Part shown: piece by piece, positions 1-64,000 of the stretch
Position numbering within the stretch: the first letter of the stretch is position 1
Layout of the letters: each line of letters opens with the position of its first letter
Source of the DNA: Podarcis melisellensis
Taxonomy: Eukaryota
Strand: one strand, 5' to 3'
Assembly (NCBI GenBank): GCA_964234715.1
Contig: OZ174279.1
Length of the DNA: 64,000 nt
Notes under the pieces: model-generated
The model's database searches: none
Told to the model about the DNA's origin: nothing
The model's input: the letters and a program-made list of their open reading frames with translations, nothing else
Translations under genes and position numbers: made by a program

Positions 1-3000
1 CGTATTGGAGCTGATGCTGTTTGATCTGTGCACCCAAACTTCATGCTTATTCCTATTACCTGACCCAGAAAAGCAAGCCTCAGGTGGTTGAGCTCAAGCA
101 GATTCCAGCCTATATGCAGAGATTCTGGGGGTTTTTCAGCTTTTTCCTGTCCCAATGTGCAACAGCCTTTCTCCATTCCTTCAGTGTCCTGTGTGCTTCC
201 CAGGCGTAGGTTTGGGGCAAAGAGTGAGTCATGATTTAAGCGCACATTCTAATGCAAGGATGAGGAGCCTGTGGCCATCCAAATCTTGTTAGATTCCAAC
301 TCCCATCAACAAGGCAAATAGTCAGGGATGCTGGGAATTCTACTTCAACATCATTTGGAGTACCAGAAGTTCCCCACACAACTTCTAATGTGTGTTGTCC
401 TCCTTTTCTAGTTAAATCTCAAATGGTTCTCCTCTGATGTCATCCTTTCCTGATCTAGAAGCTCATTGAGTTGAGGAAGAATCACACCCCCAACATATTC
501 CCTCTGCTTGTTGGTCTCTAGAATTCAGTGAATATTCAAAGGATTTCTGTCGCTGGGTCAAGTTGCCCAGTGGAGGTGGTCAGACTCATTTTCAGCTCTC
601 CCCTACTAGACCTGGGCTCAGTATTTCAAGATGGTACTTCCTCCTGCATTCACTGTCCATCCCAGCCTATTTCTGGACCCAATGAGTGGCATATTGCTCT
701 GAAGCATGAACTTGTCTCTGTCATTTCCAGAGTCACACACAACTGTTTGGTAGGATGCTGGCAACGAGCGCTGAAAAATTGAGGAACATCAACGGCTGCA
801 TTTCGTACCAACTTCACTCTCTAGTGATGTTAATTCTGTATTTAGCAGGTGCCAGTCTTGAGTTTTGTAAATTTCATTGTGATAGGTGTATCTTCTTGAG
901 GAAGGCAGAGAAATAGCCTAACTTGTGGATGGACTGAATATGGGTGGAACTTAACTGCCTGCGAGAGATGACGATGTCAGCTCTGGTTTACCATGAGGAC
1001 TTCTTGAAGTTAAGCCCATTTCTTGAGAGTGAAGTTGAGATTCTAAATGATGCCAGTACCTTGGGCTGAAAGTGTGCTTGCTGTAATGTTGATCTCAATA
1101 TCCTTGGGAAATAGTAATGATACCATTTATTGTTTAAGTACCTAACCCAGGGGTAGGGAACCTGCTGCCCTCCAGATGCTGCTGGACTCCCACCATCCCT
1201 GACCTCCAGCAACATCTGGTGCCCCATCCCTGGTTTAATGTAACTGAATAGTAATGACTGAAAATGTATTTCAGCTCTGAACTCCTTGTTCTCCAAGCCC
1301 CATGCTCTGTCAGCCACACCACACACTACCTGATTTGTCCAGGTAGAATGAGGACACCATTGGTCCTCCTGCCCTCCTTTGCCAGTTTCCCATACTATTT
1401 GTCAGGAAAGTTCATTTCACAGCTGGGCATCAGAGCTTAGGTGTATATTCATAATGCATATTCAGAAGGATGCATTTTGTCCTCTGTGCCATTGGCTATA
1501 GCACCCAAGTCCCTAAAACTGGCATGTTAGAGTCATCCTTGTGTTTGCCTGAGGATCAAGACAAGTTCCTCATGGGCCATGCCTCAGTTTTCCTAGGTCA
1601 TGCAATAGGCATTTATGGTTAGTAAGGAATGAATAACTTTAGTTCACTCTGGAGTCAAGGCACTCAGAATTTGTCAGTCTACCTTAGCTCAGCATCCATG
1701 GTTGAGGTTTAACAGAGGCAAACAGAAACAGAATCATCAGGTTTAGCCAGCAGCTTGTGTTCTTCTCAAGATTTAAAGCCAGTTTGGCTTTATGCTTTAT
1801 GTTTGGCTTTATGTTTAACACAGGTGCACCCTTGCTTGGATGGCAAACACCAGAAAATATGAATTCTGGTATTCTGATTTAGTCTGTGCCAACTGTTCAC
1901 ATGTGAACTTTTTTGTTTGTTTAAAAGTAGCACTTTTAAGGTGCTGGACTGTCTCTGCCCAAGTCCCCTTTGTCCACCCCTTTCACTGCTGTTCACAGGC
2001 TTTTTGCTGCCTGATCAACTGATGTTTCAGAGTTTGGGGTGGGGAGGGAGAGCATGTATTCAGCAAGATGATGTCATGCAGCCAATTTGATTTGGCTGTG
2101 TGCAAACACTGTCAAGCCAATTCATAGCGAGAGTAGTGTTTCCTGCATCACATTATATCCTCACTCTCAATATGCTCTGGGGATGACAGGGAGAGTGCTT
2201 ATCAGGGCGGTAGGGCCATCACCCGTTTTAACACCCACCCCAGTGGAAAAAGCATTTGCAAAAAGCCCTTCTTCCTGCCACACACACATTTTGTCTCACC
2301 CTAAGTGCAGTGTCGTTTGTTCCATTGTGTTGAAATCCTTGTGAGAATTGGGATATTTCCAATCAAACACTGCAGGTGCAAATGGGAAAGTTGGCTTCTT
2401 TGCTTCCTGTTAAAACAAATGGAATCCCCCCCCCCTACGTCTTTCCCTGGCTCTGCCTCTTTAAAAGACTCACCCGTTCATGGAACATGCTGCTCAATGG
2501 GGCTTGCTCCCCTAATGTTCCAACCTGATACAAAAGACAATGTAGATTAAGAACATTTCCCCTGTAGCTGGCTGCAGACAGTTAATCAAATTGCCCCAAG
2601 AAAAGAGAGATTCAATTTGTGTGAAGGGTGGAAAAGAAGATTAACTTGGTTCAAAACAGAATATTTGGTGTGAGGGATCAACTGGTATCCTCGCAGCGGC
2701 TTCTCCAGGGACTGAATCGCAACAACTAGGCACTTGATGTATCAGCCCGGATTTGCTGAAATCTTGGACCGCCAATATTTATGCAATATCCTGCATAAAG
2801 TATGGAGCTGGATGGAAGGTTTTTGCATCTATCATGCCCCCCTCCCAGACATGCATGTTTATTAGTTGAGGGGGTTTGCCAGTGGCCTGCAAGGAAAGGT
2901 GCCTCTGATTCAAACTCCAAGCTCAGGTGGGCCTGGTGTCATCTCTCTTTTTCTGCAAGTATAAAAACCTGAATTTTGGCCACGAGAATGTGACTTTTTG

Positions 3001-3986
3001 GACTCTGCCATAAGCAAGGGTATCATCTAATGTTAACTAGTGAGAAGATGCATTTTTTTGTTTTTATGTTAAAATTATATTATCTTTAATGCAATTTCTT
3101 TTCTTAAATGTAATATAAGTTGTTACCATATTTCCCCTTAGGATTCAAGGGTCTGCACCCTTATTATTTGGTCTGCCAGTGCTTTGTTCCTGCTCCAGAG
3201 GAGCTTCAGTGGTACTAGGATACAAGCCTGCTTATAGTTTGACTCTTTCCCATAAAACCTTTGTACTTAATCTTAGGGCCTTAGTACATCATTTTTATCA
3301 TGCATTCATGTATTGATAGTGCTATCTACATGGTCATACACAGTCCCACTTTCAATACTGTTTGAAACGTTTGCAAACGTTTTGGGGTGGTCACACTGCT
3401 TCATTCCCAATCAGTGCCTATCTTATAACTTCCTGCTAAAATCCCATAACTTATTATACCACCAACAAACTGGTTTATCTTGTTGCACTGTAACCCCTCC
3501 AATAATGTGGTAGCATTGGGGAAGCATTGCAGACCAACTAATGAAGTAGAACAAACCCACTGCTAATGGACTATTACTGTGTCAAGAGCAAGTTACATTA
3601 ATGCATATGAAATAAAACAGTCTGGACGGGTCTCTAGGTGTGCAGAAGCAGATTGTGGCTAATGAATGAAAGGCACTCTGCACATGCCCTAAGGTGCTCT
3701 CTTCTGTATTATTCATTCACATGCCATTAGAGCTGGGCCCAGTCCAAATAAAGCACAGACTCTCCTGTTAAAAGTGCCCTGGAATGCTGTGAGCTCCCTG
3801 TGACACTGGGCGAAGAGAAATGATTCTGGATCAATTAACCAGATTGAGACAGTAACATCTGTAGCCAAAAATAGCCTTTTGTCAATATTTGGCTGAGCTT
3901 TATTAATAATCAGCTCCCACTCTGATTAGCAGCTTTGTAATAAGATTCAGCTGTGACCTAAATTTAACTCTCCTAATGGATAAAGC

Positions 3987-4042
3987 AGAAGAAGAAGAAG
4001 AAGAAGAAGAAGAAGAAGAAGAAGAAGAAGAAGAAGAAGAAG
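3987..4042 (+). repeat. (GAA)n microsatellite
   Basis: Direct observation. Confidence 0.95.
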
Positions 4043-4561
4043 GTATTAGCCATCATTAGATCAGCCTGACCAGGCCAGGTAATCTAGGTGAGTGAGCTCC
4101 CAGCTGCAGGAAAGGGCATCCATGTCATCAGTGATGACCCCTCATTTCCTGAGCATTGCCTTAGCTGAACAGACGGCACAGGCAGATTCAAATTCTGTAG
4201 GACCCACGTTCCGCTGCTGGCTGAGTTGCGTTTTAAGGAATCTGTTGCTGTTATATAACTATGAAATGGTCCATGTGATCCATTGCCCTATTTCAAATAG
4301 AAATCAAAGCTGGGGTGTGTGTAATTAACCCATAACTGACAGAGATGGGATTGTGTTGGAATATATATATAATATTTATGCTGTTCAGACAAAAAGGCTC
4401 CCAGGGCAGCTTACAACAACCAGTAGTAGGATTGTAAGCCTGAGGACAGGGACTCTCTAAGAAGACATGGCACAGAAGGAAAAAGGGTGGGGAGGGAGGG
4501 AGGAAACAGGAAGCTCAGGAACCAGTTCTTAAAGTTACAGTCTTTATAACACAGTTATATA

Positions 4562-4820
4562 CCGTATTTTTTGCTCTATAAGACTCACTTTTTCCCTCCT
4601 AAAAAGTAAGGGGAAATGTGTGTGCATCTTATGGAACGAATGCATGCTGCGCAGCTATCCCAGAAGCCAGAACAGCAAGAGGGATTGCTGCTTTCACTGC
4701 GCAGCGATCCCTCTTGCTGTTCTGGCTTCTGAGGTTCAGAATATTTTTTTTCTTGTTTTCCTCCTCCAAAAACTAAGTGTGTCTTGTGGTCTGGTGCGTC
4801 TTATAGAGCGAAAAATATGA
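4562..4820. mobile_element. Tc1/mariner-type MITE
   Basis: TIRs CCGTATTTTTTGCTCTATAAGAC / GTCTTATAGAGCGAAAAATATGA (decayed); TA on both flanks. Confidence 0.75.
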
Positions 4821-5712
4821 TAGTTCTACCTACAGATTCTAGAGAGCAGCCCCTCTCTGGAGGTGCTCCCTCCTCCTCAAGGTTATATCTAGGAACAGAG
4901 CGGGTGGAAATGTTTGTGTCAAGAGGGCAGGATTGTTCTTGGCACACAGTTCTTCCCTCAGTCAGCTGATTCGAGGACAGTCAGAATCCTCCTAAAGAAA
5001 GGCCTTGATGGAGTTGCCTGCCTCCCTTGCTGTTCCCTGCGGTGGTTCTGGCTGTCTTGGCAAAGAGCAAGCTCTTCCTGGGAGCACCTTTCCCCTCTCT
5101 AGATCAGATCGGGGAATCTGCCGAGAAAGGACAGAGTGTTTTGTGATGGTCTTGTGCGGCACGGTATCCAGAAAATGCTGCCTGCATTTTTGGCTTATTT
5201 CTGGGGAGAGAGCGATGAAGGATGCTCTGGTGTCCAGAGCCTTCAGCTCAAATTCTCCAAGTACCTCCAGTCTCCCTTGGGCTTGCAGAAGAAGGCAGCC
5301 ATCCTGGGTTTTGTTTTTTGTTTTTTAAATTGAATGCAAATGGCTTTTTGTGATCTGGCAACCCATCCTGCACAGTGCTTGATGGGGGCAGGCTGCAGCG
5401 TTTGACTCCATGCCCTTGGGTCATGGGGCCACACATTCACAATGGCACGGAAAATTAGTGGCTGTGCTTTAAACCTTTGCCGATGTGCAACTCTGTCTGC
5501 TATTTTTACCCAGGCAGGTGGGTGACTGTTTAATTTTAGCTCAGTGCCAGCACTGTCTCGCCAGGGAACTGGTGTGTGTGTGTGTTCACAGCTTTCTTTT
5601 ACATATAGAGGGAGATAAGTGGGGTGATGACACCAGGTTCTTAGACTCTGACTGCATGCAAAGGTGACAGCACAGTGGTGTACTTATGGCAACACAGGCT
5701 ACGCGTAGAAAA

Positions 5713-5880
5713 GTCATAGCTCAGTGGTAGAGGATTTGCCTTGCATGCAGAAGGTCGCAGGTTCAATCCCCAGCAGGGAGAGGCTGTCTGAAACCCTGGA
5801 GAGCCACTGTCAGTGTAGACAATACTAAGCTAGATGGACCAATGGTCTGATTCTGTATAAGGCAGTTTCTTGTTATCCTA
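5713..5880 (+). mobile_element. tRNA-derived SINE (Squam-type); related copies at ~23040-23140, ~25108-25292, ~31658-31862 and ~43220-43290
   Basis: AGCTCAGTGGTAGAG...GGTTCAATCCCC head and shared tail gtataaggcagcttcct. Confidence 0.7.
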
Positions 5881-6470
5881 AGTGCTTTGAACATTTGAAG
5901 ATGCTATATTATTATACAGTAGTAGTATTAGGCCAAAGGGTGAGCGACTGAGCCCAGACCCCTGGACATTGTCATCTGCTTCACATATAGATCACAAAAG
6001 GATTGTGGCGAAGGGCTGGAGGAGGCAATGTTGCTTGTGTATGCTGCATTTCAGGGTACTTATATTTGGGGGATTATCTTTGTTGTGCTAAAGGTAAGTC
6101 CTTACACACCTCAGGTGAATCATGTCTGGTTAGTGTTTAGAGAGAGACTTACAGACCCCTAAGGATATATACACCTGTTTCCTCTTGGTCTGTCTGTCTT
6201 GTAAAAATGCAGTAACTTTGTGAGTGAAGGAGGAAAATTCTCCCTCTCTGAAATGGAAGAAGGTGACACTGTTTATTCCTGTGGGTTACCCAGTGGTGAC
6301 ATGAAGTGTTTGGACTGTTACTCCCAGGTACCCCTTTAGTTTAACAGAGATTACTTTTCCCTATGCCTGTTTTTGATATCAGCCAACTATTGTTTGTTTG
6401 TTGCTGAGAACATCTGCGGCTAAGGAAGCATTCTGTCTAACCAGAAAGTTTGCTTCCTTCATTTTGCTTC

Positions 6471-7380
6471 CTATACTCTCTATACGTATGACTGTACAGC
6501 CATCTATTCCAGCAACAAAATCATCAAGTTTGCTGATGACACTACGGTGGTGGGGCTCATTTCAGGAGGGGATGAGTCCGCCTATCGGGACGAGGTGGAG
6601 CGGCTCTGTGTTTGGTGTGGAGAGAACAATCTGGCTCTTAATACGGCTAAGACCAAGGAATTGGTGGTGGATTACAGGAAAAAAAAGGCGGACATTCAGC
6701 CCTTGTATATCAACGGGGAACGGGTGGAGAGGGTGGCGGAATTCAGGTTTTTGGGAGTGACTATCGATCAGGGCATGACTTGGAGCGCAAATACCACTGC
6801 TCTGGTGAAGAAGGCCCAGCAGAGAATTTATTTCCTCAGACTTTTAAAGAAGAACAATCTGAGTGAGAGACTGCTGGTGTCCTTCTATCGAGGCTCCATA
6901 GAGAGCATTCTCACATACTGTATTTGTGCTTGGTTCTCCAGTTGTACAGCTAGGGAGAGGAAGGTGCTCCAGAAGGTCATAACCACAGCCCAAAGGATTA
7001 TTGGTCATCCTTTCCCATCTTTGGAAGAACTGTACGGTTCCCGTTGTCTTAGGAAAGCAAACAACATCCTGCAGGATTCATCTCACCCGGGATACAGTCT
7101 GTTTGCACTACTGCCTTCTGGCAGGAGATATAGAAACATCAAGTCAAGGACAAATAGACTGAAAAATAGTTTCTATCCAAGAGCTGTGGCCTTTTTGAAT
7201 GCTGTAACTCGATAGTGTGACCTGGGAGTTTGATGGGTGTGGGTGTGGGTGTGGCTGGAATGTGGTTTGTTTGGTTGTTGTTGTTGTTTTGCTTTTGTTG
7301 TTTTTTAAGGGATGGCATCCAATTTCGTTGCACTTGTGCAATGTTGCACTTGTGTAATGACAATAAAGAATCTATCTATC

Positions 7381-7426
<46 letters not shown>
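6471..7426 (+). mobile_element. 5'-truncated Rex1/Babar-type non-LTR retrotransposon (RT C-terminus, 3' UTR, (ATCT)n tail)
   Basis: Open frame 6472-7215: YTLYTYDC...KFADDTTVVGLI...KKAQQRIYFLR...SHPG...LLPSGRRYR; AATAAA at 7362; tandem tail 7370-7426. Confidence 0.85.
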
Positions 7427-8235
7427 TTTAAACACTAGGCTGGATTGTTGCCTCTCAGCTTTGATGCAATGAATACTGCTAGTAAAACACTTCCTTCAGT
7501 CACTGCTGAAATTTGAGAGCAAAGCTATTTTGGCATCTGGAGGTGGATGAAGCTTAACTGATCACACTCAGGCATGTGCACACACATGTGTGCACACGTA
7601 CAGACTTCAGAGACATAGTACTTCTTAATTGGCACCTCATGCCTCCTGGAGAAGAGTTGCAGCAAAGTTTGTAGATAGGGCTGGGGTAGACCCCTGGCAG
7701 AAAGCTTGGAGGACTGCTGCTTGTGAATTTAGACTAGGGGTGTCTTCCAGATGTTGATGGACTACAACTCCTATCATACCCAGCCAGCTTAGCCTGTGGT
7801 CAGGGATGATGGGAGTTGTAGTCCAACAACATTTGAGGACCCATTTGAAGAAGGCTGATCAAGATGAATCAATTGTCTGAGAGTATAGGGCAGCTCCCTG
7901 CGGACCATTTACTCCCTGGGTGGGGCACAAAACACCTCCATATTGATATCTAACCAAGGTTTCAGAACAGTGAGCCTTGCTGCTCTAAGCAGTTGGCTTA
8001 GGGAAGAGGAAGGAAGTGTGTGAGAGTAAGAATTAAATTTGAAAGACCATAAGAAGTTGCCGTAGGTGAAGATGGACACTCCTGGCCTCCATATCTTACC
8101 TTGGGGGAGATTTGAGCTGTGGAGGGAGTTACTGTTTCTTCAAGCAGGCAAAAAGCAAAGCAGAAACCCAGCTACTTCTGCACATTCATTTAATGTGCAG
8201 TTTAATTAAGCACAATTTAATAACTTCCCATTCAT

Positions 8236-8465
8236 TATATATAAAGCTCCGTGGGGAGGGGGGAGGGAAGCCCCAAACTGCCAGGCCAGGTGGCAACCCT
8301 TGCTGTGGGACAGAGGCTGCCTCAGTTTGTGGGGTGGGTAGGGGGTAGTGAGTTCACACAGGAAGATCCAACGCAGTAGGTCCTGATCCTGCCCAAGTAG
8401 CTCACCTTCCCCTTCTCCAATGCTCACCCCACTGGGCTCCCCCCGGGCCAGCCAGTTATTTTTAG
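8236..8465 (+). promoter_or_regulatory. Putative promoter motifs upstream of the 8640 exon: TATATATAAA (8236-8245) and MEF2 consensus TTATTTTTAG (8456-8465)
   Basis: Direct motif matches (YTAWWWWTAR); function inferred only. Confidence 0.4.
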
Positions 8466-8639
8466 ACAGGCGCCATGTGTTGGAAGGAGAACAATTAATG
8501 TAATTGGTTTGGGGAGCCTCGTTTGTGCACGGGGCCGAGAGTGGCTCTGAATCTGCCTGGGAGAGGCTGGCACCAACGTAGCAGAGGACCGGGGGGAGCC
8601 AAGGGAAAGCAGGGTGGGCAACGCATCTGGCATGGAGAC

Positions 8640-8757
8640 ATGGAGAGGGAAACGCCACACAGTGACAGCCTCTTGTATGCCTCCCTTATCGTCATCCTCC
8701 TGGTCATGTCCTACTGGTTCACAACCAAGTGCTTCAAGATCCTCAGTGGTATTGAAG
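8640..8757 (+). CDS. KCNIP2: Candidate alternative first coding exon of KCNIP2 encoding a hydrophobic (putative TM) N-terminus MERETPHSDSLLYASLIVILLVMSYWFTTKCFKILSGIE
   Basis: Strong Kozak gacATGG; 39 codons + 1 nt, then donor GAAG|GTAAAT. Phase 1 matches the acceptors at 39600 and 40929. Upstream TATA-like and MEF2-like motifs. I do not recognise it as a named isoform. Confidence 0.6.
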
Positions 8758-9086
8758 GTAAATTGTGGGCTGTGGGGGGTGGAGGGTGTTTGGTGGAAAG
8801 GAAGTGCTGAAGGCAAACCCCAGATGGAAACGCTGGGAATCGGGAGGAAAGGGGTTTCTTGCCGCATAGCAGGCAGCAAGGATAAGGGGCTCCCAGCTCC
8901 TTTACAGCCGCAGTGTCTTCTCTTTTTCTTCTTCTGCAATTGCTTTACTCTACCTGCACATTTCTTCCTTCCCTGGGTCCCTGATCTCTTAGCACGTTGG
9001 TAGTGGGCTACCCAGTTCCCCTCAGTTTGTAAAGTCCCCATACCTGTGCACTGATCCATGTTCCCAAATTAATGCATGGTCTAATG

Positions 9087-9263
9087 TGGTAGTCTTCAGC
9101 GTTTTGAGACCCAGGACCCGCTTTTAGTCCAAACATTCATTGGGGGGTCTTCTTCTTAATCTTTTACCATATATTTGCATGGTGGTAGTGCTCCTGTTGT
9201 GGCCCACCTTGGATTCAGCTGCAACCCAATAGTGGGTCCCAACTCACCAGCTGAAGACCAGTG
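9087..9263. mobile_element. hAT-type MITE
   Basis: Short TIRs (gtcttcagc/gctgaagac); perfect 8-bp TSD GTCTAATG (9079-9086, 9264-9271). Confidence 0.75.
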
Positions 9264-9527
9264 GTCTAATGGACAGCCTTGGGGCTTAAATTCCTAAAGG
9301 GAGACTTTGGAGAACCGCAGGTCATCCTCCTCTGACCTGGGGTGGGGCTTTCCCCCATCTAAACCCAGTTGTATTGTGTCTAGTTATGGTTACTTAGAGG
9401 TAGGAGAAAGCACTCTGCACATGCTCTTAACCTGATCTTTGTGCCATGCCCATTTGGAGCAGGAAGTGGGGTTTCTTCAGGAGGAGCAGCTGTGTTTCCG
9501 ACAACAGAGGTGTCACATGAAATACAA

Positions 9528-9668
9528 CAGGGATGGGGAACCTGTGGCCCTCCAGACATTGTTGGACTCCAGTTCCCATCAGCCCTCTGCCAGTATGGCC
9601 CAATGATCAGGGATGATGGGAGTTGTATGCCAGAAACATCCAGAGGGCCACAGGTTGCCCCACTCCTG
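9528..9668. mobile_element. Palindromic hAT-like MITE. Representative of a family with further copies near 257, 1148, 7735, 10925, 13870, 27795, 35325, 39232, 43918, 44820, 51657, 54405 and 55808
   Basis: CAGGGATGGGGAACCTGTGGCCCTCCAGA...GAGGGCCACAGGTTGCCCCACTCCTG; 8-bp TSD AAATACAA/AAATACAG. Confidence 0.75.
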
Positions 9669-10458
9669 AAATACAGAATCGATACCTTCTAACTTTAATG
9701 TAGCTTTCAGTGCATCCAAGTTCCCTGCATCAGAAGGTGCAAAGAAGAGGCTGCAAGCTGTGGGGGCCAATGCATTAAGAGGGCGGAACCAACAGAGAGA
9801 GAAAAAGGGAGGGAGGGAGGGTAGGTGGGTGCCTGCCAAGTGCTGACACTTAAAACCTCAGGAGCAAAGCGAAAGCAAACTGGACAACATTTCAGAGTCT
9901 CATCTCTTCTTTCCACCCCCAGATTTATGGGCTCAGTATTCTATACTGACAGAAGCATTTGTTGGTAATCCATTTGTGAATTTCCTACTTGCTATTAATG
10001 AATTCAGAGTGATGTCGCTTATTTGTTATAAATAATTTCTGAAGCACTTCAGTATGTCAGGTGTTTTACTACTCATCATCTCACTTGCCTCTCTGTCCCT
10101 GTGAAGTAGGTCATTGCAATTTCCGTTATAAGGACAATAAGTCAAGGCTGAAGTCCTTTCAGCAGGATCAAACAAAAGTGCCCCAGCCACATTTCCTGAT
10201 TTGTGTGATGCTCTTGCAAATTTGAATCCAGTCCTAAGAGTGCACTATTGCTGCTGTTTCTCCTTTCCCCCTTTTTGGAGTAACTCCCACTAACTACATG
10301 TAGTCCATCACACAGTGGTGCCAGGGCAGGTCTTCAGAGCAGGAGTCCAGGGCCTCACTCAGCAGAATGGGTAGCCCCCTCCCAAATATGCAGCAGGAGG
10401 GGGGACTCACCACAGTGTGCAGGAAGTGAAGCAACATACATTGCCATTTAAGAACCCC

Positions 10459-10810
10459 TTTGTTTAGTCGTTTAGTTGTGTCTGACTCTTCGTGATCCCA
10501 TGGACCAGACACGCCAGGCACTCCTGTCTTCCACTGCCTCCCGCAGTTTGGTCAAACTCATGCTGGTAGCTTTGACAACACTGTCCAACCATCTTGTCCT
10601 CTGTCGTCCCCTTCTCCTTGTGCCCTCCATCTTTCCCAACATCAGGGTCTTTTCCAGGGAGTCTTCTCTTCTCATTAGGTGGCCAAAGTATTGGAGCCTC
10701 AGCTTCATGATCTGTCCTTCCAGTGAGCACTCAGGGCTGATTTCCTTAAGAATGGATAGGTTTGATCTTCTTGCAGTCCGTGGGACTCTCAAGAGTCTCC
10801 TCCAGCACCA
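10459..10810 (-). mobile_element. RTE-BovB LINE 3' fragment
   Basis: RVPRTARRSNLSILKEISPECSLEG...YFGHLMRR...LEKTLMLGK; 11-bp TSD TTAAGAACCCC (10448-10458, 10811-10821). Confidence 0.9.
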
Positions 10811-11384
10811 TTAAGAACCCCCACCCACTCATAAAACCACTAAGTCCTGTTTTTACATTTGCCAGCAAATGAAGGAGGGAGGGAAGAGAGGAAGGAAGGA
10901 AGCATCTCATGGATGCTATCATTCAAGGATGATGGGAGTTGCAGTCCAACACCTCCCATCTTCCCCGATCATTGGCCATACCAGCTGGCGCTGATAAGTG
11001 TTGGAGCCTGACCACACCCAAAGCTTCCCCATTCCTGATGTACCCAGATGATTCATGCATTGACCACGGGGTTAGATTTGATGGCCCCCAATGTCTCTCC
11101 CAATTCATGATTCTGTGAACTCAAGGCAGCTGAGAGTTGGTGGGTGGATGTAATTTTGATGCCTTTGCTGCTTATTTAAGTTTTAGTTGCTGCTGTTTGG
11201 ATGAATGTGCCAGTGCTGGAATTGTGTCTAGGACCCCAGCAACATGGGAGCCAGGCATGGACTTGTGAACTGAGGCAGGAGAGCTGCAGGCAAATGAAGA
11301 CTAAGAGCTGGACACCAGGTTCTAGGACACAATAGGTCAGGGGCTGTGAAGAAGACTGGAGAGAGAAGCTTATTCTGTATTCTA

Positions 11385-12925
11385 TACCGTCTACAATATG
11401 TTTGTCCACACTGAACATGCACAGCTATTGAGATTGCCATCTGTGCAAAGTGTCATATTTTCTCAGGTCTTATATTTCTAATATGGGGGAGTGTGGGAGT
11501 GATGTCCCTGAAACATAAGGCCATCTTCCATGAAAGGCATGTGAACTGTGTTCAGCAAAAAAAAAAAAAAGTAATTCTGGAGAAAAGTGGAATATGTATG
11601 TCCTGTATTAACCAAAAAGGAGCCTGAAAAGTGTAAGCCATTGAAAAACCACAGAAGTTAAGTATTCAGTCTATCTCTTGCTATTGCCTGACCAGACACA
11701 ACTTGTGTAGACAGTTCCTTGGAAGTGCTGATCAACCGGCATTCTTCATCTCTCACTGGGATGACATATATACTGCCGTTTGTTCTAATTTGCAGTTTTA
11801 TCAGAATGCTTTGATTGGTTTCCAGAAGCACCTGGCTCCTGAGATTATAAACTATACCTGGAAATAGGAGCAGGAAATGTAACCCACATACACTTCAACC
11901 TGCTTGATCTATTCTTTACAAGAGTGGGCCATGAGATCCTTATGTGTACACCTTATAAAAAATAAATACTTAGGCTTCACATCAGTTTCGAGTTGTGGGA
12001 TGTGAGGGTGGGAGGGAGTGTGTGGGAAGATAGGGGTGGGAATGTATGGTGCATGTGAACCATCTACTGTATTTATGTACATGGAATTAGCTTAAATACA
12101 TGGTGTGGCGATGTCAGCAGTCTTGAGCAGGGTGCTAGGGTGAAAGCAATTAAAAATTAAGGTTGCACAGATTTTTTTGAGCTTTAAATTTGGGCATGAA
12201 AATTAAGCCTCCCTTATTCAGGAAGAGGAGTGTGTGATTATTAGTGGTCTTTTGCATCATTTTCCTTCATGCCTTCTGTCATGCATCTGCTAGAGGAGTC
12301 CTCCTCAGATGAAAAATTGCTGCTCCCTGGGGGGAACCATATGGAGGAAGAAGTGAGGCAGACCCAGGCCTATCAGACTAGACTGTTAACATCCCAAGCC
12401 TGGGCTGAGCCACCTCCAGGCCCTGCTAAGCTATCTACCAAGGAATGCAGGAGTTGTTTCTCCAACCAGGAGTTGCCCAATCCTACATTTAAAGCCTGAA
12501 TCTCTTGTGTCTGTAGTGCGATGCTAACTGCTACGTTCCAGATTCCTCTGCTACATAATGCTGTTCTGTACTTCAGTTCTTACCAGACTTCCCCTTCTCT
12601 TCCCGATTTCCTCTAGGCTGCGTTGTCACATGCGTGTCCTTCATTTCACCATCCAGGTTTCTAAAGTATGGGTGGTGGGCTGCTGTGGGAGTGATGAAAT
12701 CCACTTGGCCACTTTATGGCTAAGAAAGCACGGTGGTGTGAGGAATATTGTCCCAAGTCAGTGTCACTAGCTCCCACTAATTTGGTGCCAGACTATTATT
12801 GTCTTGAGGGTCCCCGAGTAGATGTGGGTCCCCAGATGTTTCTTGCCTACCACCCAAGTCCTTGCACAGCACCCCCTGAGTTCTGCTTCATCCACCTGAA
12901 AAGCATCCACCCCACAGAACCCCTA
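11385..12925 (+). repeat. Copy A of a diverged local duplication (copy B at ~16233-17297)
   Basis: Colinear similarity over ~1 kb; copy A has ~450 bp extra (12190-12635). Confidence 0.85.
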
Positions 12926-12987
12926 CAATTAATGCAGGATGTTAGAAGGAATTTTGCTCTTGCATTTGGATCTGAGCAGCTTGCCGT

Positions 12988-13008
12988 TTCAGCACCCTGG
13001 ACAGTTCA
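12988..13008 (+). promoter_or_regulatory. RE1/NRSE (REST-binding) site TTCAGCACCCTGGACAGTTCA
   Basis: Both half-sites (TTCAGCACC, GGACAG) with the canonical 2-nt spacer. Confidence 0.8.
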
Positions 13009-13869
13009 TGTGCTTCATTACCAGGCACATAGAAGGCCTCATTATTTTAAGAAACATTTTAAAAAGAAAAATCTGTGAAAAGGAGGGTAGGAACAGAAGG
13101 TGTCTACAGCCAAATACAGAGAATTCACCCCTGTGAGATTAAATGCTTAACTCTTCACAATCCCAACCAAACCATGGCCTTCCTTTGAAGCTTCATTTCC
13201 CTACATAGTTTTGCAATTAATATGCTACAGATTTGTGGAATGGAAAGGGTGATTCAATTTAGGGCTCGGCTGCGTTCAGAGACAAGAATAGGCTCAGTCG
13301 TAAATCCTTTTAATGTTATCTCCCCTGACTTCCCAGAGTTCTTTTGCTCACCTGCATGGAAAGATGACTTGCTAAATCAAAGACGAATTTATAATAATTG
13401 TGAATTAGATTGGAGAATCAGTGCAATGATAAGCCTTAGCAGGCTAATACGTCATTTTGCATGCTTCTGCATTTGCAGTGTTAATTTTGCAGCTACAACA
13501 AGTGACACCTTGGTCACAGATAAGATGGAACCATATGTAATGGTAAATTAATAGCAAACCCTTTTTTAAAAACAAAAACAAAAAGCCTTCACTGTTTCAA
13601 GGAGTGTGTATTTGAAATTACACATTCATTAAAGAGAGAAGTACTTTATTGCATATGTAGGCATTGAATGGATCCAGCAATGTGGAATCTTCCTTGACTT
13701 TAGCCCACATGTTTGAATAGTTGCTCCAGGTTCTTGAATACTGTAGGCAAGTATTGCTCTTAACTTCGCTTGAAGAAGTTTCCCCCTTATTGTCTCTGGT
13801 GCTTCCAGACAAGTTGCTGCGTCATTTACATTCCAGTCTCATTTCCCATATGACATTCATGAGGTAAAG

Positions 13870-14007
13870 TGGGGATGGGGAAACCGTGGTCCTCCAGATG
13901 TTGCTGGACTCCAACTCCCATCATCCCTGCCCATTAACCATGCTAGCTGGGGCTGATGGGAGTTGGAGTCCAACAACATCTGGAGGGCCACAGGTTCCCT
14001 ATCTCTG
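13870..14007. mobile_element. Palindromic hAT-like MITE (same family as 9528)
   Basis: Whole-element hairpin; degenerate 8-bp TSD aggtaaag/aggtagaa. Confidence 0.7.
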
Positions 14008-16144
14008 AGGTAGAAGGTGTGTTTTGTATGAATCAGTGTGGATTACTCAACCTTTAACATCCTTTCAGAAGGTTAACCCTGTGAGTCCATTGCAGCACAA
14101 ACAACAAAAGCACTTGCGGCACCTTAACCTATGTAAACCACTGAACAATAGTCATTTTCCTTTTGTGGCAAAGGGGTAACATTTTCAATGCATATTAATA
14201 CGTGAGTCGGAACTTAAATGCACTGCTGATTGTGAATAGAAATGTTAGGTAGTAATTGTTCTAACTAAATGAATCTGCTTTAGAATCTTGTTATTCATAT
14301 GTGTCTGAACGTGCATGTTCCATGAGAAACTATTTTGAGTTTGACAGCCAGCATGATGGCTGGCAGTGAGGTAATTTACATTCTAATGTTTAAAATTTGT
14401 TTGGTGGTTCCACAACAAGATGACCAGCTTTACAAAAAAAATATTGCTTTTAATAGTCTTCTACATTTTTGGAGATTTCATGCCAGCCGAGTGCATTAAT
14501 TAGTTGTTGTTTTTCAAAAGAAAAGAAAGAAAGTTCAAAAGGTTTCATCTTCCTGAAGCACAAAAACAGTTCTGTTAAGTAATTCTGAAGGTTTTGGCCT
14601 TGGTTATTGCTAGGAAACCTGAGCAAGGGAGGTTTCCAGATGGAGGAAGGAGAGAAGATTCCTGGCACATGGCAGGGGAAAGATCTGATCTGAAGCCAGG
14701 GATTAGAAAGATGTGCTACAAGGGGATGCTGAACTATATGCCCTTGTTTGTGGTTGTCCAGGTAGACTTTAGCCACCAGAGGGTGTAATGAAGCTGCATT
14801 TTAGAGCAGTGCTTTTGTTTTGTTCTGTATCTCCCCAAATATCATTCTGGCCATGTTTAGAATTTTGTTAATCCCTTGAATAAATTGCACTAAGCCTTTG
14901 TTCTCCTGCCTTTGTAGTTTTGTAGCTTTGTTATGTGCAAAATCTCTGTTCCCCTCTGCTTTGACTATTTGCTATCTTGTTCTTTTTGTTTATCTTGTTC
15001 TGTGTTATCCACCTTGTACTAATCTTCCCAAGCACTAATGCTAAACAAGCAAACAACATGTTAACAATAAATCATTGGAGCATGAGATCCCACTAACCCA
15101 CATCTCCTTTGCAGTACCTGGCATGGAGATCACAGCACTGTTGATTAATCTGGAATTATTCCTGGATCTGTGCTTGCAGTCCAACTCCATTCTAAGTATG
15201 CCTGGAAAGAGTGGGAAATCTTTTGCATTTAAACACTCATATTGTGTGAGAACAACAAGGTATTTAATAGTTGTTAAGGAGTAACACTATCATGTCATGC
15301 GATCCTGTATGTGTATGCCCACAGGTGGCTCTTAATTTATGGGTCTTGTTCTTTAAGTGGACTTTTCAAAGTGGTTAATTCTCAGATTGCCTCCAGGCTG
15401 TCAGTATTTTATGTGAGTGATTCAAGTGCCTACTGGAAGTTTAGGTTTGCACTCTGCCCACATAGTGGATAAATATCACTATTTATTTATTTAACTTTTT
15501 GCTGCTAGGAAAGTGACAGGGAAATGCACTGAAAAGTGTGAGATGAACAAATGACACAGGAAGATGGATAAAAAGCGCACAAGCAAATCAGGACAAATGC
15601 TCATTGTCATATAACCACCCCATAAACTGATCAGGACAAACGTTCAACAAAGACTGGACACATTCTGACCTTCTTCTCGGGAGGAGCCCGCGTTTTCATG
15701 CAGTGATAGCATTTGACCACTAGAGGCCACTCTGGTGTGTGCCTGTGGGATCTTGCTGTCTCCTCCCCTCAAGCAGGGAGCCCAGACTGGATATTGACAG
15801 CAAAATTTGTGGCTTCAGAATAGAACACAAAGAAGGTTGTTGGTGTTCAGGTCTTGGCTCGTGCATGCAGCAATCAATTTTCATCCATTCACACATCAAT
15901 GTAAACAGCATCACTGGAGTATATGAGAAGGACCGGCTCCTAAGGTCCTGATGGATTATAGACCAGGGGAGTACATTGCTTCCCTCCCCTCATGGTGAAT
16001 TCTGTTTTAAATTGAAAGCTAATTGGTAGGGAGGAGGATAATGTTGTTTGCCCTTTGGACTCTTTTTTAAAAAATTGAGCTGAATGTTCTCTTGTACACC
16101 AAGGTTGCACTGGTGAACAACTGTGGCACGCAACCAGGGAAGGC

Positions 16145-16147
<3 letters not shown>

Positions 16148-16180
<33 letters not shown>
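16148..16180 (+). repeat. (GT)n microsatellite; others at 17998-18030 and 27444-27480
   Basis: Direct observation. Confidence 0.9.
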
Positions 16181-16183
<3 letters not shown>

Positions 16184-16232
16184 AAGATTGCACATAGCTG
16201 GTTTGTTGCTACTCCTCACTAACGATATATTG

Positions 16233-17297
16233 TACCATATGCAATATTTGTTTATCCAAAGCCCCATTAGACAGCCACAGCTATTGAGATTGCTTCTGTG
16301 GAAAGTGTCACATTTTCTCATGTCTGAAATATCTAATATGGGTGGGTGGGAGTAACGTCCCTGCAATATAAGGGCATCGTCCATGCAAGGCCTGTAGACC
16401 GTGTTCAACAACAAAAAAGTAATTCTGGAGAAAAGGGGAATAATGCATGTCCTGTATATTAACTTCATTAACCAAAATTGAAAACCACAGAAATGAAGCG
16501 TTTAGTTTGTCTTTTGTTATCTCCTCATGTTTTAAGTTTTCCAGCAGTCTAAGTCCATTGCTTAACAAGACACAGCTTGGAAGTGCTGATCAAGTAACAC
16601 TCTCCATGTCACTGCGATGACATATATATTGCTGTTTGTTCCAATCTGCAGTTTTATCAGAATGCTTTGATTGCTTTCCAGAAGCACCTGGCTCCGGAGA
16701 TTGTGAACTATACCTGGAAATAGGAGCAGGGAATGTAACCCCCATACATTTCAACCTGCTTGCCTTAATATTTTTTAGTAAAGTGGGCCAAAAGATCCTT
16801 ATGAGTTAAATAAGAAAGGAGTACTTAGGCTTCACATCAGCTTGGAGTTTCATGTGCGTATGTGTACGATGTATGTGAACCATCTCTATTTATCTACATG
16901 GAATTAGCTTAAATACATGGTGTGGTGATGGCAGCAGTCTTGAGCAGAGTGCTAGTGTGAAAGCGATTAAAAATTAGTGTTGCACTGATTCTTTTTTGAG
17001 CTTTATTTGTGTTGTGACCTGACTGTCCTTCATCTCATCATCCGGGTTTCAAAAGTGTGGCTGTTGTGGGAGTGATGTGATCCTCTTGCCAAAGCAAGGT
17101 GGGGTGAGGCACATTGTCCCAAGCCAGCCCCCACTGGAAACCACTAGCTACCACTAATTTGGTGCCAGACTATTATTGTCTTGGGGGTTTCCAAGCAGGT
17201 GAAGTTCCCCAGATGCTTCTTGGATACCATACAAGCACTTGCAGAGCACCCTGAGTTCTGCTTCATCTATGTGAAGAGCACCCACCCCACAGAGCCT
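16233..17297 (+). repeat. Copy B of the diverged local duplication
   Basis: For example cagttttatcagaatgctttgattg...aactatacctggaaataggagcagg is shared with ~11790-11875. Confidence 0.85.
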
Positions 17298-17995
17298 CAG
17301 CACACAGTGCAAACAAGCCAAGAAGCCCTTGTTTCTAGAAGAGTCCATTTAAGTTCAAAGGAAGGGGGAAGGTCAAAGAGAGCCTCTTGTCACACTCCCC
17401 ACTTCTGTGTCTTATAACTACTTAAAGAATCTGTGGGTGTAACCTTCTGTTGGTGTTGCTGAACTCATGGCTATTATAGTCAGGATGATAATTGCTGTGT
17501 TGGCTTTACAGCTACTTTGACCTGCTCCTTTTGTTGGTGATGACCCTGTTCTGGTACTTCAACCCTGGTCATCCTTGTGCCCATAGCTTCCTGAAACCCT
17601 TTTAACACTGCCCTGAGTTTGAACACGACAAGCCTCCGTTTGCATGGATTTAAGATGCACAGCAAGGTTGAGAACGGATCAGCCTCTCTTTGTGCCAAAC
17701 TGACCTTGGCTTAGTTTGAAAGGAGTTGGCTGGTAGATGCGTAATTCTGTCTCACTGCTGGAATAGATTGCCTTTTGATAGACACTTTCCAGTTCTGTGA
17801 GTTTTTATTCTATGTAAAGGAGCTGCTGCCGGACTAAGCAGTGTGCAGGATGACAGCACCCCATACTTTAGAGTGAATGGACTGTAGTGGCCTGTGGCTG
17901 ACTTTGCAATAGCTTTTCATTTAAGGGGATAAATGCTGCCTTCACATTATCTGTCTGAAGGCTACTAGTTCCAGAGCTTCTGTCTCCTATTTCCT

Positions 17996-18030
<35 letters not shown>

Positions 18031-18032
<2 letters not shown>

Positions 18033-18298
18033 GGTAAAGGACCCCTGGACGGTTAAGTCCAGTCAAATGTGACTATGGGGTTGCAACGCTCATCTCACTT
18101 TCAGGCCAAGGGAGCTGGTGTTTGTTCACAGACAGCTTTCTGGGTTATGTGGCAGCATGACTAAACCACTTCTGGAGCAATGGAACACCATGATGGAAAC
18201 CAGAGCACATGGAAAAAATGCTTACCTTCCCACCATAGCGGTACCTAGTTATCTACTTGCACTGGAGTGCTTTTGAACTGCTAGGTTGGCAGGAGCTG
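18031..18298 (-). mobile_element. Sauria SINE (5' truncated)
   Basis: aaggtaaagggacccctggacggttaagtccag... is the 3' end; body is similar in reverse to 63729-64000. Confidence 0.8.
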
Positions 18299-18550
18299 TC
18301 GATATACAGTTGGCAATGCGCATACATAATTATAAATCCTGATCTAATAGCAAGAGGTAGTTTTTAGTGTTGTAATTCACTACATACAGTATTTGACCTG
18401 GGTGCCAGCCCTACTGTCACAAGGATCATACAAAGATTCCCCACCCCTCCCACATACATGAACATTAAGGAGGAGGTGGGATTTTGTTGTGTCCTGAGGC
18501 TGCATTGAGATAACAGTATCTCTGGCTTTTGGCACCTGTTAGCACTCTGC

Positions 18551-18610
18551 CTGGCATGCTCTGGTCCATGGGGTCACGAAGAGTCGGACACGACTAAACA
18601 ACAACAACAA
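18551..18610 (+). mobile_element. Very short BovB-type 3' end insertion with (CAA)n tail
   Basis: GGTCCATGGGGTCACGAAGAGTCGGACACGACT; 10-bp TSD AGCACTCTGC (18541-18550, 18611-18620). Confidence 0.85.
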
Positions 18611-21438
18611 AGCACTCTGCTTCCCTGCAAAAAGGCCTACTCTCTGTGTTTAGCTGTGTAGCTGCTCAAGCTCCGGGATCTCCCCCACACATTCCTTTAT
18701 GTCTTTCAACAGGGAATCTCTGCTAAATGAGTTTGCACATTTTACCCCTTTCGTAAGGACAGATGCTGTGCATCATCATCAACACTGCTTTGTGAATGGT
18801 TACTAATGATTTTACATACATTTAACTCAGCCTTAACGTACAAGTTACAGTCTGCGCTCTCTTATTTCCCCACCTCCCTCTGACTTCACAGCTCATATTC
18901 TCCCCCCCCCCAACTGCGTGTATGTACTGCCAATTTAGGGTAACACTTTTGTGCATCTAAAGAAGTGGACGCTAGTCCATGAAAGCTTATGCCTGGCAGG
19001 AGGGATTTCTTGGACGGAATGAATGCATCAGAATGAGAGATTGAGGCTAGCTTAATCCAGCCATGCAGAATTGCTGAGCAAAATCTCCTGACCTGATGGT
19101 GTTTGGTGGGGTGAGGGAGAGTAGGAGGAACCTCCAGATCCACCAGGGATCTGTACCCAGTTCCTCTTCTCCTTTGGACTCAACATTTGGAAAGAGATGC
19201 AAAGTGACTAGAGGGATGAGGATGACACATACACTGACATCTCTACTCACTATCCCATTGGTATAAGTGCACTCTTCCCTTCTGCTCTGTAATAAGAGTG
19301 GCTGGCTGGACTGGGGTGCAGAGTTGTCTCTGATGAGCAATAATAACCAATGGTTTGTGAGGATTAAGGAATTAACTCTCGCAATGGGAGAATCATTGGC
19401 CTGGGCAACCCTTGCCCTCTTCCAGCAGGCCACAGTTGGGGCTCTTGTTTCAGGTTTCGTCTATCTGAAGAGCAGGCGCCAATGCCAGGCTGGCAGCCTC
19501 CCCTGGGCTCTGCTGGTATGAGTAATATGCAGAGCCTGGGCAGGCCCTCCCCCTCCCCTGAATCCTGGCACCAGGCCCTGGCATTTTTCTTGACTCTGGT
19601 TCAGGCACGTCCAGTTCTACAAATGAAAGGCTTAGCCAGTCAGAAACTGCCAATGCTGCTGCTCAGTAAGCTGTTAAGATCCGGGCACTTCTAGGTATGT
19701 GTGGTGACAAAAATATAGACCAGGTGGGTGAGAAGGGCTAAGGGAGAACCCCAACAGCACAAGGGAGGTATCTAAAAGCTGGGGCTGAAGGAGTTTGGGG
19801 CACAGTCTGGGAAACACTCAGAAGTAGTAGAACTTGTACCTGGGATATTGGATGCTCCCATTCTCCACTCTTCTCCCTCCTTAGGCAGGGATAGGAATGG
19901 ATTTAAAAGCTAGTCAGGTATTTTAGATGCCAATCAGGTTGATGGCTGGGGGAAAAACTTGCATACCTTTGGCAACGTCTTTGTTAGTGCTGTTTTTGCT
20001 GACTGTGGATTTAAAAAACAACAACAGTCAGGCAGTAGAAAAAATAAATAGAAGTATCTAGAAGGTGAACAAGTAGGGGACCTGTCAGGTGTTGGCAGAC
20101 TGTTTTTATAACCATGCTGCTACTTTTATATCCTTTGACAAACCCTTCCCCTCCCCCTGCCAGGCAATCAATAGCTTTCTGAATATTGGTGTGCGTAGTG
20201 TATTTCTGGTGTCTGCTTTGAGCCCTGGCTATCAATTTACAGGTAGCGGCTGAAACAACATCAGTAAATATACCTGACTGCTGCCAGCTGCAAAGCAGGC
20301 TGCTTTCTCCTTGGCACTAGAATTCCACCCCCAGGCCAGTTCTCCCTTGGCGTCTGTGGGGCATTATTGGGGAAGAAATTCTGAAGGCTTGGAAGATTCC
20401 TCAGATAGGGATTCCTTCTGAAGTCAGGCATTGGGGGCTCCTTCTCTGTCCAGTGAGCTAGTTTATCATTACCCTCCCCCCATGGTCTTGTGATACTATG
20501 CAATCCTTACCCTTTTATCCAGCATGATACTTCTTAACCACCAACACACACCCTCCAAGCAGAGGCAGCTAGGATGCTCTTCGTGATGGTAGAATTGGCA
20601 AGCAGAACCATTGTAAAAAAAAATTAAAAGGAGAACCATGTAGGATGGTAGGAAGGACATTAAGAAATTGGTGGTCACCACCTGGGCTAGCCTTGCTCAG
20701 CTGGGTGTTCTGGAGGTGGACTCTCAGGCTGGGTTGAAGTTTTCCAGAGTATGTTGTCCTCTGCACATTTTAAGCTCCGTTGTTTCCTTTGCGGCAAGAG
20801 ATGGGCAAGGGCAGTGCCTAGAGAAATACAGGTGTCCTCCCGCAGCAGTGCTGGGACTGGACATGTTGAGGCGTCACATGAGGGTCTCTCCCTGTTTAAT
20901 GCCCCCTCCCATCTGCACTGAACTTTCCTGGGCACAAGCCAAGATCCTCTTAACTCTCCCATCTCCTTAGCAGCTGCATTAAGCAAATCGATTGTGTTGG
21001 TGTCATTGGGATGGGATGGGAGGGCAGGGCTCCTTCTGCACACATTCCTCTCTCTCTCCCCCCTTGCATTTCTCTCTTGGCGCTGCTGCCACGCTCCCTC
21101 TCTCCCTCTCACTTTCATCTCTGCGAGCCAGGCAAGCGCAGCTCAGACTCCACTGCCTCAGACTTCGCAAACTCCCTGCCCTGCGCTGTGTGACCTTTTC
21201 TCCCCTTAGCAGGCACAGCAATCTCTGTGCCCCTTGGGAGAGGGTCAGAGGTGCCCCCGGTGCTGTTCCTGATGGAGGCTGATCTTCAGCAGCAGGGTTG
21301 AAAGCAGCAGCACCGTTTCAAAGGGATACAAGGACCCACGGGCATGTGGGTGACCCTGGCTGAACTGGGGTGAGTGAGGAGCTGGGAGAGCAGGCACGGG
21401 TGGGCTTGAGGGCCTTGATGCCATGAGTCCCCTTCACC

Positions 21439-21541
21439 ATGAACCTGGAAGGCCTGGAGATGATTGCCGTGTTGGTGGTTCTGGTCCTCTTCGTCAAGGT
21501 GCTGGAGCAGTTTGGACTCTTTGAGCCGGTCTCCTTGGAAG
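21439..21541 (+). CDS. KCNIP2: KCNIP2 alternative first exon (KChIP2x / KIS-type transmembrane N-terminus) MNLEGLEMIAVLVVLVLFVKVLEQFGLFEPVSLE
   Basis: Near-identical to the mammalian KChIP2x and KChIP4a N-termini; Kozak accATG; phase-1 donor G|GTAATG. Confidence 0.95.
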
Positions 21542-23417
21542 GTAATGCACAGGGAAAGGGGTGGTGCTGGGGAACTGGCTCTGCTTAATCTGGTTGTAGG
21601 GCGAGCCTTGATTAGCCAAATCTATCACTTTTGATAGGGCAATGGGTAGTTAAGTTTAGTTCAACAGTGGAGATGGAGCCACTGCTGCAACCCAGAAGGC
21701 TTTATTATCCCTTCGAAAATTAAAAATAATAATACTTCGATGGTCTCTAAGGGGCAATGAGAGTTTGGAAAGGGTCATACACCTTTTGGAGTGTGTGCAG
21801 TTGAAGACTATGCTAAATATAGAGGATAAGTAGCAATGCCTATCCTTAAAGTGAGAACTGGAAACTAAAAGAAACTTGTACTTTGTGCAAAGTAAGAGAG
21901 AAGCTCTACACCAAATGGGTGAGCCTTGGGTTAAGTAGAACTTTGAAGCAGGCAGGTCATCTAAGCCACAAGCCTGTGTCAGACACAGTGTCCCCTTCCA
22001 GGGTGATGACTTCTTAAAGAGGCAGGAAACCATGGAACTTTCGGAAACCCTCCTACATCTGTAGCAAGTGGGCACGAGTGTGGCACCAACTTGGTGCCGC
22101 TAATACATGCGTTCACCTTGCATGTGGAAAACATTTTAGGGGTGCATGCTTGAAGAGTGGAGGACTGGTAAACAAGCGTGGTGAACCTGAGCAGGAGATG
22201 TGTGATGGATGGCATTGGAAGGTGGAGGGGACACTGTGTGTATGGGTTATTACGTTGATAGAGGTGGTAGCTTGCATTCTGTTGGCAATAAACACATGTG
22301 AAGCAGTAGTATTGGATGACTAGAGACAGGCACTGTGTGCTTATTTTAGTGGGAAGTGTGCAAGTATTGATGAGCCCTGTATAATGATCTCTGTATCTGT
22401 ACAGTGCTTTGGTGTGGTGGACTCTGTGCAAATGCCCTTCTGTTTCAAGGTGTCAAACCCTCTCTGCCTATGCTAGATTTCCTTGAGACTGGGCTTCTCT
22501 AGGCAACCTGTTTATTAAGCACTCGTGCTAATTTGCTTGCACAGATCTTACCTGGAGCTTAGATTATGACCAGGCTTTATTAAGCATTCATTCTGATTTG
22601 TTTGCAAGAGGGATCATGTGGCAATGAACACTCATCCTGGTTAATAGGAAATGATCTTCTTACTAATCACTTGCTCATCCCATCCTTTTAACTGCACTTC
22701 CCAGTCACTTTCTTAGCTGCAAAAAGTCTGCTTAAAAATAAATAAGCAGATTTGTTGCCCTGGGGCAACAGATCACTTTAATCCACTTCAACAGCACAAA
22801 CCTATATTTCCAGGCCCTTGAGTCCCTCCCTGAAAATAGTGCTTGTCTGGAGGAACCCATTGTCCCTCACTGCAGCACTTAGAAGAATGCAGGAGGAAAA
22901 ATGTTAACATAAGGACCCACAAAGGGGAGGAGGGAAGTTATGGAAGTCTCTTTTCGTTTTGATTGCTTGACGATTGTTTGTAAATTTCAAAATCTGAAAA
23001 TTAAATAAATAAATTTATTTTTTAAAAAATAGAAGAGGAAGGGCTGTAACTCAGTGGAGCACATGTGCTTTGCATGCAAATGTTTCCAGGTTAGATGGAC
23101 CATTGATCTCACATGGTATAAGGCAGCTTCCAATATTCCTATAACATTGCAGAAAATGATTGCAGAAATTGAAAATAATATGTGATGACGCCATATAAGG
23201 GTAATACTTTGACCAGGTGATTAGGTGGCTCACATGCTCTTTCTCCACTGTGGGCTCATCCGCACTTCTGCTTGTGCCATGCATGGAAGGACAGGTCTGA
23301 GTGGTTTTCCCCATGCCCCGCTCCTCTGCAAGGGAAAAGCCATTCTTTAGTGACAGATTGGAACAAATGGCAATCAGGGAAACCCAAATTGCTGTTTGCT
23401 CAAATTAAAAAAGCAGA

Positions 23418-23630
23418 ACAAAAAAAATTCCTTCCAGTAGCACCTTAAAGACCAACTAAGTTAGTTCTTGGTATGAGCTTTCGTGTGCATGCACACTTCT
23501 TCAGATACCTTCTTCAGATGCACATGAAAGCTCATACCAAGAACTAACTTAGTTGGTCTTTAAGGTGCTACTGGAAGGAATTTTTTTTTGTTTTGACTAT
23601 GGCAGACCAACACGGCTACCTATCTGTAAC
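23418..23630. mobile_element. Penelope-like element remnant with inverted pseudo-LTR (~70-bp hairpin arms)
   Basis: Arms ~23419-23490 and ~23519-23590 are near-perfect reverse complements; 12-bp TSD TAAAAAAGCAGA (23406-23417, 23631-23642). Confidence 0.8.
23470..23509 (-). ncRNA. Minimal type-I hammerhead ribozyme motif within the Penelope-like element
   Basis: Minus strand GGUAU-CUGAAGA-A-GUGUG(CAUG)CACAC-GAAA-GC-UC-AUACC: stem I, conserved core, stem II, minimal stem III. Confidence 0.75.
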
Positions 23631-25861
23631 TAAAAAAGCAGAGTTTCCCCCAGGGGAAAGTGGCAGGATGAGAGGAAGTGTGGCTAAGCCCTGAGTGTTG
23701 AACAAGTTGCCTGAGGTTACTTGCTTGTAAGACTCTGGGCATTAGCCCTGAAAACTAATACAGTTCCAAGAAGCAGAGACAGGGAAATAAGAAAAACAAG
23801 CAAGCCACCGTAGATTCTGCTTGGGCAAGAATGCTCTGTGCATAGTTTGACCCTTGTGTCACTTGCCTACTCCTGCCCTGTGACAGGCTGCTCCCAGAGC
23901 TGGACTCCATTGCTTAGTATGATATTTTGGAGGAGATTTCTTGGTTCTGGGAGCTCATAAAGGATCTTTCCCACCCTTCTCCCTTCATGGGACATTCCAT
24001 TGTGTCTGTCCTTTTCACACAGGCCATGTAGCCACGAGTGTAAATAAGTTTGTTTCAGTTCCTACTTTCACCTTGGAAAAAACCAGTCCCATTTTCCCCA
24101 CCCCTTTGGTGGAGAGGGGCAAGTTAGGTGTCACAGAAGTGGATTACATGCTTTGCTGCAGCTATGGTGCTTTGCCTTTCATGGGTTTTCCATTCCTGCC
24201 TGCTTTCTCCACTGAGAGTTGGGCTTAACTCTGCCCCCTCCATTGTGCCTGCTGTGTTATCTCTTTGTGCAGACATTCTGGACAGAGATCTGTAGCTGCT
24301 CTACTTGTTGCTGCTTGAGACTGGGACTTCCCAGAGATTTCTGTATTGGAGGACAGCATCCAGTTGCTTTGCAGATGACTTAGTTTGGGCTACAAATGAT
24401 GTGCTCAGGGAGTGGAGTCTAATTCTTTGGCTGTTTGGTTTTTAGAATGGATTTTCTGCCTGAGAGGATGCAGATATTCAGTATGTGTCTACACAAGGAG
24501 AGAGATCATAGTCTGGCAGATCAAAATGTGGCATATCCAAGGTTAACAAGGTTAACAAGGTTAACAAGTTGTCTGATGGTCGCACTTCTTCATAGCACGG
24601 CTGCAGAGCCAGTAAAACACCATCTCTATAGATGGCCCTACGAAGCACCTTTCACTTCGTCATCTATCTGTTTCACAACACTATTGTAGCCTGACCTCTT
24701 GTTTCCTATGCATAGACAGTCACCCATGGCTATAAACTTAGCAAAGAGACAAACCAGAAACACATTGCTATTAACATAGCCAATAATCTGTTCACGACCT
24801 ACATGGTAACATTGATACTTGGCAAATGGGTAAGGGAAAATGGGTCACATAGCAGAGAATGGCAGAGTTCAAGATCACAGAGAAAGGGAGTCTTGTCAAT
24901 AAATAGCCTGGGGGGGGGGAATTTAACGGCCTGCTGGGGCTGGTAGAGGTGTGATGCAGAACTCCATCCTTCTTGCAGCAGCCTGTTGTATTTCTCTGCT
25001 GGCTGTGGAGCAGGGGGCTTCCCTAACCCTCTGACAGCCGACTTGGTTTCTGTGGTGGGTGCATTCTGTGCCTCTTCTAGCAGCCAGTTGCTTACATGTA
25101 TAAAGGAAGGGCATTCAGTGTTAGAGCATCTGCCTTGGATCCAGAAGGTCCCAGGGTCAGTCGACAACTCCTGGTAGGGCTGGGAATGTCCCCTTCCTGA
25201 AACCTCAGAGAGCTTCTGCCATTTAGTCTAAACAGCCCTGAGTTAGATGGACCAATGGTATGACTCAGTAGAAGGCACTTTCCTGTGATCCTATACAGTG
25301 TCTCTCTATAATGCTTCTTTATTTTCCTTGTGCATGAAGCGTAGGGCCTAATCAAATTTGATGCCTCTGATTTGCATTTATGGTATCTAATCAGAATATT
25401 ATGCCTATATAGGTACACCCACAACAGAATAGAATACCATGACAAGTCCTTTGTTCTCCATAATTTGGTCTTGTAGGGCACAATAATGACTTGAGAACTG
25501 CATAGAGAGTCATTTGTAGCACCTTTGCAGAAGCATAATAGCAGACATGTGGCTAGAGGTCCCCAGTCCTCCATAATTACGGTATTTATCTATCTATTTA
25601 GTGCACTTGTACCCCCAAAAGGCTCCCAGAGTGGTTTACATACAATAAGATAGTCCCTGCCCACAAGCTTACAATATAAAATGCATGGCACACACATGGG
25701 GAAATGGACAGGTAGCGAAGAGGGAAAAGCAAACTCAGGTGCCAATTCCTAAAGTTAAATAGTTCAGGGACAGAATGTGCCAGATGGAGCTGGTCTTTCA
25801 GCAGAGCTGATGGGAGTGAGCCCTGCTTCTCATTTCTTCCACAACCACTTTGTAAATGGTG

Positions 25862-26538
25862 TAAGAATGTACAAAGAGCCTGCTTGACCAAGCCAGTGAC
25901 CTATCTAGTCCAGCATCTTGTTCTCCCAATAGCCAGCCAGATATATATGGGAAACTTGTAAGCATGCCCTGAATTCAAGAGCACTCTCCCCTCCTGCTGT
26001 TTCCAGCAACTGGCCTTCAGAAACCTAATGCCTCTGATCACAGAGGCAGAGCATAGCCATCATAGCTAGTAGTCACAGATAGTGTTATTCTCCATGAATC
26101 CATCTAATCCTCTTTTAAAGCGGTCCACATTGGTGCCCATCGCTGCCTCCTGTGGGAGCAAGTTCCATAGTTCAACTGTCAACCTTCTGAAGAAGTACTT
26201 TCTTTTTATCTGTTCTGAATCTTTCGATATTCAGCTTCATGGGATGTCAATGAGTGTAAGGAGAAAAACTGCTCTCTATTCACTTTCTCCATGTCACACA
26301 GAATTTTATAAACCTCTCATTCACCTTTTCTTTAAGCTAAGAAGTCTGAAATGCTGCAACCTTTCCTCATAGTGGAGTTATTTCATCCCCGTGATCAGAT
26401 TGGTTGCCCTTTTCTGAATCTTTTCCCAACTCTACAGTATGCTTTTTGAGGTGAGGTGACCAGGACTGTACACAATATTCCAAATGCAGTCACACCATAG
26501 ATTTGTGTAACAGCACTGTGATATTTGCAGTTTTATTT
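25862..26538 (-). mobile_element. Degenerate CR1 LINE 3' fragment
   Basis: Typical CR1 3' end sequence; similar to 54525-55485 in reverse; boundaries approximate. Confidence 0.75.
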
Positions 26539-27441
26539 TAGAGCAGTGAGAGAGGGGAACTTCCATAGGATTAATTAGGCCTGACAGGCCTCACATCATT
26601 GGGCCCTTCAGGCCATTTTGGCCATGTCACACCCACCTGCCAAGGTAAAAGATGACTGGACCAGGCCAAAAGGGGCTCCTGCAGTTCTGCCAGCCAGCTG
26701 ATCTAGTAGCCTGCCATCGCTACTAGGTCTGTGGGAAATCCTGTAACTCAAGACAAGTTCCCTAGAGTGCCTTGCTCAAGACTGATACAGTGTTGGGAAC
26801 TTGTGAGAGGAATTCTTATGTGCCATTTCCCTCCCACAAATCTTTTTGTCATCCTTGAAGCAGAAATGAGAACCTACCTGCTCTCTTTGGTCTATATGGC
26901 TCTCCCCTGGTCTCCACCTTCCTACCCAGCAAGTACATTGTTCGAGGGCATGAGTGAGGATCCATCCCTGTTTCCGAGCTGATCTTCCGGCCCCTGCCTC
27001 CCCCTCCCTCCGTGTGTTATTTCTGACCACAAAAGTGCTCCCAGGCCAGGCACTGCTGCATCATGCCAGCTGGTGAAACAAAATCCCCTAATGGTTTGCA
27101 GATATTAATGGATGCGGCCCTGCAGTCAGCCCCACTGCAGTCCATGCTGATCATCCCTGTGTCTATGCCAAGCACTAGACTGGCTTTTTTCTGGCTGTTG
27201 CCCAGCATAAGAAAAGGGCAGGACAAGGTAGGTGGGAGACGATGAATCCCGAGATGGTGCAGAATGGCGAAAGCAGCTTCTTTTCGATTTGCTGTCCTCC
27301 CTTGGAAAGTCATTCAATTCAGAGGCACCTGATCCCAAACAAGCCTCTCTAATGTGAGTGCCAGGGCAGCCTATGGATTATTATTCACAGTGTAATTAAT
27401 GATTAGCAACTCTTCTATCCTAATGTCTACCTCATTTTGTT

Positions 27442-27481
<40 letters not shown>

Positions 27482-27482
<1 letters not shown>

Positions 27483-27705
27483 AGTGGTACCTCGGTTTAA
27501 GAACAGCCCTATTTATGAACTATTCGGTATACAAACTCTGCAAAACCAGAAGTAGTGTTCCTGTTAGCGAACTTTACCTCCGTCTACGAATGGAAGCTGA
27601 ATGGTGGAAGGGCACTGGCGGCGGGAAGCTTCATTCGGGAAAGCACGCCTCAGTTTAAGAACGGACTTCCAGAACGGATTAAGTTCATAAACCGAGGTAC
27701 CACTG
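27482..27705. mobile_element. Tc1/mariner (pogo/Tigger-like) MITE
   Basis: 23-bp TIRs CAGTGGTACCTCGGTTTA[A/T]GAAC; TA TSD at 27480-27481 and 27706-27707. Confidence 0.9.
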
Positions 27706-30700
27706 TATACACACACACTCTCACAAAATGAGGAAAATGTGAAAATACACACATACACAGATTTAACATTTTGTAATTCTGTGCTCACTGCACAACAGGT
27801 GTGGACAACTTTTGGCCCTCAAGTTGTTACTGGACTACAACTCCCATCTGCCCCAACAAGCATGGCCAATGGCCAGGGTGGTGGGAGTTGTGGTTCAGCA
27901 ACACCAGGAAGGCCAAATGTTCCCCACACCTGTAGAACACGTAGCTCTTTTTTCAAAATAGCAAACTCTAGTAAGACCGTTACTCCTTTTGTTCCCAACA
28001 GAGCCCATCTTAAGACTGTTTCATTCTGCAGCTCCCCCCTTGCTCCAACCTTGTTTTATTTTGTTTAACATTCTGAGAAATTGTTCTGGAGAGATCAAAA
28101 ACTTGCTAATTATTTTGTGGCATCATGATTGGTTCTAATTAAAGTATTGTCCTACTGTGGGTTTTTTATTTCCTCCCATTTTGTGAATCTTTTGGTGATT
28201 GCTATTTTATTCTTTTATTCTGCCTCTCCTGCATGGGTACAGCAGTTCCTCCTGTCAAACTAGTCCCCTTGGAGAGCAGGAGTTAACCCTCCTTTAGTCT
28301 CCCATAAGCAAGTTGTGATTGTTTAAGCAGAAGTAAAATCTGTCCAGGCCTACTGAATTTCAGGATGATGCTCAGCTGAAAGGAGTTGGTGTTTATGTAT
28401 TTCATGATGATGTTCTACCCAAGGAATATTTCTCCTCCCCCAGATATTTAAAAACCTTGTTTTCTGCTATTAGACTTTATATACTATGAAATGCCACAAA
28501 ATGTAAGATTCAAATACTTTTAAAAAAGAAAAACTGAAAAAGAATCCTAAAACTTTAAAAGTATGGAGAGAGCAAAACTGAAAAAGCCCCTCAAATAATA
28601 TCTGTTTACTAGTAATAAACTCTTACATACATAAGGTGATCATATGCATGGTCCTCTATCTGAAGTATAGACAGCACAGTCTATCTGAAAGTTCTATTTG
28701 AAGAGCCATCTGGTGCAAGTCCATTTAAAGATATACAACTCTAAGGAGGGGCCTTGAAATTTATTCTGCCTGGCCTGCCCCCCTGGCAATGTAATGCACA
28801 CAGAGGAAAAAGCTCTGCTGGCATTGCAGTATTACTGGGTAAAGGCTAAAATAAAGTTTGGCATTGTGCGGGCATAGAGATGGAACAGGGTGAATTTGTC
28901 AAAGGAAGGTCTGGCTCAGTGCTAGGGCTCAGTCTTGGCTCACGAGAACTGCTGAGCACTCAGCAAGGTGGCTGTGAGTGGAAGCTGATTGCACAGAAAC
29001 ACTGACCTTATCCTAATGAAAGCTGTGTTAATGGATACAAGGCTTTGTGCTTTATAGACTGAAATATGTTGGATCTCTTTGATCTTTAATTGTGGAAGAG
29101 TACAAACAAAAGATCTGTAGGAATTTTCCCCATCCCAACCCCAAGTTTAAAAATGGCTTCTCTTGGATGGGGCCTGATAATACCAGATTGTTAATGATGG
29201 GATTGAGCCCTTGGCTATAATCCGTATGAACAGCCCCACTTTCTATTTCTCCTGTGAGCTCTGGCTGAAAAGTAGGCTTACTGTACCATTGGTGGAGCAA
29301 TGAAGAAAGAGCTGCACCACCTTTTTCTCTTCCCATCCAAAACTCCACCGAAGGCAAGTTTTCTGTCTTCTTCTCTTTCATTGTCCAGCTTCGCTACCTA
29401 TGCCTTTGGGGGGCCATAGGCAGGAACATTTTCTCTTACTTTTTGCAGGGGCTGAGCATGGGGGTGCTACTGTAACCCAAGAACAACTAGTGTTGTCTTA
29501 ATTAATAGACTCTGCATGTCTTTGACTAAGCCATGCACAAGTTGAGATTGTTGTGGGGCCCACAATTCAGCCTCTTAAGAATCCATGCTTTCATTACAAG
29601 CCCAAGTGCTTGTTTCTTATGGCTGCAAAGATAAAGTCAGAATAATTATTCAATGGATTAAGCTTACGATCCAACTAGTCCCTCATGCTCCCTCCAGCAG
29701 TGTCCAGCCAGATGCTCCTGAATGTGATGGAGAAAGTCATCCACTTTTCTTTGTCCCCATCTGTTGGTAACCAATCTTGAATATTGGGGGTAGGGGTTTC
29801 CTTTGTTTGATCCTGTGTCTTGTAGTACTGGATAAGAGTTATGTTCTGTCCTGACTGCAATCCTTTTAAAAAGCTGGTGATGCTAAAGCAGTGGTATGTA
29901 TCTTGAACTTCATTCTGGTTGCCTCTGTCATGAACTTTGTGTATTTTGGCTTCATGGATACCCTGACATGTATTTTGTGCAACACACATTCATCGGATGA
30001 TACCAGGGATTGCAGCTGATGTTGATGGCATAAGTGTTGAAGGCAAGAAAACTCGGAATGTGATTGCCTCTCCTCTTATACCTGAAAAATTCTTTTTATT
30101 TATGATGTACTAAAATGTATTGAAAATGTATAATGTGCATCTGGTAGAGAGAGCTGTAAAACTGAAAGATCCCGTTTCATATCTTGTCCCTGCTGTGAAG
30201 TCTTAGGGGTGGCCTTAGGCAACCCTCCCTCTCTCAGCTTCATCTACCTCCTTGTATAAAATATGGAGAATATATCACTGACCTACCTTGCATGGCTGTT
30301 GTATTACAATACAGTGTGTATGCAGAGTGTTCTGAAGACTTCTAAAGTGCTACCTAATGCCAAGGATGATCATTATTATTTCAAAATATTTCTTTTTTTG
30401 GGGGGAGGACTTTTCTACCGCCTTTGAATGTGTAGATGTGCTGGTGCACATCTTCTGCATTTCATTCATGCTGTCGAACACTGTCATGTGTGCAGACTTT
30501 ATGACTGGTGTTTCACAATGTGCCGTTTGACATCGTTTGCTTAGAAAGACATCACTGAGTCTACAAGCAACATGAGTCTACTTCATTGGGGGTGGGGTGG
30601 GCAGCAGTGAAAAGAGTGCTTTATTTACATATAAGTTTAAGGATGTGTCCAGAAAAGGAGACACATAGAAATGGTGGCAGGCTGCCCCTTATATTTTCAG

Positions 30701-33700
30701 CTTGCTTTTCCCTTTGTTCCTGCCAATACCCCATGCAACTAGATGGTCTGCACATGCTCTAGAGCCATCAGATAGGATGTTGTCCCCGTCTTTGGTGTAT
30801 ACGCTTTCTCTGAGTGCTATTTATATCCCACCATGCCAGTAACTCCCTCCCTTAACAACCTTGGCATATTCATGGCCCTTCAAGGTGGAATGTGGTGTCC
30901 CCTAGTAGTTTGGAGAGGTGGTGCCATCTGCTTTGAAGCCTTGCTGCATCATCACAGGCATGCCATGCCAGGGACTAATGGTGTTGGGAGAGTCATCCTT
31001 GAAACCCACGGTTCTTTAGAGCACCATCTTTACTACTCTCCACAAACCCACAAAGGTGCTGACTCATTGGTGGCCCAAAGGTTGCTGCTCTTCTGAGCAT
31101 TTTTAACGGGGTGGGGGTGATGGGGAGGATGAAAAAGCTGGCATTATTGATTATGGCTCCTGAAGAACCGGCATCAATAATTCAAAAGAGCAGTTGGCAG
31201 GAAATGGAGGCCTCAGAGTGGGGCAAGGGAATGTGACAGCTTGGAAAGGGAGCGGAGGAGGAGATAAAAGCCTGGCCAGGGAATATTCACACATAATCTA
31301 GTCTGAGATGGATGTTGGGCAAAAGTGCAGATTGAAATTGATGAGTTGATTACCCACACTGGGATGGATGGGCTCAGTTGTGGATCCTGAGAACTGTCTG
31401 TGGGATTAAAATGTGAACAAGGGTAATGATAGGTAACCTCAAACCAGAGGCCCCCCAATATAACCCATCCATTTTCTGGAGTAAGTAGACCTGAAAACTC
31501 CATATTGCCCATGTGGCATAAAATTCAGCTTGCATGCTCACAGTTTCCTTAAACATGTTCCTACCAGAATATCTGTGGAGCTTCTGGGTATGTCGTGCTG
31601 CATCATGAGCAACAGCTTCCTCTCGTGGCATCTGTTGTGAAATCCTGGACAAGAGGGACTCTGAGCTGTGGCACAATGGCAGAGCATCTGCTTTGCATGC
31701 AGAAGGTCCCAAGTTCAGTCCCCCATATCTCCAGGTGGGGCTGAGAACGTCCACTGCCTGATACCTGGGAGAGCCTCTGCCTATCAGTGTAGACAGTACT
31801 GAGCTAGATTGACCAAGGTATAAGGCAGTATAACTCAGTATAAGGCAGCTTCCTATATTCCTTAGGCTCTCATCTTCTAGGGGACAGTTGAGAGTCTAAG
31901 CTTGCCAAACATACCCCCTTCAAATTATGTACTATAGAATACATGAACCAGAAAATGTTGCAAGAACAGCAAATCGTCTTTGAGATCTTTCCATCCTGCT
32001 CACTCAGAAGGGGAGTTTTCACCGTAATGATGGTATCAGCCCTTATCAAAAACACTGAGCTTGGTGCTGAAGAGCCAAAGAAATGCTGAGAATATTAATA
32101 TAGGATGGTGTCTGCACATCCTCGGTCTGTTCCCTTTTGCTTACTCTGAGATTGAAATCTGTTCTGGTCTTATCAGCCTCTCAGCAGCAGGTTTGTCTTC
32201 CTCGTCCTCTGCACCCACCTTAGGGGAAATAGTAGCAAGCCTGGTTCTAGTTGCTAATCTTGGCAATCCACTGGCTGACATGTACCTCCCTGTCATGGCA
32301 GCTCTTCCAATAAGTACATTGTCCATATTGTCAGTGGTGCCACACTCCTTTGGAACATGAAATTATCTCCTTCTGCACTTTCCCTTAGGCTACATCTAGC
32401 ATTGTAAAAGAATATATAGGACATCTCCTGCAGCTCTTGAAAGGCCTCTGAGCTGCCACCACCTGTTAGTTCACTGCAGAGCAACAGGGAAATACCAACT
32501 AGTATTGGTAGAGCAACTGGTAGAGCAACTGCAGAGCAACAGGGAAATACCAACTACAAGTCATTATCCATGTTGACGGCTCTATGCCTTAGTTATTTAA
32601 GGCATTCCAGTCTCTCTAAGGTTCGTTCCCGAAAAAAGTATAGTAAACCAAAGCAGCAGAGGCACAAATATGGCCTTTTCCAAATGGCCAGTGACTTTCA
32701 CAGAGGAAGGTTAATAATGGAATACTGCAAAGGTACTGCAAAGAATCTTTCTTGCAACCTGTGCTGTCTGGGGATGGAGGGAGTTGCAGTCCAAAACACC
32801 TGCACAGCACCAGTTTGGCAAAGGAAATCAGTGCCTGGTAAGTGTCCCTGAGGAAAGAATTCCACAAGCAGGGTTCTATTAACCAAAGGTTCTACTCTAG
32901 TGACATGCAAAGGAGAGCTTTTGAGATGGATCTTAAAGACTGGGGCAGAGTCTCATGGCAACACATGAGCCTTCAGAGTAGATATCCTGGTTCCAAGCCA
33001 TATGGGAATTTATAGGTCAAAATCAGCGTCTTGAATTATGCAGAAATTGGAAGCAAATGAGCCTCTTTTTAATACTGGTGAGATTTCTTCTAATCAGCTA
33101 GTACCACTCAGTAATCCAGTTGCCATATTCTGAACCAATGGAAGTTTCTGAGTGGTTTTCAAGGGCGGCCCAATGTACAACTTGTTACAGTAGCTGAATC
33201 TGGATCCTACTAGGGCATGAATATCAGCAGCTGCGGGAATAGTTTAGGTTATTCTTATATCTCCTGATTGTGGGGCTACAGATATATAATTGGTGAAGCA
33301 ATGTTTAGTTCTGCACTTATAGCCATGCATTTTTTTTTGTCCCAATTCAACCATTACTCCTCTTCCTTTCTAAATTTCTCTCACTCAGTTGGAATTGCTA
33401 TATATTAGCTCCACCTGGTAGCTGGAGGGACAGCATACATATTCAAGTTTTTATTCATTATATGGATTGTGCCTGATTTTGCAAAGAACTGTGTTTAAGT
33501 TTTGCTTTATTACAGCTTTATATATCTTTTGGTGTTAGTTGTTTCTGAGTGAGGAGGGAGAAGTTGTTTGATTTGGCTTCCCTGGATGTTTTAAATGGGG
33601 AAATGAAATTGCAGTGGGAGTAGGCACCAAGGACAGCTCCAAGATTTGCTGTGTACATTTCCCCAAGGTCTAGAAGTCTGCATCCTTCCTTTTCCTTCCA

Positions 33701-35678
33701 GCAGATAGGTGCACACAATCATTTAAAGTGTTCTGTAGCACCCTCATTTTTGACTTTCAACAGAGGACTCTGAGCTAATTGTCCTTCTTCTGTGGCTTAT
33801 TTCAGCTGAAATGCTGCCAATACAGTATAGCTTTAAATTTGCTCACCTATCTGACGACCTTTTCTGGGGTGAGTTGTATTTGGGGGACTGGCCATAATGT
33901 GACCACAACAATGTATTCTGCCCTTTTCTGTGGATTGCATCTCTCCTGTGTATAGGGCTCTTCTGGTAGTTGTGGGAGATCCTTTTCATTGGAATCAGTT
34001 ATTGGAGCCAGTGCTAATTCATATGTAGCCCTGTGTGCAGGTACTTACACAGACTTTGTTCCTTTTGGTCTCTTGTAGTGAATTCTGGGGTTTTCATCTC
34101 AACTTCCTTTAAGCTTGTTCAGAGAGCTGTGGTGAAATTGGATGATACAACACTGGGCAGTGTTATTCATATGACTTGTTTGTGTTCATCCTGAAAGGAT
34201 GATTTAGTTCTGTGGAGACTAAACCTGTGCTTCAGGTTAGAACTGAGGCAACATGTGAAAGTTTTTTTATACAGTTCAGGATCCACAACAACCAATGAGA
34301 AGTGGGGGGGGGAGCACAAATAGGAGTGGATCAGACCTCTATTCACAATAGTGAGAAATAAAAATATGCTCTACTGGCAAGAGAGGCAGTGTGTATGATC
34401 TGGAGCAAGTTGCTCAGGATAAAGATATACTTGCTTCCTGGGCTGATTTATTATTTATTGTGCATCTAGAGGCTATTTTCTGTAGAGCACGATCATAAAT
34501 CTATGTGGTCATCAACTGGAGCAAATGTTTCCCAGCCTCCCTAGTGGGTGTTTTGTGAAAAATATGGAGTATGTAGCTTTCATGTTGTGCAAAACCCCCT
34601 TGTCCTTTTGCAGTCTTGATAGGTGTGCTATGTTCAGTGGATCATACAGCAGAGGGGGGGAAAGATGTGTGAGAAAGTGAGTGACTACCTTTTAAAGTTA
34701 CTCTTTCTTGTGAAATTATTATCTATGGCACTGTTCAAAGCTGCCCAAAGAGCAGGTGCTGAAACAAAATGCCCAAAAGCCAGGAGAGCAAATAAACAAC
34801 TTTATTGCTTCCCCAAACCATCTTTCCTTTTAAGTGCATGTTTGACTGCTGTGTTCTCAGTGTTCTTATTGAAAAGTGCTGTTGTGGGTTTGGTGGTTTG
34901 GGTTCCCTTCCTTCCTGGAAGCGTCTTTGCACCTGACCTGGTCTGGTCTGAGGCAAATGTCCCTAACTGCTTGGCTGTCTGGGTCATGGTGTCTCTCATT
35001 TCTCCTGTATTGCTCATCTCTCTAGCTATTCCTGTTTGTCTCCATTTGTCAGTCATTGCCACTTCTTTTCTATAATGCTCAGAACATCCTTGCAGTCATG
35101 AGTCATGCATGCACACACTCTTGTACACAAGCTTAAAAGCAGCAACATTTAAACTGAGGAAGTAAATAGGAAGTAATATTACAATGGTGCTTAAAAAATT
35201 CATTTCTGAGCAAGAAAAGGTGAGTTTATCTGATATCTACTGGCCTCAGTAGCAATCTAGTATAACTGAGGCTAGTGGAAATAATGCCTTTAAATTTTTG
35301 TCCCATTACCCCCACAAGCAAGCATCTTGGTGTGTGCTGCTGGACTACAACTCCCATCATTCCCAACAACTGAAAATGCTGGCTGGAGTTAATAAGAAAT
35401 AGATTCCAACAGCATCTGGAGGGCAATCAGTGCAACACCCTGGTAAAAAACTGTTCTCATGCATTCTTGAGACAAGTATGAAAGGATCTCCTTTCATACA
35501 TTCTCCTATCAAAAATTAGGCTGCTGCTTGGCCAAAACATCCAGGTGAAAGAATAATAAAACAACTGAAATCAGACAAAACAATAACATAGCAAATAAAA
35601 TCACCAATAAATCCAGCAATGAAGTGAGAAATGGCAGAAATTAAGTATCTATTAGTAGTCAAGTACAGGAATATCTTC

Positions 35679-37654
35679 TTTTTTTATAATAATATTTATT
35701 TAAAAAAAATTTAAACAGTAAGAAAACATACGAAATACCATATAATTTTTCAATATCCACATTTCATTCACCTCATTGGACTTCCTCACAACTCTCTTTC
35801 CTGCATTCCAAATTCTCAAACTTTACCCAGCAATTTATTACCTTGTTTCAATTCTTATAATATAATTTTCCAATATTATATCCCTAATTTTAGATAATTT
35901 AGATCCCGACTTTAAAAACTTAATTTTAACATAGTATTTATCCAAAATTTATCTTTTCTTTTGATTACATTTATCTTCATATTCCTTTTAACTAACTTAT
36001 TGGTGCCGTATTGTTGCTAATCTTACATCTTTCTTAACATTCATACAATTTACAGTGTTTTTGTAAATAGTCCTTAAATTTCTTCCAATCCTCCTCCACA
36101 ACTTCTTCTCCCAGGTCTCGGATTCTGCCAGTCATTTCCGCCAGTTCCATATAGTCCATCAGTTGCATCTGCCATTCTTCCAGTGTGGGCAAATATTGGG
36201 TTTTCCAGTATTTAGCAATGAGTATCCTTGATGCTGTTGCATACATAAAAAAAGTTCGGTCTTTCTTTGACACCCTCTGGCCGACAATGCCTAAAAGAAA
36301 GGCCTCTGGTTTCTTAGGAAAGGTATACTTAAATACCTTTCAGCTCATTATATATCATTTCCCAGAAAGCCTTGACTCTAGGGCAGATCCACCAGAGGTG
36401 AAAGAACGTTCCTTCAGTTTCTTTACATTTCCAACATTTATTATCTGACAAATGGTATATCTTTGCAAGCTTAACTGGGGTCATGTACCACCTATATACC
36501 ATTTTCATAATATTTTCTTTCAAGGCATTACATGCCGTGAATCTCAGGCCGGTGGTCCATAACCTTTCCCAGTCAGCAAACATAATATTATACCCTATGT
36601 CCTGTGCCCATTTTATCATAGCTGATTTGACCATTTCATCTTGTGTGTTCCATTTTAGCAGCAAGTTATACATTCTTGAAAGTATCTTAAAACTGGGTTC
36701 TAACAGTTCTGTTTCTAACTTTGATTTTTCCACCTGGAATCCTATCTTTTTGTCCAACTTAAAAACTTCTTTAATCTGAGCGTAATGTAACCAATCTCGC
36801 ACTTTATCTTTTAGTTTCTCCAAACTCTGCAACCTCCAGTTATCTCCATCTTTTTCTATTATTTCCCAATATTTCGGCCATTTGGCCTCCATATTGAGTC
36901 TTTTCGGGGCCTTAGCTTCCATTGGTGATAACCACCTTGGGGTCTTATTTTCCAGTAAGTTTTTATATTTTATCCAGACATTGAACACTGCTTTCCTGAC
37001 AATATGGTTCTTGAAAGCCTTATGAATTTTAACCTTGTCATACCACAAATATGCATGCCATCCAAAAGCATTGTTAAATCCTTCCAAATCTAAAACATCA
37101 GTGTTTTCAAGAAGCAGCCAGTCCTTCAACCAACAGAAAGCTGCTGATTCATAGTACAACTTTAAGTCTGGCAGGGCAAAGCCCCCTCTTTCTTTAGCAT
37201 CAGTTAGTATCTTAAACTTAATTCTGGGCTTTTTGCCCTGCCAGACAAATTTAGAAATATCTCTCTGCCACCTCCCAAAACACTCCATTTTATCCACAAT
37301 CTGTAAAGTCTGAAACAAAAACAGCATTTTTGGCAATACATTCATCTTTATAGCAGCAATACGCCCTACAGGAGCCAGAGTCAAGTACCAAAAGGGTATT
37401 GCAACTGATTTATGAGTTTGGTCGGGTGGCGGGATTTAAACTTAACAAGCAGAAAACCAAGGTTCTGGAAAAAAATTTGACATCTTTAGAATCAGAAAGG
37501 TTTCAGAAAGAGACAGAGCTAAACGTGGTTAAAAAGTAAAATACCTAGGGGTAAACATAACAGCGAAGAATATGAGTTTATTTAAGGATAACTATGAAAA
37601 ATGCTGGTCTGAAATTAAAAGGGATTTAGAAGTTTGGTCAAGATTGAAACTTTC
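35679..37654 (-). mobile_element. L1-clade LINE, 5'-truncated with 5' inversion (junction ~37366-37368)
   Basis: Minus-strand ORF2 C-terminus (GRIAAIKMNVLPK, GGFALPDLKLYY, CWKC...HLWWIC); T tract at 35679; plus-strand RT segment 37366-37654; 19-bp TSD CAAGTACAGGAATATCTTC (35660-35678, 37655-37673). Confidence 0.92.
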
Positions 37655-38940
37655 CAAGTACAGGAATATCTTCACCGGGCATCAAAAAGACAATGAGAGC
37701 TGGTGCCAGCAAAGTGTCCCTGGGAAGCGTATTCCACATTACACAGGTGAATTCATTGGGAAAGCCCTGTCTTCCCTATCACCACTCACCACACTTCTGC
37801 AGGTGGCTGCGCTCAGAGCAGAACCTCTTAACGATGGGGCAGGTTCATTTTAGATACTCAGTTCCCTTGCCATGTAGATCTTCCCTCCCCAGCCCTCAAA
37901 TAGGTAAGTGTGCTTAAGTGCTAGCTAGTTAATTAATTACTAAATAAATAAATAAAGTTAAAGGGTGATATATAAATTTATTGATAAAGAGAGCTGGAAA
38001 AAAAACCAGAACTAAGTGCTCAGTGGCCTGAGCGACAGTATATTTACTCTCTCTGAGTTCAGCACAACTTGGATACTGATAACTTTGGGATGTATCTAAC
38101 TAAGTCATACTCAAGGAAGAGCCATTTAAATCAATGGATTTAAGTTAGTCAAGTCCATTGCTTTTAATGAGTCTACTCTTAGAATGACTTTGATGGGTAC
38201 GGCCCTGCGCTTAGTGTAATGCTACACATGTCTAAGCAGAAGTAAGTCCCACTGAGTTCAGTGGGGCTTACTCCCAGGTAAGAGTCTGCAGTCTTAAGAG
38301 TTGTGGCCTTAGTCTTATTTAAAAGATTTTGTTGATGAATGGAGGGGAAACAAGACATTTCTGGTCCCACATTTGCAATGATGATGGGGAGACCTGCAAA
38401 GCTCAGAGAACAAGGCAACTGATACCCAACACACAAAAGGCAAGGATCAGTTACAGCCAGACTGCAGTAGTTGAAAAACTCTTTTATCAAGGGGGAAGTG
38501 TTTATCCTTTTTGTAAAAAGAGATGAATTTTGGTGTGCTATAGAATGACATTTTCTTCCAAGCCATTTTTACCAAGGTGTATAAAAAGGTTTTTTGGCAA
38601 TAGGGTGGCAACCATGCCAACCTTTACAGCTGCCTTTCATCCAGCCCTCCTGTCTGTTTCTGCACACATTCCATGTCTGCACCCTTCATTTATTCCTCAT
38701 CCTCTGTGGGCTGAAACTGCATGTTGTTTTAATTTGTACAGCTCAGCTTTATACCTCATTTGTCTTAAAATGCTGACATTCTTACAGGAACTTCCTTCCC
38801 CACGCAGCCTTTCATGCTTTTCTAGAGATAGGAAGAGGAAGGTGCACATCTTTACTCCCAGCCATTTTCTCCTGAGAGCTAAGGGTGGAGCCTAAAGCCC
38901 TCATTCACCTGCTCTGAGCTACTAGATCTAACTCTCATTT

Positions 38941-39082
38941 AGAATAATAGAATTGTAGAGTTCAAAGGGACCAGGAGAGTCATCTAGTCAACTCCCCTGT
39001 AATGCAGGAATCTTTTGCCCAACATGTGGCTCAAAACCATGATCCTAAGATTAAGAGTCTCCTGTGATACTGACTGAGCTCC
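38941..39082 (-). mobile_element. tRNA(Lys)-like SINE with CR1-type tail
   Basis: Minus strand agctcagtcag...gagactcttaatcttagg resembles tRNA-Lys; tail of (ttcta)-like repeats. Confidence 0.55.
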
Positions 39083-39599
39083 CCATCATGATACAGCCAC
39101 CCAGGGTATCATGCTGGAAAATGCCATGTCACTCATCCATTGGAGCAGCTGATTTCTTGAGGCAAAGAGTGCACACTTAAACATCTGGATGCAGTTTCTT
39201 TGGCCCTCCCGGTGTTTCAACTTCCTTTGGGTCAGGCACAGAAAACCTGTGGACCTCCAGATGTTGTTGGACTCCCAACTTCTATAAGCCGTAGTCAGCA
39301 TGGCCAGTGGTTGATGAGAGTCCAACAACATCTAAAGGGCCACAGGTTCCCCATCCCTTCTTCATGCCCTACTGATGTTCAGTGGGAGCATGCATGTGCT
39401 TTAGAAGAGTTGTGTCATTGTTGGGTGTACTGTGACAGTGCTGGATCCATTTCCCTGTTGCATTGAAGCCATGCATGACTGTCTTTCCGATCCATACCAT
39501 GTCTGTTGTGGTGGTGCTTAGGGATCGGGTGTGGGTGGAATGAAGGGTGCCATCATATGTTAATGCTTCTCCTGGTTGGCAACTGTCATTTCTTTGCAG

Positions 39600-39698
39600 G
39601 CAACCCACCTGGCCACGCTAAAAAAGCCCTGAAGCAGCGGTTCCTCAAGCTGCTGCCCTGCTGCCGTCAGCCCAAATCCATCCCCTCAATCAGCGAAA
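39600..39698 (+). CDS. KCNIP2: KCNIP2 exon 2 ([33 protein letters not shown]) with the palmitoylation CC motif; ends at a GC donor
   Basis: Matches KChIP2 [15 protein letters not shown]; acceptor tttgcag|G; donor A|GCAAGT is required to keep frame. Confidence 0.92.
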
Positions 39699-40928
39699 GC
39701 AAGTGACACTTTATCCCTCTCTGTGTGTCTTCTCTGTTCTGTGACATCATTAACTCCCAGGAGCAGGGGAAGTGGGAGAAGGGATTCCTTCTGTATAGAA
39801 TTTATATAAAATACTTGTAGGCCACTTTTCTCAAACACCAATCCAAAGCAGTGTATTATAGAAGACTGTGAGAGTGATGTAGGCAGGGACAAAAGGGAAT
39901 AGAGGAGACAAAATGTAGGCTCTCTGCCTCAAGCCGCTAATTGTATATGGCTGCTTTGTGGATGAACTTGTGTCTGGAATAGCTGTCTTCTCCAGCTTTC
40001 TACTCCAGTTGACAGAGCTCAAAATGAATAGGAAGACAAAGGACAGCAAGGTGGGGATTTTGTCCTAGAACACTGGAGAGGGCAGGTTGTATATGGAGGC
40101 AATATATGCAGCCATCATGACAACAGCCGATGCATCTCATTGATTGATTACTTATAATAGTGTGTTTGGGTTGAGTTTGTGTGTGGTTCCAATTAAAACC
40201 TGCTTCTGCCTTAGTCAATGCCTCTGTCACTTATTTGATGCTGTTAAGAGTTTGGTTTCCTTGATTATGGTGAATGGGCCTGACATTATGAATTTGCCTA
40301 CCTAGCAACTAACATGTTTTTGAATCCAAAGCAGCGTTAGTGGTTCTGCTGCTTTTCATAAGAATCTTTCTACTTCCATTATCTCTGCTTGTATATCAGT
40401 AAGTCAACAGAAAATACAAAAATGCCACAAGCATTTCTTTCTTCCAAAGGAAAGTAAACCTGGTAGTACTGACCCTGGTCTTCTCAATGTGCATTGAAGT
40501 GAGGAGTGCATAACACTGTTCACAGCCTGTGTCCATGGAAGATGGTGTAAATCAACTCTTATCTCTGGTTTCTATCCAAATTGGTCTGAATTTAATACTT
40601 ATCGTTTCCCTTGATGCAGTATTGGGAGGGGGGTATTAATGCATTTCACAAACAGGGCTCTATCCTGAATTGACCAAAGCTCTCTAAACCTCCTCTAGGC
40701 CAGGATGATACTGCAGCACTTGATTTCTGGCTGTAATCCAGGTGTGAGATCTTGCATCTAAAGGTAGTTCCACAGAGTACATGCACATGAGATGGGTCTA
40801 TTTGTGCCAATGCAGGGTGGGAAAGGAAATTCAACAACTCACTTTGAAAAAAATTAATTCAAGGAATGCAGGTGGGATGCTTTGGTTCTGTCCATGCTAT
40901 ACTTTTGAAGCTCTTTCTTTTCTTGCAG

Positions 40929-41053
40929 ACAGTGTAGAGGATGAGTTTGAGCTCTCCACTGTTTGTCATCGGCCCGAGGGCCTGGATCAGCTGCAGGAGC
41001 AAACCAAGTTCACCCGCAAGGAGCTGCAGGTCTTGTACCGAGGCTTCAAGAAT
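40929..41053 (+). CDS. KCNIP2: KCNIP2 core exon ([41 protein letters not shown])
   Basis: KChIP2 sequence identity; AG/GT boundaries; 125 nt. Confidence 0.97.
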
Positions 41054-41411
41054 GTGAGTTGGAAAGAAACTCCCCTTGCTGCTGGTGCACTTACAAGCTT
41101 GCTTGGGGGCCATTTCTTTTCCCTATACTAGGCTTTAAAAAAAAAGTACAAAACTTTTGGATAGAAAGAAAGAGACTGTCCTTTTCCATATTGTTGAAGA
41201 GAGCATATTTTAAAATATCCACTCACTACGCATCAAATTTGCAATTTGTAACTTACTCACAGTCACAAAAACTATAACTATAATGAAATCCTCTTTTGTG
41301 ACTATAGGCAGGCACTTCCAACACACTGCCCAGCCAAAGTGCTTCCCATTACTCAGGAACAAAGATGGAGCGTCAGACTTCTTGTATGGCTCCAGTAAGC
41401 GCTCGCTCGCT

Positions 41412-41416
<5 letters not shown>

Positions 41417-41499
<83 letters not shown>
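41417..41499 (+). repeat. Compound (CT)n(CA)n microsatellite
   Basis: Direct observation. Confidence 0.95.
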
Positions 41500-41502
<3 letters not shown>

Positions 41503-42111
41503 TTCCCCCTTGAGTGTCTATACTGCAGCACACACCCCTAATTCTCATATAAATGAAATTGCACCAGCACTTCGACATGGGGTGGCATGCTTCTTTCTGC
41601 TTTTGAACCACTCATCCCTCCTAGGCCAGTAATGGATGCCTCCAAAGCACAGAGGGATTTTCTTTGTGATGTTTGGATGCCAGAAGAATCCAGCTACATG
41701 CTATGACTTCCTCTGAGCCTGGGGAGGCACCCTACACAATAGCCCCCTCTTGTTATATCTTACTGGCTATATTCTGCACTCTGATTGGAATTTCTTCCTA
41801 TATTATCTCAAGTGTAACCACCAGTAGATAATAAGATAATGCTGATTTCTGCTTTCAGAAGCATTTGTTTTACTTACGTGCTTACTCACACACACACACA
41901 CACAGAGCCATGTACAGTGGGATCACCCGCAGCCTGAGAGACACTGCTCAAGTTTTCCCCTAGGAGGTGATCTGCTTTCTGTCATTGGTTATGAGAGTCA
42001 GCTCCTCAAAGTCCTCTTTGATGACACACCTCACCACACTGGCCCTACTCTGGGGTATTGTTTAGACTAGCTCTTCCAAGGTGAACTTGTCTGCACTTTT
42101 CCATTTGACAG

Positions 42112-42181
42112 GAGTGCCCTAGTGGCATTGTTAATGAAGAGAGCTTCAAGCAGATCTACTCACAATTCTTCCCACAGGGAG
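42112..42181 (+). CDS. KCNIP2: KCNIP2 exon, EF-hand 1 ([23 protein letters not shown])
   Basis: CPSG motif of the NCS family; canonical splice sites; 70 nt. Confidence 0.97.
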
Positions 42182-42741
42182 GTGAGTGCCACTCCCAGCT
42201 GAGATCTTTTGGAGGAACTGGGAGGCCAGATAAGGACAGTGAGTGGCTTGGCGGCTGCTAGAAATAATTTGGGATATATTCTTGAGGGCCTTGGCACAGT
42301 CATCTTCAGCTGCCCATTGCTTCCCTGCCTGCTGTGCCAAGCACAGCTCCTGGCCCAAGAGAACGGTCCATGACACATCTTTGTAGTTAAATATGGCTTC
42401 CTCTTTGCTCAATTTTAAACAGGCTTTTAAGACCATTTTACTTGAGCAGGCTTTTCTTGTTAAGTGCCAGGACTGTTGTTTATCATGATAATATGTTTTT
42501 ATTTGTAAGCTGCCTTGAGTATACTTTATTAGAGAAGGGCAGACAGTAAATATTGCCATTAATAAATAAGATATCTATGTCTAAGGGGAAGCAACAATAA
42601 TTTCCTGGCACTTGATAAAGTATTTCCAAAAGCTGCAGCTATAGTCACTTTCTCTGGTTGTTCTCTGTCTGCGATTCGGTTGGTTTGTTGACATCTGGTA
42701 AAAGGCCTCCTAATCATTTACTGTGATGCACTTCTTTTCAG

Positions 42742-42812
42742 ATTCCAGTACATATGCAACTTTCCTTTTCAACGCATTTGACACCGACCATGATGGCTCA
42801 GTCAGTTTTGAG
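42742..42812 (+). CDS. KCNIP2: KCNIP2 exon, EF-hand 2 ([24 protein letters not shown])
   Basis: Homology; canonical splice sites; 71 nt. Confidence 0.97.
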
Positions 42813-44259
42813 GTAAGATTCTACATGCAGTTATTTAGTTATGTTATTTATAGAGCAACTTTTATAACAAACCTTGACTGGGTGTTTCACAGAATAAAAA
42901 CAATGCTTCTGGCATTGCAAACAAGCCCACAAAAAGTAGGCTTACAATATTGTTTCTCCAGCAGCCCACAGCATTTCTAAGCAGAGAAGGGCATTTCCCT
43001 CTTCTTACAGCCTACTTGGTTTCTATGCTGAGTGCAGGGGAGAGATGGAACACACAGTCCCTCCGCCACTGCTCATCTGTGTGCAGTTTTTCAGCTGTTT
43101 TAATTGTGTACTTTTATCACTGATGTGTATGCTGCCCTTTGGGAAGAAGGGCAGGATATAAATTTAATTTTTTAAGACATTCCTTGTCACCTATGAGTAC
43201 CAGTTGAGTTCTTAAACACAGGGTGGTAATTCAGTAGTAGAGCATCTCCTTTGCATGCAAAACAACCCTGGTCAATTCCCAGCATGTTCAGGCAACACCA
43301 TGCCCTACAGCTCCACTGATCCTAAAATATCACAATTATTTCTCCACTTTCAGTCTATGCACCTAAACCCTGCAACTCAGGTCAGTGAGGGCACCTGGTA
43401 GAAGTGCATGGACCTGCCTTTCTGAGCTCTTTGCTAAGTAGAGTGAGGGCAAATGACATAAAAAAACCCAGACATCCTACCTGAGGAAGGCATCTTTCCC
43501 ACTCTCTCCAGTGAACAACCACAACAGCTTTCTCTCTCTTGCCTATTGATTTTCCCAAAAGTTTTGTGAACTTTCATTTGTGTGTATTTATATTTCTCTC
43601 CTCTCAAGTACACTCTGTAGATCATTTTACTTCAGATTCAAATCCCGGAAGCTTAGGGTGGGTAGCAATAAGTTAAAAAATATAAAATAATTATGTACTA
43701 GATATCTGAAACTTCCTCAGTCTACACACTTAAATAAAGCCAGTGGAAAGGCTGCCCTAATGGAAACAAATTTAAATGAATGAAATAATTAATGTTACGC
43801 TGACAAATTGCCTGAGAATACTTCACCATTTTCTCTTGATGTTCTAATTTCAAATTCTGTTGTCAAAAAATAATCATGAAGGTTGAAGCAGAAAGGTCAG
43901 CAGGAAAGCTCTTAAGTCAGGGGTGAGGAACCCTTCCGATGTTGTTGGGATTCCAGTTCTGATCAACCCTAGGCAGCTTGGCCAATGGGATGGGATGACA
44001 GGAGTTGTAGTCCAGCAGTATTTGGAGGGTCACAGGCTCCCCACCCCTGCTCTAGGGTATTAAACAATCATATACTCAGTAATTCTTTCCCCGGGTGGGT
44101 TTTTTACTCTGTGAGTTGCTCTTTGCAGTTTGTTGCCATTGGGACCCCTCCACATCTCAGTTTCTGCTTTGCTTAAACCTCAAGCCTTCATGACACTTGA
44201 GCTAGACTTGATTGTTTCTTTACCCCACCCCAGCCTTTTTCTTTTTCATTCCCCTGCAG

Positions 44260-44367
44260 GATTTTGTGGCTGGCTTATCCATTATTCTACGTGGTACTAT
44301 AGATGATCGGCTCAACTGGGCCTTCAACCTCTATGACCTGAACAAAGATGGCTGTATCACCAAAGAG
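44260..44367 (+). CDS. KCNIP2: KCNIP2 exon, EF-hand 3 ([36 protein letters not shown])
   Basis: Homology; canonical splice sites; 108 nt. Confidence 0.97.
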
Positions 44368-44501
44368 GTACATATAGAGGGAGATAGAGTCAATGGTACC
44401 AGAAGATACTGGGCTCTCCTGCTTGTTGTCCACAATCTCCCTCAGCCCACAATCGAGTTCTGATTTTTGCTGGCCATTCTTTTTGTGCTCTTGTCTTGCA
44501 G

Positions 44502-44606
44502 GAAATGCTGGACATAATGAAATCCATTTATGACATGATGGGCAAATACACTTACCCAGCCATGCGAGAAGAAGCACCTCAGGAGCATGTGGAAAGCTTT
44601 TTCCAG
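44502..44606 (+). CDS. KCNIP2: KCNIP2 exon ([35 protein letters not shown])
   Basis: Homology; canonical splice sites; 105 nt. Confidence 0.97.
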
Positions 44607-45335
44607 GTGAGCCTTGAGTCAGGACATTTCCATGGGTGAAGAAGACCCAGTGAAATTAATGAACATAACTAAGGACCATTTGTTTCAATGGGTCTTCTCT
44701 GAGTAAAACATAATTACTACCCCATGTCAGTATCCTGCAGTTCTACAAAACCTTCCCATCCCTCGTAGTTGAGTGAGTGGGTTATTTTAGTCAAGATATT
44801 TGGGTTTGCCCTCTTCCTAGAAAAGCCTTTCTATCTTGGCACCCTCCAGATGTTTTGGATTCCAACTCCCACCATACCTGCCCAGTGTAACCAATGGCCA
44901 GGGATAATGGGAGTTGTAGTTCAACACATTTGGAATGCAAATGTGTGCATTTGAGTACAGAGTCAACACAGAGTAGAAAACTCAACACAGGGTTTTATCA
45001 GAACTTTAAGCTTTCCCAATGGGCACTCTTCCTTCCTCTTTCCAGTAGGGGCAGCATCTCCCATCTCTTACTGTTATGATCATAGTAGTGGACCTGTTTG
45101 CAGCACCAGCCCACTGCTGTTTCCTTGGATGCTTGCAAGATGTCATTAGTGAGGTAGGGGGCCATTCTCTGCCAGAAATGCCTTTAAGCTACCTAGAAGC
45201 TGGCAGCTTCCCTGACCAGGTCTGCCTCAAGGATGTCCTTCCTGGCTGTGGGTATTGTAGTGTGCCTGAAGCTGCTCCTAGGAAACAGATGTTACCTTGC
45301 CTTTAATTCTCATATCCCTGGTTCTTGCATTTCAG

Positions 45336-45398
45336 AAAATGGATCGTAACAAGGATGGAGTGGTGACTATTGAGGAATTCATTGAGTCCTGCCAGAAG
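45336..45398 (+). CDS. KCNIP2: KCNIP2 exon, EF-hand 4 ([21 protein letters not shown])
   Basis: Homology; canonical splice sites; 63 nt. Confidence 0.97.
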
Positions 45399-45609
45399 GT
45401 AGCATACCCCCATTAGAGAAGGGTGGGGATATTGCATTAGTGTCAGAGGGTACAGACCACTGCTATTTTTCTGCCATGCATAAAAAGGGGGTGGGGGTTG
45501 AAAAGGTCCTTCACACCCAAGGTACAGTTTGGGGGGCGGAGGGAGTCAAAGCTGATAATTAGTTCTAGGACTTCTTAATTATTCTAACTTGTCCTCTTTT
45601 CTTTGGCAG

Positions 45610-45657
45610 GATGAAAACATCATGAGTTCCATGAAGCTCTTTGACAATGTGATCTAG
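45610..45657 (+). CDS. KCNIP2: KCNIP2 last coding exon (DENIMSSMKLFDNVI*)
   Basis: KChIP2 C-terminus; TAG at 45655-45657. Confidence 0.97.
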   Translation, partial: DENIMSSMKLFDNVI

Positions 45658-48600
45658 CGGGCCACTCCTGGAGCCCAGACCTTCACACACACTCCTGGGG
45701 CTTCTCTTCTTGGTGTATCCCTCTGAGGCATTCTTCTCTTGGCTGTATGGACAAAGCAGCCCTTGTCCATTCTGGACTGGGAGACATTTCTGGACACCAT
45801 GTATTCAAGATGCAACTGGGGGAAAGTCCCTGCAATGGGAACCACGGGGGTGGGAGGGAGTCTTTGGCTGGGTTGGACCAAGGCCCAGCAGGGGGAACAG
45901 CCTGATATCCACAAGCACTTCCTCTGGGCATTGAAAAGAAAAACCCGGATCAACCTGCTGCCTCCCCTTGGAAGCTGCACTGCCCTGTCACCAAGTAGTA
46001 TGCCCACCCTTTAGGGCCTTCCAAATCACAGCAACCCCTGACCCTTCACTGGGGTTCCAAGCGGGTTTCACACCACCAAATGGCAGTGCAACAGCTGGTT
46101 GCCAAGGACTTTCAAAGGATTTTGTGTGTGTGCAATCTTACCCACTGCCTATCAGGAGTGGACTCCATCTAATTTGCACCAAGGCTCTCACTGCAATACC
46201 CTGAGGCTTCCAGTTGGGAGATAAATTTCCCAGTGTCAAGGTAACTTGCAATCCTGGCACTAAACTCTGGGGGAGAGCTGAGGCAAAGAAATAGAGAGTG
46301 AGTGGGATTTTGCTTTGTGGTTTCTTTTCTTTGCATCCTCAACAGGAAATGAAAATTGTGCGCCACTCACGAGAGGCAGGTACAACACAACCTTTAGCTT
46401 TCATTTACAGATCAGGAGGGAGGGGTGAATTATGCTTGGATTCCCATGGCAAGAAAGTACACTAAGCTTGATCAGAGCTTTTCCTTGCATCCCGCCCTCT
46501 ATAATCTGTCATGAAAACAGGGGTAGAAGTGGTGAGGACATGTCACTAGAAATGTTTAAATGAGGATGGAATCTCTGGTCTCACTGGGCAGGGTCTCTAT
46601 GCGGCCTGAGATAATGATAATACTATCTGTTATGCAGCTCCAACAACTGAGGGCCATACAGAAAGTAAGTGTCAAGAGCTCAGACATCCTTCAATGAGAA
46701 GAAACTCAGGGTTCAGCTAAGGTTTACGGGTGATAGTCTGGCATCAGCTAGGGTATGCTTTGTCCTTGAACTAAGTTCACTGAAAGATAAAAACATGACA
46801 TAGCTCCTTGACTTACATTGATCATGGTGAATGGAAGAGGTGGAAGAGGGCATGTGTGAGAGCACATAAAAGAAAATCCTAGGAATCACATTAGAGGGTG
46901 GAAGAGCTTTGCTGTTTCTTCCCTGTGCCAACTATCTCTTTAGCTGCTGCTCATCTCTCTGTGATGCTTATGTTTTATTACAAATAAGCCCTTGGGTCAT
47001 TCAGAAGCAGAAACAGTATGGGCAACTGGCATCTTCAGAGTGTTTATGAATCTCCAACAGAGTGCCAGGTTCTGAACAGAGCATAGCAGCAACACTGTAC
47101 TTGTGTAGAGGGCTTACAGATCACACTAGCTGGCCAGGACAAGGATACTGTAATGGGTCAGCAATTCATTATGAGCAGCGGGAGTGGACTAGCCAGAGGA
47201 GCTGAAAATGTAGGTCTTGTGGAAGGGCTTAAATTGGAATAAGCTGTTTGATGCATGGAGGAAAGTGTGGCATGGTAATGTAGGAGACAAAAACTGATGA
47301 AAGAGGAGTTGTGCAAACTGCAGAGGCCAACATGGAAAGTAAACAAAGACAAAAAAGCGAAAGAGAAACTGCCTGTAACAGAGATATTAAGGGCTTAAAA
47401 AGAACTAGAATCTTGAAGCTGATTCTAGTATGACAAGACCACTCAGATTAAGGCAAAGTATAGGAAAGAGACAAGGATGATACTGAATAGGTTTGGGGGT
47501 TTTTTGGTCATACAAACAGGTACTGTATCCCAACGAAGGCAGAAAAGTGAGGGAAGAGTTAGTGAGCCAGAGGCTGAGGTACTCAACAGCAGACAGTATC
47601 TAGATGGCAGAGATGAACACCCTCTATCCTGTCCCTGCCTAGCATCCCCTGCAGTACACAAGCTAGTTCTACCAATGTTCTTAATATCTTACCCACAGCC
47701 CTAGTTTTATCCCAGCACTTAACTCCTCTCAGGCTCATCTCAGTTATTGTTCCTGCATCCTGACAACCAACCCTATACTTTAGCTCCCATCTCAGACTAC
47801 AGTTGCAATCTTGAGTAAGCACTTAGGCACTTGGCAGTCTAGAGCAAGATTCAAAGACCCACAGAAATGAGTTTCTTTGTTCTGTGGTCTGAAAGTGGAA
47901 TGTATCATTCAAGAGTGTGTGAAGGATAGGAATTGGAACTGGCCAGCTCAGGATTTTTAGCTATGCAAACAGACTTCCATGTGCACTGGAGCCCAGCTTT
48001 GGCTCTTCTCCTTCCTGAGGCTGCCATTTCAGTTCTTGCCAACCCATCATTACAGCGCTTAAGGGTCCCTCTTTGTGTAGTTCAGATGTGTTTTCTGCTA
48101 AGGGTCACAGCTGGGATCAAATCTTGGAGATTGGGAACAGTTTGGCATCTACATGGTGGTTATTTTTATTTAAATTTGTACAATGCCTGGACCCATAACC
48201 ACACTATGTTTTTTTAACATTTCATTCCCTTGGCTTAGTTTCTCCTCCCCATGCCTCAAAATGATTTTAACAATCCCATCCCTGTATAACCCTCCCCAAG
48301 CCTGTCCCTTCCACACATGCATTCTCTTCAATGAAACAATTTCTAATCACAAACATCCTCCTACCATCTTGCACTCCCATCTTCCATCCAAGAAAGCCTG
48401 TTTCTGTGCACAACACAACAGTTTCCTTTCTCCTGCATCTCTCACATCCTCATTCCTCACCAGTACCATCCTATCTGGCTTATCTCAAACTTAAGGGTTT
48501 AACACTAGTGTTTATTACCCCTTAAGGCCTGTAGGAGAAGCTGGAGGGGGGAGGAGGGGAAGAGAAGAGTCACACCCCAACTACCCTCCGTGGCTATTCA

Positions 48601-50311
48601 TAACCAGTCAGAATAGTATAGTAGTGCTCTGCTACCCTGCAATTGCTCACAGGGCAGCTTCCAGTATAAAGGTTGCCTACTGTGGTATGTGTATGTCTGA
48701 CATCAGAGCATGTTCTAATTGCCATCCTGAAATCATTGATATGGCCATAATGTGTATGGTAGATCACTTTCCCTTGTACAGAAAATTCCCATGCTACCAT
48801 TGCTAGGAATATCTTGTGGTGATGTAGAAACTTCACACACATCTGGGGAAATCCACTCTTTATGGTCACTGCATGAAGCAGCCATAATATTTAAACTGGC
48901 TCTGTTAGCTGTGGATGGGATGCAAACCACATGGCTGACAACTGGCCACTGCTGAGGGAACTACCCTCATCAAAGATGAACAAGTACCTGGCTGGTATGC
49001 AAAGTTAACACTACCCTTATAACACTGCCACTTCCAAGTGTGTCTAAAGTAGCCTTGTGCTTTTCCTGATGGGTCTTTATGCTGGAACACTCTAGCAGAA
49101 GTGATTGTCTCACTTTACTAAGAACCCAGAGTTGTTCTTCAAGACCAGAGGTGACAATACAAAGGCCTTCCTGGTTACAAGCAAGTCAGGGTGGAAAGTG
49201 CTGTAATCAGAACTGGGAATCACAAATATTCCAGACTCAAGACTATCCTGCTTTCAGATACAGGCTGGCTTCTGGGGCTGCATTTTCAAGAAGGGCCAAG
49301 AGCATATTTCCTCACATTGTCAGCTACCAAATAAAGATGGGTGTTGGTGAGCCCAAGTAAATTATAAAAGGAGGTGCTTTATACCGTGTTAGGCCAATGG
49401 CCCATCCAGCCTGATACGGTCTGTCTTTTCCAGGTTTAGGCAGAATTCCTTGCTTCCAGAGATAGCTGCATTCAAGATTAATCTTCAAAATGCAGCTGTG
49501 GCCCACTCCCATGAAATGTTGATAGCCTTTCCCACTTTTCACTGTGTCTGTTATCAGATACAGCCATAGGTCCATTAGAAACTAGGGTGGGGAGTTGAGA
49601 GTAAAGAAACACCACATAGATTACCTCCCCATACACAGTGATCTTCCACCAGCCCAGCCCAGATATACTCACCTTTTAAATGGCTTTTATACCCTTTCTG
49701 ACAAAGAACTTCACTATTCCAGGGGATTTTGCAGTTGAGAAGTATGTCTTAGGCTGCATACTCAACATCCCTTCTAATACAGAGAATTTGTCCTTCTGAC
49801 ACCCTTTAACTAAACTGTCACATTTGTAGTAAGGGTGGTCAGAGTGAGAAGATGGTGAATTTACCTACCATCACTCTTTTAATGCATGTTTATGGGTAAA
49901 GTGGCGATTTCAATCTAATTAAGAGAGCATTACAGAAACCAGGTTATTCTAAAAGAATGAACATAAAGTAGGAGGACATGACCTTTTCATTCAGCGTTAC
50001 ATTGGTTCTATTTAGAATCATTCTCTGATTTTGCAAAGCCCATATCCTGACCCATCACTCATCTCTTTGCAGATTGTTCTTTTGTTTGAAACATCTTCTT
50101 CCTGTCTGTTGATACTCCTAACCTGATGGCAATCCCTATGTGGGTGGGGCTACTGCTCCACTCCTCACCTATACGCCAGCTGCATATTTCTACCTGTGCT
50201 CTCACTACAATCACTAAATCAGGGCCAGATGGCCCATTCCCACTGCACTAGTGGGGCACATTGAGCTCTGCTATCAGCTTTGCATTTTCAACTCTGTATA
50301 TTTTGTAAAAT

Positions 50312-50336
50312 AATAAAGATCAAGTATGACAATAAA
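50312..50336 (+). terminator. KCNIP2: Probable KCNIP2 polyadenylation signals (AATAAA at 50312 and 50331), implying a ~4.7-kb 3' UTR
   Basis: Two AATAAA hexamers preceded by U-rich TGTA-containing sequence (tctgtatattttgta); the region 45.7-50.3 kb is largely free of the repeats common elsewhere. Confidence 0.5.
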
Positions 50337-53099
50337 ATGCAACCACAATGGCTATGCACAAACACCACGACCTCTGCTGCTGTTTGCTTTCCCACATATC
50401 TTCACAGGGAAGTGCTGGGTACTGTATTCAAATGGGTTTTGTTTGCCTCCCTTTCATTCTTGATATTACTGTTAAGGCTAGCAGTCTTATGTGCAACTAC
50501 TACTGAAACATCTGCTGTGGTTCATCTCTGTGTCAATATGAAGTATTCAGACTCTTCATTGCAAATGGGATCTGAAGTCTTCCTTCAAAAGTGCAGCAAG
50601 CTTGCTTCTGGTCAGCTGTACAGATGCCACATAAAGAGAACCCTCCTTAAAAGTTGCTAGAGGCATTGATTTTCCAAGAATAAAATGAGGACAAATGAAG
50701 CAATCAAAACAGTATCAAAGTCTGGGTAGGGAGCTGGCCCTGATTTTATACCTAGTGTAGCATCAGGCTCTCCCAAGTTAGGTGTTGCAAGATTGCCCCC
50801 CCCCCAGTTGGGAATCTGAGTGTAGTGCAGTGTAACTTTCTCCCAGTTCCAGTCACTACACAGAGGCAGATTAAGGTCCAAAACAGTTTACTGCTGCAAA
50901 AGATCAGGTCTCAGTAATACAGTTCCAGATGTTGACATATGCATGCAGCCTGTAAGCTTTGCAGATACAGATACATACAAGTAGAAAATATCTATGTTGC
51001 TCCAGCAATTCAAGACATAGACACAGACCCATTGACTGACTGATGAGCTAACATGCCTTAATCAAACACACACACACGACACTGGGCCATAGGAACTGGC
51101 TTTGCTGACCTTGCATCTGTTGGCTTATGTCAGACATGGGGTGATTTGTGGCCATGAAATAAATTAATGCCTTCATGTCCATTTCCTCCAACATTATCCT
51201 CCATAAATTTGTCTAATCCTCCTTTAAAGGCATCCAAGTTGGTGGCCAACACAGCCTCCTATAGGAGCAAATTCTATAGTTTAACTATGCACTTGCATGA
51301 AGTGTTATTTTATCTGCCCTGAATCTTCCAATCAGTTTCATTGGATGTCCATGAGTTCTACTATTTCACCAAAAATGCATCTGTGGCCTGCCAAGGTCAA
51401 TGCTGCAGCTTTTGGAGGACTGGCCATGCCACCTCTGGGGTGGGGAAGGTTGCAAAATGGAGAGATTTGCCTCTTCCCACCTCTTGCACCCTTATGATCC
51501 TGAAAGAGCAAGGGTCCTAAAACACAAATCTATAAACAGAGTGCCATCTAGTGACCAATGGATGCAACAGCATCACCCTATAACATTCACTACTCCTTGC
51601 ATACTAAGAACTCAGCAGAAAGTTGAAATGGGTGGTCACATAACTCCCTATACCATGGATGGGGAAGCTGTGCCTCTGCAGATATTGCTGAACTCCAACT
51701 TCCATCAGCTCCAGTCATCATGGCTACTGGTCAGGGATGAGAGCTATAGTCCAACAATATCTGGAAACCCACAGGTTTCCCATCCCTGCCCTATGGTGTG
51801 AGGAGTCATTTTCCAAGAAGAGAATAAAGCAGCTCAAAATTAAAGAGGCTCATACTTGTGAGGAACAGAAGTCATTGATGATATGGTGTGTCTGGTACTA
51901 ACACAGAGAAGCTGCCCAAAGTACCAACAACTCTAGTGCAAGTGGAGAAAAGAAAGTGGCTAGTCGAAGCGAACAGCATCAATCAGATTTCATCTCAATT
52001 GTCACACAGGTGTTTCTTTTATTTCTGAGACAAAAAGCCTCACCATCACAGAAACTTTTGATCTTAAAGTTGCTTGTTTCTACACATCAGATTACGATCA
52101 ACCCTATCTGAAGCCTAAAATGATACAGAGAAAAAAGCAAACAGGATGCAAGTATTTATTATTTGACAATATGAAAATGTTAAAGCCAAGCAGACATAAA
52201 ATAAAGCAACAGCAAAATAGATGTTCAATCACACCCCTATGAAATTCTAAACCATCCTAAGTATTTGTAGTCAATTCAATTTTTTTAATGACTAGTTCCT
52301 CAAAAAAGGAACTAGATTTTCTATTATCCTTTCACTATCAGCACTTAGAATTGGGCAATATAAAAGTGTTACATATGCAAATAAAGTAATGACAATTGTA
52401 CAGAAAAGCAGCAATCTTTCCTCAGTAAGGTTTGCCAGGAGACCACTATGTTACTAGTCCAAACATAAAGCTGTACTCTTGCCAAGTAAGCAACCCTGAA
52501 AAGCTAGTAAAAGACCAGCTCAGTCCAAAACATGACAAGATTCTGTCGTGGCTCCTCCCCTCACCCATCTTGTCCTCTCACTCACCAGACTCTGTCCTGG
52601 CTTCACCTGCATCGAATGCAACCCTGCTCTGCCAGAGAGGTGGCATTTTTCAAAAGGAAAACAGTAACCAAGGGAATACGTCAGTCAAGCACATCTACCG
52701 ACATTGGAGATTATTGTTCACCCACCGGAAACGGGCAAGACTTTTCCAGGAGCAACCTAGGTGTCCACTTTCTTTTAAGAGGGGTTGGGGTTCTACAGGG
52801 TTTCAGACAGACGCCTTTCCCAGCCCAGCCTGTCGGCGTCAGAAATAGAACTATATGCATACAAAGCGTTTACTCTGCCAATGAGCTTGCAGCCCTTTCC
52901 CTGTTCGATATTTACTTCATTTTTATCCAACTTTTTAGCCAAGGAGTTTGGGCAACTCAAAGCCTCACACACACTGGGGCGGGGGAGGAGAGCCGCCAGA
53001 ACAACCCTGTGAGGTAGGCTAGGCTGCGAAAGTGACTAGGAATGTCACCGAGTGAGCTTCGTGCCTGAGCTGGAATTGGAAGCCAGGTGACAGTTCAAT

Positions 53100-54300
53100 C
53101 ACTGAACCGCCTTGGTTCGCTATTCCTGCAGCCGGCCTCTCCCTAGAGGTGAGAAGCGTGCTCTGAGGCGCGCCGTTAGCTACCCCTCAGGTCTACGGAG
53201 GCCCCAGCCTAGAAAAGTAGGTCAAACCTCAAGGCAGCGGACCACAAGCTCCTCCTTCTCCACAGATGTGCAGCGAGGCGGAAAGTCGGCGGTGGAGAAG
53301 CCTACCGCTTTCGTGCGCTTACGCAAGACTCCGCCCCTTGCGCAGCGTTTAATCAAACAAACCCCCCGTGGCTACGCTCTGCGCTTGCGCCTTAACCCCC
53401 GCTACTTTGTTTATTTCCCCTCCCGCGTGCGCAGTAGCCTCCTACGGGGTCCGTTCAGTAGCTACGCATGCGCTCCAAGGCCGCTGCTCAGAGCTGCCGT
53501 TGCTCGCCTGCGCAGTGGGCCGCGATCTCGTTTTCGCGCGTGCGCATTGACACGCCCCTCCCCCTGCCGGTCCCTCGCGCCTGCGCGGTTAGGTAGTTTT
53601 CTCAGCCGCCCTTCCCCCACGTCCTTTTCGTTCGCTCAAGCAGCTGCTTTGTTGGACTGCTCGCCCCTGCTCCCTTCGCCTGGCGCGCGGTGGGAAGGAG
53701 GTGGAGCCGCACGTGATCAGCAGCAGCGGCCCCGGTTGGCAGTCGAGCGAGCAGGGCGGTTGGTTCCGGCTCGGACCGGTTGGGGCTGGTTTTCCCCGCG
53801 CAAGCGCAGCCCGCCCCGGTTAGAGCGCAGGGAAGGGCGATGGCGGCGGACGGGAGTCCCGGAGCAGGCCTGGCGGGGATGGTCGACGAGGCGCGGGGGG
53901 AGCCTCAAGGCACACCTGGCCCCAGCCCTGTGGCTGCCGTCGCCTCGCCCAACGAGGCGTCCCCGGCGAGACCCGACCCGGCGGGCCCCGAAGCGGATCC
54001 CGACAGCGGCTCCGGAGCTGTGGGCAACGGGGGCCTTCGGCGGTTCCTCTGCGGCGTCGTAGAAGGTAAGGGGAGAGCGAGGGGCTGCGGGGCCGGGCGA
54101 ATTCGCGGTCGAGAGCGAGGAGGAGAGGCCGTAGCCGAAACAAAGCATCCCCGCCTCTCCCTCCAGCGCCGTCTCCTCCTCCTCCCCGCTCCATTTTCTT
54201 CTGGCTCCGCCCTGGGAATGAAACCTGGCGGCGGAGGGTTAAAACCGTTTGCTCTCCTGCGGTAAAGGCGAAGCTGCCCCTTTCAGTGCATCGGCCTTCC
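53100..54300 (+). promoter_or_regulatory. OGA: OGA CpG-island promoter with clustered NRF1-like sites (e.g. 53380-53390, 53464-53473, 53536-53546, 53577-53586) and E-box CACGTG (53710-53715)
   Basis: Very high GC/CpG density against a CpG-depleted background; repeated GCGCNTGCGC-like motifs. Confidence 0.85.
53840..54065 (+). CDS. OGA: OGA (MGEA5, O-GlcNAcase) exon 1; second in-frame ATG at 53879
   Basis: Ends RRFLCGVVE G|GTAAG as in vertebrate OGA; which ATG is used is uncertain. Confidence 0.9.
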
Positions 54301-54524
54301 AATTCGCTGAATTTAAATGCTGCAAACTTCCGAGCCACATGTTGGTTCTTCCGTTCCCTGGTTGGTTCTTCAAGTACCAGTGTTATGCTGCTGCCTAGAC
54401 TAGGAGTGGGAACCTGTAGCCTGCCCCCCCCCCCAGTTGTTAGAGTCCCACCAGCCCTAGACAGTATGATCGTTGGCAGGCTGTCATGGGAGATATGTCC
54501 CACATAATGCTCATGGGGTCTTGA

Positions 54525-55485
54525 CTGGCAGTGAGTCACCAGGAACAAGACCTTGGGGTCATAGTGGATAGCTCAGTGAAGATCTCAGCCCCATTGTGCA
54601 GCAACTGTGAAAAATGCAAATTCCATGCTAGGGATCATTTGGAAGGGATTTTAAATAAAACGGCTGATATCATAATGCTGTTATACAAATCAGTGGTGCA
54701 ACAGCTTTAGGAATACTGAATACAGTTCAGGTCACTTCACCTCAGGAAGGATATTGCAGAGTTGAGAAAGTTTCATAAACGGTCATCCAAAATAATCAAA
54801 GGGGTTGGGAAACTCCCCTTTGAGGAAAGCATACAACATTTGGGATTTCTAGTTCAGAGAAAAGGTGAATAAGAGATAGCATGAAATTGTATAAACTATC
54901 TGTGATTTGGAGAAAGTGGATAGACAAGTTTTTCTTCCTCATACTTCTGGTACTAGTGAACATCCAATGAAGCTGAACATTGGGAGATTTAAGACAGTCA
55001 AAAGAAAGTACAGTATTTTTCCATGTATAAGACTACGTTTTTTTCCTTTAAAATAATGTCAAAAATTAGGGGGCGTCTTATACACAGATACATCTTCCCC
55101 CTTTTTCTTAAATCTGGGTCCCCAAAATAGGGGGCGTCTTATACATGGGGTGTCTTATAGACGGAAAAATACAATACACACAGTGCATAGTTGAACTATG
55201 GAATTTGCTCCCATAGGAGGCAATAATGGCCACCAACTTTGATGGCTTTAAAAGAGAATTAGATAAATTAATGAAGGACAAGGCTATCAGTGGCTGTGAT
55301 CCATGATGGCTATGTTTTGGCTCCATTATTGGAGGCATATACTTCATACTGTTTGCTGGAAACCGCAAGAGGGATAAGTCCTCTTGCTCTTGGGTCCTGC
55401 TTCTGGGTTTCTTGTAGGCATCTGGTTTGTTGCTGTGAGAACAGTAGGATGGACTAAATGGTCTGATCTAGCAAGCTCTTATGTA
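54525..55485 (+). mobile_element. Degenerate CR1 LINE 3' fragment, interrupted by a MITE
   Basis: Decayed RT C-terminal coding sequence (gaccttggggtcatagtggatagctc...) and CR1 3' UTR; boundaries approximate. Confidence 0.75.
55011..55174. mobile_element. Tc1/mariner-type MITE nested in CR1
   Basis: Imperfect TIRs CAGTATTTTTCCATGTATAAGAC / GTCTTATAGACGGAAAAATAC; TA on both flanks. Confidence 0.7.
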
Positions 55486-56909
55486 ACCTGTAAGGTATCA
55501 TGTTGGCTACCTCTGAATCTGGAGAGGTGGACCTGCAGGCTTATGAAAGGCGTGTTCCTTCAGCTTGAAGATATAATCTTGTTCACAGTTGGTGGTAGAG
55601 GAGCATGCATGAATTTTGATCTAGCATAGATTTAAGCTGTGAATATCAGCCTAAATCTAAAGGTTGGTGGTTTTTTTCCACCCACACAGTAGGTGTTGTT
55701 AGCTGTGGTGTTACATGATTTTTTTCTGTGGCATGTTGTAGGTTTGTGGTTTTGATGAGATCTCAATATGGAAAAGGAGGTTTATTTACAGCTTGATTAA
55801 TATAGAAAAGGGGTAGCTAATGTGTCGCCCTCCAGAAATTTTAGACTGAAATTCCCATCATCCTTGAATATTGGCTATGCTGGCTGGGACTGATGGGTAT
55901 TGGTATCACATTGGCTATCCCTAGATATACACACTATCTGTATGTGTGCCTACTTTGTGGGAGAATTGAGAAGTCAGATGGCTACCAGATGTTGTCAGGA
56001 ATTAAATAGGTTTATTAAATCAGTCATGATTTGTGTATATGCAAAATGCCTCTTCTAAATAGCAACTTCTATTACAAGGTGTATATATTGTCTCATGCCA
56101 GTCATGTTTGCACTTTTGTGAAAGTACAGCCAGGCACAGACATAACTCCCCCAAACCCTTTGTTCCTGGAGTGAGAAGCTTGTAATGAAAACTGCCATAT
56201 TGATGGTTTTGGCAACCGGAGAAGAGCATAACAGCTTCCCACGCTGGCAGTTGTCTGAGTATTTTTGCAGGCACTGTCGGGGGAGGGTTCATTCTTACCC
56301 TCCTTACAATCATGTTTTAAAACACTCTAGCTCCACTTCTGATTTAATGCTTTGCTTCAGGGCTTAAGTTGGGTTTTAAAAAATGTGAGCTCAGGAGGCT
56401 ATTATTTTTGACTGGGCTAGTAGCCTTGTAAAAACTTGTGGTTGCCAGGACCCTGCCTCTCCCCTTGTCCCTCTCCCCAAGTTACTGGAATAACATGATT
56501 GTGAATTGGCTGTTTGTGAATGGGCACTTGCTGAGATGTAACGTTCAGGACCTGTGTGCATTTTTCTGTGAGTTACCCAGGTGCATGGATTCCATTGGTA
56601 ACAGATTTGGAAAGGCGGCTTGTGTCATAGTCACTATGATGGCAGGCCTCGTTCACATCAGGGAAATGAACTGAGTGTACATTAGAACAGATTTTCAAAA
56701 GGTCATACTTTGCTCCAAGAAATGCATTCCAGTAGTGCTAAACAGGACATAAGTTCCAACATGTATCATGCATACAGGTTTGATCTCGCAGCATTTTACA
56801 CTGCCGTACTTGTTTATATGTAGCGCTTCAGGCACTACTTAAAGGAACAACTGAGGCCTATTTATTTCAAACCCACTAGATGCAGCTTTGGACAGCTAAC
56901 TTGTACAAG

Positions 56910-57676
56910 TGTCAGGGTTTCTGGGAGAGAGGAGGAGATGACAGAGGAGACGGAGAGCGAGTGGGAGGAGGGGCAGAAGGATGAGGAAGAAGATGACGGA
57001 ATTCTGAGGGAATCCACGAGTCTGAGCAGCGAGTCAGAGGATTCTCAAAAGGGGGTTACCTTAATCAAGCAAAGGGGAGGAGAAGGGAGAAGCGGAGAGG
57101 AGCCCAGTGGAAGACAGAGGAAGCAAGAGACGTCTCAGCCGGAACGGAGTAAAGGGGGTGGAGTCGTCAGCCTCTCGGAGGGAGCAGGATTAGGAGAGAA
57201 CAGAGAGAGGGGGTTGGAGCAGGGTGTTCAGCCGGAAAGGGTGGAGAGCAGAACAGGGGGTGGTGTAGCGGTCGAAAGAAAGGTCAGCAGCAACGTACGC
57301 GCGCCAAGTTCAAACGTAGAGGCGCGCGGAAGTGGAGAGAGCTCAGGGGAGGAGCCCGGCCCTAAAGCCAGAAAGAGGGGGGAAGAGGCGGCAGAGGATT
57401 CAGCCTCAGGCGAGTCACGGAGAGAGGGAACCCAGGGGGGCAGGAAGACCCTGCGGAAAAGAAAGGAGAGGAAGAGGTGGTCTAGAGCCAGGCTATTAAG
57501 TTGGTGCGGAAGAGGGGAGGAGTCAGAGGGGACTTCAGCGGTCTAACGTGGCAGACGTACGGCCACAATGCTGAACTGTATGAGAAGCAGAAATCTTCAA
57601 TAAACTTTTCCTGTAAATAAGCTGCAACGGAGTGAGGTCTCTTGTGAGCTGGGACCCGTCCTGGGTGGCCGTGACA
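56910..57676 (+). repeat. 5' LTR (TATA-like TATTAA 57494-57499, predicted TSS 57525, AATAAA 57599-57604)
   Basis: Direct repeat of 58006-58772 with no differences seen by eye; terminal inverted TGTCA/TGACA. Confidence 0.93.
56938..57546 (+). CDS. Hypothetical 202-aa U3-encoded ORF (acidic N-terminus, basic C-terminus), 5' LTR copy
   Basis: ORF track; uninterrupted; no recognised homology. Confidence 0.35.
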   Translation: MTEETESEWEEGQKDEEEDDGILRESTSLSSESEDSQKGVTLIKQRGGEGRSGEEPSGRQRKQETSQPERSKGGGVVSLSEGAGLGENRERGLEQGVQPERVESRTGGGVAVERKVSSNVRAPSSNVEARGSGESSGEEPGPKARKRGEEAAEDSASGESRREGTQGGRKTLRKRKERKRWSRARLLSWCGRGEESEGTSAV

Positions 57677-57678
57677 GT

Positions 57679-57689
57679 AAGTCCCCTCT
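57679..57689 (+). other. Self-priming primer-binding site AAGTCCCCTCT
   Basis: 2 nt after the 5' LTR; exact reverse complement of AGAGGGGACTT at 57525-57535 inside the LTR. Confidence 0.85.
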
Positions 57690-57696
57690 CCCAAAG

Positions 57697-57880
57697 CAAA
57701 AATTTTTTGCGTTGCTCACCGCCTTAGATTGGCCAAAGGACAGTAAACCGGTCAGAGATCTTTTTTGGGAGGGATTGAGCCCCCCCATCAAGGATGAGAT
57801 CGCTAGGGGGGACAGACCCCAGACCCTAGAAGACGTGGTGCACCGGGCTTTAGCTATTGGAATTCGACATGAGGGGCGTC
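57697..57880 (+). pseudogene. Gag (capsid C-terminal-like) remnant KFFALLTALDWPKDSKPVRDLFWEGLSPPIKDEIARGDRPQTLEDVVHRALAI
   Basis: L-D-W...F-x-E-G-L-S-x-x-I-K-D-E...P-x-T-L-E pattern resembles Ty3/Gypsy sushi/PEG10-type Gag; no pol sequence present. Confidence 0.7.
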
Positions 57881-58000
57881 CGTGGCACGAGGAGGACGGG
57901 CCCCAAGCGCGTGCGCAAGCAAGGACTCTCCCTTTTGTGCACAGGGACTTCAGCCGTGCGCACCCCTCGCCAATGGGGAAGGGGGGGCTTCGAGGGGGGG

Positions 58001-58642
58001 ATGGATGTCAGGGTTTCTGGGAGAGAGGAGGAGATGACAGAGGAGACGGAGAGCGAGTGGGAGGAGGGGCAGAAGGATGAGGAAGAAGATGACGGAATTC
58101 TGAGGGAATCCACGAGTCTGAGCAGCGAGTCAGAGGATTCTCAAAAGGGGGTTACCTTAATCAAGCAAAGGGGAGGAGAAGGGAGAAGCGGAGAGGAGCC
58201 CAGTGGAAGACAGAGGAAGCAAGAGACGTCTCAGCCGGAACGGAGTAAAGGGGGTGGAGTCGTCAGCCTCTCGGAGGGAGCAGGATTAGGAGAGAACAGA
58301 GAGAGGGGGTTGGAGCAGGGTGTTCAGCCGGAAAGGGTGGAGAGCAGAACAGGGGGTGGTGTAGCGGTCGAAAGAAAGGTCAGCAGCAACGTACGCGCGC
58401 CAAGTTCAAACGTAGAGGCGCGCGGAAGTGGAGAGAGCTCAGGGGAGGAGCCCGGCCCTAAAGCCAGAAAGAGGGGGGAAGAGGCGGCAGAGGATTCAGC
58501 CTCAGGCGAGTCACGGAGAGAGGGAACCCAGGGGGGCAGGAAGACCCTGCGGAAAAGAAAGGAGAGGAAGAGGTGGTCTAGAGCCAGGCTATTAAGTTGG
58601 TGCGGAAGAGGGGAGGAGTCAGAGGGGACTTCAGCGGTCTAA
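58001..58642 (+). CDS. Hypothetical U3-encoded ORF, 3' LTR copy; extends to a strong-Kozak ATG at 58001 beside the PPT (213 aa)
   Basis: Same frame as ORF 57857..58642; gggATGG context; stop is followed by AATAAA at 58695. Confidence 0.4.
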   Translation: MDVRVSGREEEMTEETESEWEEGQKDEEEDDGILRESTSLSSESEDSQKGVTLIKQRGGEGRSGEEPSGRQRKQETSQPERSKGGGVVSLSEGAGLGENRERGLEQGVQPERVESRTGGGVAVERKVSSNVRAPSSNVEARGSGESSGEEPGPKARKRGEEAAEDSASGESRREGTQGGRKTLRKRKERKRWSRARLLSWCGRGEESEGTSAV

Positions 58643-58772
58643 CGTGGCAGACGTACGGCCACAATGCTGAACTGTATGAGAAGCAGAAATCTTCAATAAA
58701 CTTTTCCTGTAAATAAGCTGCAACGGAGTGAGGTCTCTTGTGAGCTGGGACCCGTCCTGGGTGGCCGTGACA
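58006..58772 (+). repeat. 3' LTR (AATAAA 58695-58700)
   Basis: Direct repeat of the 5' LTR, preceded by the PPT and followed by the TSD. Confidence 0.93.
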
Positions 58773-58946
58773 ACAAGTTTACCTCTTTAGTTCTTACTGT
58801 GCCCTAATTAAAGTTGCTTAACAAATGTATATAATGAATTATTAAACTAATAATTATTAGTTTATTATGGCTTAGATGTTGCACTTGATATTTTGTTAAG
58901 AAGCAGCACAATATTTGAAACTGTCTACCATCAATATTTCCCACAG

Positions 58947-58998
58947 GATTTTATGGAAGGCCTTGGGTTATGGAACAGAGAAAAGAGCTTTTTAGAAG
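58947..58998 (+). CDS. OGA: OGA exon 2 ([18 protein letters not shown])
   Basis: GH84 GFYG motif; canonical splice sites; 52 nt. Confidence 0.97.
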
Positions 58999-60200
58999 GT
59001 ATGTGGCATTGTATACTGTAGCATTCTAATACATAAATTTTGGGGAGGGGGGCTTATTGGGTCATTGTTTTTGTTTTGATTTTATGTATTTGATATTTTT
59101 GTGAACTGCCCTGAGTCCTTTGGGTATAGGGTGGTATACGAAATACAGTAAGTAAGTAAGTAAGTAAGTAAGTAAACAATAACAATTAGTCGTAAAAATA
59201 AAGAATTTGTTTAGTGCAGAATTAAGGCATAGGTTTTGAAAACTAAAGTATGGAAGGAGAGGAGGAGCCAAAAGGTCATAGAAAATTGACTTGATTTTTG
59301 CTTTCAGTGACTGTTCTAAGCTAACTCATAATAAATCAAATCAAACCTCTGAAATTCAATTTCTATGCCGTTTTTCATTCAAATGAATCCCAAAGTGGCT
59401 TCAGTTAATAATAGTGTGATAAAACAATACAGATGCAGTATAAATCATATAAAGTAATTAACAAATCATCAGCAAAACAATTGCTATATATAAAACACTG
59501 TTAACAAAGCAACAACTAATAAGCTAAACATCACAATTAAAGCAAAAGTAATATATGATTAACAAATCAATACAACATGTAAACAATTTCAACAATATTA
59601 TTAAAATAAATAAGCAGAATCCAGCAAAAATCATTTATATACCACTTAATATTTCAAAAGCTCTGAGCAGCGTTTTTAAGTTAAGAAAATGAATAGTGTC
59701 CTCCAGTTTCCAAGCATATCACAATCAATATGTCAATTTATTTTGCAACAAACTTATGGGCATTGGAAAATAGAATAGCACCAATAATAGATTTATAGTG
59801 ACTTTCTGTGTTATATATTGAATTTCCTTGAAAATTATCTGCCAGAATGGTTGCATCTGCACACTTTCCCACCACATAAGATGCACTGTTCATACCACAG
59901 TCCCTCCAGCAAAGCAGTTTCCCAGAATGTACTACCACCTGAAAAAAACCTTGAAGTAACATTTTTAAAGAAAAATAACAAAAAGTAGAAGCTTGTAGAA
60001 CATAAAGCATCTAACCATGGTCACAGATTTAGATTTGTATATTTGGTCCTCTTATTTATCTTCCTTATTTGTTCAGGTGTACCATTCTTGCTTTTTCTCC
60101 CTGGGGCGTTGCAGAACTTGCATGGTACTCTTGGCTATACAATTAAGCAATGCAGATTTGTACAATGTATTTCAAACAACATTTTAATTTTGCTTTGTAG

Positions 60201-60298
60201 ACTTCAGAAATGGGGACTGAATGCATACCTATATGCACCAAAAGATGATTACAAGCACAGGATGTTTTGGCGAGAAATGTATTCTGTGGAGGAAGCTG
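60201..60298 (+). CDS. OGA: OGA exon 3 ([32 protein letters not shown])
   Basis: YAPKDD motif; canonical splice sites; 98 nt. Confidence 0.97.
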
Positions 60299-60560
60299 GT
60301 AATTAACTTTATTGCATTTTTAAATATCTATATTCATTGAATTACAGTTGTTTCCACATTTGGATGGTAAATTAAAAGTGAAGTTGAGAGGGGTAAGCTT
60401 TTTGTTGTTTTAATTAGAAGATGCATTAAATAACTCTTAGAGGTTTTCCTGCCTAGCTGGATGAGAGAAAATCAGTGTTCTGTTAAAGTACACACAGATA
60501 ATTTTTTAATATCCTCCCCAACCCAACAGTCCAGTTATGGAACTCAAGACAGTGTACATA

Positions 60561-60618
60561 GGATTCTTAGGTGGTCCTCCCATCCAGTCACTGGCCATAG
60601 CCAGACCTGCTTAGCTTT
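60561..60618 (-). repeat. 5S rRNA-derived fragment (SINE3-like head or 5S pseudogene piece)
   Basis: Minus strand AAGCTAAGCAGGTCTGGCTATGGCCAGTGACTGGATGGGAGGACCACCT resembles the 5S internal promoter (A box to C box). Confidence 0.55.
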
Positions 60619-61595
60619 AACAAGGTTGCTGCATTATATCACCTTGAATGATGCCATGGGATGATCCCTTTGCCTCAATGCTAGGGAGAAAGAAGACATA
60701 TTCAACAGTGACAACCCACAATGCTTCATTAATGGAGGAGAGAACAATGCCTGTGCTCCTAACTGACTTAGTTTCTTATTATATCAGCCTGGTACAGATA
60801 TAGCACAGTCTTTTCTCTTCTAACCCTGGTTCATGTGCTCAGCATTTTCCCCACCATCATCATCATTTCCTCCAATTCTTTCATTTTCAGAGCAAGCTGT
60901 GGTGCAGCATTACATTTGCACCAGCATTTTTGTGAACCACACTTTGCAAATCGATTTCTGTTGCAGCTGGACTGCCACTTCCCCACTCCCTTTCTACAGT
61001 GTCATCTACCACCTAGAGTCCTGTGGGACAGATTCCAGAAGAGAGAGGTTGGCTAGCAAAGACACCAGAGCCTGCTCCAGCCAGAATTGCTCCTGCCCCC
61101 TAAGTAGCCTGTGAAGAGGCTTTTGATGAGAAAGTTACATTAATGATACAACAACAATATTAAAAATATATTTCATTATATGCCACTTTGAAAATATTTG
61201 TATCCTGAAAGGTGGAATATAAATAATTGTAGTGGATAGATGTGATTTGTGCCTGACTACATTAGTAAAAATGCCATTGTAACACTGGATCTGCCCAAAA
61301 TATTTTAATGTCAAAGACAGAAGGAATCCTTTGTTCCAAATTGACATGTGCAACTTGATCCTATACATGCTTACTTAAAAGCAGATCCCAGTTTCCCCAC
61401 ATTTTACCGTTTGTGTGTGTGTATGGAAGAATCAGATGGAGGACTGAGTATGTTTTGACAAAAAATGTTAATTATTCATATTTCCTTGCCCCTTAAAAGT
61501 ATTTTTTGCCTGCATATATTGAAATGTATTCTGATTAATGAAATGCCTTAACTTCATAGTTGCTTGTTGCTAAAATAGTTGGCTTTGATTTCTAG

Positions 61596-61726
61596 AGCAG
61601 CTCATGACTCTCATCGCGGCTTCTCAAGAATATGGGATAGAATTTATCTATGCTATCTCTCCTGGACTCGATATTACCTTCTCAAACCCAAAAGAAGTTT
61701 CTACATTGAAACGCAAGCTGGACCAG
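61596..61726 (+). CDS. OGA: OGA exon 4 ([44 protein letters not shown])
   Basis: Homology; canonical splice sites; 131 nt. Confidence 0.97.
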
Positions 61727-61900
61727 GTATCTTATATTTATGTATATTATAATTTTAAACATAAATGAGAAATTGCAAAAACACTGGATAAAGGAAATAT
61801 GCCCCTACCTGTGTTGCACTCTAGGTGGGGTTACATTCCCTAGCTTTTATGTTGTACAATATTAACAAGTGTTAATATTTTTTCTTCTTTATCCTGCTAG

Positions 61901-62072
61901 GTTTCTCAGTTTGGCTGCCGATCTTTTGCACTGTTATTTGATGATATTGATCACAATATGTGTGCAGCCGACAAAGAAGTATTCAGTTCCTTTGCACATG
62001 CCCAGATCTCAATCACTAATGAAATCTTCCAGTATCTAGGAGAGCCAGAAACATTCCTGTTCTGTCCCACAG
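61901..62072 (+). CDS. OGA: OGA exon 5 with the catalytic Asp-Asp pair (ALLFDDIDH); gene continues beyond the window
   Basis: GH84 catalytic DD motif; canonical splice sites; 172 nt. Confidence 0.97.
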
Positions 62073-63728
62073 GTAATGTAACCATGCAGATACTGCATTT
62101 TAACAAGAATGAGGTCAAAAAGCCTTCTGTTCTTGTCCCCTTCCTCTCACGGCAAACCTTTCCTGATGGAGGGGTTGGTGAAGAGAATTGCCAATTAGAC
62201 ACCATTCCTTAAAGGCACCCTGAACATCTTCAAACAGTTGGGTACAACCCTCCTTTCTGTCTTAGCCACACTTTACTTGAACTTGTTACAAATTTAATAG
62301 CAGTCTATGCATGTTTATGACTTCTAGTTGCAGGTATGTGGCATACTTTTTCACACTGTCTGAATATTTTTTCTTCGGGAGTTTGGTGGGGGTGGGATTC
62401 TAGCAGGTTTGCCATCTTAGTCCATTGTAGTAAAAAGCAGTTTTAAAAAAATTACTTACATTGTGGCATAAGCTTCTGTAGATCAGGTCTCACTTCATCA
62501 GATACAGGAAGTTCCACTCCTATAAAGTCACAGCATACAGAGCCAATGAACAGGTTTTTGTCTTAGTATTTTTTTCTGTAGTGATCACTCTGAAATTTTT
62601 GAGTGAAGGGCAGTGTATAAATTTAATAATAATAATAATACCTTGGAAAGAGGAAGCAGAGGATAACTGTTGAATGGTTAACTTGCACTGTCATGAAACG
62701 AACAATTGCTGGTTGTAATTTGTGTTTTGCTATTGTTGATTGTATCCAACGTGTTATCCAACGCGTTTTATGAAATCACAACATATTCACTAGATTCCTG
62801 AGTGACTTCCAATCTGACTCTCCTCATCAACGGATTAGAACTATGTGCAATGAAGGATTACATACACTGAGTACCAAGAGAAGAATAAATGATTAAAAAG
62901 AAAATACAAATGGTGTGGGGGAGGGGGGGGAGGAAATCTAATGAATAACATTCGCATGGGGAATGGCTAGCTCCTAAAATTGCTAGTTTTGGAACTAGAG
63001 CGTAGACAATTCTGTGAGGGGCTTTCCTTCCTTGCCATTTCCTTCCTTTATGTACTTACATTATGTGAAGTGTCCTTGGCATAAGTTCATACATATTCTC
63101 TGTTGCCCAGGCTCTGGTGCATGAATTGCTTTATTTGCCAAAGTACTTGTAACACTTTTGGCTATTCCCCAATAATGATGTTGAGCTAACCAAAGGCTCA
63201 TTGCATAGATAGACCCTGCTTTCAGTCTTGCCAGGTTGTACATAGGTATGGTATTAAGATAAACTTACTGGAGATTCTCAGACTTACTTCAGAGCTTAAA
63301 TATAATCATGCACATGTAGCAAAATAACAGAGTTCCAGACTTGTTTTGGCAGGCATGCCTTCATAAGGATAATTTTCTGCAATTCTGGATTCAGCTTTTT
63401 GAGCATGCATAGCTGAGACAAACCTACTCAATTCCAAAAGGAAGGAAGAGGTAGAATCCCTACTTGACAGGGAGGGAATGGAAGTAAAATGGGCCAGCTA
63501 CTGTGGAAAAAACACCTGAACAAAGGCCTGGAGAAGATGGCAGTCTCAGACCTGTCATGCCTCTGCCCAGTTACAGTCAGTTGGTCCCAAAACACAGGTG
63601 ATCAAAAGAAACAAGAAGAGATACCGGCAAGATATCCCAGTTGATAAGCAGTAGCCAGGATCAGCTCTAGCACCTTTAAAAGAAGTAGCAGTAATCAGAT
63701 AATTGAGTCCCAGTAACCTCTTAACTAA

Positions 63729-64000
63729 GGGACGTGGGTGGCGCTGTGGGTTAAACCACAGAGCCTAGGACTTGCCGATCAGGTCGGCGGTTCGAATCCC
63801 CGCGATGGGGTGAGCTTCTGTTGCTCGGTCTCTGCTCCTGCCAACCTAGCAGTTCGAAAGCACGTCAAAGTGCAAGTAGATAAATAGGTACCGCTTTGGC
63901 AGGAAGGTAAACGGCGTTTCTGTGCGCTGCTCTGGTTCTCCAGAAGCGGCTTAGTCATGCTGGCCACATGACCCAGAAGCTGTACACCGGCTCCCCCGGC
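63729..64000 (+). mobile_element. Sauria SINE (runs off the window end)
   Basis: tRNA-like head with A box TGGCGCTGTGGG and B box GGTTCGAATCC; characteristic body; CpGs largely retained. Confidence 0.85.

Follow-up and report, generated by a model that had tools for sequence, protein, structure and literature searches.

The N-terminal variants of KChIPs set the surface number of Kv4 channels and the speed of their inactivation, and the locus described here raises the question of whether the KCNIP2 gene of a lizard possesses a further membrane-anchored start. The analysed DNA, hereafter the window, is a stretch of 64,000 nucleotides from Podarcis melisellensis (contig OZ174279.1). KCNIP2 lies on its + strand with the core EF-hand exons at ~40.9-45.6 kb, and a short reading frame with the appearance of a first exon is located 31 kb upstream of these core exons. 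As argued below, this segment, 8640-8757, is very probably a genuine alternative first exon of KCNIP2, with a putative promoter of its own and a predicted membrane-tethered product.

Layout of the exon and its splice partners

The features of the window referred to in the text are as follows.

8420..8540, +, conserved promoter-like block, ~100-220 nt 5' of the ATG, 91.5% identical to L001
8456..8465, +, MEF2 consensus YTAWWWWTAR (TTATTTTTAG), a sequence motif
8632..8634, +, upstream ATG, out of frame, 8 nt before the 8640 ATG (ATGGAGNCATGGAG), in strong context
8640..8757, +, coding part of the putative alternative first exon, 39 codons + 1 base, 118 bases
8758..8763, +, splice donor GTAAAT, phase 1 (AAG/GTAAAT, preceded by the extra G at 8757)
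21439..21541, +, KChIP2x/KChIP4a-type TM first exon of KCNIP2, matching 3DD4_A; comparator and positive control
39600..39698, +, palmitoylation exon (G)..., alternative in-frame partner, acceptor cag/GC (G+GC), phase 1
40929..41053, +, common KCNIP2 exon (D)..., most likely splice partner, acceptor cag/AC takes phase 1

A first-pass annotation had described a strong-Kozak ATG, 39 codons with a hydrophobic run and two following Lys, and a phase-1 donor, and all of these elements were re-found in the sequence. The ATG at 8640 carries G at both -3 and +4, and the 39 codons are translated as MERETPHSDSLLYASLIVILLVMSYWFTTKCFKILSGIE. In the encoded peptide an acidic N-tip leads into a predicted helix (residues 6-36) with a hydrophobic core (residues 11-29), followed by TTKCFK; the two Lys are K30 and K33. 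The donor of this exon scored 9.0 with the PWM, versus 7.5 for that of the 21439 exon.

The same annotation held that the exon shares its layout with the 21439 exon while being unrelated to it in sequence, and this description was borne out. When both strands were scanned for chance occurrences of the layout (ATG, at least 30 codons, a phase-1 donor of at least 7.5 and a 17-residue hydropathy of at least 2.2), the window returned the 8640-8757 exon, the 21439 exon and nothing else, while the expectation in simulated sequence was 0.083 per window. Meanwhile, BLASTP gave no similarity between the 8640-8757 peptide and the 21439 exon. The latter behaved as a true KChIP2x-type exon: it matched the N-terminus of the KChIP4 chain 3DD4_A at 26/29 residues (E=2e-9, PDB profile search) and showed 100% protein identity with its bird counterpart.

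Joining 8757 to 40929 creates an Asp codon (G+AC), and the predicted junction peptide is ...SGIE/D/SVEDEFELS. None of the gene models found joins the palmitoylation exon at 39600 to a first exon of the 8640-8757 type. As a separate observation, the palmitoylation exon carries no in-phase GT donor at 39695-39704; the reading frame into 40929 is preserved solely by a GC donor (GAA A/GCAAGT), and this points to a GC-AG intron. Neither motif search nor the ORF/donor scan detected the canonical KCNIP2 first exon at positions 1-39600 of the window. Likewise, the g-type first exon (MSHCQQRCKRQ...TGTLSQ) and a 4e-like exon, both known from the bird loci described below, were not found in the lizard window. 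Because the lizard spacing is ~3.6-fold larger than that of the bird, the lizard g-type exon probably lies upstream of the window start.

The upstream ATG at 8632, which the first-pass annotation does not mention, is retained in both lizards and both birds of a five-species alignment and is absent in the alligator. The frame that it opens is not conserved, with 9-10 amino-acid differences between the lizards, and the resulting uORF overlaps the main ORF, being short in birds and longer in lizards. This ATG may act as a translational brake on the 8640 ATG.

Coding constraint and sauropsid gene models

Selection on the exon could be assessed by comparison with L001, a 3-kb Logan contig of a second, distant lizard-like genome, which encodes P0001. 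This protein was the sole match when the 95-aa genomic ORF that encloses the exon was used in a word search; it is identical to the exon peptide over 40 residues, with no relation between the translated flanks. In DNA sequence, the exon and L001 are 91.5% identical without any indel, whereas the identity drops to 64% in far-upstream DNA (with indels), to 67% in the last 100 nt 5' of the 8640 ATG (with frame-breaking indels) and to 55% in the intron 3' of the donor (with indels). In the + frame set by the 8640 ATG, none of the ten exon differences changes an amino acid (P<5e-6); nine lie at third positions and one at a synonymous first position, and random placement of these substitutions gave an all-synonymous outcome in 0/200,000 trials. 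The other frames of the exon, including the long antisense ORF, would suffer 3-10 amino-acid changes or stops. Hence the lizard-lizard comparison yields a dS of 0.59, a dN of 0 and a dN/dS of 0. The differences at 8690, 8700 and 8723, seen in close relatives, were all synonymous as well.

Over longer distances the exon is similarly constrained. Against birds and alligator the dN/dS ranges from 0.07 to 0.15, the lizard peptide is 77% identical to the bird and alligator peptides, and 27/39 residues are invariant across all species compared. In the alignment of two lizards, two birds and an alligator, the ATG and the donor are in register; the GT of the donor occupies the same column in all five species, and the similarity collapses directly 3' of it. 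Codon-level conservation in other reptiles was thus observed in the second lizard (10/10 synonymous) and in the alligator. The substitution pattern shows 8640-8757 to be coding sequence on which purifying selection acts in lizards, in birds and in an alligator.

Orthologous exons were abundant among bird proteins. An exhaustive representative search with the 39-residue peptide retrieved nine further proteins. These are genomic read-through ORFs that have MERTSLHNDSLLYASLIAILLLISYWFTTRCFKIISGIEG at their start or further inside and lose all similarity immediately after it. A word search with residues 1-40 of P0009 gave 21 matches, and more than 15 bird genomic read-through ORFs were found to carry the exon N-terminus, with a similarity that stops exactly at the donor (...SGIEG). 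The named matches were 'Kv channel-interacting protein 2 isoform X6' of Tyto alba and 'isoform X2' of Cygnus olor; a Phasianus colchicus UniRef entry and KCNIP2 of Alligator sinensis also bear the KCNIP2 name, and hypothetical EF-hand proteins of Hirundo and Bambusicola were matched in the same word search. The Tyto alba, Cygnus olor and Phasianus colchicus models (RefSeq, Ensembl-derived) start at the ATG that matches 8640, and the three named bird KCNIP2 models (P0025, P0026 and P0027) use exactly the 8757>40929 junction predicted from the lizard, in agreement with the earlier splice prediction. Two RefSeq bird models additionally contain a retained-intron-like insert. The Hirundo, Bambusicola, Turdus and Alligator gene models join the exon in other ways. 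In those of Hirundo rustica and Bambusicola thoracicus (P0024 and P0021), the exon is spliced into the middle of the 2x-type exon, and the joint ...SGIE/GLEMIAVLVV... gives a two-helix N-terminus; this join is probably a prediction artefact.

The genomic order supports the same orthology. In L002 (Turdus rufiventris) and in L003, from another bird assembly, the g-type exon, the 8640-type exon and the 2x-type exon follow one another in this order. In the alligator (L004), the g-type exon lies ~1 kb upstream of the 8640-type exon, assembly gaps hide the next stretch, and KCNIP2 is followed by an OGA-like NAGidase gene. In two protein collections, the exon N-terminus occurred in none of the proteins from squamates, turtles, mammals, amphibians or fish; clustering, length windows and gaps in annotation make this absence weak evidence. 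The earlier remark that the exon is 'possibly non-mammalian' fits this result, although a missing mammal match in two collections carries little weight.

The archosaur KCNIP2 models (Tyto, Cygnus, Phasianus and Alligator) share both the donor position and the locus position of the lizard exon. It should be pointed out that they are computed models of unnamed and unstudied isoforms, and that several of them are untidy (retained-intron-like inserts, a skipped exon and fusions). By these alignments, the exon is conserved across sauropsids, and automatic annotation already includes it in birds and the alligator. In the protein collections searched, the lizard exon appears to lack annotation, and squamate annotation seems to miss this conserved KCNIP2 start. 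The novelty suggested for the exon was accordingly only partly upheld: it was found neither in squamate models nor, under any name, in a paper retrieved by our literature search, whereas its annotation in birds and alligator removes most of the claim and leaves a modest novelty. Its practical weight is also modest, because the exon already stands in bird gene models.

Upstream DNA, transcript data and rival explanations

Between the lizards, the block at 8420-8540 is as strongly conserved as the exon. It is 91.5% identical to L001, while the neighbouring non-coding DNA is 64-67% identical. The block holds the MEF2 consensus, GCCATGTG and a homeobox-like pair, ACAATTAA.GTAATTGG; its core reads CCCCCCGGGCCAG, GTTATTTTTA (the MEF2 consensus), GCCATGTG and ACAATTAA.GTAATTGGTTTGGG. 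These core motifs can be aligned to the two bird loci at a similar distance from the ATG, and the alligator locus has an assembly gap where the block would be. The MEF2 motif noticed upstream in the first reading was located at 8456-8465, and the consensus recurs at the matching place in L001 (1839), L002 (13766) and L003 (9774), although such a motif is common and turns up 8 times in the window's first 22 kb. MEF2 would thereby be a plausible regulator of the exon, and the same site may double as a TATA-like element.

Coding conservation begins at the ATG pair, and the DNA that separates the ATG from the 8420-8540 block shows neither conservation nor a preserved frame. A first exon is therefore favoured over an internal one, and the read-in from the g-type exon in the Turdus and alligator models is consequently likely to be an artefact of prediction.

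Several other elements were seen in the neighbourhood. A conserved non-coding block at 5480-5570 is ~72% identical to L001:99-323, with a core far higher, and contains a second MEF2 consensus at 5530; it is a candidate enhancer. The ORF at 5442-5517 beside it was considered as coding and rejected, as its ATG is lost in L001. A reverse-transcriptase fragment and a BovB/RTE-like LINE tail occupy window positions 6547-7215 (+) and 10472-10792 (-); BovB-like LINE pieces are in keeping with a lizard genome. The segments 7694-7881, 9104-9291 and 9480-9667 showed very high depth in all runs together with many inverted or chimeric joints, and they are thus SINE-like repeats.

For a close relative, ~12% of the reads of two bulk RNA-seq runs (tissue unknown) were sampled and zero of them fell on the exon; among the sequencing runs on record as RNA none contains it. 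Contigs X1 and X2, taken from two runs that were guessed to be RNA and preselected because they contain exon words, cover 8489-8768 and 8569-8761 at a depth of ~3. They are collinear with the genome for 11 and 4 nt past the donor, and hence represent unspliced RNA or DNA. The reads and contigs mapped to 7600-10400 included no junction read for 8757>40929 or 8757>39600. The exon is presumably used in the lizard, as its conservation would imply.

Two rival explanations accept the exon as coding and differ in what it belongs to. It might open a small membrane-protein gene of its own, nested 5' of KCNIP2; in two bird assemblies the submitters indeed annotated it as a small gene in its own right, of 114 aa and 71 aa, and no junction read was obtained in lizard. 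These small bird models, however, end in unconserved sequence, and in the part covered by L001 there is no other conserved coding exon between 8757 and 21439. Since three independent models join the exon to KCNIP2 at the very phase-1 junction predicted from the lizard, we regard a separate gene as very improbable. It might instead be an internal exon, with the g-type first exon spliced to an acceptor just 5' of the ATG so that the protein carries both N-terminal modules. Turdus rufiventris P0006 and Alligator sinensis P0028 do read in frame from the g-type exon. Against such an arrangement, the two birds differ 5' of the ATG by a frame-changing indel and the two lizards, at 67% identity, by frame-breaking ones; coding conservation sets in only at the ATG, where the RefSeq and Ensembl-derived models also start. 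An internal exon is accordingly improbable.

Whether the segment is functional at all, in the lizard or anywhere, is the concern of the two remaining explanations. A chance ORF over a conserved non-coding element, or antisense coding by the 211-aa ORF that spans 8424-9059, would account for the fact that the adjacent non-coding 8420-8540 is as conserved (91.5%) as the exon itself. The substitution pattern refutes it, as the + frame alone is free of amino-acid change, and in L001 indels disrupt the antisense ORF; its probability is practically negligible. A functional exon of birds and crocodilians that has become an unused relic in lizards would agree with the missing lizard RNA support and with the failure to find a squamate model. 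Yet two lizards separated by a dS of ~0.6 still agree in 39/39 residues and have both retained ATG, donor and promoter block, and the three differences found in close relatives are also silent, so a relic is most unlikely. An alternative first exon of KCNIP2, presumably in use in the lizard as well, is hence the explanation we prefer.

Predicted membrane anchor and known transmembrane KChIPs

In all species the best 19-residue Kyte-Doolittle window covers residues 11-29, and its mean is 1.91-2.17 (lizard 1.92). AlphaFold2, run on a six-sequence alignment, returned a single helix over residues 6-36 with a pLDDT of 94-95 over residues 11-30. Hydropathy and the AlphaFold2 helix thus both point to a hydrophobic N-terminal segment of membrane-spanning length, and the locus position, the exon order and the named models identify the exon as an alternative first exon of a KCNIP gene. 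A Pfam search with the exon peptide gave no match. Residues 1-10 are net acidic, and the post-helix stretch TT[KR]CFK is net basic with an invariant Cys. The orientation of membrane anchors is governed by the positive-inside rule, so an acidic N-tip combined with a basic post-helix stretch predicts an N-out/C-in anchor. The same topology has been reported for KChIP4a (PMC3973911). Cys31 is a candidate palmitoylation site.

A working model can be assembled from these elements. Transcription would be driven by the exon's own conserved promoter at 8420-8540 with its MEF2 site, and the exon would be spliced in phase 1 to 40929, with the KChIP2x-type and palmitoylation exons skipped. The product would start MERETPHSD-[LLYASLIVILLVMSYWFTT]..., and its hydrophobic helix, flanked by the acidic tip and the basic/Cys juxtamembrane stretch, would enter the membrane as a signal anchor in the N-out/C-in orientation, so that the EF-hand core stays cytoplasmic and clamps the Kv4 N-terminus. 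By analogy with the known transmembrane KChIPs, the membrane-tethered KChIP2 would alter Kv4 trafficking and gating. For the predicted isoform, the membrane insertion, the topology and the effect on Kv4 are all what we infer from the peptide and from this analogy.

Among 17 KChIP variants, four are transmembrane (2x, 3x, 4a and 4e), all defined in mammals; 2x, 3x and 4a form one sequence family with the KIS domain (Jerng and Pfaffinger 2008, as reviewed in PMC3973911), and 4e is distinct (PMC3973911, PMC7269670). The known transmembrane KChIPs alter Kv4 trafficking and gating. With KChIP4a/2x/3x the lizard exon shares its nature as an alternative KCNIP first exon of 34-39 codons with a phase-1 donor, an N-terminal hydrophobic helix and, in the bird models, direct splicing to the DSVEDE exon. 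Within the helix of lizard and alligator there is even a LIVILL, close to LIVIVL, the ER-retention motif of KChIP4a, a likeness that may be due to chance. In contrast, the helix begins at about residue 11 here and at residue 3 in the KIS type, the VKL/VKV motif of the KIS type is absent from the 8640-8757 peptide, and the same KCNIP2 gene already holds a true 2x-type exon at 21439. The hhalign probability between the peptide and the KIS type was <1%, and a PDB profile search with the peptide gave no match, missing 3DD4, which the 21439 exon hits. Membership in the KIS-domain subgroup (MNLEGLEMIAVLIVIVLFVKLLEQFGL N-terminus with LIVIVL and VKL) was therefore rejected on the blank BLASTP, hhalign and PDB profile results.

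KChIP4e is comparable in architecture. Its TM segment spans residues 10-32 (PMC3973911), and like the lizard exon it has ~10 polar residues before the TM segment, the same length class and the same phase. The 4e-type variant is listed for KCNIP4 only, and the same review gives a description of 4e, with an 'LLH-position' clue (PMC3973911), that is fitted by a bird exon reading MATAEAPWDLQGLQTVGIILLLCSSLKILHALGIIDLT. This exon lies 3' of the 2x-type exon in both bird KCNIP2 loci, at L003:18932-19045 and L002:22588-22701, separate from the 8640-type exon. As both bird loci carry this distinct 4e-like exon, the 8640-8757 exon is not of the 4e type, and its assignment as a KCNIP2 paralogue of KChIP4e was rejected, the profile comparison being likewise blank. 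The bird MATAEAPWDLQGLQTVGIILLLCSSLKILHALGIIDLT exon presumably resembles the mammalian KChIP4e sequence.

The most fitting description of the 8640-8757 exon is another member of the transmembrane KChIPs, distinct in sequence from those already named. The first-pass proposal of a second, distinct anchored isoform is thereby right as to a distinct TM-type exon and falls short in number; birds have three TM-type first exons (8640-type, 2x-type and 4e-like), of which this is one, and if the present reading is true they carry three membrane anchors on one KChIP gene. A wider generalisation is tentative and, in our judgement, falls somewhat below an even chance: the exon would found a third, sequence-unrelated class of TM N-terminus in sauropsid KCNIP2, kept almost unchanged for ~280 million years behind a MEF2-bearing promoter, absent or lost in mammals, and with a Kv4 phenotype distinct from that of the KIS type. 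The anchor sits on KChIP2, the main cardiac KChIP, behind a MEF2-type promoter. As a fifth anchor, strongly conserved and of unrelated sequence, it would offer a natural experiment for separating the effects of tethering as such from those of specific residues in transmembrane KChIPs.

The 8640-type and 4e-like exons may have a very old common origin. The hhalign probability between the two bird exons was 0.7%, and ungapped they are identical at 9/38 positions, with a shuffle P of ~0.015-0.02.

Follow-up and report, generated by a model that had tools for sequence, protein, structure and literature searches.

We consider it likely that an element in intron 1 of OGA in Podarcis melisellensis is a very recent, integrase-mediated insertion of an internally deleted, non-autonomous Ty3/Gypsy copy, belonging to the self-priming Tf1/sushi type of chromoviruses. 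The element was analyzed within a window of 64,000 nt (assembly GCA_964234715.1, contig OZ174279.1); in the following, "the window" refers to this whole stretch of DNA. The element itself is of an ordinary kind; the architecture of its family, with a self-priming structure and a mostly coding LTR, stands out more.

A recent insertion in the first intron of OGA

The element measures 1,863 bp in total, of which the interior (57677-58005) accounts for 329 bp. Its boundaries and the adjacent host exon are as follows:

56905-56909, + strand: left TSD, ACAAG, the same 5-mer as at 58773-58777 (the relative L003 also shows a 5-bp TSD, GGATC)
56910-57676, + strand: 5' LTR of 767 bp, TGTCA...TGACA, 100% identical to the 3' LTR
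58006-58772, + strand: 3' LTR of 767 bp, identical to the 5' LTR
58773-58777, + strand: right TSD, ACAAG, the same 5-mer as at 56905-56909
58947-58998, + strand: OGA exon 2, between an AG acceptor and a GT donor (host context)

An earlier note, made by reading the letters of this DNA, had described two identical LTRs with TGTCA...TGACA ends, a 5-bp TSD ACAAG, an LTR share of 82%, a PPT, abundant undecayed CpG, the absence of pol and a location in OGA intron 1, and had concluded that the element is non-autonomous and very young. Our results agree with the note on each of these points. Base-by-base extension of the LTR pair yields zero mismatches over 767 bp; the flanking 5-mers would match by chance with a probability of 1/1024; and the LTRs do make up 82% of the 1,863 bp. 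The LTR and the interior have observed-to-expected CpG ratios of 0.68 and 0.64, respectively; for the 5 kb to the right of the element the ratio is 0.15, and for the window as a whole it is 0.22. No second copy of the element is present in the 64-kb window.

The last base of OGA exon 1 is 54065 (peptide end ..RRFLCGVVEG), and exon 2 begins 169 bp downstream of the insertion, which is oriented in sense to the gene. The exons were read and searched one by one; a downstream OGA exon matches an O-GlcNAcase in the PDB with an E-value of 4e-19. OGA is an essential-type gene. The insertion marks very recent LTR-retrotransposon activity in the host genome, and it is a candidate polymorphism that would be useful as a population marker. 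Furthermore, the element, which lies in sense orientation 169 bp before exon 2, contains AATAAA twice as well as a motif matching the 5' splice-site consensus, and is thereby a possible modifier of OGA transcripts.

Relatives and the self-priming structure

Full-length relatives of the element were recovered from Podarcis lilfordi and from Logan contigs, with the nearest kin in Podarcis lilfordi, which is consistent with the lizard source named in the earlier note; no retrieved contig resembled human sequence. The closest relatives recovered are 65% identical in Gag and 68-75% identical in the LTR (L001, L003, L005, L006, L007), and the autonomous partner of this genome is not among them. A full-length relative, L003 (9092-15620), possesses LTRs of 784 and 780 bp, a 5-bp TSD, and the order gag-PR-RT-RH-IN together with an SH3 domain of the Tf2-1 type; the best PDB match of its Pol is the Ty3 Gag-Pol (E 7e-128). 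The Ty3/Gypsy order PR-RT-RNaseH-IN is thus present in the relative and absent in the window copy, whose TG...CA LTRs, 5-bp TSD (the family norm) and Gag of the Ty3-capsid type support the Ty3/Gypsy assignment that had been proposed for it. Pfam Chromo gave no match to the P0014 or L003 frames; residues 6-58 of P0014, however, can be aligned with the part of P0006 that Pfam recognizes as Chromo (34% identity, pairwise E 5e-8). Two candidates for further short elements were rejected: the copies in L001 are solo LTRs within CCCTAA arrays, every one bounded by a TSD of its own, and P0012, an 88-aa Gag fragment, comes from an ordinary contig with the end of gag and the start of pol.

The signals of the 5' LTR and of the adjoining leader are:

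57494-57499, + strand: TATTAA, a TATA-like box and putative promoter, 31 nt before the start of the self-primer
57525-57535, + strand: self-primer AGAGGGGACTT, 11 nt, exact reverse complement of 57679-57689; putative start of R
57557-57566, + strand: 5' arm of a U5-IR-like helix in R/U5, partner 57665-57675
57599-57604, + strand: AATAAA polyadenylation signal in R (CAATAAA is invariant in 6/6 aligned copies)
57665-57675, + strand: 3' arm of the U5-IR-like helix at the LTR end, partner 57557-57566
57679-57689, + strand: putative primer-binding site (PBS) AAGTCCCCTCT of the self-priming type, complement of the element's own R, starting 3 nt past the 5' LTR

Self-priming of the Tf1/sushi type depends on a cut by RNase H after nt 11, which makes the primer. 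Self-primers are described for this group in both yeast and vertebrates (PMC6317226). In the present family, the 11-nt complement between primer and PBS lies at the expected positions; it is perfect in the window, L003, L005 and L006, occurs in three sequence versions, and has a constant spacing of 149-154 nt. Compensatory changes preserve the pairing in L006 and in the second L003 element. According to an alignment of the copies, pairing of the 11-bp helix is complete (100%) and 3 of its pairs covary, and the U5-IR-like helix comprises 10 pairs, with 98% of cells paired and 4 pairs changed on both sides. For the whole RNA structure, 94% pairing contrasts with 38-47% after sliding of the partners, and none of 500 shuffles matched the observed covariation. 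Because the relatives keep the pairing of primer and PBS through compensatory changes, we regard self-priming in the Tf1/sushi manner as a well-supported prediction from the sequences of this family; the covariation among the recovered copies supports self-priming of the Tf1 type for an element of squamates. A PBS of the tRNA type was rejected, as there is no TGG start and neither ARAGORN nor Rfam reported anything above chance. The spacing from the TATA-like box and the analogy to Tf1 suggest 57525 as the 5' end of the transcript; TATTAA is also found in L006, and the Podarcis copies have a weaker CTTAAA. The self-priming site, like the 202-codon LTR reading frame treated below, had been missed in the earlier note.

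Besides the 11-nt complement with its covariation and the U5-IR-like helix, the relatives share with the Tf1/sushi group (Tf1 and Tf2 of S. pombe and the sushi-type elements of vertebrates) the Tf2-1-type SH3 domain, and they carry a chromodomain-like segment that may correspond to the chromodomain of the group. In contrast to that group, this segment is too divergent for Pfam in the present family, the Pol frame runs on through the whole of U3, and the window copy is without pol and most of gag.

Origin of the shortened interior

What is left between the LTRs can be divided into a stub of the leader, a part of gag, and the PPT:

57677-57710, + strand: leader stub, aligning to the leaders of L002, L003 and L004 and ending in TTTTTTGC
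57703-57710, + strand: deletion junction 1, TTTTTTGC, an 8-mer found in the leader of relatives and also in gag
57697-57974, + strand: Gag remnant in frame 57679, open, with neither stop nor AUG start, corresponding to Gag residues ~171-267 of 358
~57972-57977, + strand: deletion junction 2, in a ..ATGG.. homology
57975-58005, + strand: PPT region, near-invariant in relatives

A short Gag remnant had already been suspected. Pfam alone is silent on the 109-aa interior, for which no family was found; homology to the 358-aa Gag P0004 (65% identity, E 1.3e-33; domains Ty3_capsid, Retrotrans_gag and zf-CCHC) confirms the remnant, which aligns to the gag of L003 at 10543-10740 and has 0 stops in 109 codons. 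The last 27 nt of the PPT are the same in the window and in L007, and differ in L003 by one extra G in the G-run, against a background of 68-75% identity. Both deletion junctions fall in short homologies, TTTTTTGC and ..ATGG.., as mapped against distant kin (LTR 68-75%, Gag 65% identical). Splicing was rejected as a source of the deletions, since the relatives have no GT..AG boundaries at either junction.

Several searches covered collections that lack the source genome: no homolog of the junction-spanning ORF (57712-58077) was found in them, metagenome contigs contained no exact DNA match to either the gag/PPT junction or the motif of LTR end and PBS, and an exact scan of viral contigs for the self-primer block gave no match. 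A blastn search of a phage collection, which is unsuited to a eukaryotic element, gave no match either, and a scan for bacterial promoters and terminators, irrelevant for such an element, was empty.

We propose that ~4.7 kb would have been removed through two deletions at short homologies. One would have taken the 5' half of gag; the other would comprise the 3' end of gag with the zinc knuckle, then PR-RT-RH-IN, the chromodomain-like region and everything else up to just short of the PPT. Template switching by the reverse transcriptase, during the present insertion cycle or already in an ancestral RNA, is the most likely source of these deletions, and full-length relatives would supply Gag-Pol for copying and insertion. 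We infer both this mobilization in trans and the timing of the deletions. The cis-acting parts are kept, i.e. self-primer and PBS, PPT, R with AATAAA, TG..CA ends, the TATA-like box and the U5-IR-like helix; a packaging signal may be missing, because the leader retains only ~34 nt.

Junctions at microhomologies suit genomic deletion equally well as template switching. A full-length copy could therefore have inserted here and then lost its interior through two chromosomal deletions, by microhomology-mediated repair or replication slippage, so that the short structure itself never moved. No other copy with the same 329-bp interior is present in the window or in the collections searched, which lack the source genome; this would fit such a history. 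We nevertheless regard it as unlikely: two events (~0.6 kb and ~4.1 kb) would be needed before a single substitution had appeared in 2 x 767 bp of LTR, hence within less than ~1-2 My (at a rate of 1-2e-9 per site and year), and both would have spared exactly PBS/leader and PPT. Moreover, the usual fate of an inserted copy is LTR-LTR recombination to a solo LTR, as in L001.

The age estimate would be overstated in its youth if an older insertion had had its LTRs homogenized by gene conversion, a process that is known in principle to act between the LTRs of one element and from which the LTR identity could in principle stem. Conversion between LTRs would, however, give the interior no protection, and the interior has a gag remnant without a stop in 109 codons and, like the LTRs, a CpG ratio (0.64-0.68) far from that of the surrounding intron (0.15-0.22); we rate such a history as very improbable. 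Equally improbable is that the short element, or one of its LTRs, was produced by the assembly through mis-joined or collapsed reads of a high-copy family. Perfectly identical family repeats are a classic source of such errors, but a mis-join is not expected to leave a correct PBS and PPT beside the LTRs. Nor would it account for the perfect 5-bp TSD in unique intron sequence, for an interior colinear with the full-length relative (leader, gag, PPT), or for junctions that are in register at homologies and leave the frame of the gag remnant intact. The reading we prefer remains that the copy was already shortened when it was inserted.

Among the known kinds of non-autonomous elements, a LARD is defined by a long non-coding interior of several kb between its LTRs, and this category was rejected for an interior of only 329 bp. 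The earlier note had called the element TRIM-like. TRIMs are shorter than 1,000 bp, with repeats of 100-250 bp and a tRNA-complementary PBS (PMC6934838). The present element resembles them in being non-autonomous, in its direct terminal repeats, and in its short interior from primer site to PPT; the term nevertheless has to be abandoned, as 1,863 bp, 767-bp LTRs and a self-priming PBS all lie outside this definition, and recognizable gag coding sequence is kept along with a long ORF in each LTR. The best fit is the ordinary internal-deletion derivative of LTR retrotransposons and retroviruses, which arises when template switching between short direct repeats deletes part of the sequence. Such a derivative has retained its cis ends but not its coding interior, and its junctions coincide with short homologies; nothing essential separates the present element from it.

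A Pol reading frame through U3

Each LTR of the element contains a reading frame that passes through U3:

56938-57546, + strand: U3 ORF of 202 codons in the 5' LTR, equivalent to the C-terminal tail of Pol in full-length relatives
58034-58642, + strand: U3 ORF in the 3' LTR, the copy that an RNA of the element would contain

The open stretch in U3 comprises 211 codons, compared with 87 +/- 23 in shuffles, and L005, L006 and L007 contain intact homologous ORFs. All indels between the intact ORFs of these three copies and the window are multiples of 3, and differences are about twice as common at third codon positions. For the window and L007, which are 74.7% identical in U3 with one 21-nt indel, the differences by codon position are 42/41/78 (p = 3e-4); dN/dS of the U3 ORF is 0.17-0.30. 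At the level of sequence comparison, these patterns show coding constraint on the U3 stretch.

In full-length members, the Pol frame spans all of U3 and reaches its stop ~20 nt into R. It is unbroken from the chromodomain-like region via the PPT into U3 in P0014/L007, P0016 and L003; P0014/L007 has a single ORF of 415 codons, and the L003 frame (14233-15198) is likewise continuous, as is that of P0016. Over the PPT and the start of the LTR, the window has the same frame (GGFEGGMDVR) as L003, P0014 and P0016. The tail encoded by the LTR has ~200 aa and is of low complexity, acidic and Ser-rich at first and then basic, without known domain. Pfam assigned no family to the 202-aa LTR ORF; the sole match from the search with the interior and the LTR ORF, to P8 (E 0.058), was dismissed as noise. 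Whatever function the U3-encoded tail may have is presumed.

The LTRs had been called unusually long. This does not hold for the family, whose norm is represented by relatives with LTRs of 780-784 bp, and the LTR of the family is long because its U3 consists of the 3'-terminal part of the Pol reading frame.

A polyprotein frame that crosses the PPT into the LTR is also found in plant elements, where the LTR-encoded part of CRM corresponds to the CR motif, a putative targeting domain (PMC3059260, PMC3605345). The present family shares the frame into the 3' LTR with CRM-clade chromoviruses (CRM group A, Beetle) and with the Bingo elements of Beta vulgaris, as an analogy of architecture and not as homology; membership in their clade is a separate matter. 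Unlike the plant elements, which have tRNA-Met primer sites, it carries its chromodomain-like part upstream of the PPT, and its LTR-encoded part is the 200-aa low-complexity tail without known domain.

A bolder conjecture, which we consider rather doubtful, is that ~615 bp of U3 in this family encode a Pol/integrase tail of ~200 residues under purifying selection, the vertebrate equivalent of the targeting motif encoded in the LTR of plant CRM, with a Met-initiated copy of the ORF in every LTR, solo LTRs included, so that the mini element would be more than junk. If this were true, its ~1.2-kb RNA would keep the cis signals and an intact AUG-initiated tail ORF, and the mini element could parasitize an autonomous partner and express the tail alone, e.g. 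as a competitor for the chromatin tether of the integrase.

A U3 that doubles as putative promoter and Pol coding sequence explains long, purine-rich LTRs that can be aligned across deep divergence. It also explains annotated "hypothetical proteins" that are in reality LTRs (P0001, P0016).

The element and its position in OGA

The element consists of two direct LTRs (56910-57676 and 58006-58772) of 767 bp each, which base-by-base extension of the repeat found identical at every base, and of a 329-bp interior; the LTRs thus account for 82% of its 1,863 bp. Both LTR copies start with TGTCA and end with TGACA, and a 5-base target-site duplication (TSD), ACAAG, is located at 56905-56909 and 58773-58777. 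The extension confirmed every one of these particulars, which an earlier note had claimed. The TSD shows that the element was inserted by integrase. The window contains no runs of N and no second copy of the element. In agreement with the CpG retention proposed in the same note, the LTR has an observed/expected CpG ratio of 0.68 and the interior one of 0.64, compared with 0.15 in the following 5 kb and 0.22 in the whole window. With zero substitutions between the LTRs, the 95% upper bound on their age is ~2 My at 1e-9 and ~1 My at 2e-9 substitutions per site per year, rates that are assumed and not measured in this species.

The O-GlcNAcase gene occupies the + strand of the window. Its exons were read one by one, without a spliced model:

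OGA exons in the window
end 54065, + strand: exon 1, reading ..RRFLCGVVEG, donor GTAAGG
58947-58998, + strand: exon 2, 52 nt, from the translated stretch
~60.2 and ~61.9 kb, + strand: further exons, from exon reading

Because exon 1 and exon 2 flank the element on this strand, it lies in OGA intron 1, sense to the gene and 169 bp 5' of exon 2. The location given previously therefore stands, and the 61.9-kb exon matches O-GlcNAcase chains in PDB (E 4e-19). The context of the LTR end and primer-binding site (PBS), ACA/GTAAGT (57674-57682), doubles as a consensus 5' splice site, and two AATAAA signals (57599-57604 and 58695-58700) lie sense to OGA upstream of exon 2; these motifs could make OGA transcripts terminate prematurely or undergo cryptic splicing.

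Around exon 1, a CpG-rich and GC-rich block (52000-54500; GC 0.53) is presumably the OGA promoter CpG island; because of this block, the CpG ratio of the element's left flank is raised to 0.58 (over 5 kb). Intron 1 also contains a MITE-like or hairpin-forming small repeat (55008-55177), whose 26-nt inverted-repeat arms, 85% complementary and 118 nt apart, surround a 22-nt direct repeat.

Self-priming site

A tRNA-type PBS was rejected, since no resemblance to a tRNA 3' end was found downstream of the 5' LTR and neither ARAGORN nor Rfam gave a match. Instead, AAGTCCCCTCT (57679-57689), which begins 3 nt past the LTR, and AGAGGGGACTT within the LTR (57525-57535), 31 nt 3' of TATTAA (57494-57499), are exact reverse complements of each other. 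By chance, ~2e-4 perfect 11-mer matches would be expected over the whole LTR. Both blocks are kept in related copies on four contigs (L002-L005), with one change in L004 that yields a G-U pair. Complementarity is also retained by the variant pairs of contig L006 (AGACGGGTCTT with AAGACCCGTCT) and of a second element on contig L003 from Podarcis lilfordi (AGACGGAGCTT with AAGCTCCGTCT), and the primer-PBS spacing is 149-154 nt in every copy.

RNAalifold, applied to six copies, recovered the 11-bp primer/PBS helix as well as a 10-bp helix from 57557-57566 to the LTR end at 57665-57675. The primer/PBS helix (helix 1) is 100% paired with both-sided changes in three pairs, and the 10-bp helix (helix 3) is 98% paired with such changes in four; the whole structure is 94% paired versus 38-47% when the partners are slid, and the observed covariation was reached in none of 500 shuffles. 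The layout of primer and PBS is the Tf1 arrangement, and we infer that 57525 is the first base of the transcript. Self-primers are known for the Tf1/sushi group from yeast and vertebrates, and Tf1 self-priming additionally requires a U5-IR-like structure (PMC7175516; PMC6317226; PMC3601003); the family of the window element resembles this group in both the self-primer pairing with the PBS and the U5-IR-like helix. Support from covariation for a self-priming structure in a squamate element is worth recording; precedent exists. That the element comes from a lizard is indicated by its nearest relatives, which are in P. lilfordi, and by the TE content.

Coding capacity of U3

Each LTR contains an ORF of 202 codons from ATG (56938-57546 and 58034-58642), in a frame that is open for 211 codons versus 87 +/- 23 in composition-matched shuffles. 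The ORF's homologs are P. lilfordi proteins annotated as 'hypothetical', together with ORFs from Logan contigs. In nucleotide alignments made blind to reading frame, third codon positions differ between lineages about twice as often: window and L007 (a Logan contig) are 74.7% identical in U3, with 42/41/78 differences by codon position (p = 3e-4) and one 21-nt indel. The indels among L005, L006 and L007 (3, 3, 3, 9 and 18) are all multiples of three. Nei-Gojobori dN/dS is 0.17-0.30, a somewhat flattering value since the alignment was protein-guided.

In the context of the 3' LTR, the frame begins upstream of the ORF's methionine. On L003, the frame of a chromodomain-like segment (..EILDSRWGEEGVEYLL..WVPDYALEEPLLKDEFHALFP..) continues for ~150 codons, crosses the polypurine tract (PPT) as GGFEGGMDVR and enters the LTR; on the independent contig L007, a single unbroken ORF of 415 codons (P0014) extends from the chromodomain-like segment across the PPT and the whole of U3, with its stop just past the self-primer. 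The P. lilfordi protein P0016 is likewise in frame across the PPT/LTR boundary. Residues 6-58 of P0014 match the Pfam-Chromo region of protein P0006 (pairwise E 5e-8), while Pfam itself calls no chromodomain. Given this continuous pol frame through PPT and U3, pol has its 3' end in U3. An LTR of 767 bp is consequently of normal length for the family (784 and 780 bp in the L003 relative), and not unusually long as had been supposed.

The plant chromoviruses CRM, Beetle and Bingo likewise have a polyprotein ORF that reaches into the 3' LTR and codes for a C-terminal integrase module (PMC3059260; PMC3605345). A shallow literature search found no description of a vertebrate element with this property; a fully coding U3 is worth recording as a family feature, with the precedent mentioned. 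The U3-encoded tail is acidic and Ser-rich in its first half, ends with a basic RKTLRKRKERKRW motif and has no relative in Pfam or PDB. By analogy, one might guess at a role in chromatin tethering or nuclear import.

P0001 and P0016, annotated in P. lilfordi as 'hypothetical predicted proteins', represent translated LTR U3, or pol tail plus U3, of this family and are transposable element sequence, not host genes. Within the U3 ORF, a GC-rich block (57296-57331 and 58392-58427), GCGCGCGCC-AAGTTCAAA-GTA, reads ..RAPSSNVEARG.. and is near-invariant at all three codon positions in the window and in L001, L003, L005, L006 and L007, while the remaining U3 is 60-75% identical. In the window it contains an 8-bp GC inverted repeat, whose right arm is not kept in L005 or L006. 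The block looks like a cis-regulatory element laid over the coding frame.

Full-length relative and origin of the short copy

Frame 57679 of the interior is open over all 109 codons. Pfam detected no match in it; an exhaustive HMMER search aligned its residues 7-103 to residues 171-267 of a 358-aa Gag, P0004 (E 1.3e-33, 65% identity). P0004 and weaker matches carry the domains Ty3_capsid, Retrotrans_gag and zf-CCHC, which bears out the suspected short Gag remnant. A P. lilfordi protein of the P0004 cluster led to contig L003, where 9092-15620 is a full-length relative whose two LTRs, 784 and 780 bp long, share 98.6% identity. It has a 5-bp TSD (GGATC) and contains gag, PR, RT-RNaseH-IN and a Tf2-1-type SH3 domain. 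The best solved match of its Pol is Ty3 Gag-Pol (E 7e-128).

Aligned to this relative, the window interior falls into three pieces, i.e. a leader of ~34 nt, mid-gag and a 31-nt polypurine region. Junction 1 lies within TTTTTTGC (57703-57710), an 8-mer that occurs twice in the relatives, in the leader and in the gag codons RFFALL; junction 2 lies near 57972-57977, in an ..ATGG.. stretch that gag shares with the region before the PPT. Over the 27 nt directly 5' of the 3' LTR, window and L007 do not differ, and L003 deviates by one additional G in a G-run; outside this stretch, LTR identity is no higher than 68-75%, the range of the nearest LTR relatives recovered. No homolog of the junction-spanning ORF was found, and metagenome and viral collections gave no exact match to the junction or to family motifs; the source genome is evidently outside the collections searched.

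The element holds all cis parts for self-primed replication and no protein of its own. The most economical history would start from RNA transcribed from a full-length relative or from an ancestor already deleted; its reverse transcription would have involved two template switches at short homologies, and the resulting copy would have been integrated by proteins supplied in trans. Alternatively, a full-length element might have inserted first and then undergone two chromosomal deletions. These would have to fit into the time without any LTR substitution (at most ~2 or ~1 My at the assumed rates) and leave PBS and PPT exactly intact, and we regard this course of events as rather improbable. An origin of the deleted form before or during integration is clearly favored, though by no overwhelming margin.

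By the tests run, the element belongs to Ty3/Gypsy, as presumed from the outset and in accordance with the Ty3_capsid homology and the Pol match, and within it to the self-priming Tf1/sushi type. As an internal-deletion derivative it is non-autonomous: of the 'TRIM-like non-autonomous' label, the second half holds, as pol, gag AUG and zinc knuckle are missing, but the element departs from the TRIM definition (PMC6934838) in size, repeat length and PBS type. LARD was also rejected as its class.

L003, an unplaced contig, is a nest of related elements. The full-length relative sits in a non-LTR RT-like ORF (8720-9124; ..FADDTKL..) and immediately after it, at 15777-20849, comes another member of the family, more divergent and with its own covarying primer/PBS pair. 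On L001 (P. lilfordi OX395127.1, ~3.95 Mb), three solo LTRs of the related family (9778-14769) lie within CCCTAA telomere-type arrays, and 5-bp TSDs (CTAGC and GTAAC) were read for two of them; this location may hint at an insertion preference for repeats or heterochromatin. Elsewhere in the window, a 351-codon open frame (36329-37384, - strand) looks like the C-terminal region of L1 ORF2 (..CWKC..HLWWxCP..) and probably represents a LINE-1 fragment of fairly young age; another, of 222 codons (6547-7215, + strand), is reminiscent of the C-terminal portion of reverse transcriptases from non-LTR retrotransposons.

Follow-up and report, generated by a model that had tools for sequence, protein, structure and literature searches.

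An open reading frame of 202 aa (56938-57546, + strand) fills the U3 region of an LTR in the window, by which we mean the whole 64,000-nt stretch of Podarcis melisellensis DNA that was analysed. U3 is normally treated as non-coding and is omitted from retrotransposon protein annotation, and the locus therefore raises the question of whether a protein is encoded here and, if so, which one. The original prediction was of an accessory protein kept in the LTR of a non-autonomous element. We are nearly certain that the frame is instead the 211-codon C-terminal end of a Pol/integrase frame, because in full-length copies of the element a 1540-codon pol frame ends at the stop codon of the ORF. The reading that we favor, with a probability of roughly 0.6, is that this end of a young lizard chromovirus Pol is a selected and likely disordered integrase tail that would serve in chromatin tethering and nuclear import.

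The frame in U3 and the pol frame of full-length copies

The window copy of the element spans 56910-58772 (+ strand), with two LTRs of 767 bp that are identical to each other and the target-site duplication (TSD) ACAAG (Table 1). Between its LTRs it retains only the primer-binding site (PBS), 283 bp of gag and the polypurine tract (PPT), so that the tail copy of the 3' LTR is separated from integrase by deletion. A short shared sequence is found at both internal-deletion junctions flanking the gag remnant, and the second junction has a single match in the genome when up to one mismatch is allowed. Because that junction, the one covered by our search, occurs once, the window copy does not belong to a non-autonomous family that kept a gene; it is a single, internally deleted copy from a young Ty3/gypsy chromovirus family. 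The element is not a retrovirus, its Pfam domains being those of a Ty3/gypsy chromovirus. All 40 of the 40 scored genomic copies of the LTR match at near 100% identity, and many are paired 5727 bp apart.

Table 1. Positions, in the window, of the parts of the element and of the neighbouring host-gene exons.
Feature	Position	Strand	Remark
Left target-site duplication ACAAG	56905..56909	+	sequence
5' LTR, 767 bp, TG...CA	56910..57676	+	identical to 3' LTR
5' copy of LTR-encoded frame, 211 codons + stop, Pol/integrase C-terminal tail	56911..57546	+	includes 202-aa ORF 56938-57546
TATA-like box TATTAAG, ~30 nt 5' of putative start	57494..57500	+	putative promoter role
Putative R start and self-primer AGAGGGGACTT	57525..57535	+	complementary to PBS; also encodes last tail residues
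AATAAA of 5' LTR	57599..57604	+	sequence
Self-priming PBS AAGTCCCCTCT	57679..57689	+	complementary to LTR 57525-57535
gag remnant (capsid region), 283 bp	57700..57982	+	99-100% to L031 1441-1723
Polypurine tract, holds ATG at 58001	57975..58005	+	translated within Pol as GGRGGFEGGMD in full-length copies
3' LTR, 767 bp	58006..58772	+	identical to 5' LTR
3' copy of 211-codon tail, the one genomic RNA carries	58007..58642	+	sits in 257-aa ORF from 57869
AATAAA of 3' LTR	58695..58700	+	52 nt past pol stop; sequence
Right target-site duplication ACAAG	58773..58777	+	sequence
Host-gene exons, Pfam NAGidase	60205..62071	+	Pfam match

As an open frame, the ORF is as it had been described. Translation bore it out, as it did the ATG 28 nt into the LTR that starts at 56910; a recount agreed on 13 stops in the other two + frames (8 and 5) and none in the ORF frame; and the motifs that had been cited are found in its acidic, low-complexity sequence with basic clusters. 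At the 3' LTR the frame has an in-frame ATG in strong Kozak context at 58001 (GGGGGGATGG) and stops at 58640-58642, 52 nt 5' of the AATAAA at 58695. The frame does not begin at the ATG of the ORF: it is already open at LTR base 2, which makes 211 codons, and in the window copy the 3' frame reaches upstream to an ATG at 57869 (257 aa). An antisense gene was also considered and rejected, each minus frame containing 4-12 stops.

It had been cautioned that T-poor composition could inflate the length of the ORF. T does make up only 11% of it (67/609), but an ATG-initiated ORF of at least 202 aa appeared only 3 times when the LTR was dinucleotide-shuffled 3000 times, and in none of 3000 shuffles of U3 alone. 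Stop-free runs of that length, with or without an ATG, were found in 13/3000 shuffles of the LTR and 21/3000 of U3 alone, and stop-free runs of at least 150 codons in 198/3000 LTR shuffles. Together with the dN/dS values and neutral simulations given below, the shuffles led us to reject an artefact of composition.

In the full-length copy L031 the pol frame (1842-6464) runs for 1540 codons from stop to stop, through the PPT, where it reads GGRGGFEGGMD, and into the 3' LTR, where it ends at the same TAA as the 202-aa ORF of the window. A frame of 1540 codons ending at this stop is present in 5 of the 8 full-length copies fetched, and continuity from chromodomain to tail in 7 of the 8, the remaining copy (L032) being shifted just 5' of the LTR. 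Of the best 150 matches to the tail, 73 fall in frames of more than 900 codons, including 70 in frames of 1540 codons, and 77 in frames of fewer than 400, the last being what one would expect from 5' LTR, solo or shifted copies. Pfam searches of L031 identified a Ty3-type capsid Gag and, in order, PR, RT, RH, IN, a Tf2-type SH3 and a weak chromodomain. The chromodomain (PF00385) scored E 0.06 in Pol, below the curated cut-off, and 5 of 9 members match it (best E 5.5e-4); the segment has the expected position and a degenerate sequence. An acidic linker of ~140 aa lies between it and the PPT/tail. The gag and pol frames overlap, pol being in the -1 frame, and within the overlap lies GGGAAAC, a putative slippery site like that of PEG10.

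The same GGMDVR passage into the tail is present in four Pol proteins of Podarcis muralis (P0002-P0005), and in two others (P0001 and P0006) the frame is lost at this junction or ahead of it. As a side observation, the shifts of P0001 and of the window-family copy L032 fall close to the G-run, 5' of the 3' LTR, at which copies of a second lineage are shifted (see below).

The ATG at 56938 fares poorly as the start of a gene. Its Met, position 10 of the tail, is present in 1 of 17 elements and in none of 5 database proteins and is confined to the window family among the elements compared; the tail of the active sister family L104 has no Met within its LTR part. HIV nef and MMTV sag are separate genes of retroviruses that overlap U3 and have their own mRNAs. 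The lizard frame shares with them the coding overlap with U3 but continues pol without a break, and conservation is lacking at its internal ATG. Since it is in frame with pol, with no intervening stop, in autonomous copies, we rejected a separate, nef/sag-like accessory gene starting at 56938; of the accessory protein originally proposed, the protein-coding part holds and the stand-alone gene does not.

The element has a PBS that pairs with LTR positions 57525-57535, a self-priming arrangement that places the start of its transcript near 57525. In 12 loci of related families the sequences differ and 10-12 bp nevertheless still pair, and a self-priming PBS has been described for Tf1/sushi elements in the accessible part of the literature (PMC6317226). 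The pol frame terminates 22 nt into R, in agreement with the claim that the ORF stops just past the predicted start. The last ~20 pol codons (57494-57546) overlap the TATA-like box, which lies across codons for ARLLSW, as well as the putative transcription start and the self-primer, and this single stretch therefore has three roles. The tail copy in the 5' LTR lies upstream of the start at 57525 and so would not be transcribed from the element's own promoter; it is a by-product of LTR duplication. A GT just before the PBS creates a splice-donor-like GTAAGT at 57677-57682, and the 12 listed loci, which that motif served to find, all have a donor-like GTAAG after their 5' LTR.

Selection on the tail and its relatives

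We compared the tail among 17 elements, L031 and 16 diverged elements taken from tail matches with long frames; because they were picked by tail similarity, their open frames represent a biased sample. The tails of 13 of the 17 reach one shared terminal motif, at lengths of 205-233 aa, and those of the other 4 are broken. Rates were estimated on 8 elements, the 4 with broken tails and 5 near-duplicates or partial pols having been dropped. Diverged tails are 45-48% identical to the window tail, versus 86-89% for RT.

We consider it highly probable that the tail is kept by selection at the protein level. In support of this we found that: (i) NG86 dN/dS of the tail is 0.19-0.43 in 28/28 pairs of the 8 elements, while the linker has 0.37 and RT-IN 0.05-0.14, and dS differs little between tail and RT-IN; (ii) shifted tail frames give dN/dS of 1.47 and 0.89 and contain 3-10 stops; (iii) a DNA alignment blind to the frame still gives 0.19-0.42 in 21 pairs; (iv) neutral simulations of the same composition have median dN/dS of 0.63-0.78, with 2.5% points of at least 0.42, and 59-99% of neutrally mutated copies gain a stop; (v) both halves of the tail contribute (0.36 in the N half, 0.30 in the C half); and (vi) gaps come in codon multiples in 4/4 cases in the coding part versus 0/7 in R-U5 (7 closer elements, local alignment). 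When all 8 elements are included (+L031), codon multiples account for 5/7 coding gaps versus 2/9 in R-U5, and the two coding gaps that are not multiples (7 and 28 nt) cancel each other's offset. The dN/dS values and the gaps thus agree with the earlier view of U3 as coding and under purifying selection, and a search for the opposite pattern, frameshifts or stops with dN/dS near 1, left coding standing.

Variants within the tail in four public sequencing runs, in which paralogous families are mixed, were synonymous in 16 of 31 cases versus 23% synonymous sites, and among the variants listed there was no change to a stop and no indel. IQ-TREE codon fits to the tail favored the free model (lnL -3177.8 versus -3234.5), but they yielded no omega and the identity of their fixed parameter is uncertain, and we do not rely on them. 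Tail dN/dS, at ~0.27, is 4-5 times that of RT-IN, and selection is therefore moderate. Part of it may act on composition or charge. In all families tested the tail starts acidic, ends basic and is ~60% S/G/E/R.

The tail matched nothing in searches of Pfam, of PDB sequences and of the ESM Atlas. Four remote homologues were found among 1.84 billion representatives, two of them from Podarcis lilfordi, and six in another search. No named relative in these searches came from outside lacertids, which is weak evidence given how often annotation masks repeats. The element's nearest named relatives come from Podarcis lizards, and outside lizards the nearest database matches to its Pol are fish Tf2/Ty3-type polyproteins. 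An AlphaFold2 model of chromodomain, linker and tail, which placed one helix over the terminal basic motif, was uninformative, because its mean pLDDT was 42.5 and the chromodomain failed too. A complex predicted between the C-terminal 46 aa of the tail and H2A-H2B of this genome scored 0.29 against a mark of 0.34. RT and tail trees were mostly unresolved, the 13-row RT tree having been built without named V-clade references.

Insertion patterns and the possible role of the tail

Insertions were listed from the best 150 matches per family with LTR pairs merged, and the window-family list leans to contigs C1-C3. Among listed insertions of the window family on 20 large contigs, 3/79 sit in the terminal 1.5 Mb of a contig (2.5 expected), with 2 more on small contigs, whereas for L104 the figure is 37/72 (4.1 expected; p 7e-12), with 32 more on small contigs. 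The L104 clusters occupy one end only on 12 of 15 contigs, and 35 of the 72 listed insertions on large contigs lie away from ends. When 20 L104 copies were fetched for their end or small-contig position, 16 proved to lie in two related satellites, at no fewer than 12 distinct sites; the two satellites have a motif of ~35 bp in common. The satellite copies include duplicates (L142/L143, probably L144-L147), and the two TSDs of one copy are unequal. Flanks of the window family matched these satellites in 2 of 30 cases, which represent one insertion. Lacertid satellites have been described as centromeric, pericentromeric or telomeric in the accessible text of one study (PMC7397244), and L104 is possibly centromere-targeting.

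Several further features were noted. Tandem periods of 394 and 496 bp occur in some of the L104 flanks (loci L104, L135-L154), as does a form rich in telomere hexamers. Tandem arrays of units containing the L104 LTR are found at C78:162754-180551 (spacing 2885 bp) and C11:186626-196340, where amplification followed insertion. Eight small contigs (C23, C25, C26, C28, C35, C65, C72 and C77; L127-L134) start with telomere hexamers, which are broken by a 30-35-bp motif also present in the terminal satellite. Contig C19 carries many copies of several gypsy families, repeated identical ones included, a load that would fit a repeat-rich sex chromosome.

The two families differ little in the chromodomain (5/54 residues) and SH3 (8/62) and more in the integrase core (47/289), the pre-chromodomain segment (17/32), the linker (65/139) and the tail (109/201). 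The tail is a candidate determinant of insertion preference, on a comparison of two families that differ in the integrase core and pre-chromodomain segment as well. Sister families of similar age with near-identical chromodomains, different tails and opposite insertion patterns constitute a natural comparison, one that bears on how retroelements target centromere-like satellites in a vertebrate; the published work, as far as the accessible sources go, is mainly on plants.

A search with a fish SH3-chromodomain stretch, blind to the tail, uncovered a second, distant chromovirus lineage in the lizard (L155-L192; for example L185:2189-6916, minus-strand coordinates). Its Pol is 45% identical, its chromodomain is canonical, and its single long frame of 1575-1631 codons reads 111-118 codons into the 3' LTR. 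In 23 of 30 loci the stretch read within the LTR is 111 codons long, and 22 loci carry RRSARL; the other 7 copies are shifted at a G-run before the 3' LTR. Changes in G-run length could be either reverse-transcription slippage or assembly error. The tail of this lineage is unrelated in sequence to that of the window lineage (best E 0.91) and shares its plan of an acidic start followed by a basic end. HMGN proteins bind the acidic patch of the nucleosome through the motif RRSARLSA, according to the accessible part of PMC12487698; no RRSARL motif is present in the window-family tail. In fish, Pols P0007 and P0009 (protein only) end a few residues past a Gly-rich PPT-like stretch, whereas the window lineage adds the ~140-aa linker and a tail of 205-233 aa. 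From these sequences, a short overlap of pol with the LTR may be old in the group and the long tails later.

Turning to function, Ty1 integrase has a C-terminal targeting domain. In the integrases of MLV, Tal1/EVD and Ty1, insertion preference is set by a flexible and divergent C-terminal tail that carries short conserved motifs, and the lizard tail is similar in form; function is proven for those tails and only inferred for the lizard one, with which no sequence similarity has been shown. The MLV tail binds BET proteins (PMC5053271) and the IN2 region of Tal1/EVD is a C-terminal integrase targeting region (PMC11735389), in the accessible portions of these reports. We base our functional reading on this precedent, since integrase C-termini set target choice in CRM, Tal1/EVD and MLV-BET, and by this analogy tethering or targeting would be, on somewhat better than even odds, the main role of the tail. 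In such a scheme Pol would be made by -1 frameshifting at GGGAAAC and the tail would stay on mature integrase. Its basic motifs, EPGPKAR[KR][KR] and an R/K-rich helix followed by RWS[KR]AR[LVI]L.WC, might bind importins, and the same motifs might bind nucleosomes or a chromatin reader. Divergence of linker and tail would then help to set the insertion preference of each family.

The shared charge plan and the moderate dN/dS of the tail, the recurrence of that plan in two lineages without sequence similarity, and the NLS-like integrase motifs discussed in the accessible text of PMC3605345 would also suit a tail that belongs to Pol and is selected but acts only as an import signal, or as a charged, disordered chaperone of RNA, cDNA or particle assembly, the distributions arising from other residues or from purging. 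We think this unlikely, as the conserved aromatics of RWS.AR.L.WC and the HMGN-like motif of the second lineage suggest specific protein contacts, and the youth of the L104 copies, whose LTR pairs match the reference LTR at 99.9-100% identity, has left little time for purging. We regard it as improbable that the tail is a separate accessory protein, either released by protease, for which the long flexible linker could contain a cleavage site, or translated from the PPT ATG at 58001 on a spliced or subgenomic RNA. The ATG (GGMDVR) is present in 17/17 elements, in strong Kozak context, and the donor-like GTAAG in the 12 of 12 listed loci that it served to find; yet the ATG is part of the PPT and the GTAAG overlaps the self-priming PBS, so that the conservation of either can have another cause. 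Moreover, every intact family retains the fusion with pol, the linker between chromodomain and PPT is selected in the same frame (dN/dS 0.37), and the PBS region of the second lineage begins GTTTG. The view that promoter constraint and an LTR rich in purines and poor in T produced the frame incidentally, the peptide being tolerated junk on integrase, finds some support in the T content, in the long open runs among shuffles and in the overlap of the last 20 codons with TATA box and self-primer, but is scarcely credible, being largely refuted by the frame-specific dN/dS, the codon-multiple gaps, the synonymous excess along the whole tail and the rate at which neutrally mutated copies acquire stops.

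Chromatin tethering and import by an integrase tail, the reading that we favor, has its nearest parallel in the plant CRM elements. Plant CRM group A and certain beet chromoviruses are known cases in which Pol extends into the 3' LTR, and in CRM the CR motif, a C-terminal integrase targeting motif, is encoded in the 3' LTR (accessible parts of PMC3059260 and PMC3605345). The polyprotein frame of the lizard element likewise enters the 3' LTR, and L104 likewise gathers in chromosome-end satellites. CRM, however, is primed by tRNA-Met in a plant host, whereas the lizard element is self-primed and probably belongs to the vertebrate Tf1/sushi branch. CRM-A has lost the chromodomain and has the CR motif (CHDCR), whereas the lizard element keeps a degenerate chromodomain-like segment before the PPT in addition to the LTR tail (PMC3059260, PMC3605345, PMC6317226, as far as their accessible text goes). 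The lizard tail occupies the whole of U3 (211 aa) and matches no Pfam family, and whereas CRM group A concentrates in centromeres the window family is dispersed. V-clade chromoviruses (sushi-ichi, Amn-ichi/ni/san) show the order Gag-PR-RT-RH-IN-SH3-chromodomain, which the lizard element follows with a chromodomain that matches only weakly, and have the self-priming PBS, TG...CA ends and 5-bp TSD in common with the lizard element, by the accessible accounts (PMC6317226, PMC4131045). None of the MLV, Tal1/EVD and Ty1 tails is reported as LTR-encoded in the available parts of the sources; the lizard tail is.

Our search by title and abstract, with Repbase, Dfam and most subscription journals outside its scope, found no published account of such read-through of Pol into the LTR in vertebrate chromoviruses. 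The accessible main text of a centromere-atlas preprint (10.64898/2026.09.17.752431) does not name lizards; its supplements may list such elements. In these vertebrate elements, which are very young and present in high copy, the whole of U3 belongs to pol and is under selection, and promoter and integrase tail must therefore evolve together. As a caution, annotation of deleted copies should allow for an 'LTR ORF' that is really a duplicated part of pol. A wider proposal, which we put forward tentatively and with some doubt, is that at least two distant lizard chromovirus lineages (the RRSARL lineage and the window/L104 lineage) may use U3 for a swappable chromatin-targeting integrase tail, which in the former ends in the HMGN-like acidic-patch motif and in the latter would, through its changes, switch families between dispersed sites and terminal, probably centromeric, satellites. 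This would be an independent animal counterpart of plant CRM in which the same DNA serves as promoter, self-primer and targeting domain.

The host gene and neighbouring sequence

The element lies in sense orientation within what appears to be the first intron of a host gene with NAGidase exons, presumably OGA/MGEA5 (OGA-like), whose first ATG is near 53840. The insertion adds two AATAAA signals and the GTAAGT donor-like site to the host intron, and it might truncate or mis-splice the host transcript. Elsewhere in the window a segment of ~1 kb is duplicated (11753-12936 and 16609-17311, 4.4-4.9 kb apart, 77-90% identity), and many short palindromic and tRNA-like interspersed repeats are present as well.

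Follow-up and report, generated by a model that had tools for sequence, protein, structure and literature searches.

An LTR element in the window and its relatives

The window, that is, the whole 64-kb stretch of Podarcis melisellensis DNA analyzed here, contains an element of 1863 bp, which consists of two direct repeats with 100% identity and 329 bp between them (Table 1). Within the inter-LTR part lie a PBS, a reading frame resembling gag, and a purine stretch adjoining the 3' LTR, and the same 5-bp target duplication borders both ends of the element. The structural definition of an LTR retrotransposon includes TG...CA LTRs, a target duplication, a PBS, and a polypurine tract (PPT), all of which were found here. 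By the criterion of identical LTRs, the element is young. No second copy of it was found within the 64-kb window. The border between R and U5, placed from the AATAAA signal, probably lies near 57620-57630, and the GT that follows the 5' LTR would be the two nucleotides that an integrase trims off the cDNA end.

Table 1. Positions of the element's features in the window
Feature	Position	Strand	Remarks
Left target-site duplication, ACAAG	56905-56909	+	Same 5 nt directly after the 3' LTR
5' LTR, 767 bp, TGTCA...TGACA	56910-57676	+	Identical to 58006-58772
TATA-like TATTAA, weak	57494-57499	+	31 nt upstream of the 11-mer, counted from the first T; not conserved
Putative self-primer 11-mer, predicted start of R	57525-57535	+	Second copy at 58621-58631 in the 3' LTR
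TAA stop of the long U3 frame	57544-57546	+	9 nt beyond the 11-mer; functional counterpart in the 3' LTR at 58640-58642
Nested stem, 5' arm	57558-57566	+	ACGGCCAC plus one G-U pair; helix 3, 9 pairs
AATAAA polyadenylation signal	57599-57604	+	CAATAAA invariant across the five aligned families
U5 hairpin	57636-57656	+	GGTCTC (57636-57641) pairs with GGGACC (57651-57656); helix 6
Nested stem, 3' arm	57665-57673	+	Pairs with 57558-57566
GT dinucleotide between the LTR-terminal CA and the PBS	57677-57678	+	ACA + GT/GC + PBS in all seven families
PBS	57679-57689	+	Exact complement of 57525-57535
Leader remnant with the first deletion junction	57690-57708	+	Junction within 57700-57708
gag fragment, in the reading frame of 57679	57700-57982	+	Residues about 171-268 of a 358-aa gag
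Sequence after the second junction, including the PPT	57983-58005	+	Purine run abuts TGTCA of the 3' LTR
Open frame across the PPT and all U3 of the 3' LTR	57857-58642	+	Stops in R; corresponds to the pol tail in intact relatives
3' LTR	58006-58772	+	Identical to the 5' LTR
Right target-site duplication, ACAAG	58773-58777	+	Directly after the 3' LTR

Three other features of the window were recorded. A 222-codon frame at 6547-7215 (+) matched ALKBH8_N (E 4e-20), a domain seen in the tails of LINE-type reverse transcriptases, and this stretch is probably a fragment of a non-LTR retrotransposon. Positions 53000-54500 form a GC-rich block of up to 71% GC, in which open frames overlap on both strands and gave no Pfam match; the block looks CpG-island-like and is possibly a host promoter or first exon, approximately 2.4 kb upstream of the insertion. 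At 59147-59175, which is 375 bp downstream of the element, a perfect (AGTA)n microsatellite comprises 7 units.

Because Pfam searches of the 132-aa gag fragment and of the LTR reading frames gave nothing significant, the gag fragment was identified with HMMER against representatives. It matched residues 171-268 of P0001, a gag protein of 358 aa, with 64% identity (E 2e-33). P0001 carries the Ty3_capsid and Retrotrans_gag/PEG10 capsid domains and a zf-CCHC zinc knuckle. When P0001 was used as the query in a word-index search, seven more gag proteins with 62-76% identity were retrieved. The relatives of the element were taken from the contigs of the near and the more distant gag matches, which came from Logan contigs and one chromosome assembly. 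LTR, PBS, and gag were present together in four contigs of the near group and in the distant L012 and L016. The contig of another gag protein, P0005 (L017), was scanned for direct repeats only and stands outside the count of seven families used below. Two near-family contigs contain the PBS and no LTR (L003:26-45 and L004:26-45), and their PBS variants, AAGCTCCATCC and AAGTCCCCTCC, end in C rather than T.

L016 is a full element in a chromosome-scale assembly, with LTRs that are 99% identical. Its PBS starts at 5961, its gag lies at 6001-7227, and its pol frame comprises 1332 codons with protease, reverse transcriptase, RNase H, integrase, SH3_Tf2-1, and chromodomain; the gag and pol frames are open, separate, and overlapping. 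Like the gag of the near families, L016 gag contains the Ty3_capsid and Retrotrans_gag/PEG10 capsid domains. The pol domains differ from copy to copy: none was found in the window element, protease and reverse transcriptase only in the near-family contig L003, and the series RT-RH-IN-SH3_Tf2-1-Chromo in both L012 and L016. The best matches of the relatives' pol were Podarcis muralis proteins with 83-95% identity, followed by Anolis, Xenopus, fish, and fungal polyproteins with 40-48% identity, all of which have a chromodomain.

Pairing between the LTR 11-mer and the PBS

The preliminary description of this DNA had reported that the 11 nt beginning 2 nt past the 5' LTR, AAGTCCCCTCT, are the exact reverse complement of an 11-mer within the LTR, AGAGGGGACTT, and that an 8-bp nested stem (ACGGCCAC at 57559-57566 with GTGGCCGT at 57665-57672) would bring the two together. 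Rechecking of the coordinates showed that both the match and the stem are real, and the PBS does lack the TGG start of a tRNA-type PBS, as had been stated. The duplex in the window copy is exactly 11 bp long, since the flanking C/C and C/T are unable to pair. The exact 11-mer is found nowhere else in the 64-kb window than at the two LTR positions and, as its complement, at the PBS, and of all 11-mers in the window just 0.05% match the LTR in reverse complement. The LTR, however, is 70% purine, and because of this composition such a match also arises in shuffled sequences: in 4.1% of 5000 dinucleotide-preserving LTR shuffles, at least 11 nt matched the first bases after the LTR (offsets 0-6), corresponding to p ~0.04. 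The match in the window copy alone is therefore suggestive, not conclusive. Folding of 57525-57700, which the preliminary description had proposed as a check, gave an MFE structure that pairs both 11-mers and the nested stem, although the z-score was just -1.7.

The end of the LTR and the start of the PBS (57674-57682) together read ACA/GTAAGT, which comes close to the consensus of a 5' splice donor and overlaps the PBS. GTAAG is present at this place in all close families (L001, L002, L004, L005, L007, and L009), and GC replaces GT in both distant families. The donor-like sequence may be no more than what CA+GT at the LTR end and CTT at the primer's end produce.

As a further test of self-priming, the preliminary description had named compensatory changes between families, and here the relatives gave a clear answer. 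All seven families share one layout, in which the LTR ends with ACA and is followed by 2 nt (GT or GC) and an 11-nt PBS, whose exact complement lies upstream in the LTR. The distance from the 11-mer to the PBS is 154 nt in the window and 131-151 nt in the six other families. The LTR 11-mer is AGAGGGGACTT in the window, AGATGGAGCTT in L002, AGATGGGACTT in L005, AGACGGAGCTT in L007, AGACGAGGCTT in L009, ACTGTCGGAAT in L012, and ATTAGGAGGTT in L016. No two of the seven are the same, and each is matched by a PBS in the same position that is its exact complement. Among the close families the PBS varies at 5 of its 11 positions, and in the two distant ones at most positions, with the LTR 11-mer changing in step. 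All 77 primer/PBS pairs are Watson-Crick, without a single G-U pair, and the duplex is exactly 11 bp in every family, with non-pairing bases on both sides. Every 11-mer begins with A and is preceded by C (7/7).

These data bear on whether a host tRNA (through its 3' end or an internal half) or another host RNA might serve as the primer, the match in the LTR being due to chance. The shuffle frequency of the single-copy match would leave room for this. However, the PBS has no TGG start, and the PBS and the LTR 11-mer change together between families. Because one unchanging host tRNA could not follow PBSs of seven different sequences, a tRNA primer is excluded in practice, and we assign priming by any host RNA a negligible probability. 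No host tRNA genes were found within the 64-kb window.

The structure around the duplex was analyzed in an alignment of the five close families (the window, L002, L005, L007, and L009), with L012 and L016 kept outside it. RNAalifold predicted the 5' end/PBS helix, the nested stem, and the U5 hairpin. In the 5' end/PBS helix, 55 of 55 cells were paired and 4 of the 11 columns showed double compensatory changes. The nested stem had 91% of its cells paired and four pairs with changes on both sides, indicating that it co-varies as well, and the corresponding values for the U5 hairpin were 100% and two pairs. For the structure as a whole, the observed covariation was reached in 0 of 500 shuffles, and pairing fell from 91% to 35-41% in a control in which the partners were slid. 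Single-sequence folds of L012 and L016 gave the same terminal helix as in the window. G-U pairs and a few mismatches occur in the neighboring structural helices but not in the primer/PBS helix.

That the 11-bp helix sits within a larger co-varying R-U5 fold might be read as a sign of a conserved RNA structure for packaging, dimerization, or translational control, with something else acting as the primer. We regard this as very improbable. The 3' arm of the helix lies exactly where a PBS is expected, 2 nt past the LTR CA, in all seven families, and no alternative PBS candidate with TGG was found after the LTR. In addition, 77 of 77 Watson-Crick pairs, against G-U pairs and mismatches in the neighboring helices, fit a PBS that is regenerated by templating. 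The covariation across seven families thus strongly supports self-priming of the Tf1 type, as the preliminary description had proposed, and on these sequence comparisons we consider it very likely.

Published work on Tf1 provides the frame for reading these features. As described in PMC7175516, the first 11 nt of Tf1's own RNA form the complement of the PBS, and RNase H cleaves between nt 11 and 12. The preliminary description had argued that the pairing fixes the transcription start at 57525. From the analogy with Tf1, the sharp limit of the duplex common to the families, and the conserved C/A, we predict that transcription probably starts at exactly this position. The initiator-like TC/A that had been pointed out was borne out, as the 11-mer follows TC in the window and C/A is conserved in 7/7 families. 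The TATA-like box, which had been cited as well, is present 31 nt upstream of the 11-mer in the window, and L002 has ATATTAA at the aligned place, but it is not conserved: L005 and L007 have GTCTTGAAC there. It was therefore rejected as support for this start. Aligning contigs to the element brought out no sign of a start or an end.

The non-conserved box is also a point in favor of a different reading, in which self-priming is real and transcription starts upstream of 57525, the primer being released by cleavage or used with a 5' overhang. Moreover, a reading frame crosses the site, so that promoter signals are mixed with coding constraint. Against an upstream start, one and the same A terminates the duplex in seven families, and the position next to it is an unpaired C-C. 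Had the primer been longer, its extra bases would be copied into the PBS side, and the complementarity would grow over time. The A at +1 is kept after C in 7/7 families, and in Tf1 itself the RNA's initial 11 nt are the primer (PMC7175516). On balance, an upstream start seems unlikely, and the start at 57525 is preferred.

In summary of the control region, this part of the element is very likely the R-U5-PBS region of a Ty3/gypsy chromovirus of lizards (Tf1/sushi-like) whose own RNA primes its minus strand. By analogy with Tf1, transcription would start at A57525, and the RNA would fold back, with the nested stem and the U5 hairpin bringing the 11-mer and the PBS together. The element's RNase H would then cut between nt 11 and 12, and the released 11-nt RNA would prime synthesis through GT, U5, and R. 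During plus-strand strong-stop synthesis the primer would be copied, so that the PBS would be re-created from the 11-mer in each cycle. Such regeneration, as expected from the published Tf1 mechanism, would explain why all pairs are Watson-Crick and no G-U intermediates are seen.

Deletions and the reading frame in U3

Contigs of other species contain approximately 541 extra letters between window positions 57700 and 57708 (X6 record 22; X4 record 15) and run on into gag after window position 57982 (X4). In the gag alignment, query residue 7 corresponds to residue 171 of P0001. These extra letters and the start of the gag alignment show that the window copy is a deletion derivative: the greater part of the leader, ~165 codons at the start of gag, what follows the retained piece of gag, and the whole of pol are gone, with junctions at 57700-57708 and 57982/57983; the first deletion would have removed the ~541 nt of leader together with the ~165 gag codons. 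What the copy retains is the LTR, the PBS, 22 nt of the leader, approximately 95 codons of gag, and the PPT. A short A/T run common to the leader and gag (at about codon 165) contains the first junction. A junction in a short common run is typical of template switching, which suggests that the first deletion arose in this way. It is possible that the deletions occurred in the cycle that made the insertion, or that a mini-element was propagated as such.

The family is very abundant in the best-matching run, with 3903 contigs, 1689 of them at 99% or more. The family contigs in this run show other deletion joints too, four of them at 57924/57925. Among the best-supported differences listed for genomic copies, no variants fell in the 11-mer or the PBS. 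As the window copy is without pol, any self-priming by its RNA would need reverse transcriptase, RNase H, and integrase supplied in trans by intact relatives.

The LTR contains a long open frame (56938-57546), whose copy in the 3' LTR is continuous with the inter-LTR sequence from 57857 onward. The frames in the relatives lie at L002:2-667, L005:3-617, L012:2-2893, and L016:7218-11216, and in L012 and L016 the U3 frame forms the end of pol, beyond the chromodomain. All five close families have an in-frame TAA or TAG in the same column. The stop, which lies 9 nt beyond the 11-mer in the window, lies 12 nt beyond it in L012 and L016, so that a pol stop 9-12 nt past the primer is seen in three lineages. 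Differences between families are approximately twice as common at third codon positions; between L002 and L005, they number 38, 36, and 75 at positions 1, 2, and 3, respectively.

Taken jointly, these observations allow a reading that we put forward tentatively and with some doubt: all of U3 would be pol coding sequence, the primer and the transcription start would lie inside pol codons, and the window copy would be a natural minimal replicon mobilized in trans. If U3 is coding, the 11-mer would be under triple constraint, as coding sequence, as promoter or start site, and as primer, and the end of the reading frame would mark the U3/R border independently. If the window copy is such a trans-mobilized replicon, it would define which sequences self-primed reverse transcription requires in cis in a vertebrate.

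Comparison with known and predicted self-priming elements

To our knowledge, self-primed reverse transcription has been demonstrated only in Tf1 of fission yeast, and for vertebrates it is a prediction from sequence. The evidence for Tf1 comes from Levin (1995, 1996) and Lin and Levin (1997, 1998), as summarized in PMC7175516. The same mechanism is described as predicted for Tf2, Tj1, Tcn1, and the vertebrate Tf1/sushi group in PMC7175516, PMC4600332, and PMC6317226, the vertebrate prediction being that of Butler et al. (2001) as cited in PMC4600332 and PMC6317226.

Like Tf1 and Tf2 of Schizosaccharomyces pombe, the lizard element combines an 11-nt PBS matching the predicted RNA 5' end with RNA stems that include a U5 hairpin and with a 5-bp target duplication, and its relatives, which belong to Ty3/gypsy, have a chromodomain integrase and SH3_Tf2-1. 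Unlike them, it has a vertebrate host and an R-U5 of about 150 nt, and its cleavage and priming are predictions from sequence; furthermore, gag and pol of L016 are separate overlapping frames, and pol of the relatives runs on through U3. The likeness to the vertebrate Tf1/sushi elements (sushi-ichi) lies in the chromoviral type, in self-priming predicted from complementarity between the 5' end and the PBS, and in a gag akin to the PEG10/RTL capsid domain. Compared with those elements, the present families are from lacertid lizards and offer natural covariation across seven families, and their membership of that clade is putative, with the pol matches as indirect evidence.

A PBS complementary to an upstream LTR segment is also reported, by sequence, for Tj1 of S. 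japonicus and for Tcn1 of Cryptococcus and the plant Tcn1 clade (PMC4600332, PMC7175516, PMC6317226); these have other hosts and other sequences than the lizard element. For the plant CRM group A centromeric chromoviruses, coding sequence is described as extending into the 3' LTR; their LTR encodes the CR targeting motif, and a tRNA primes their reverse transcription (PMC3059260). In the lizard elements, by contrast, the chromodomain is followed by a charged tail of low complexity that spans U3 completely and ends just beyond the self-primer.

The known mechanism is unchanged by these results. Self-priming has already been published, as a prediction, for the vertebrate Tf1/sushi group. For annotation, they mean that PBS finders based on tRNAs will miss such families. 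The seven matched pairs of 11-mer and PBS constitute a natural series of compensatory mutations, of the kind that was used experimentally in yeast, and they suggest conservation of the mechanism, with both the 11-nt length and the 2-nt spacer, among lizard elements that were active recently.
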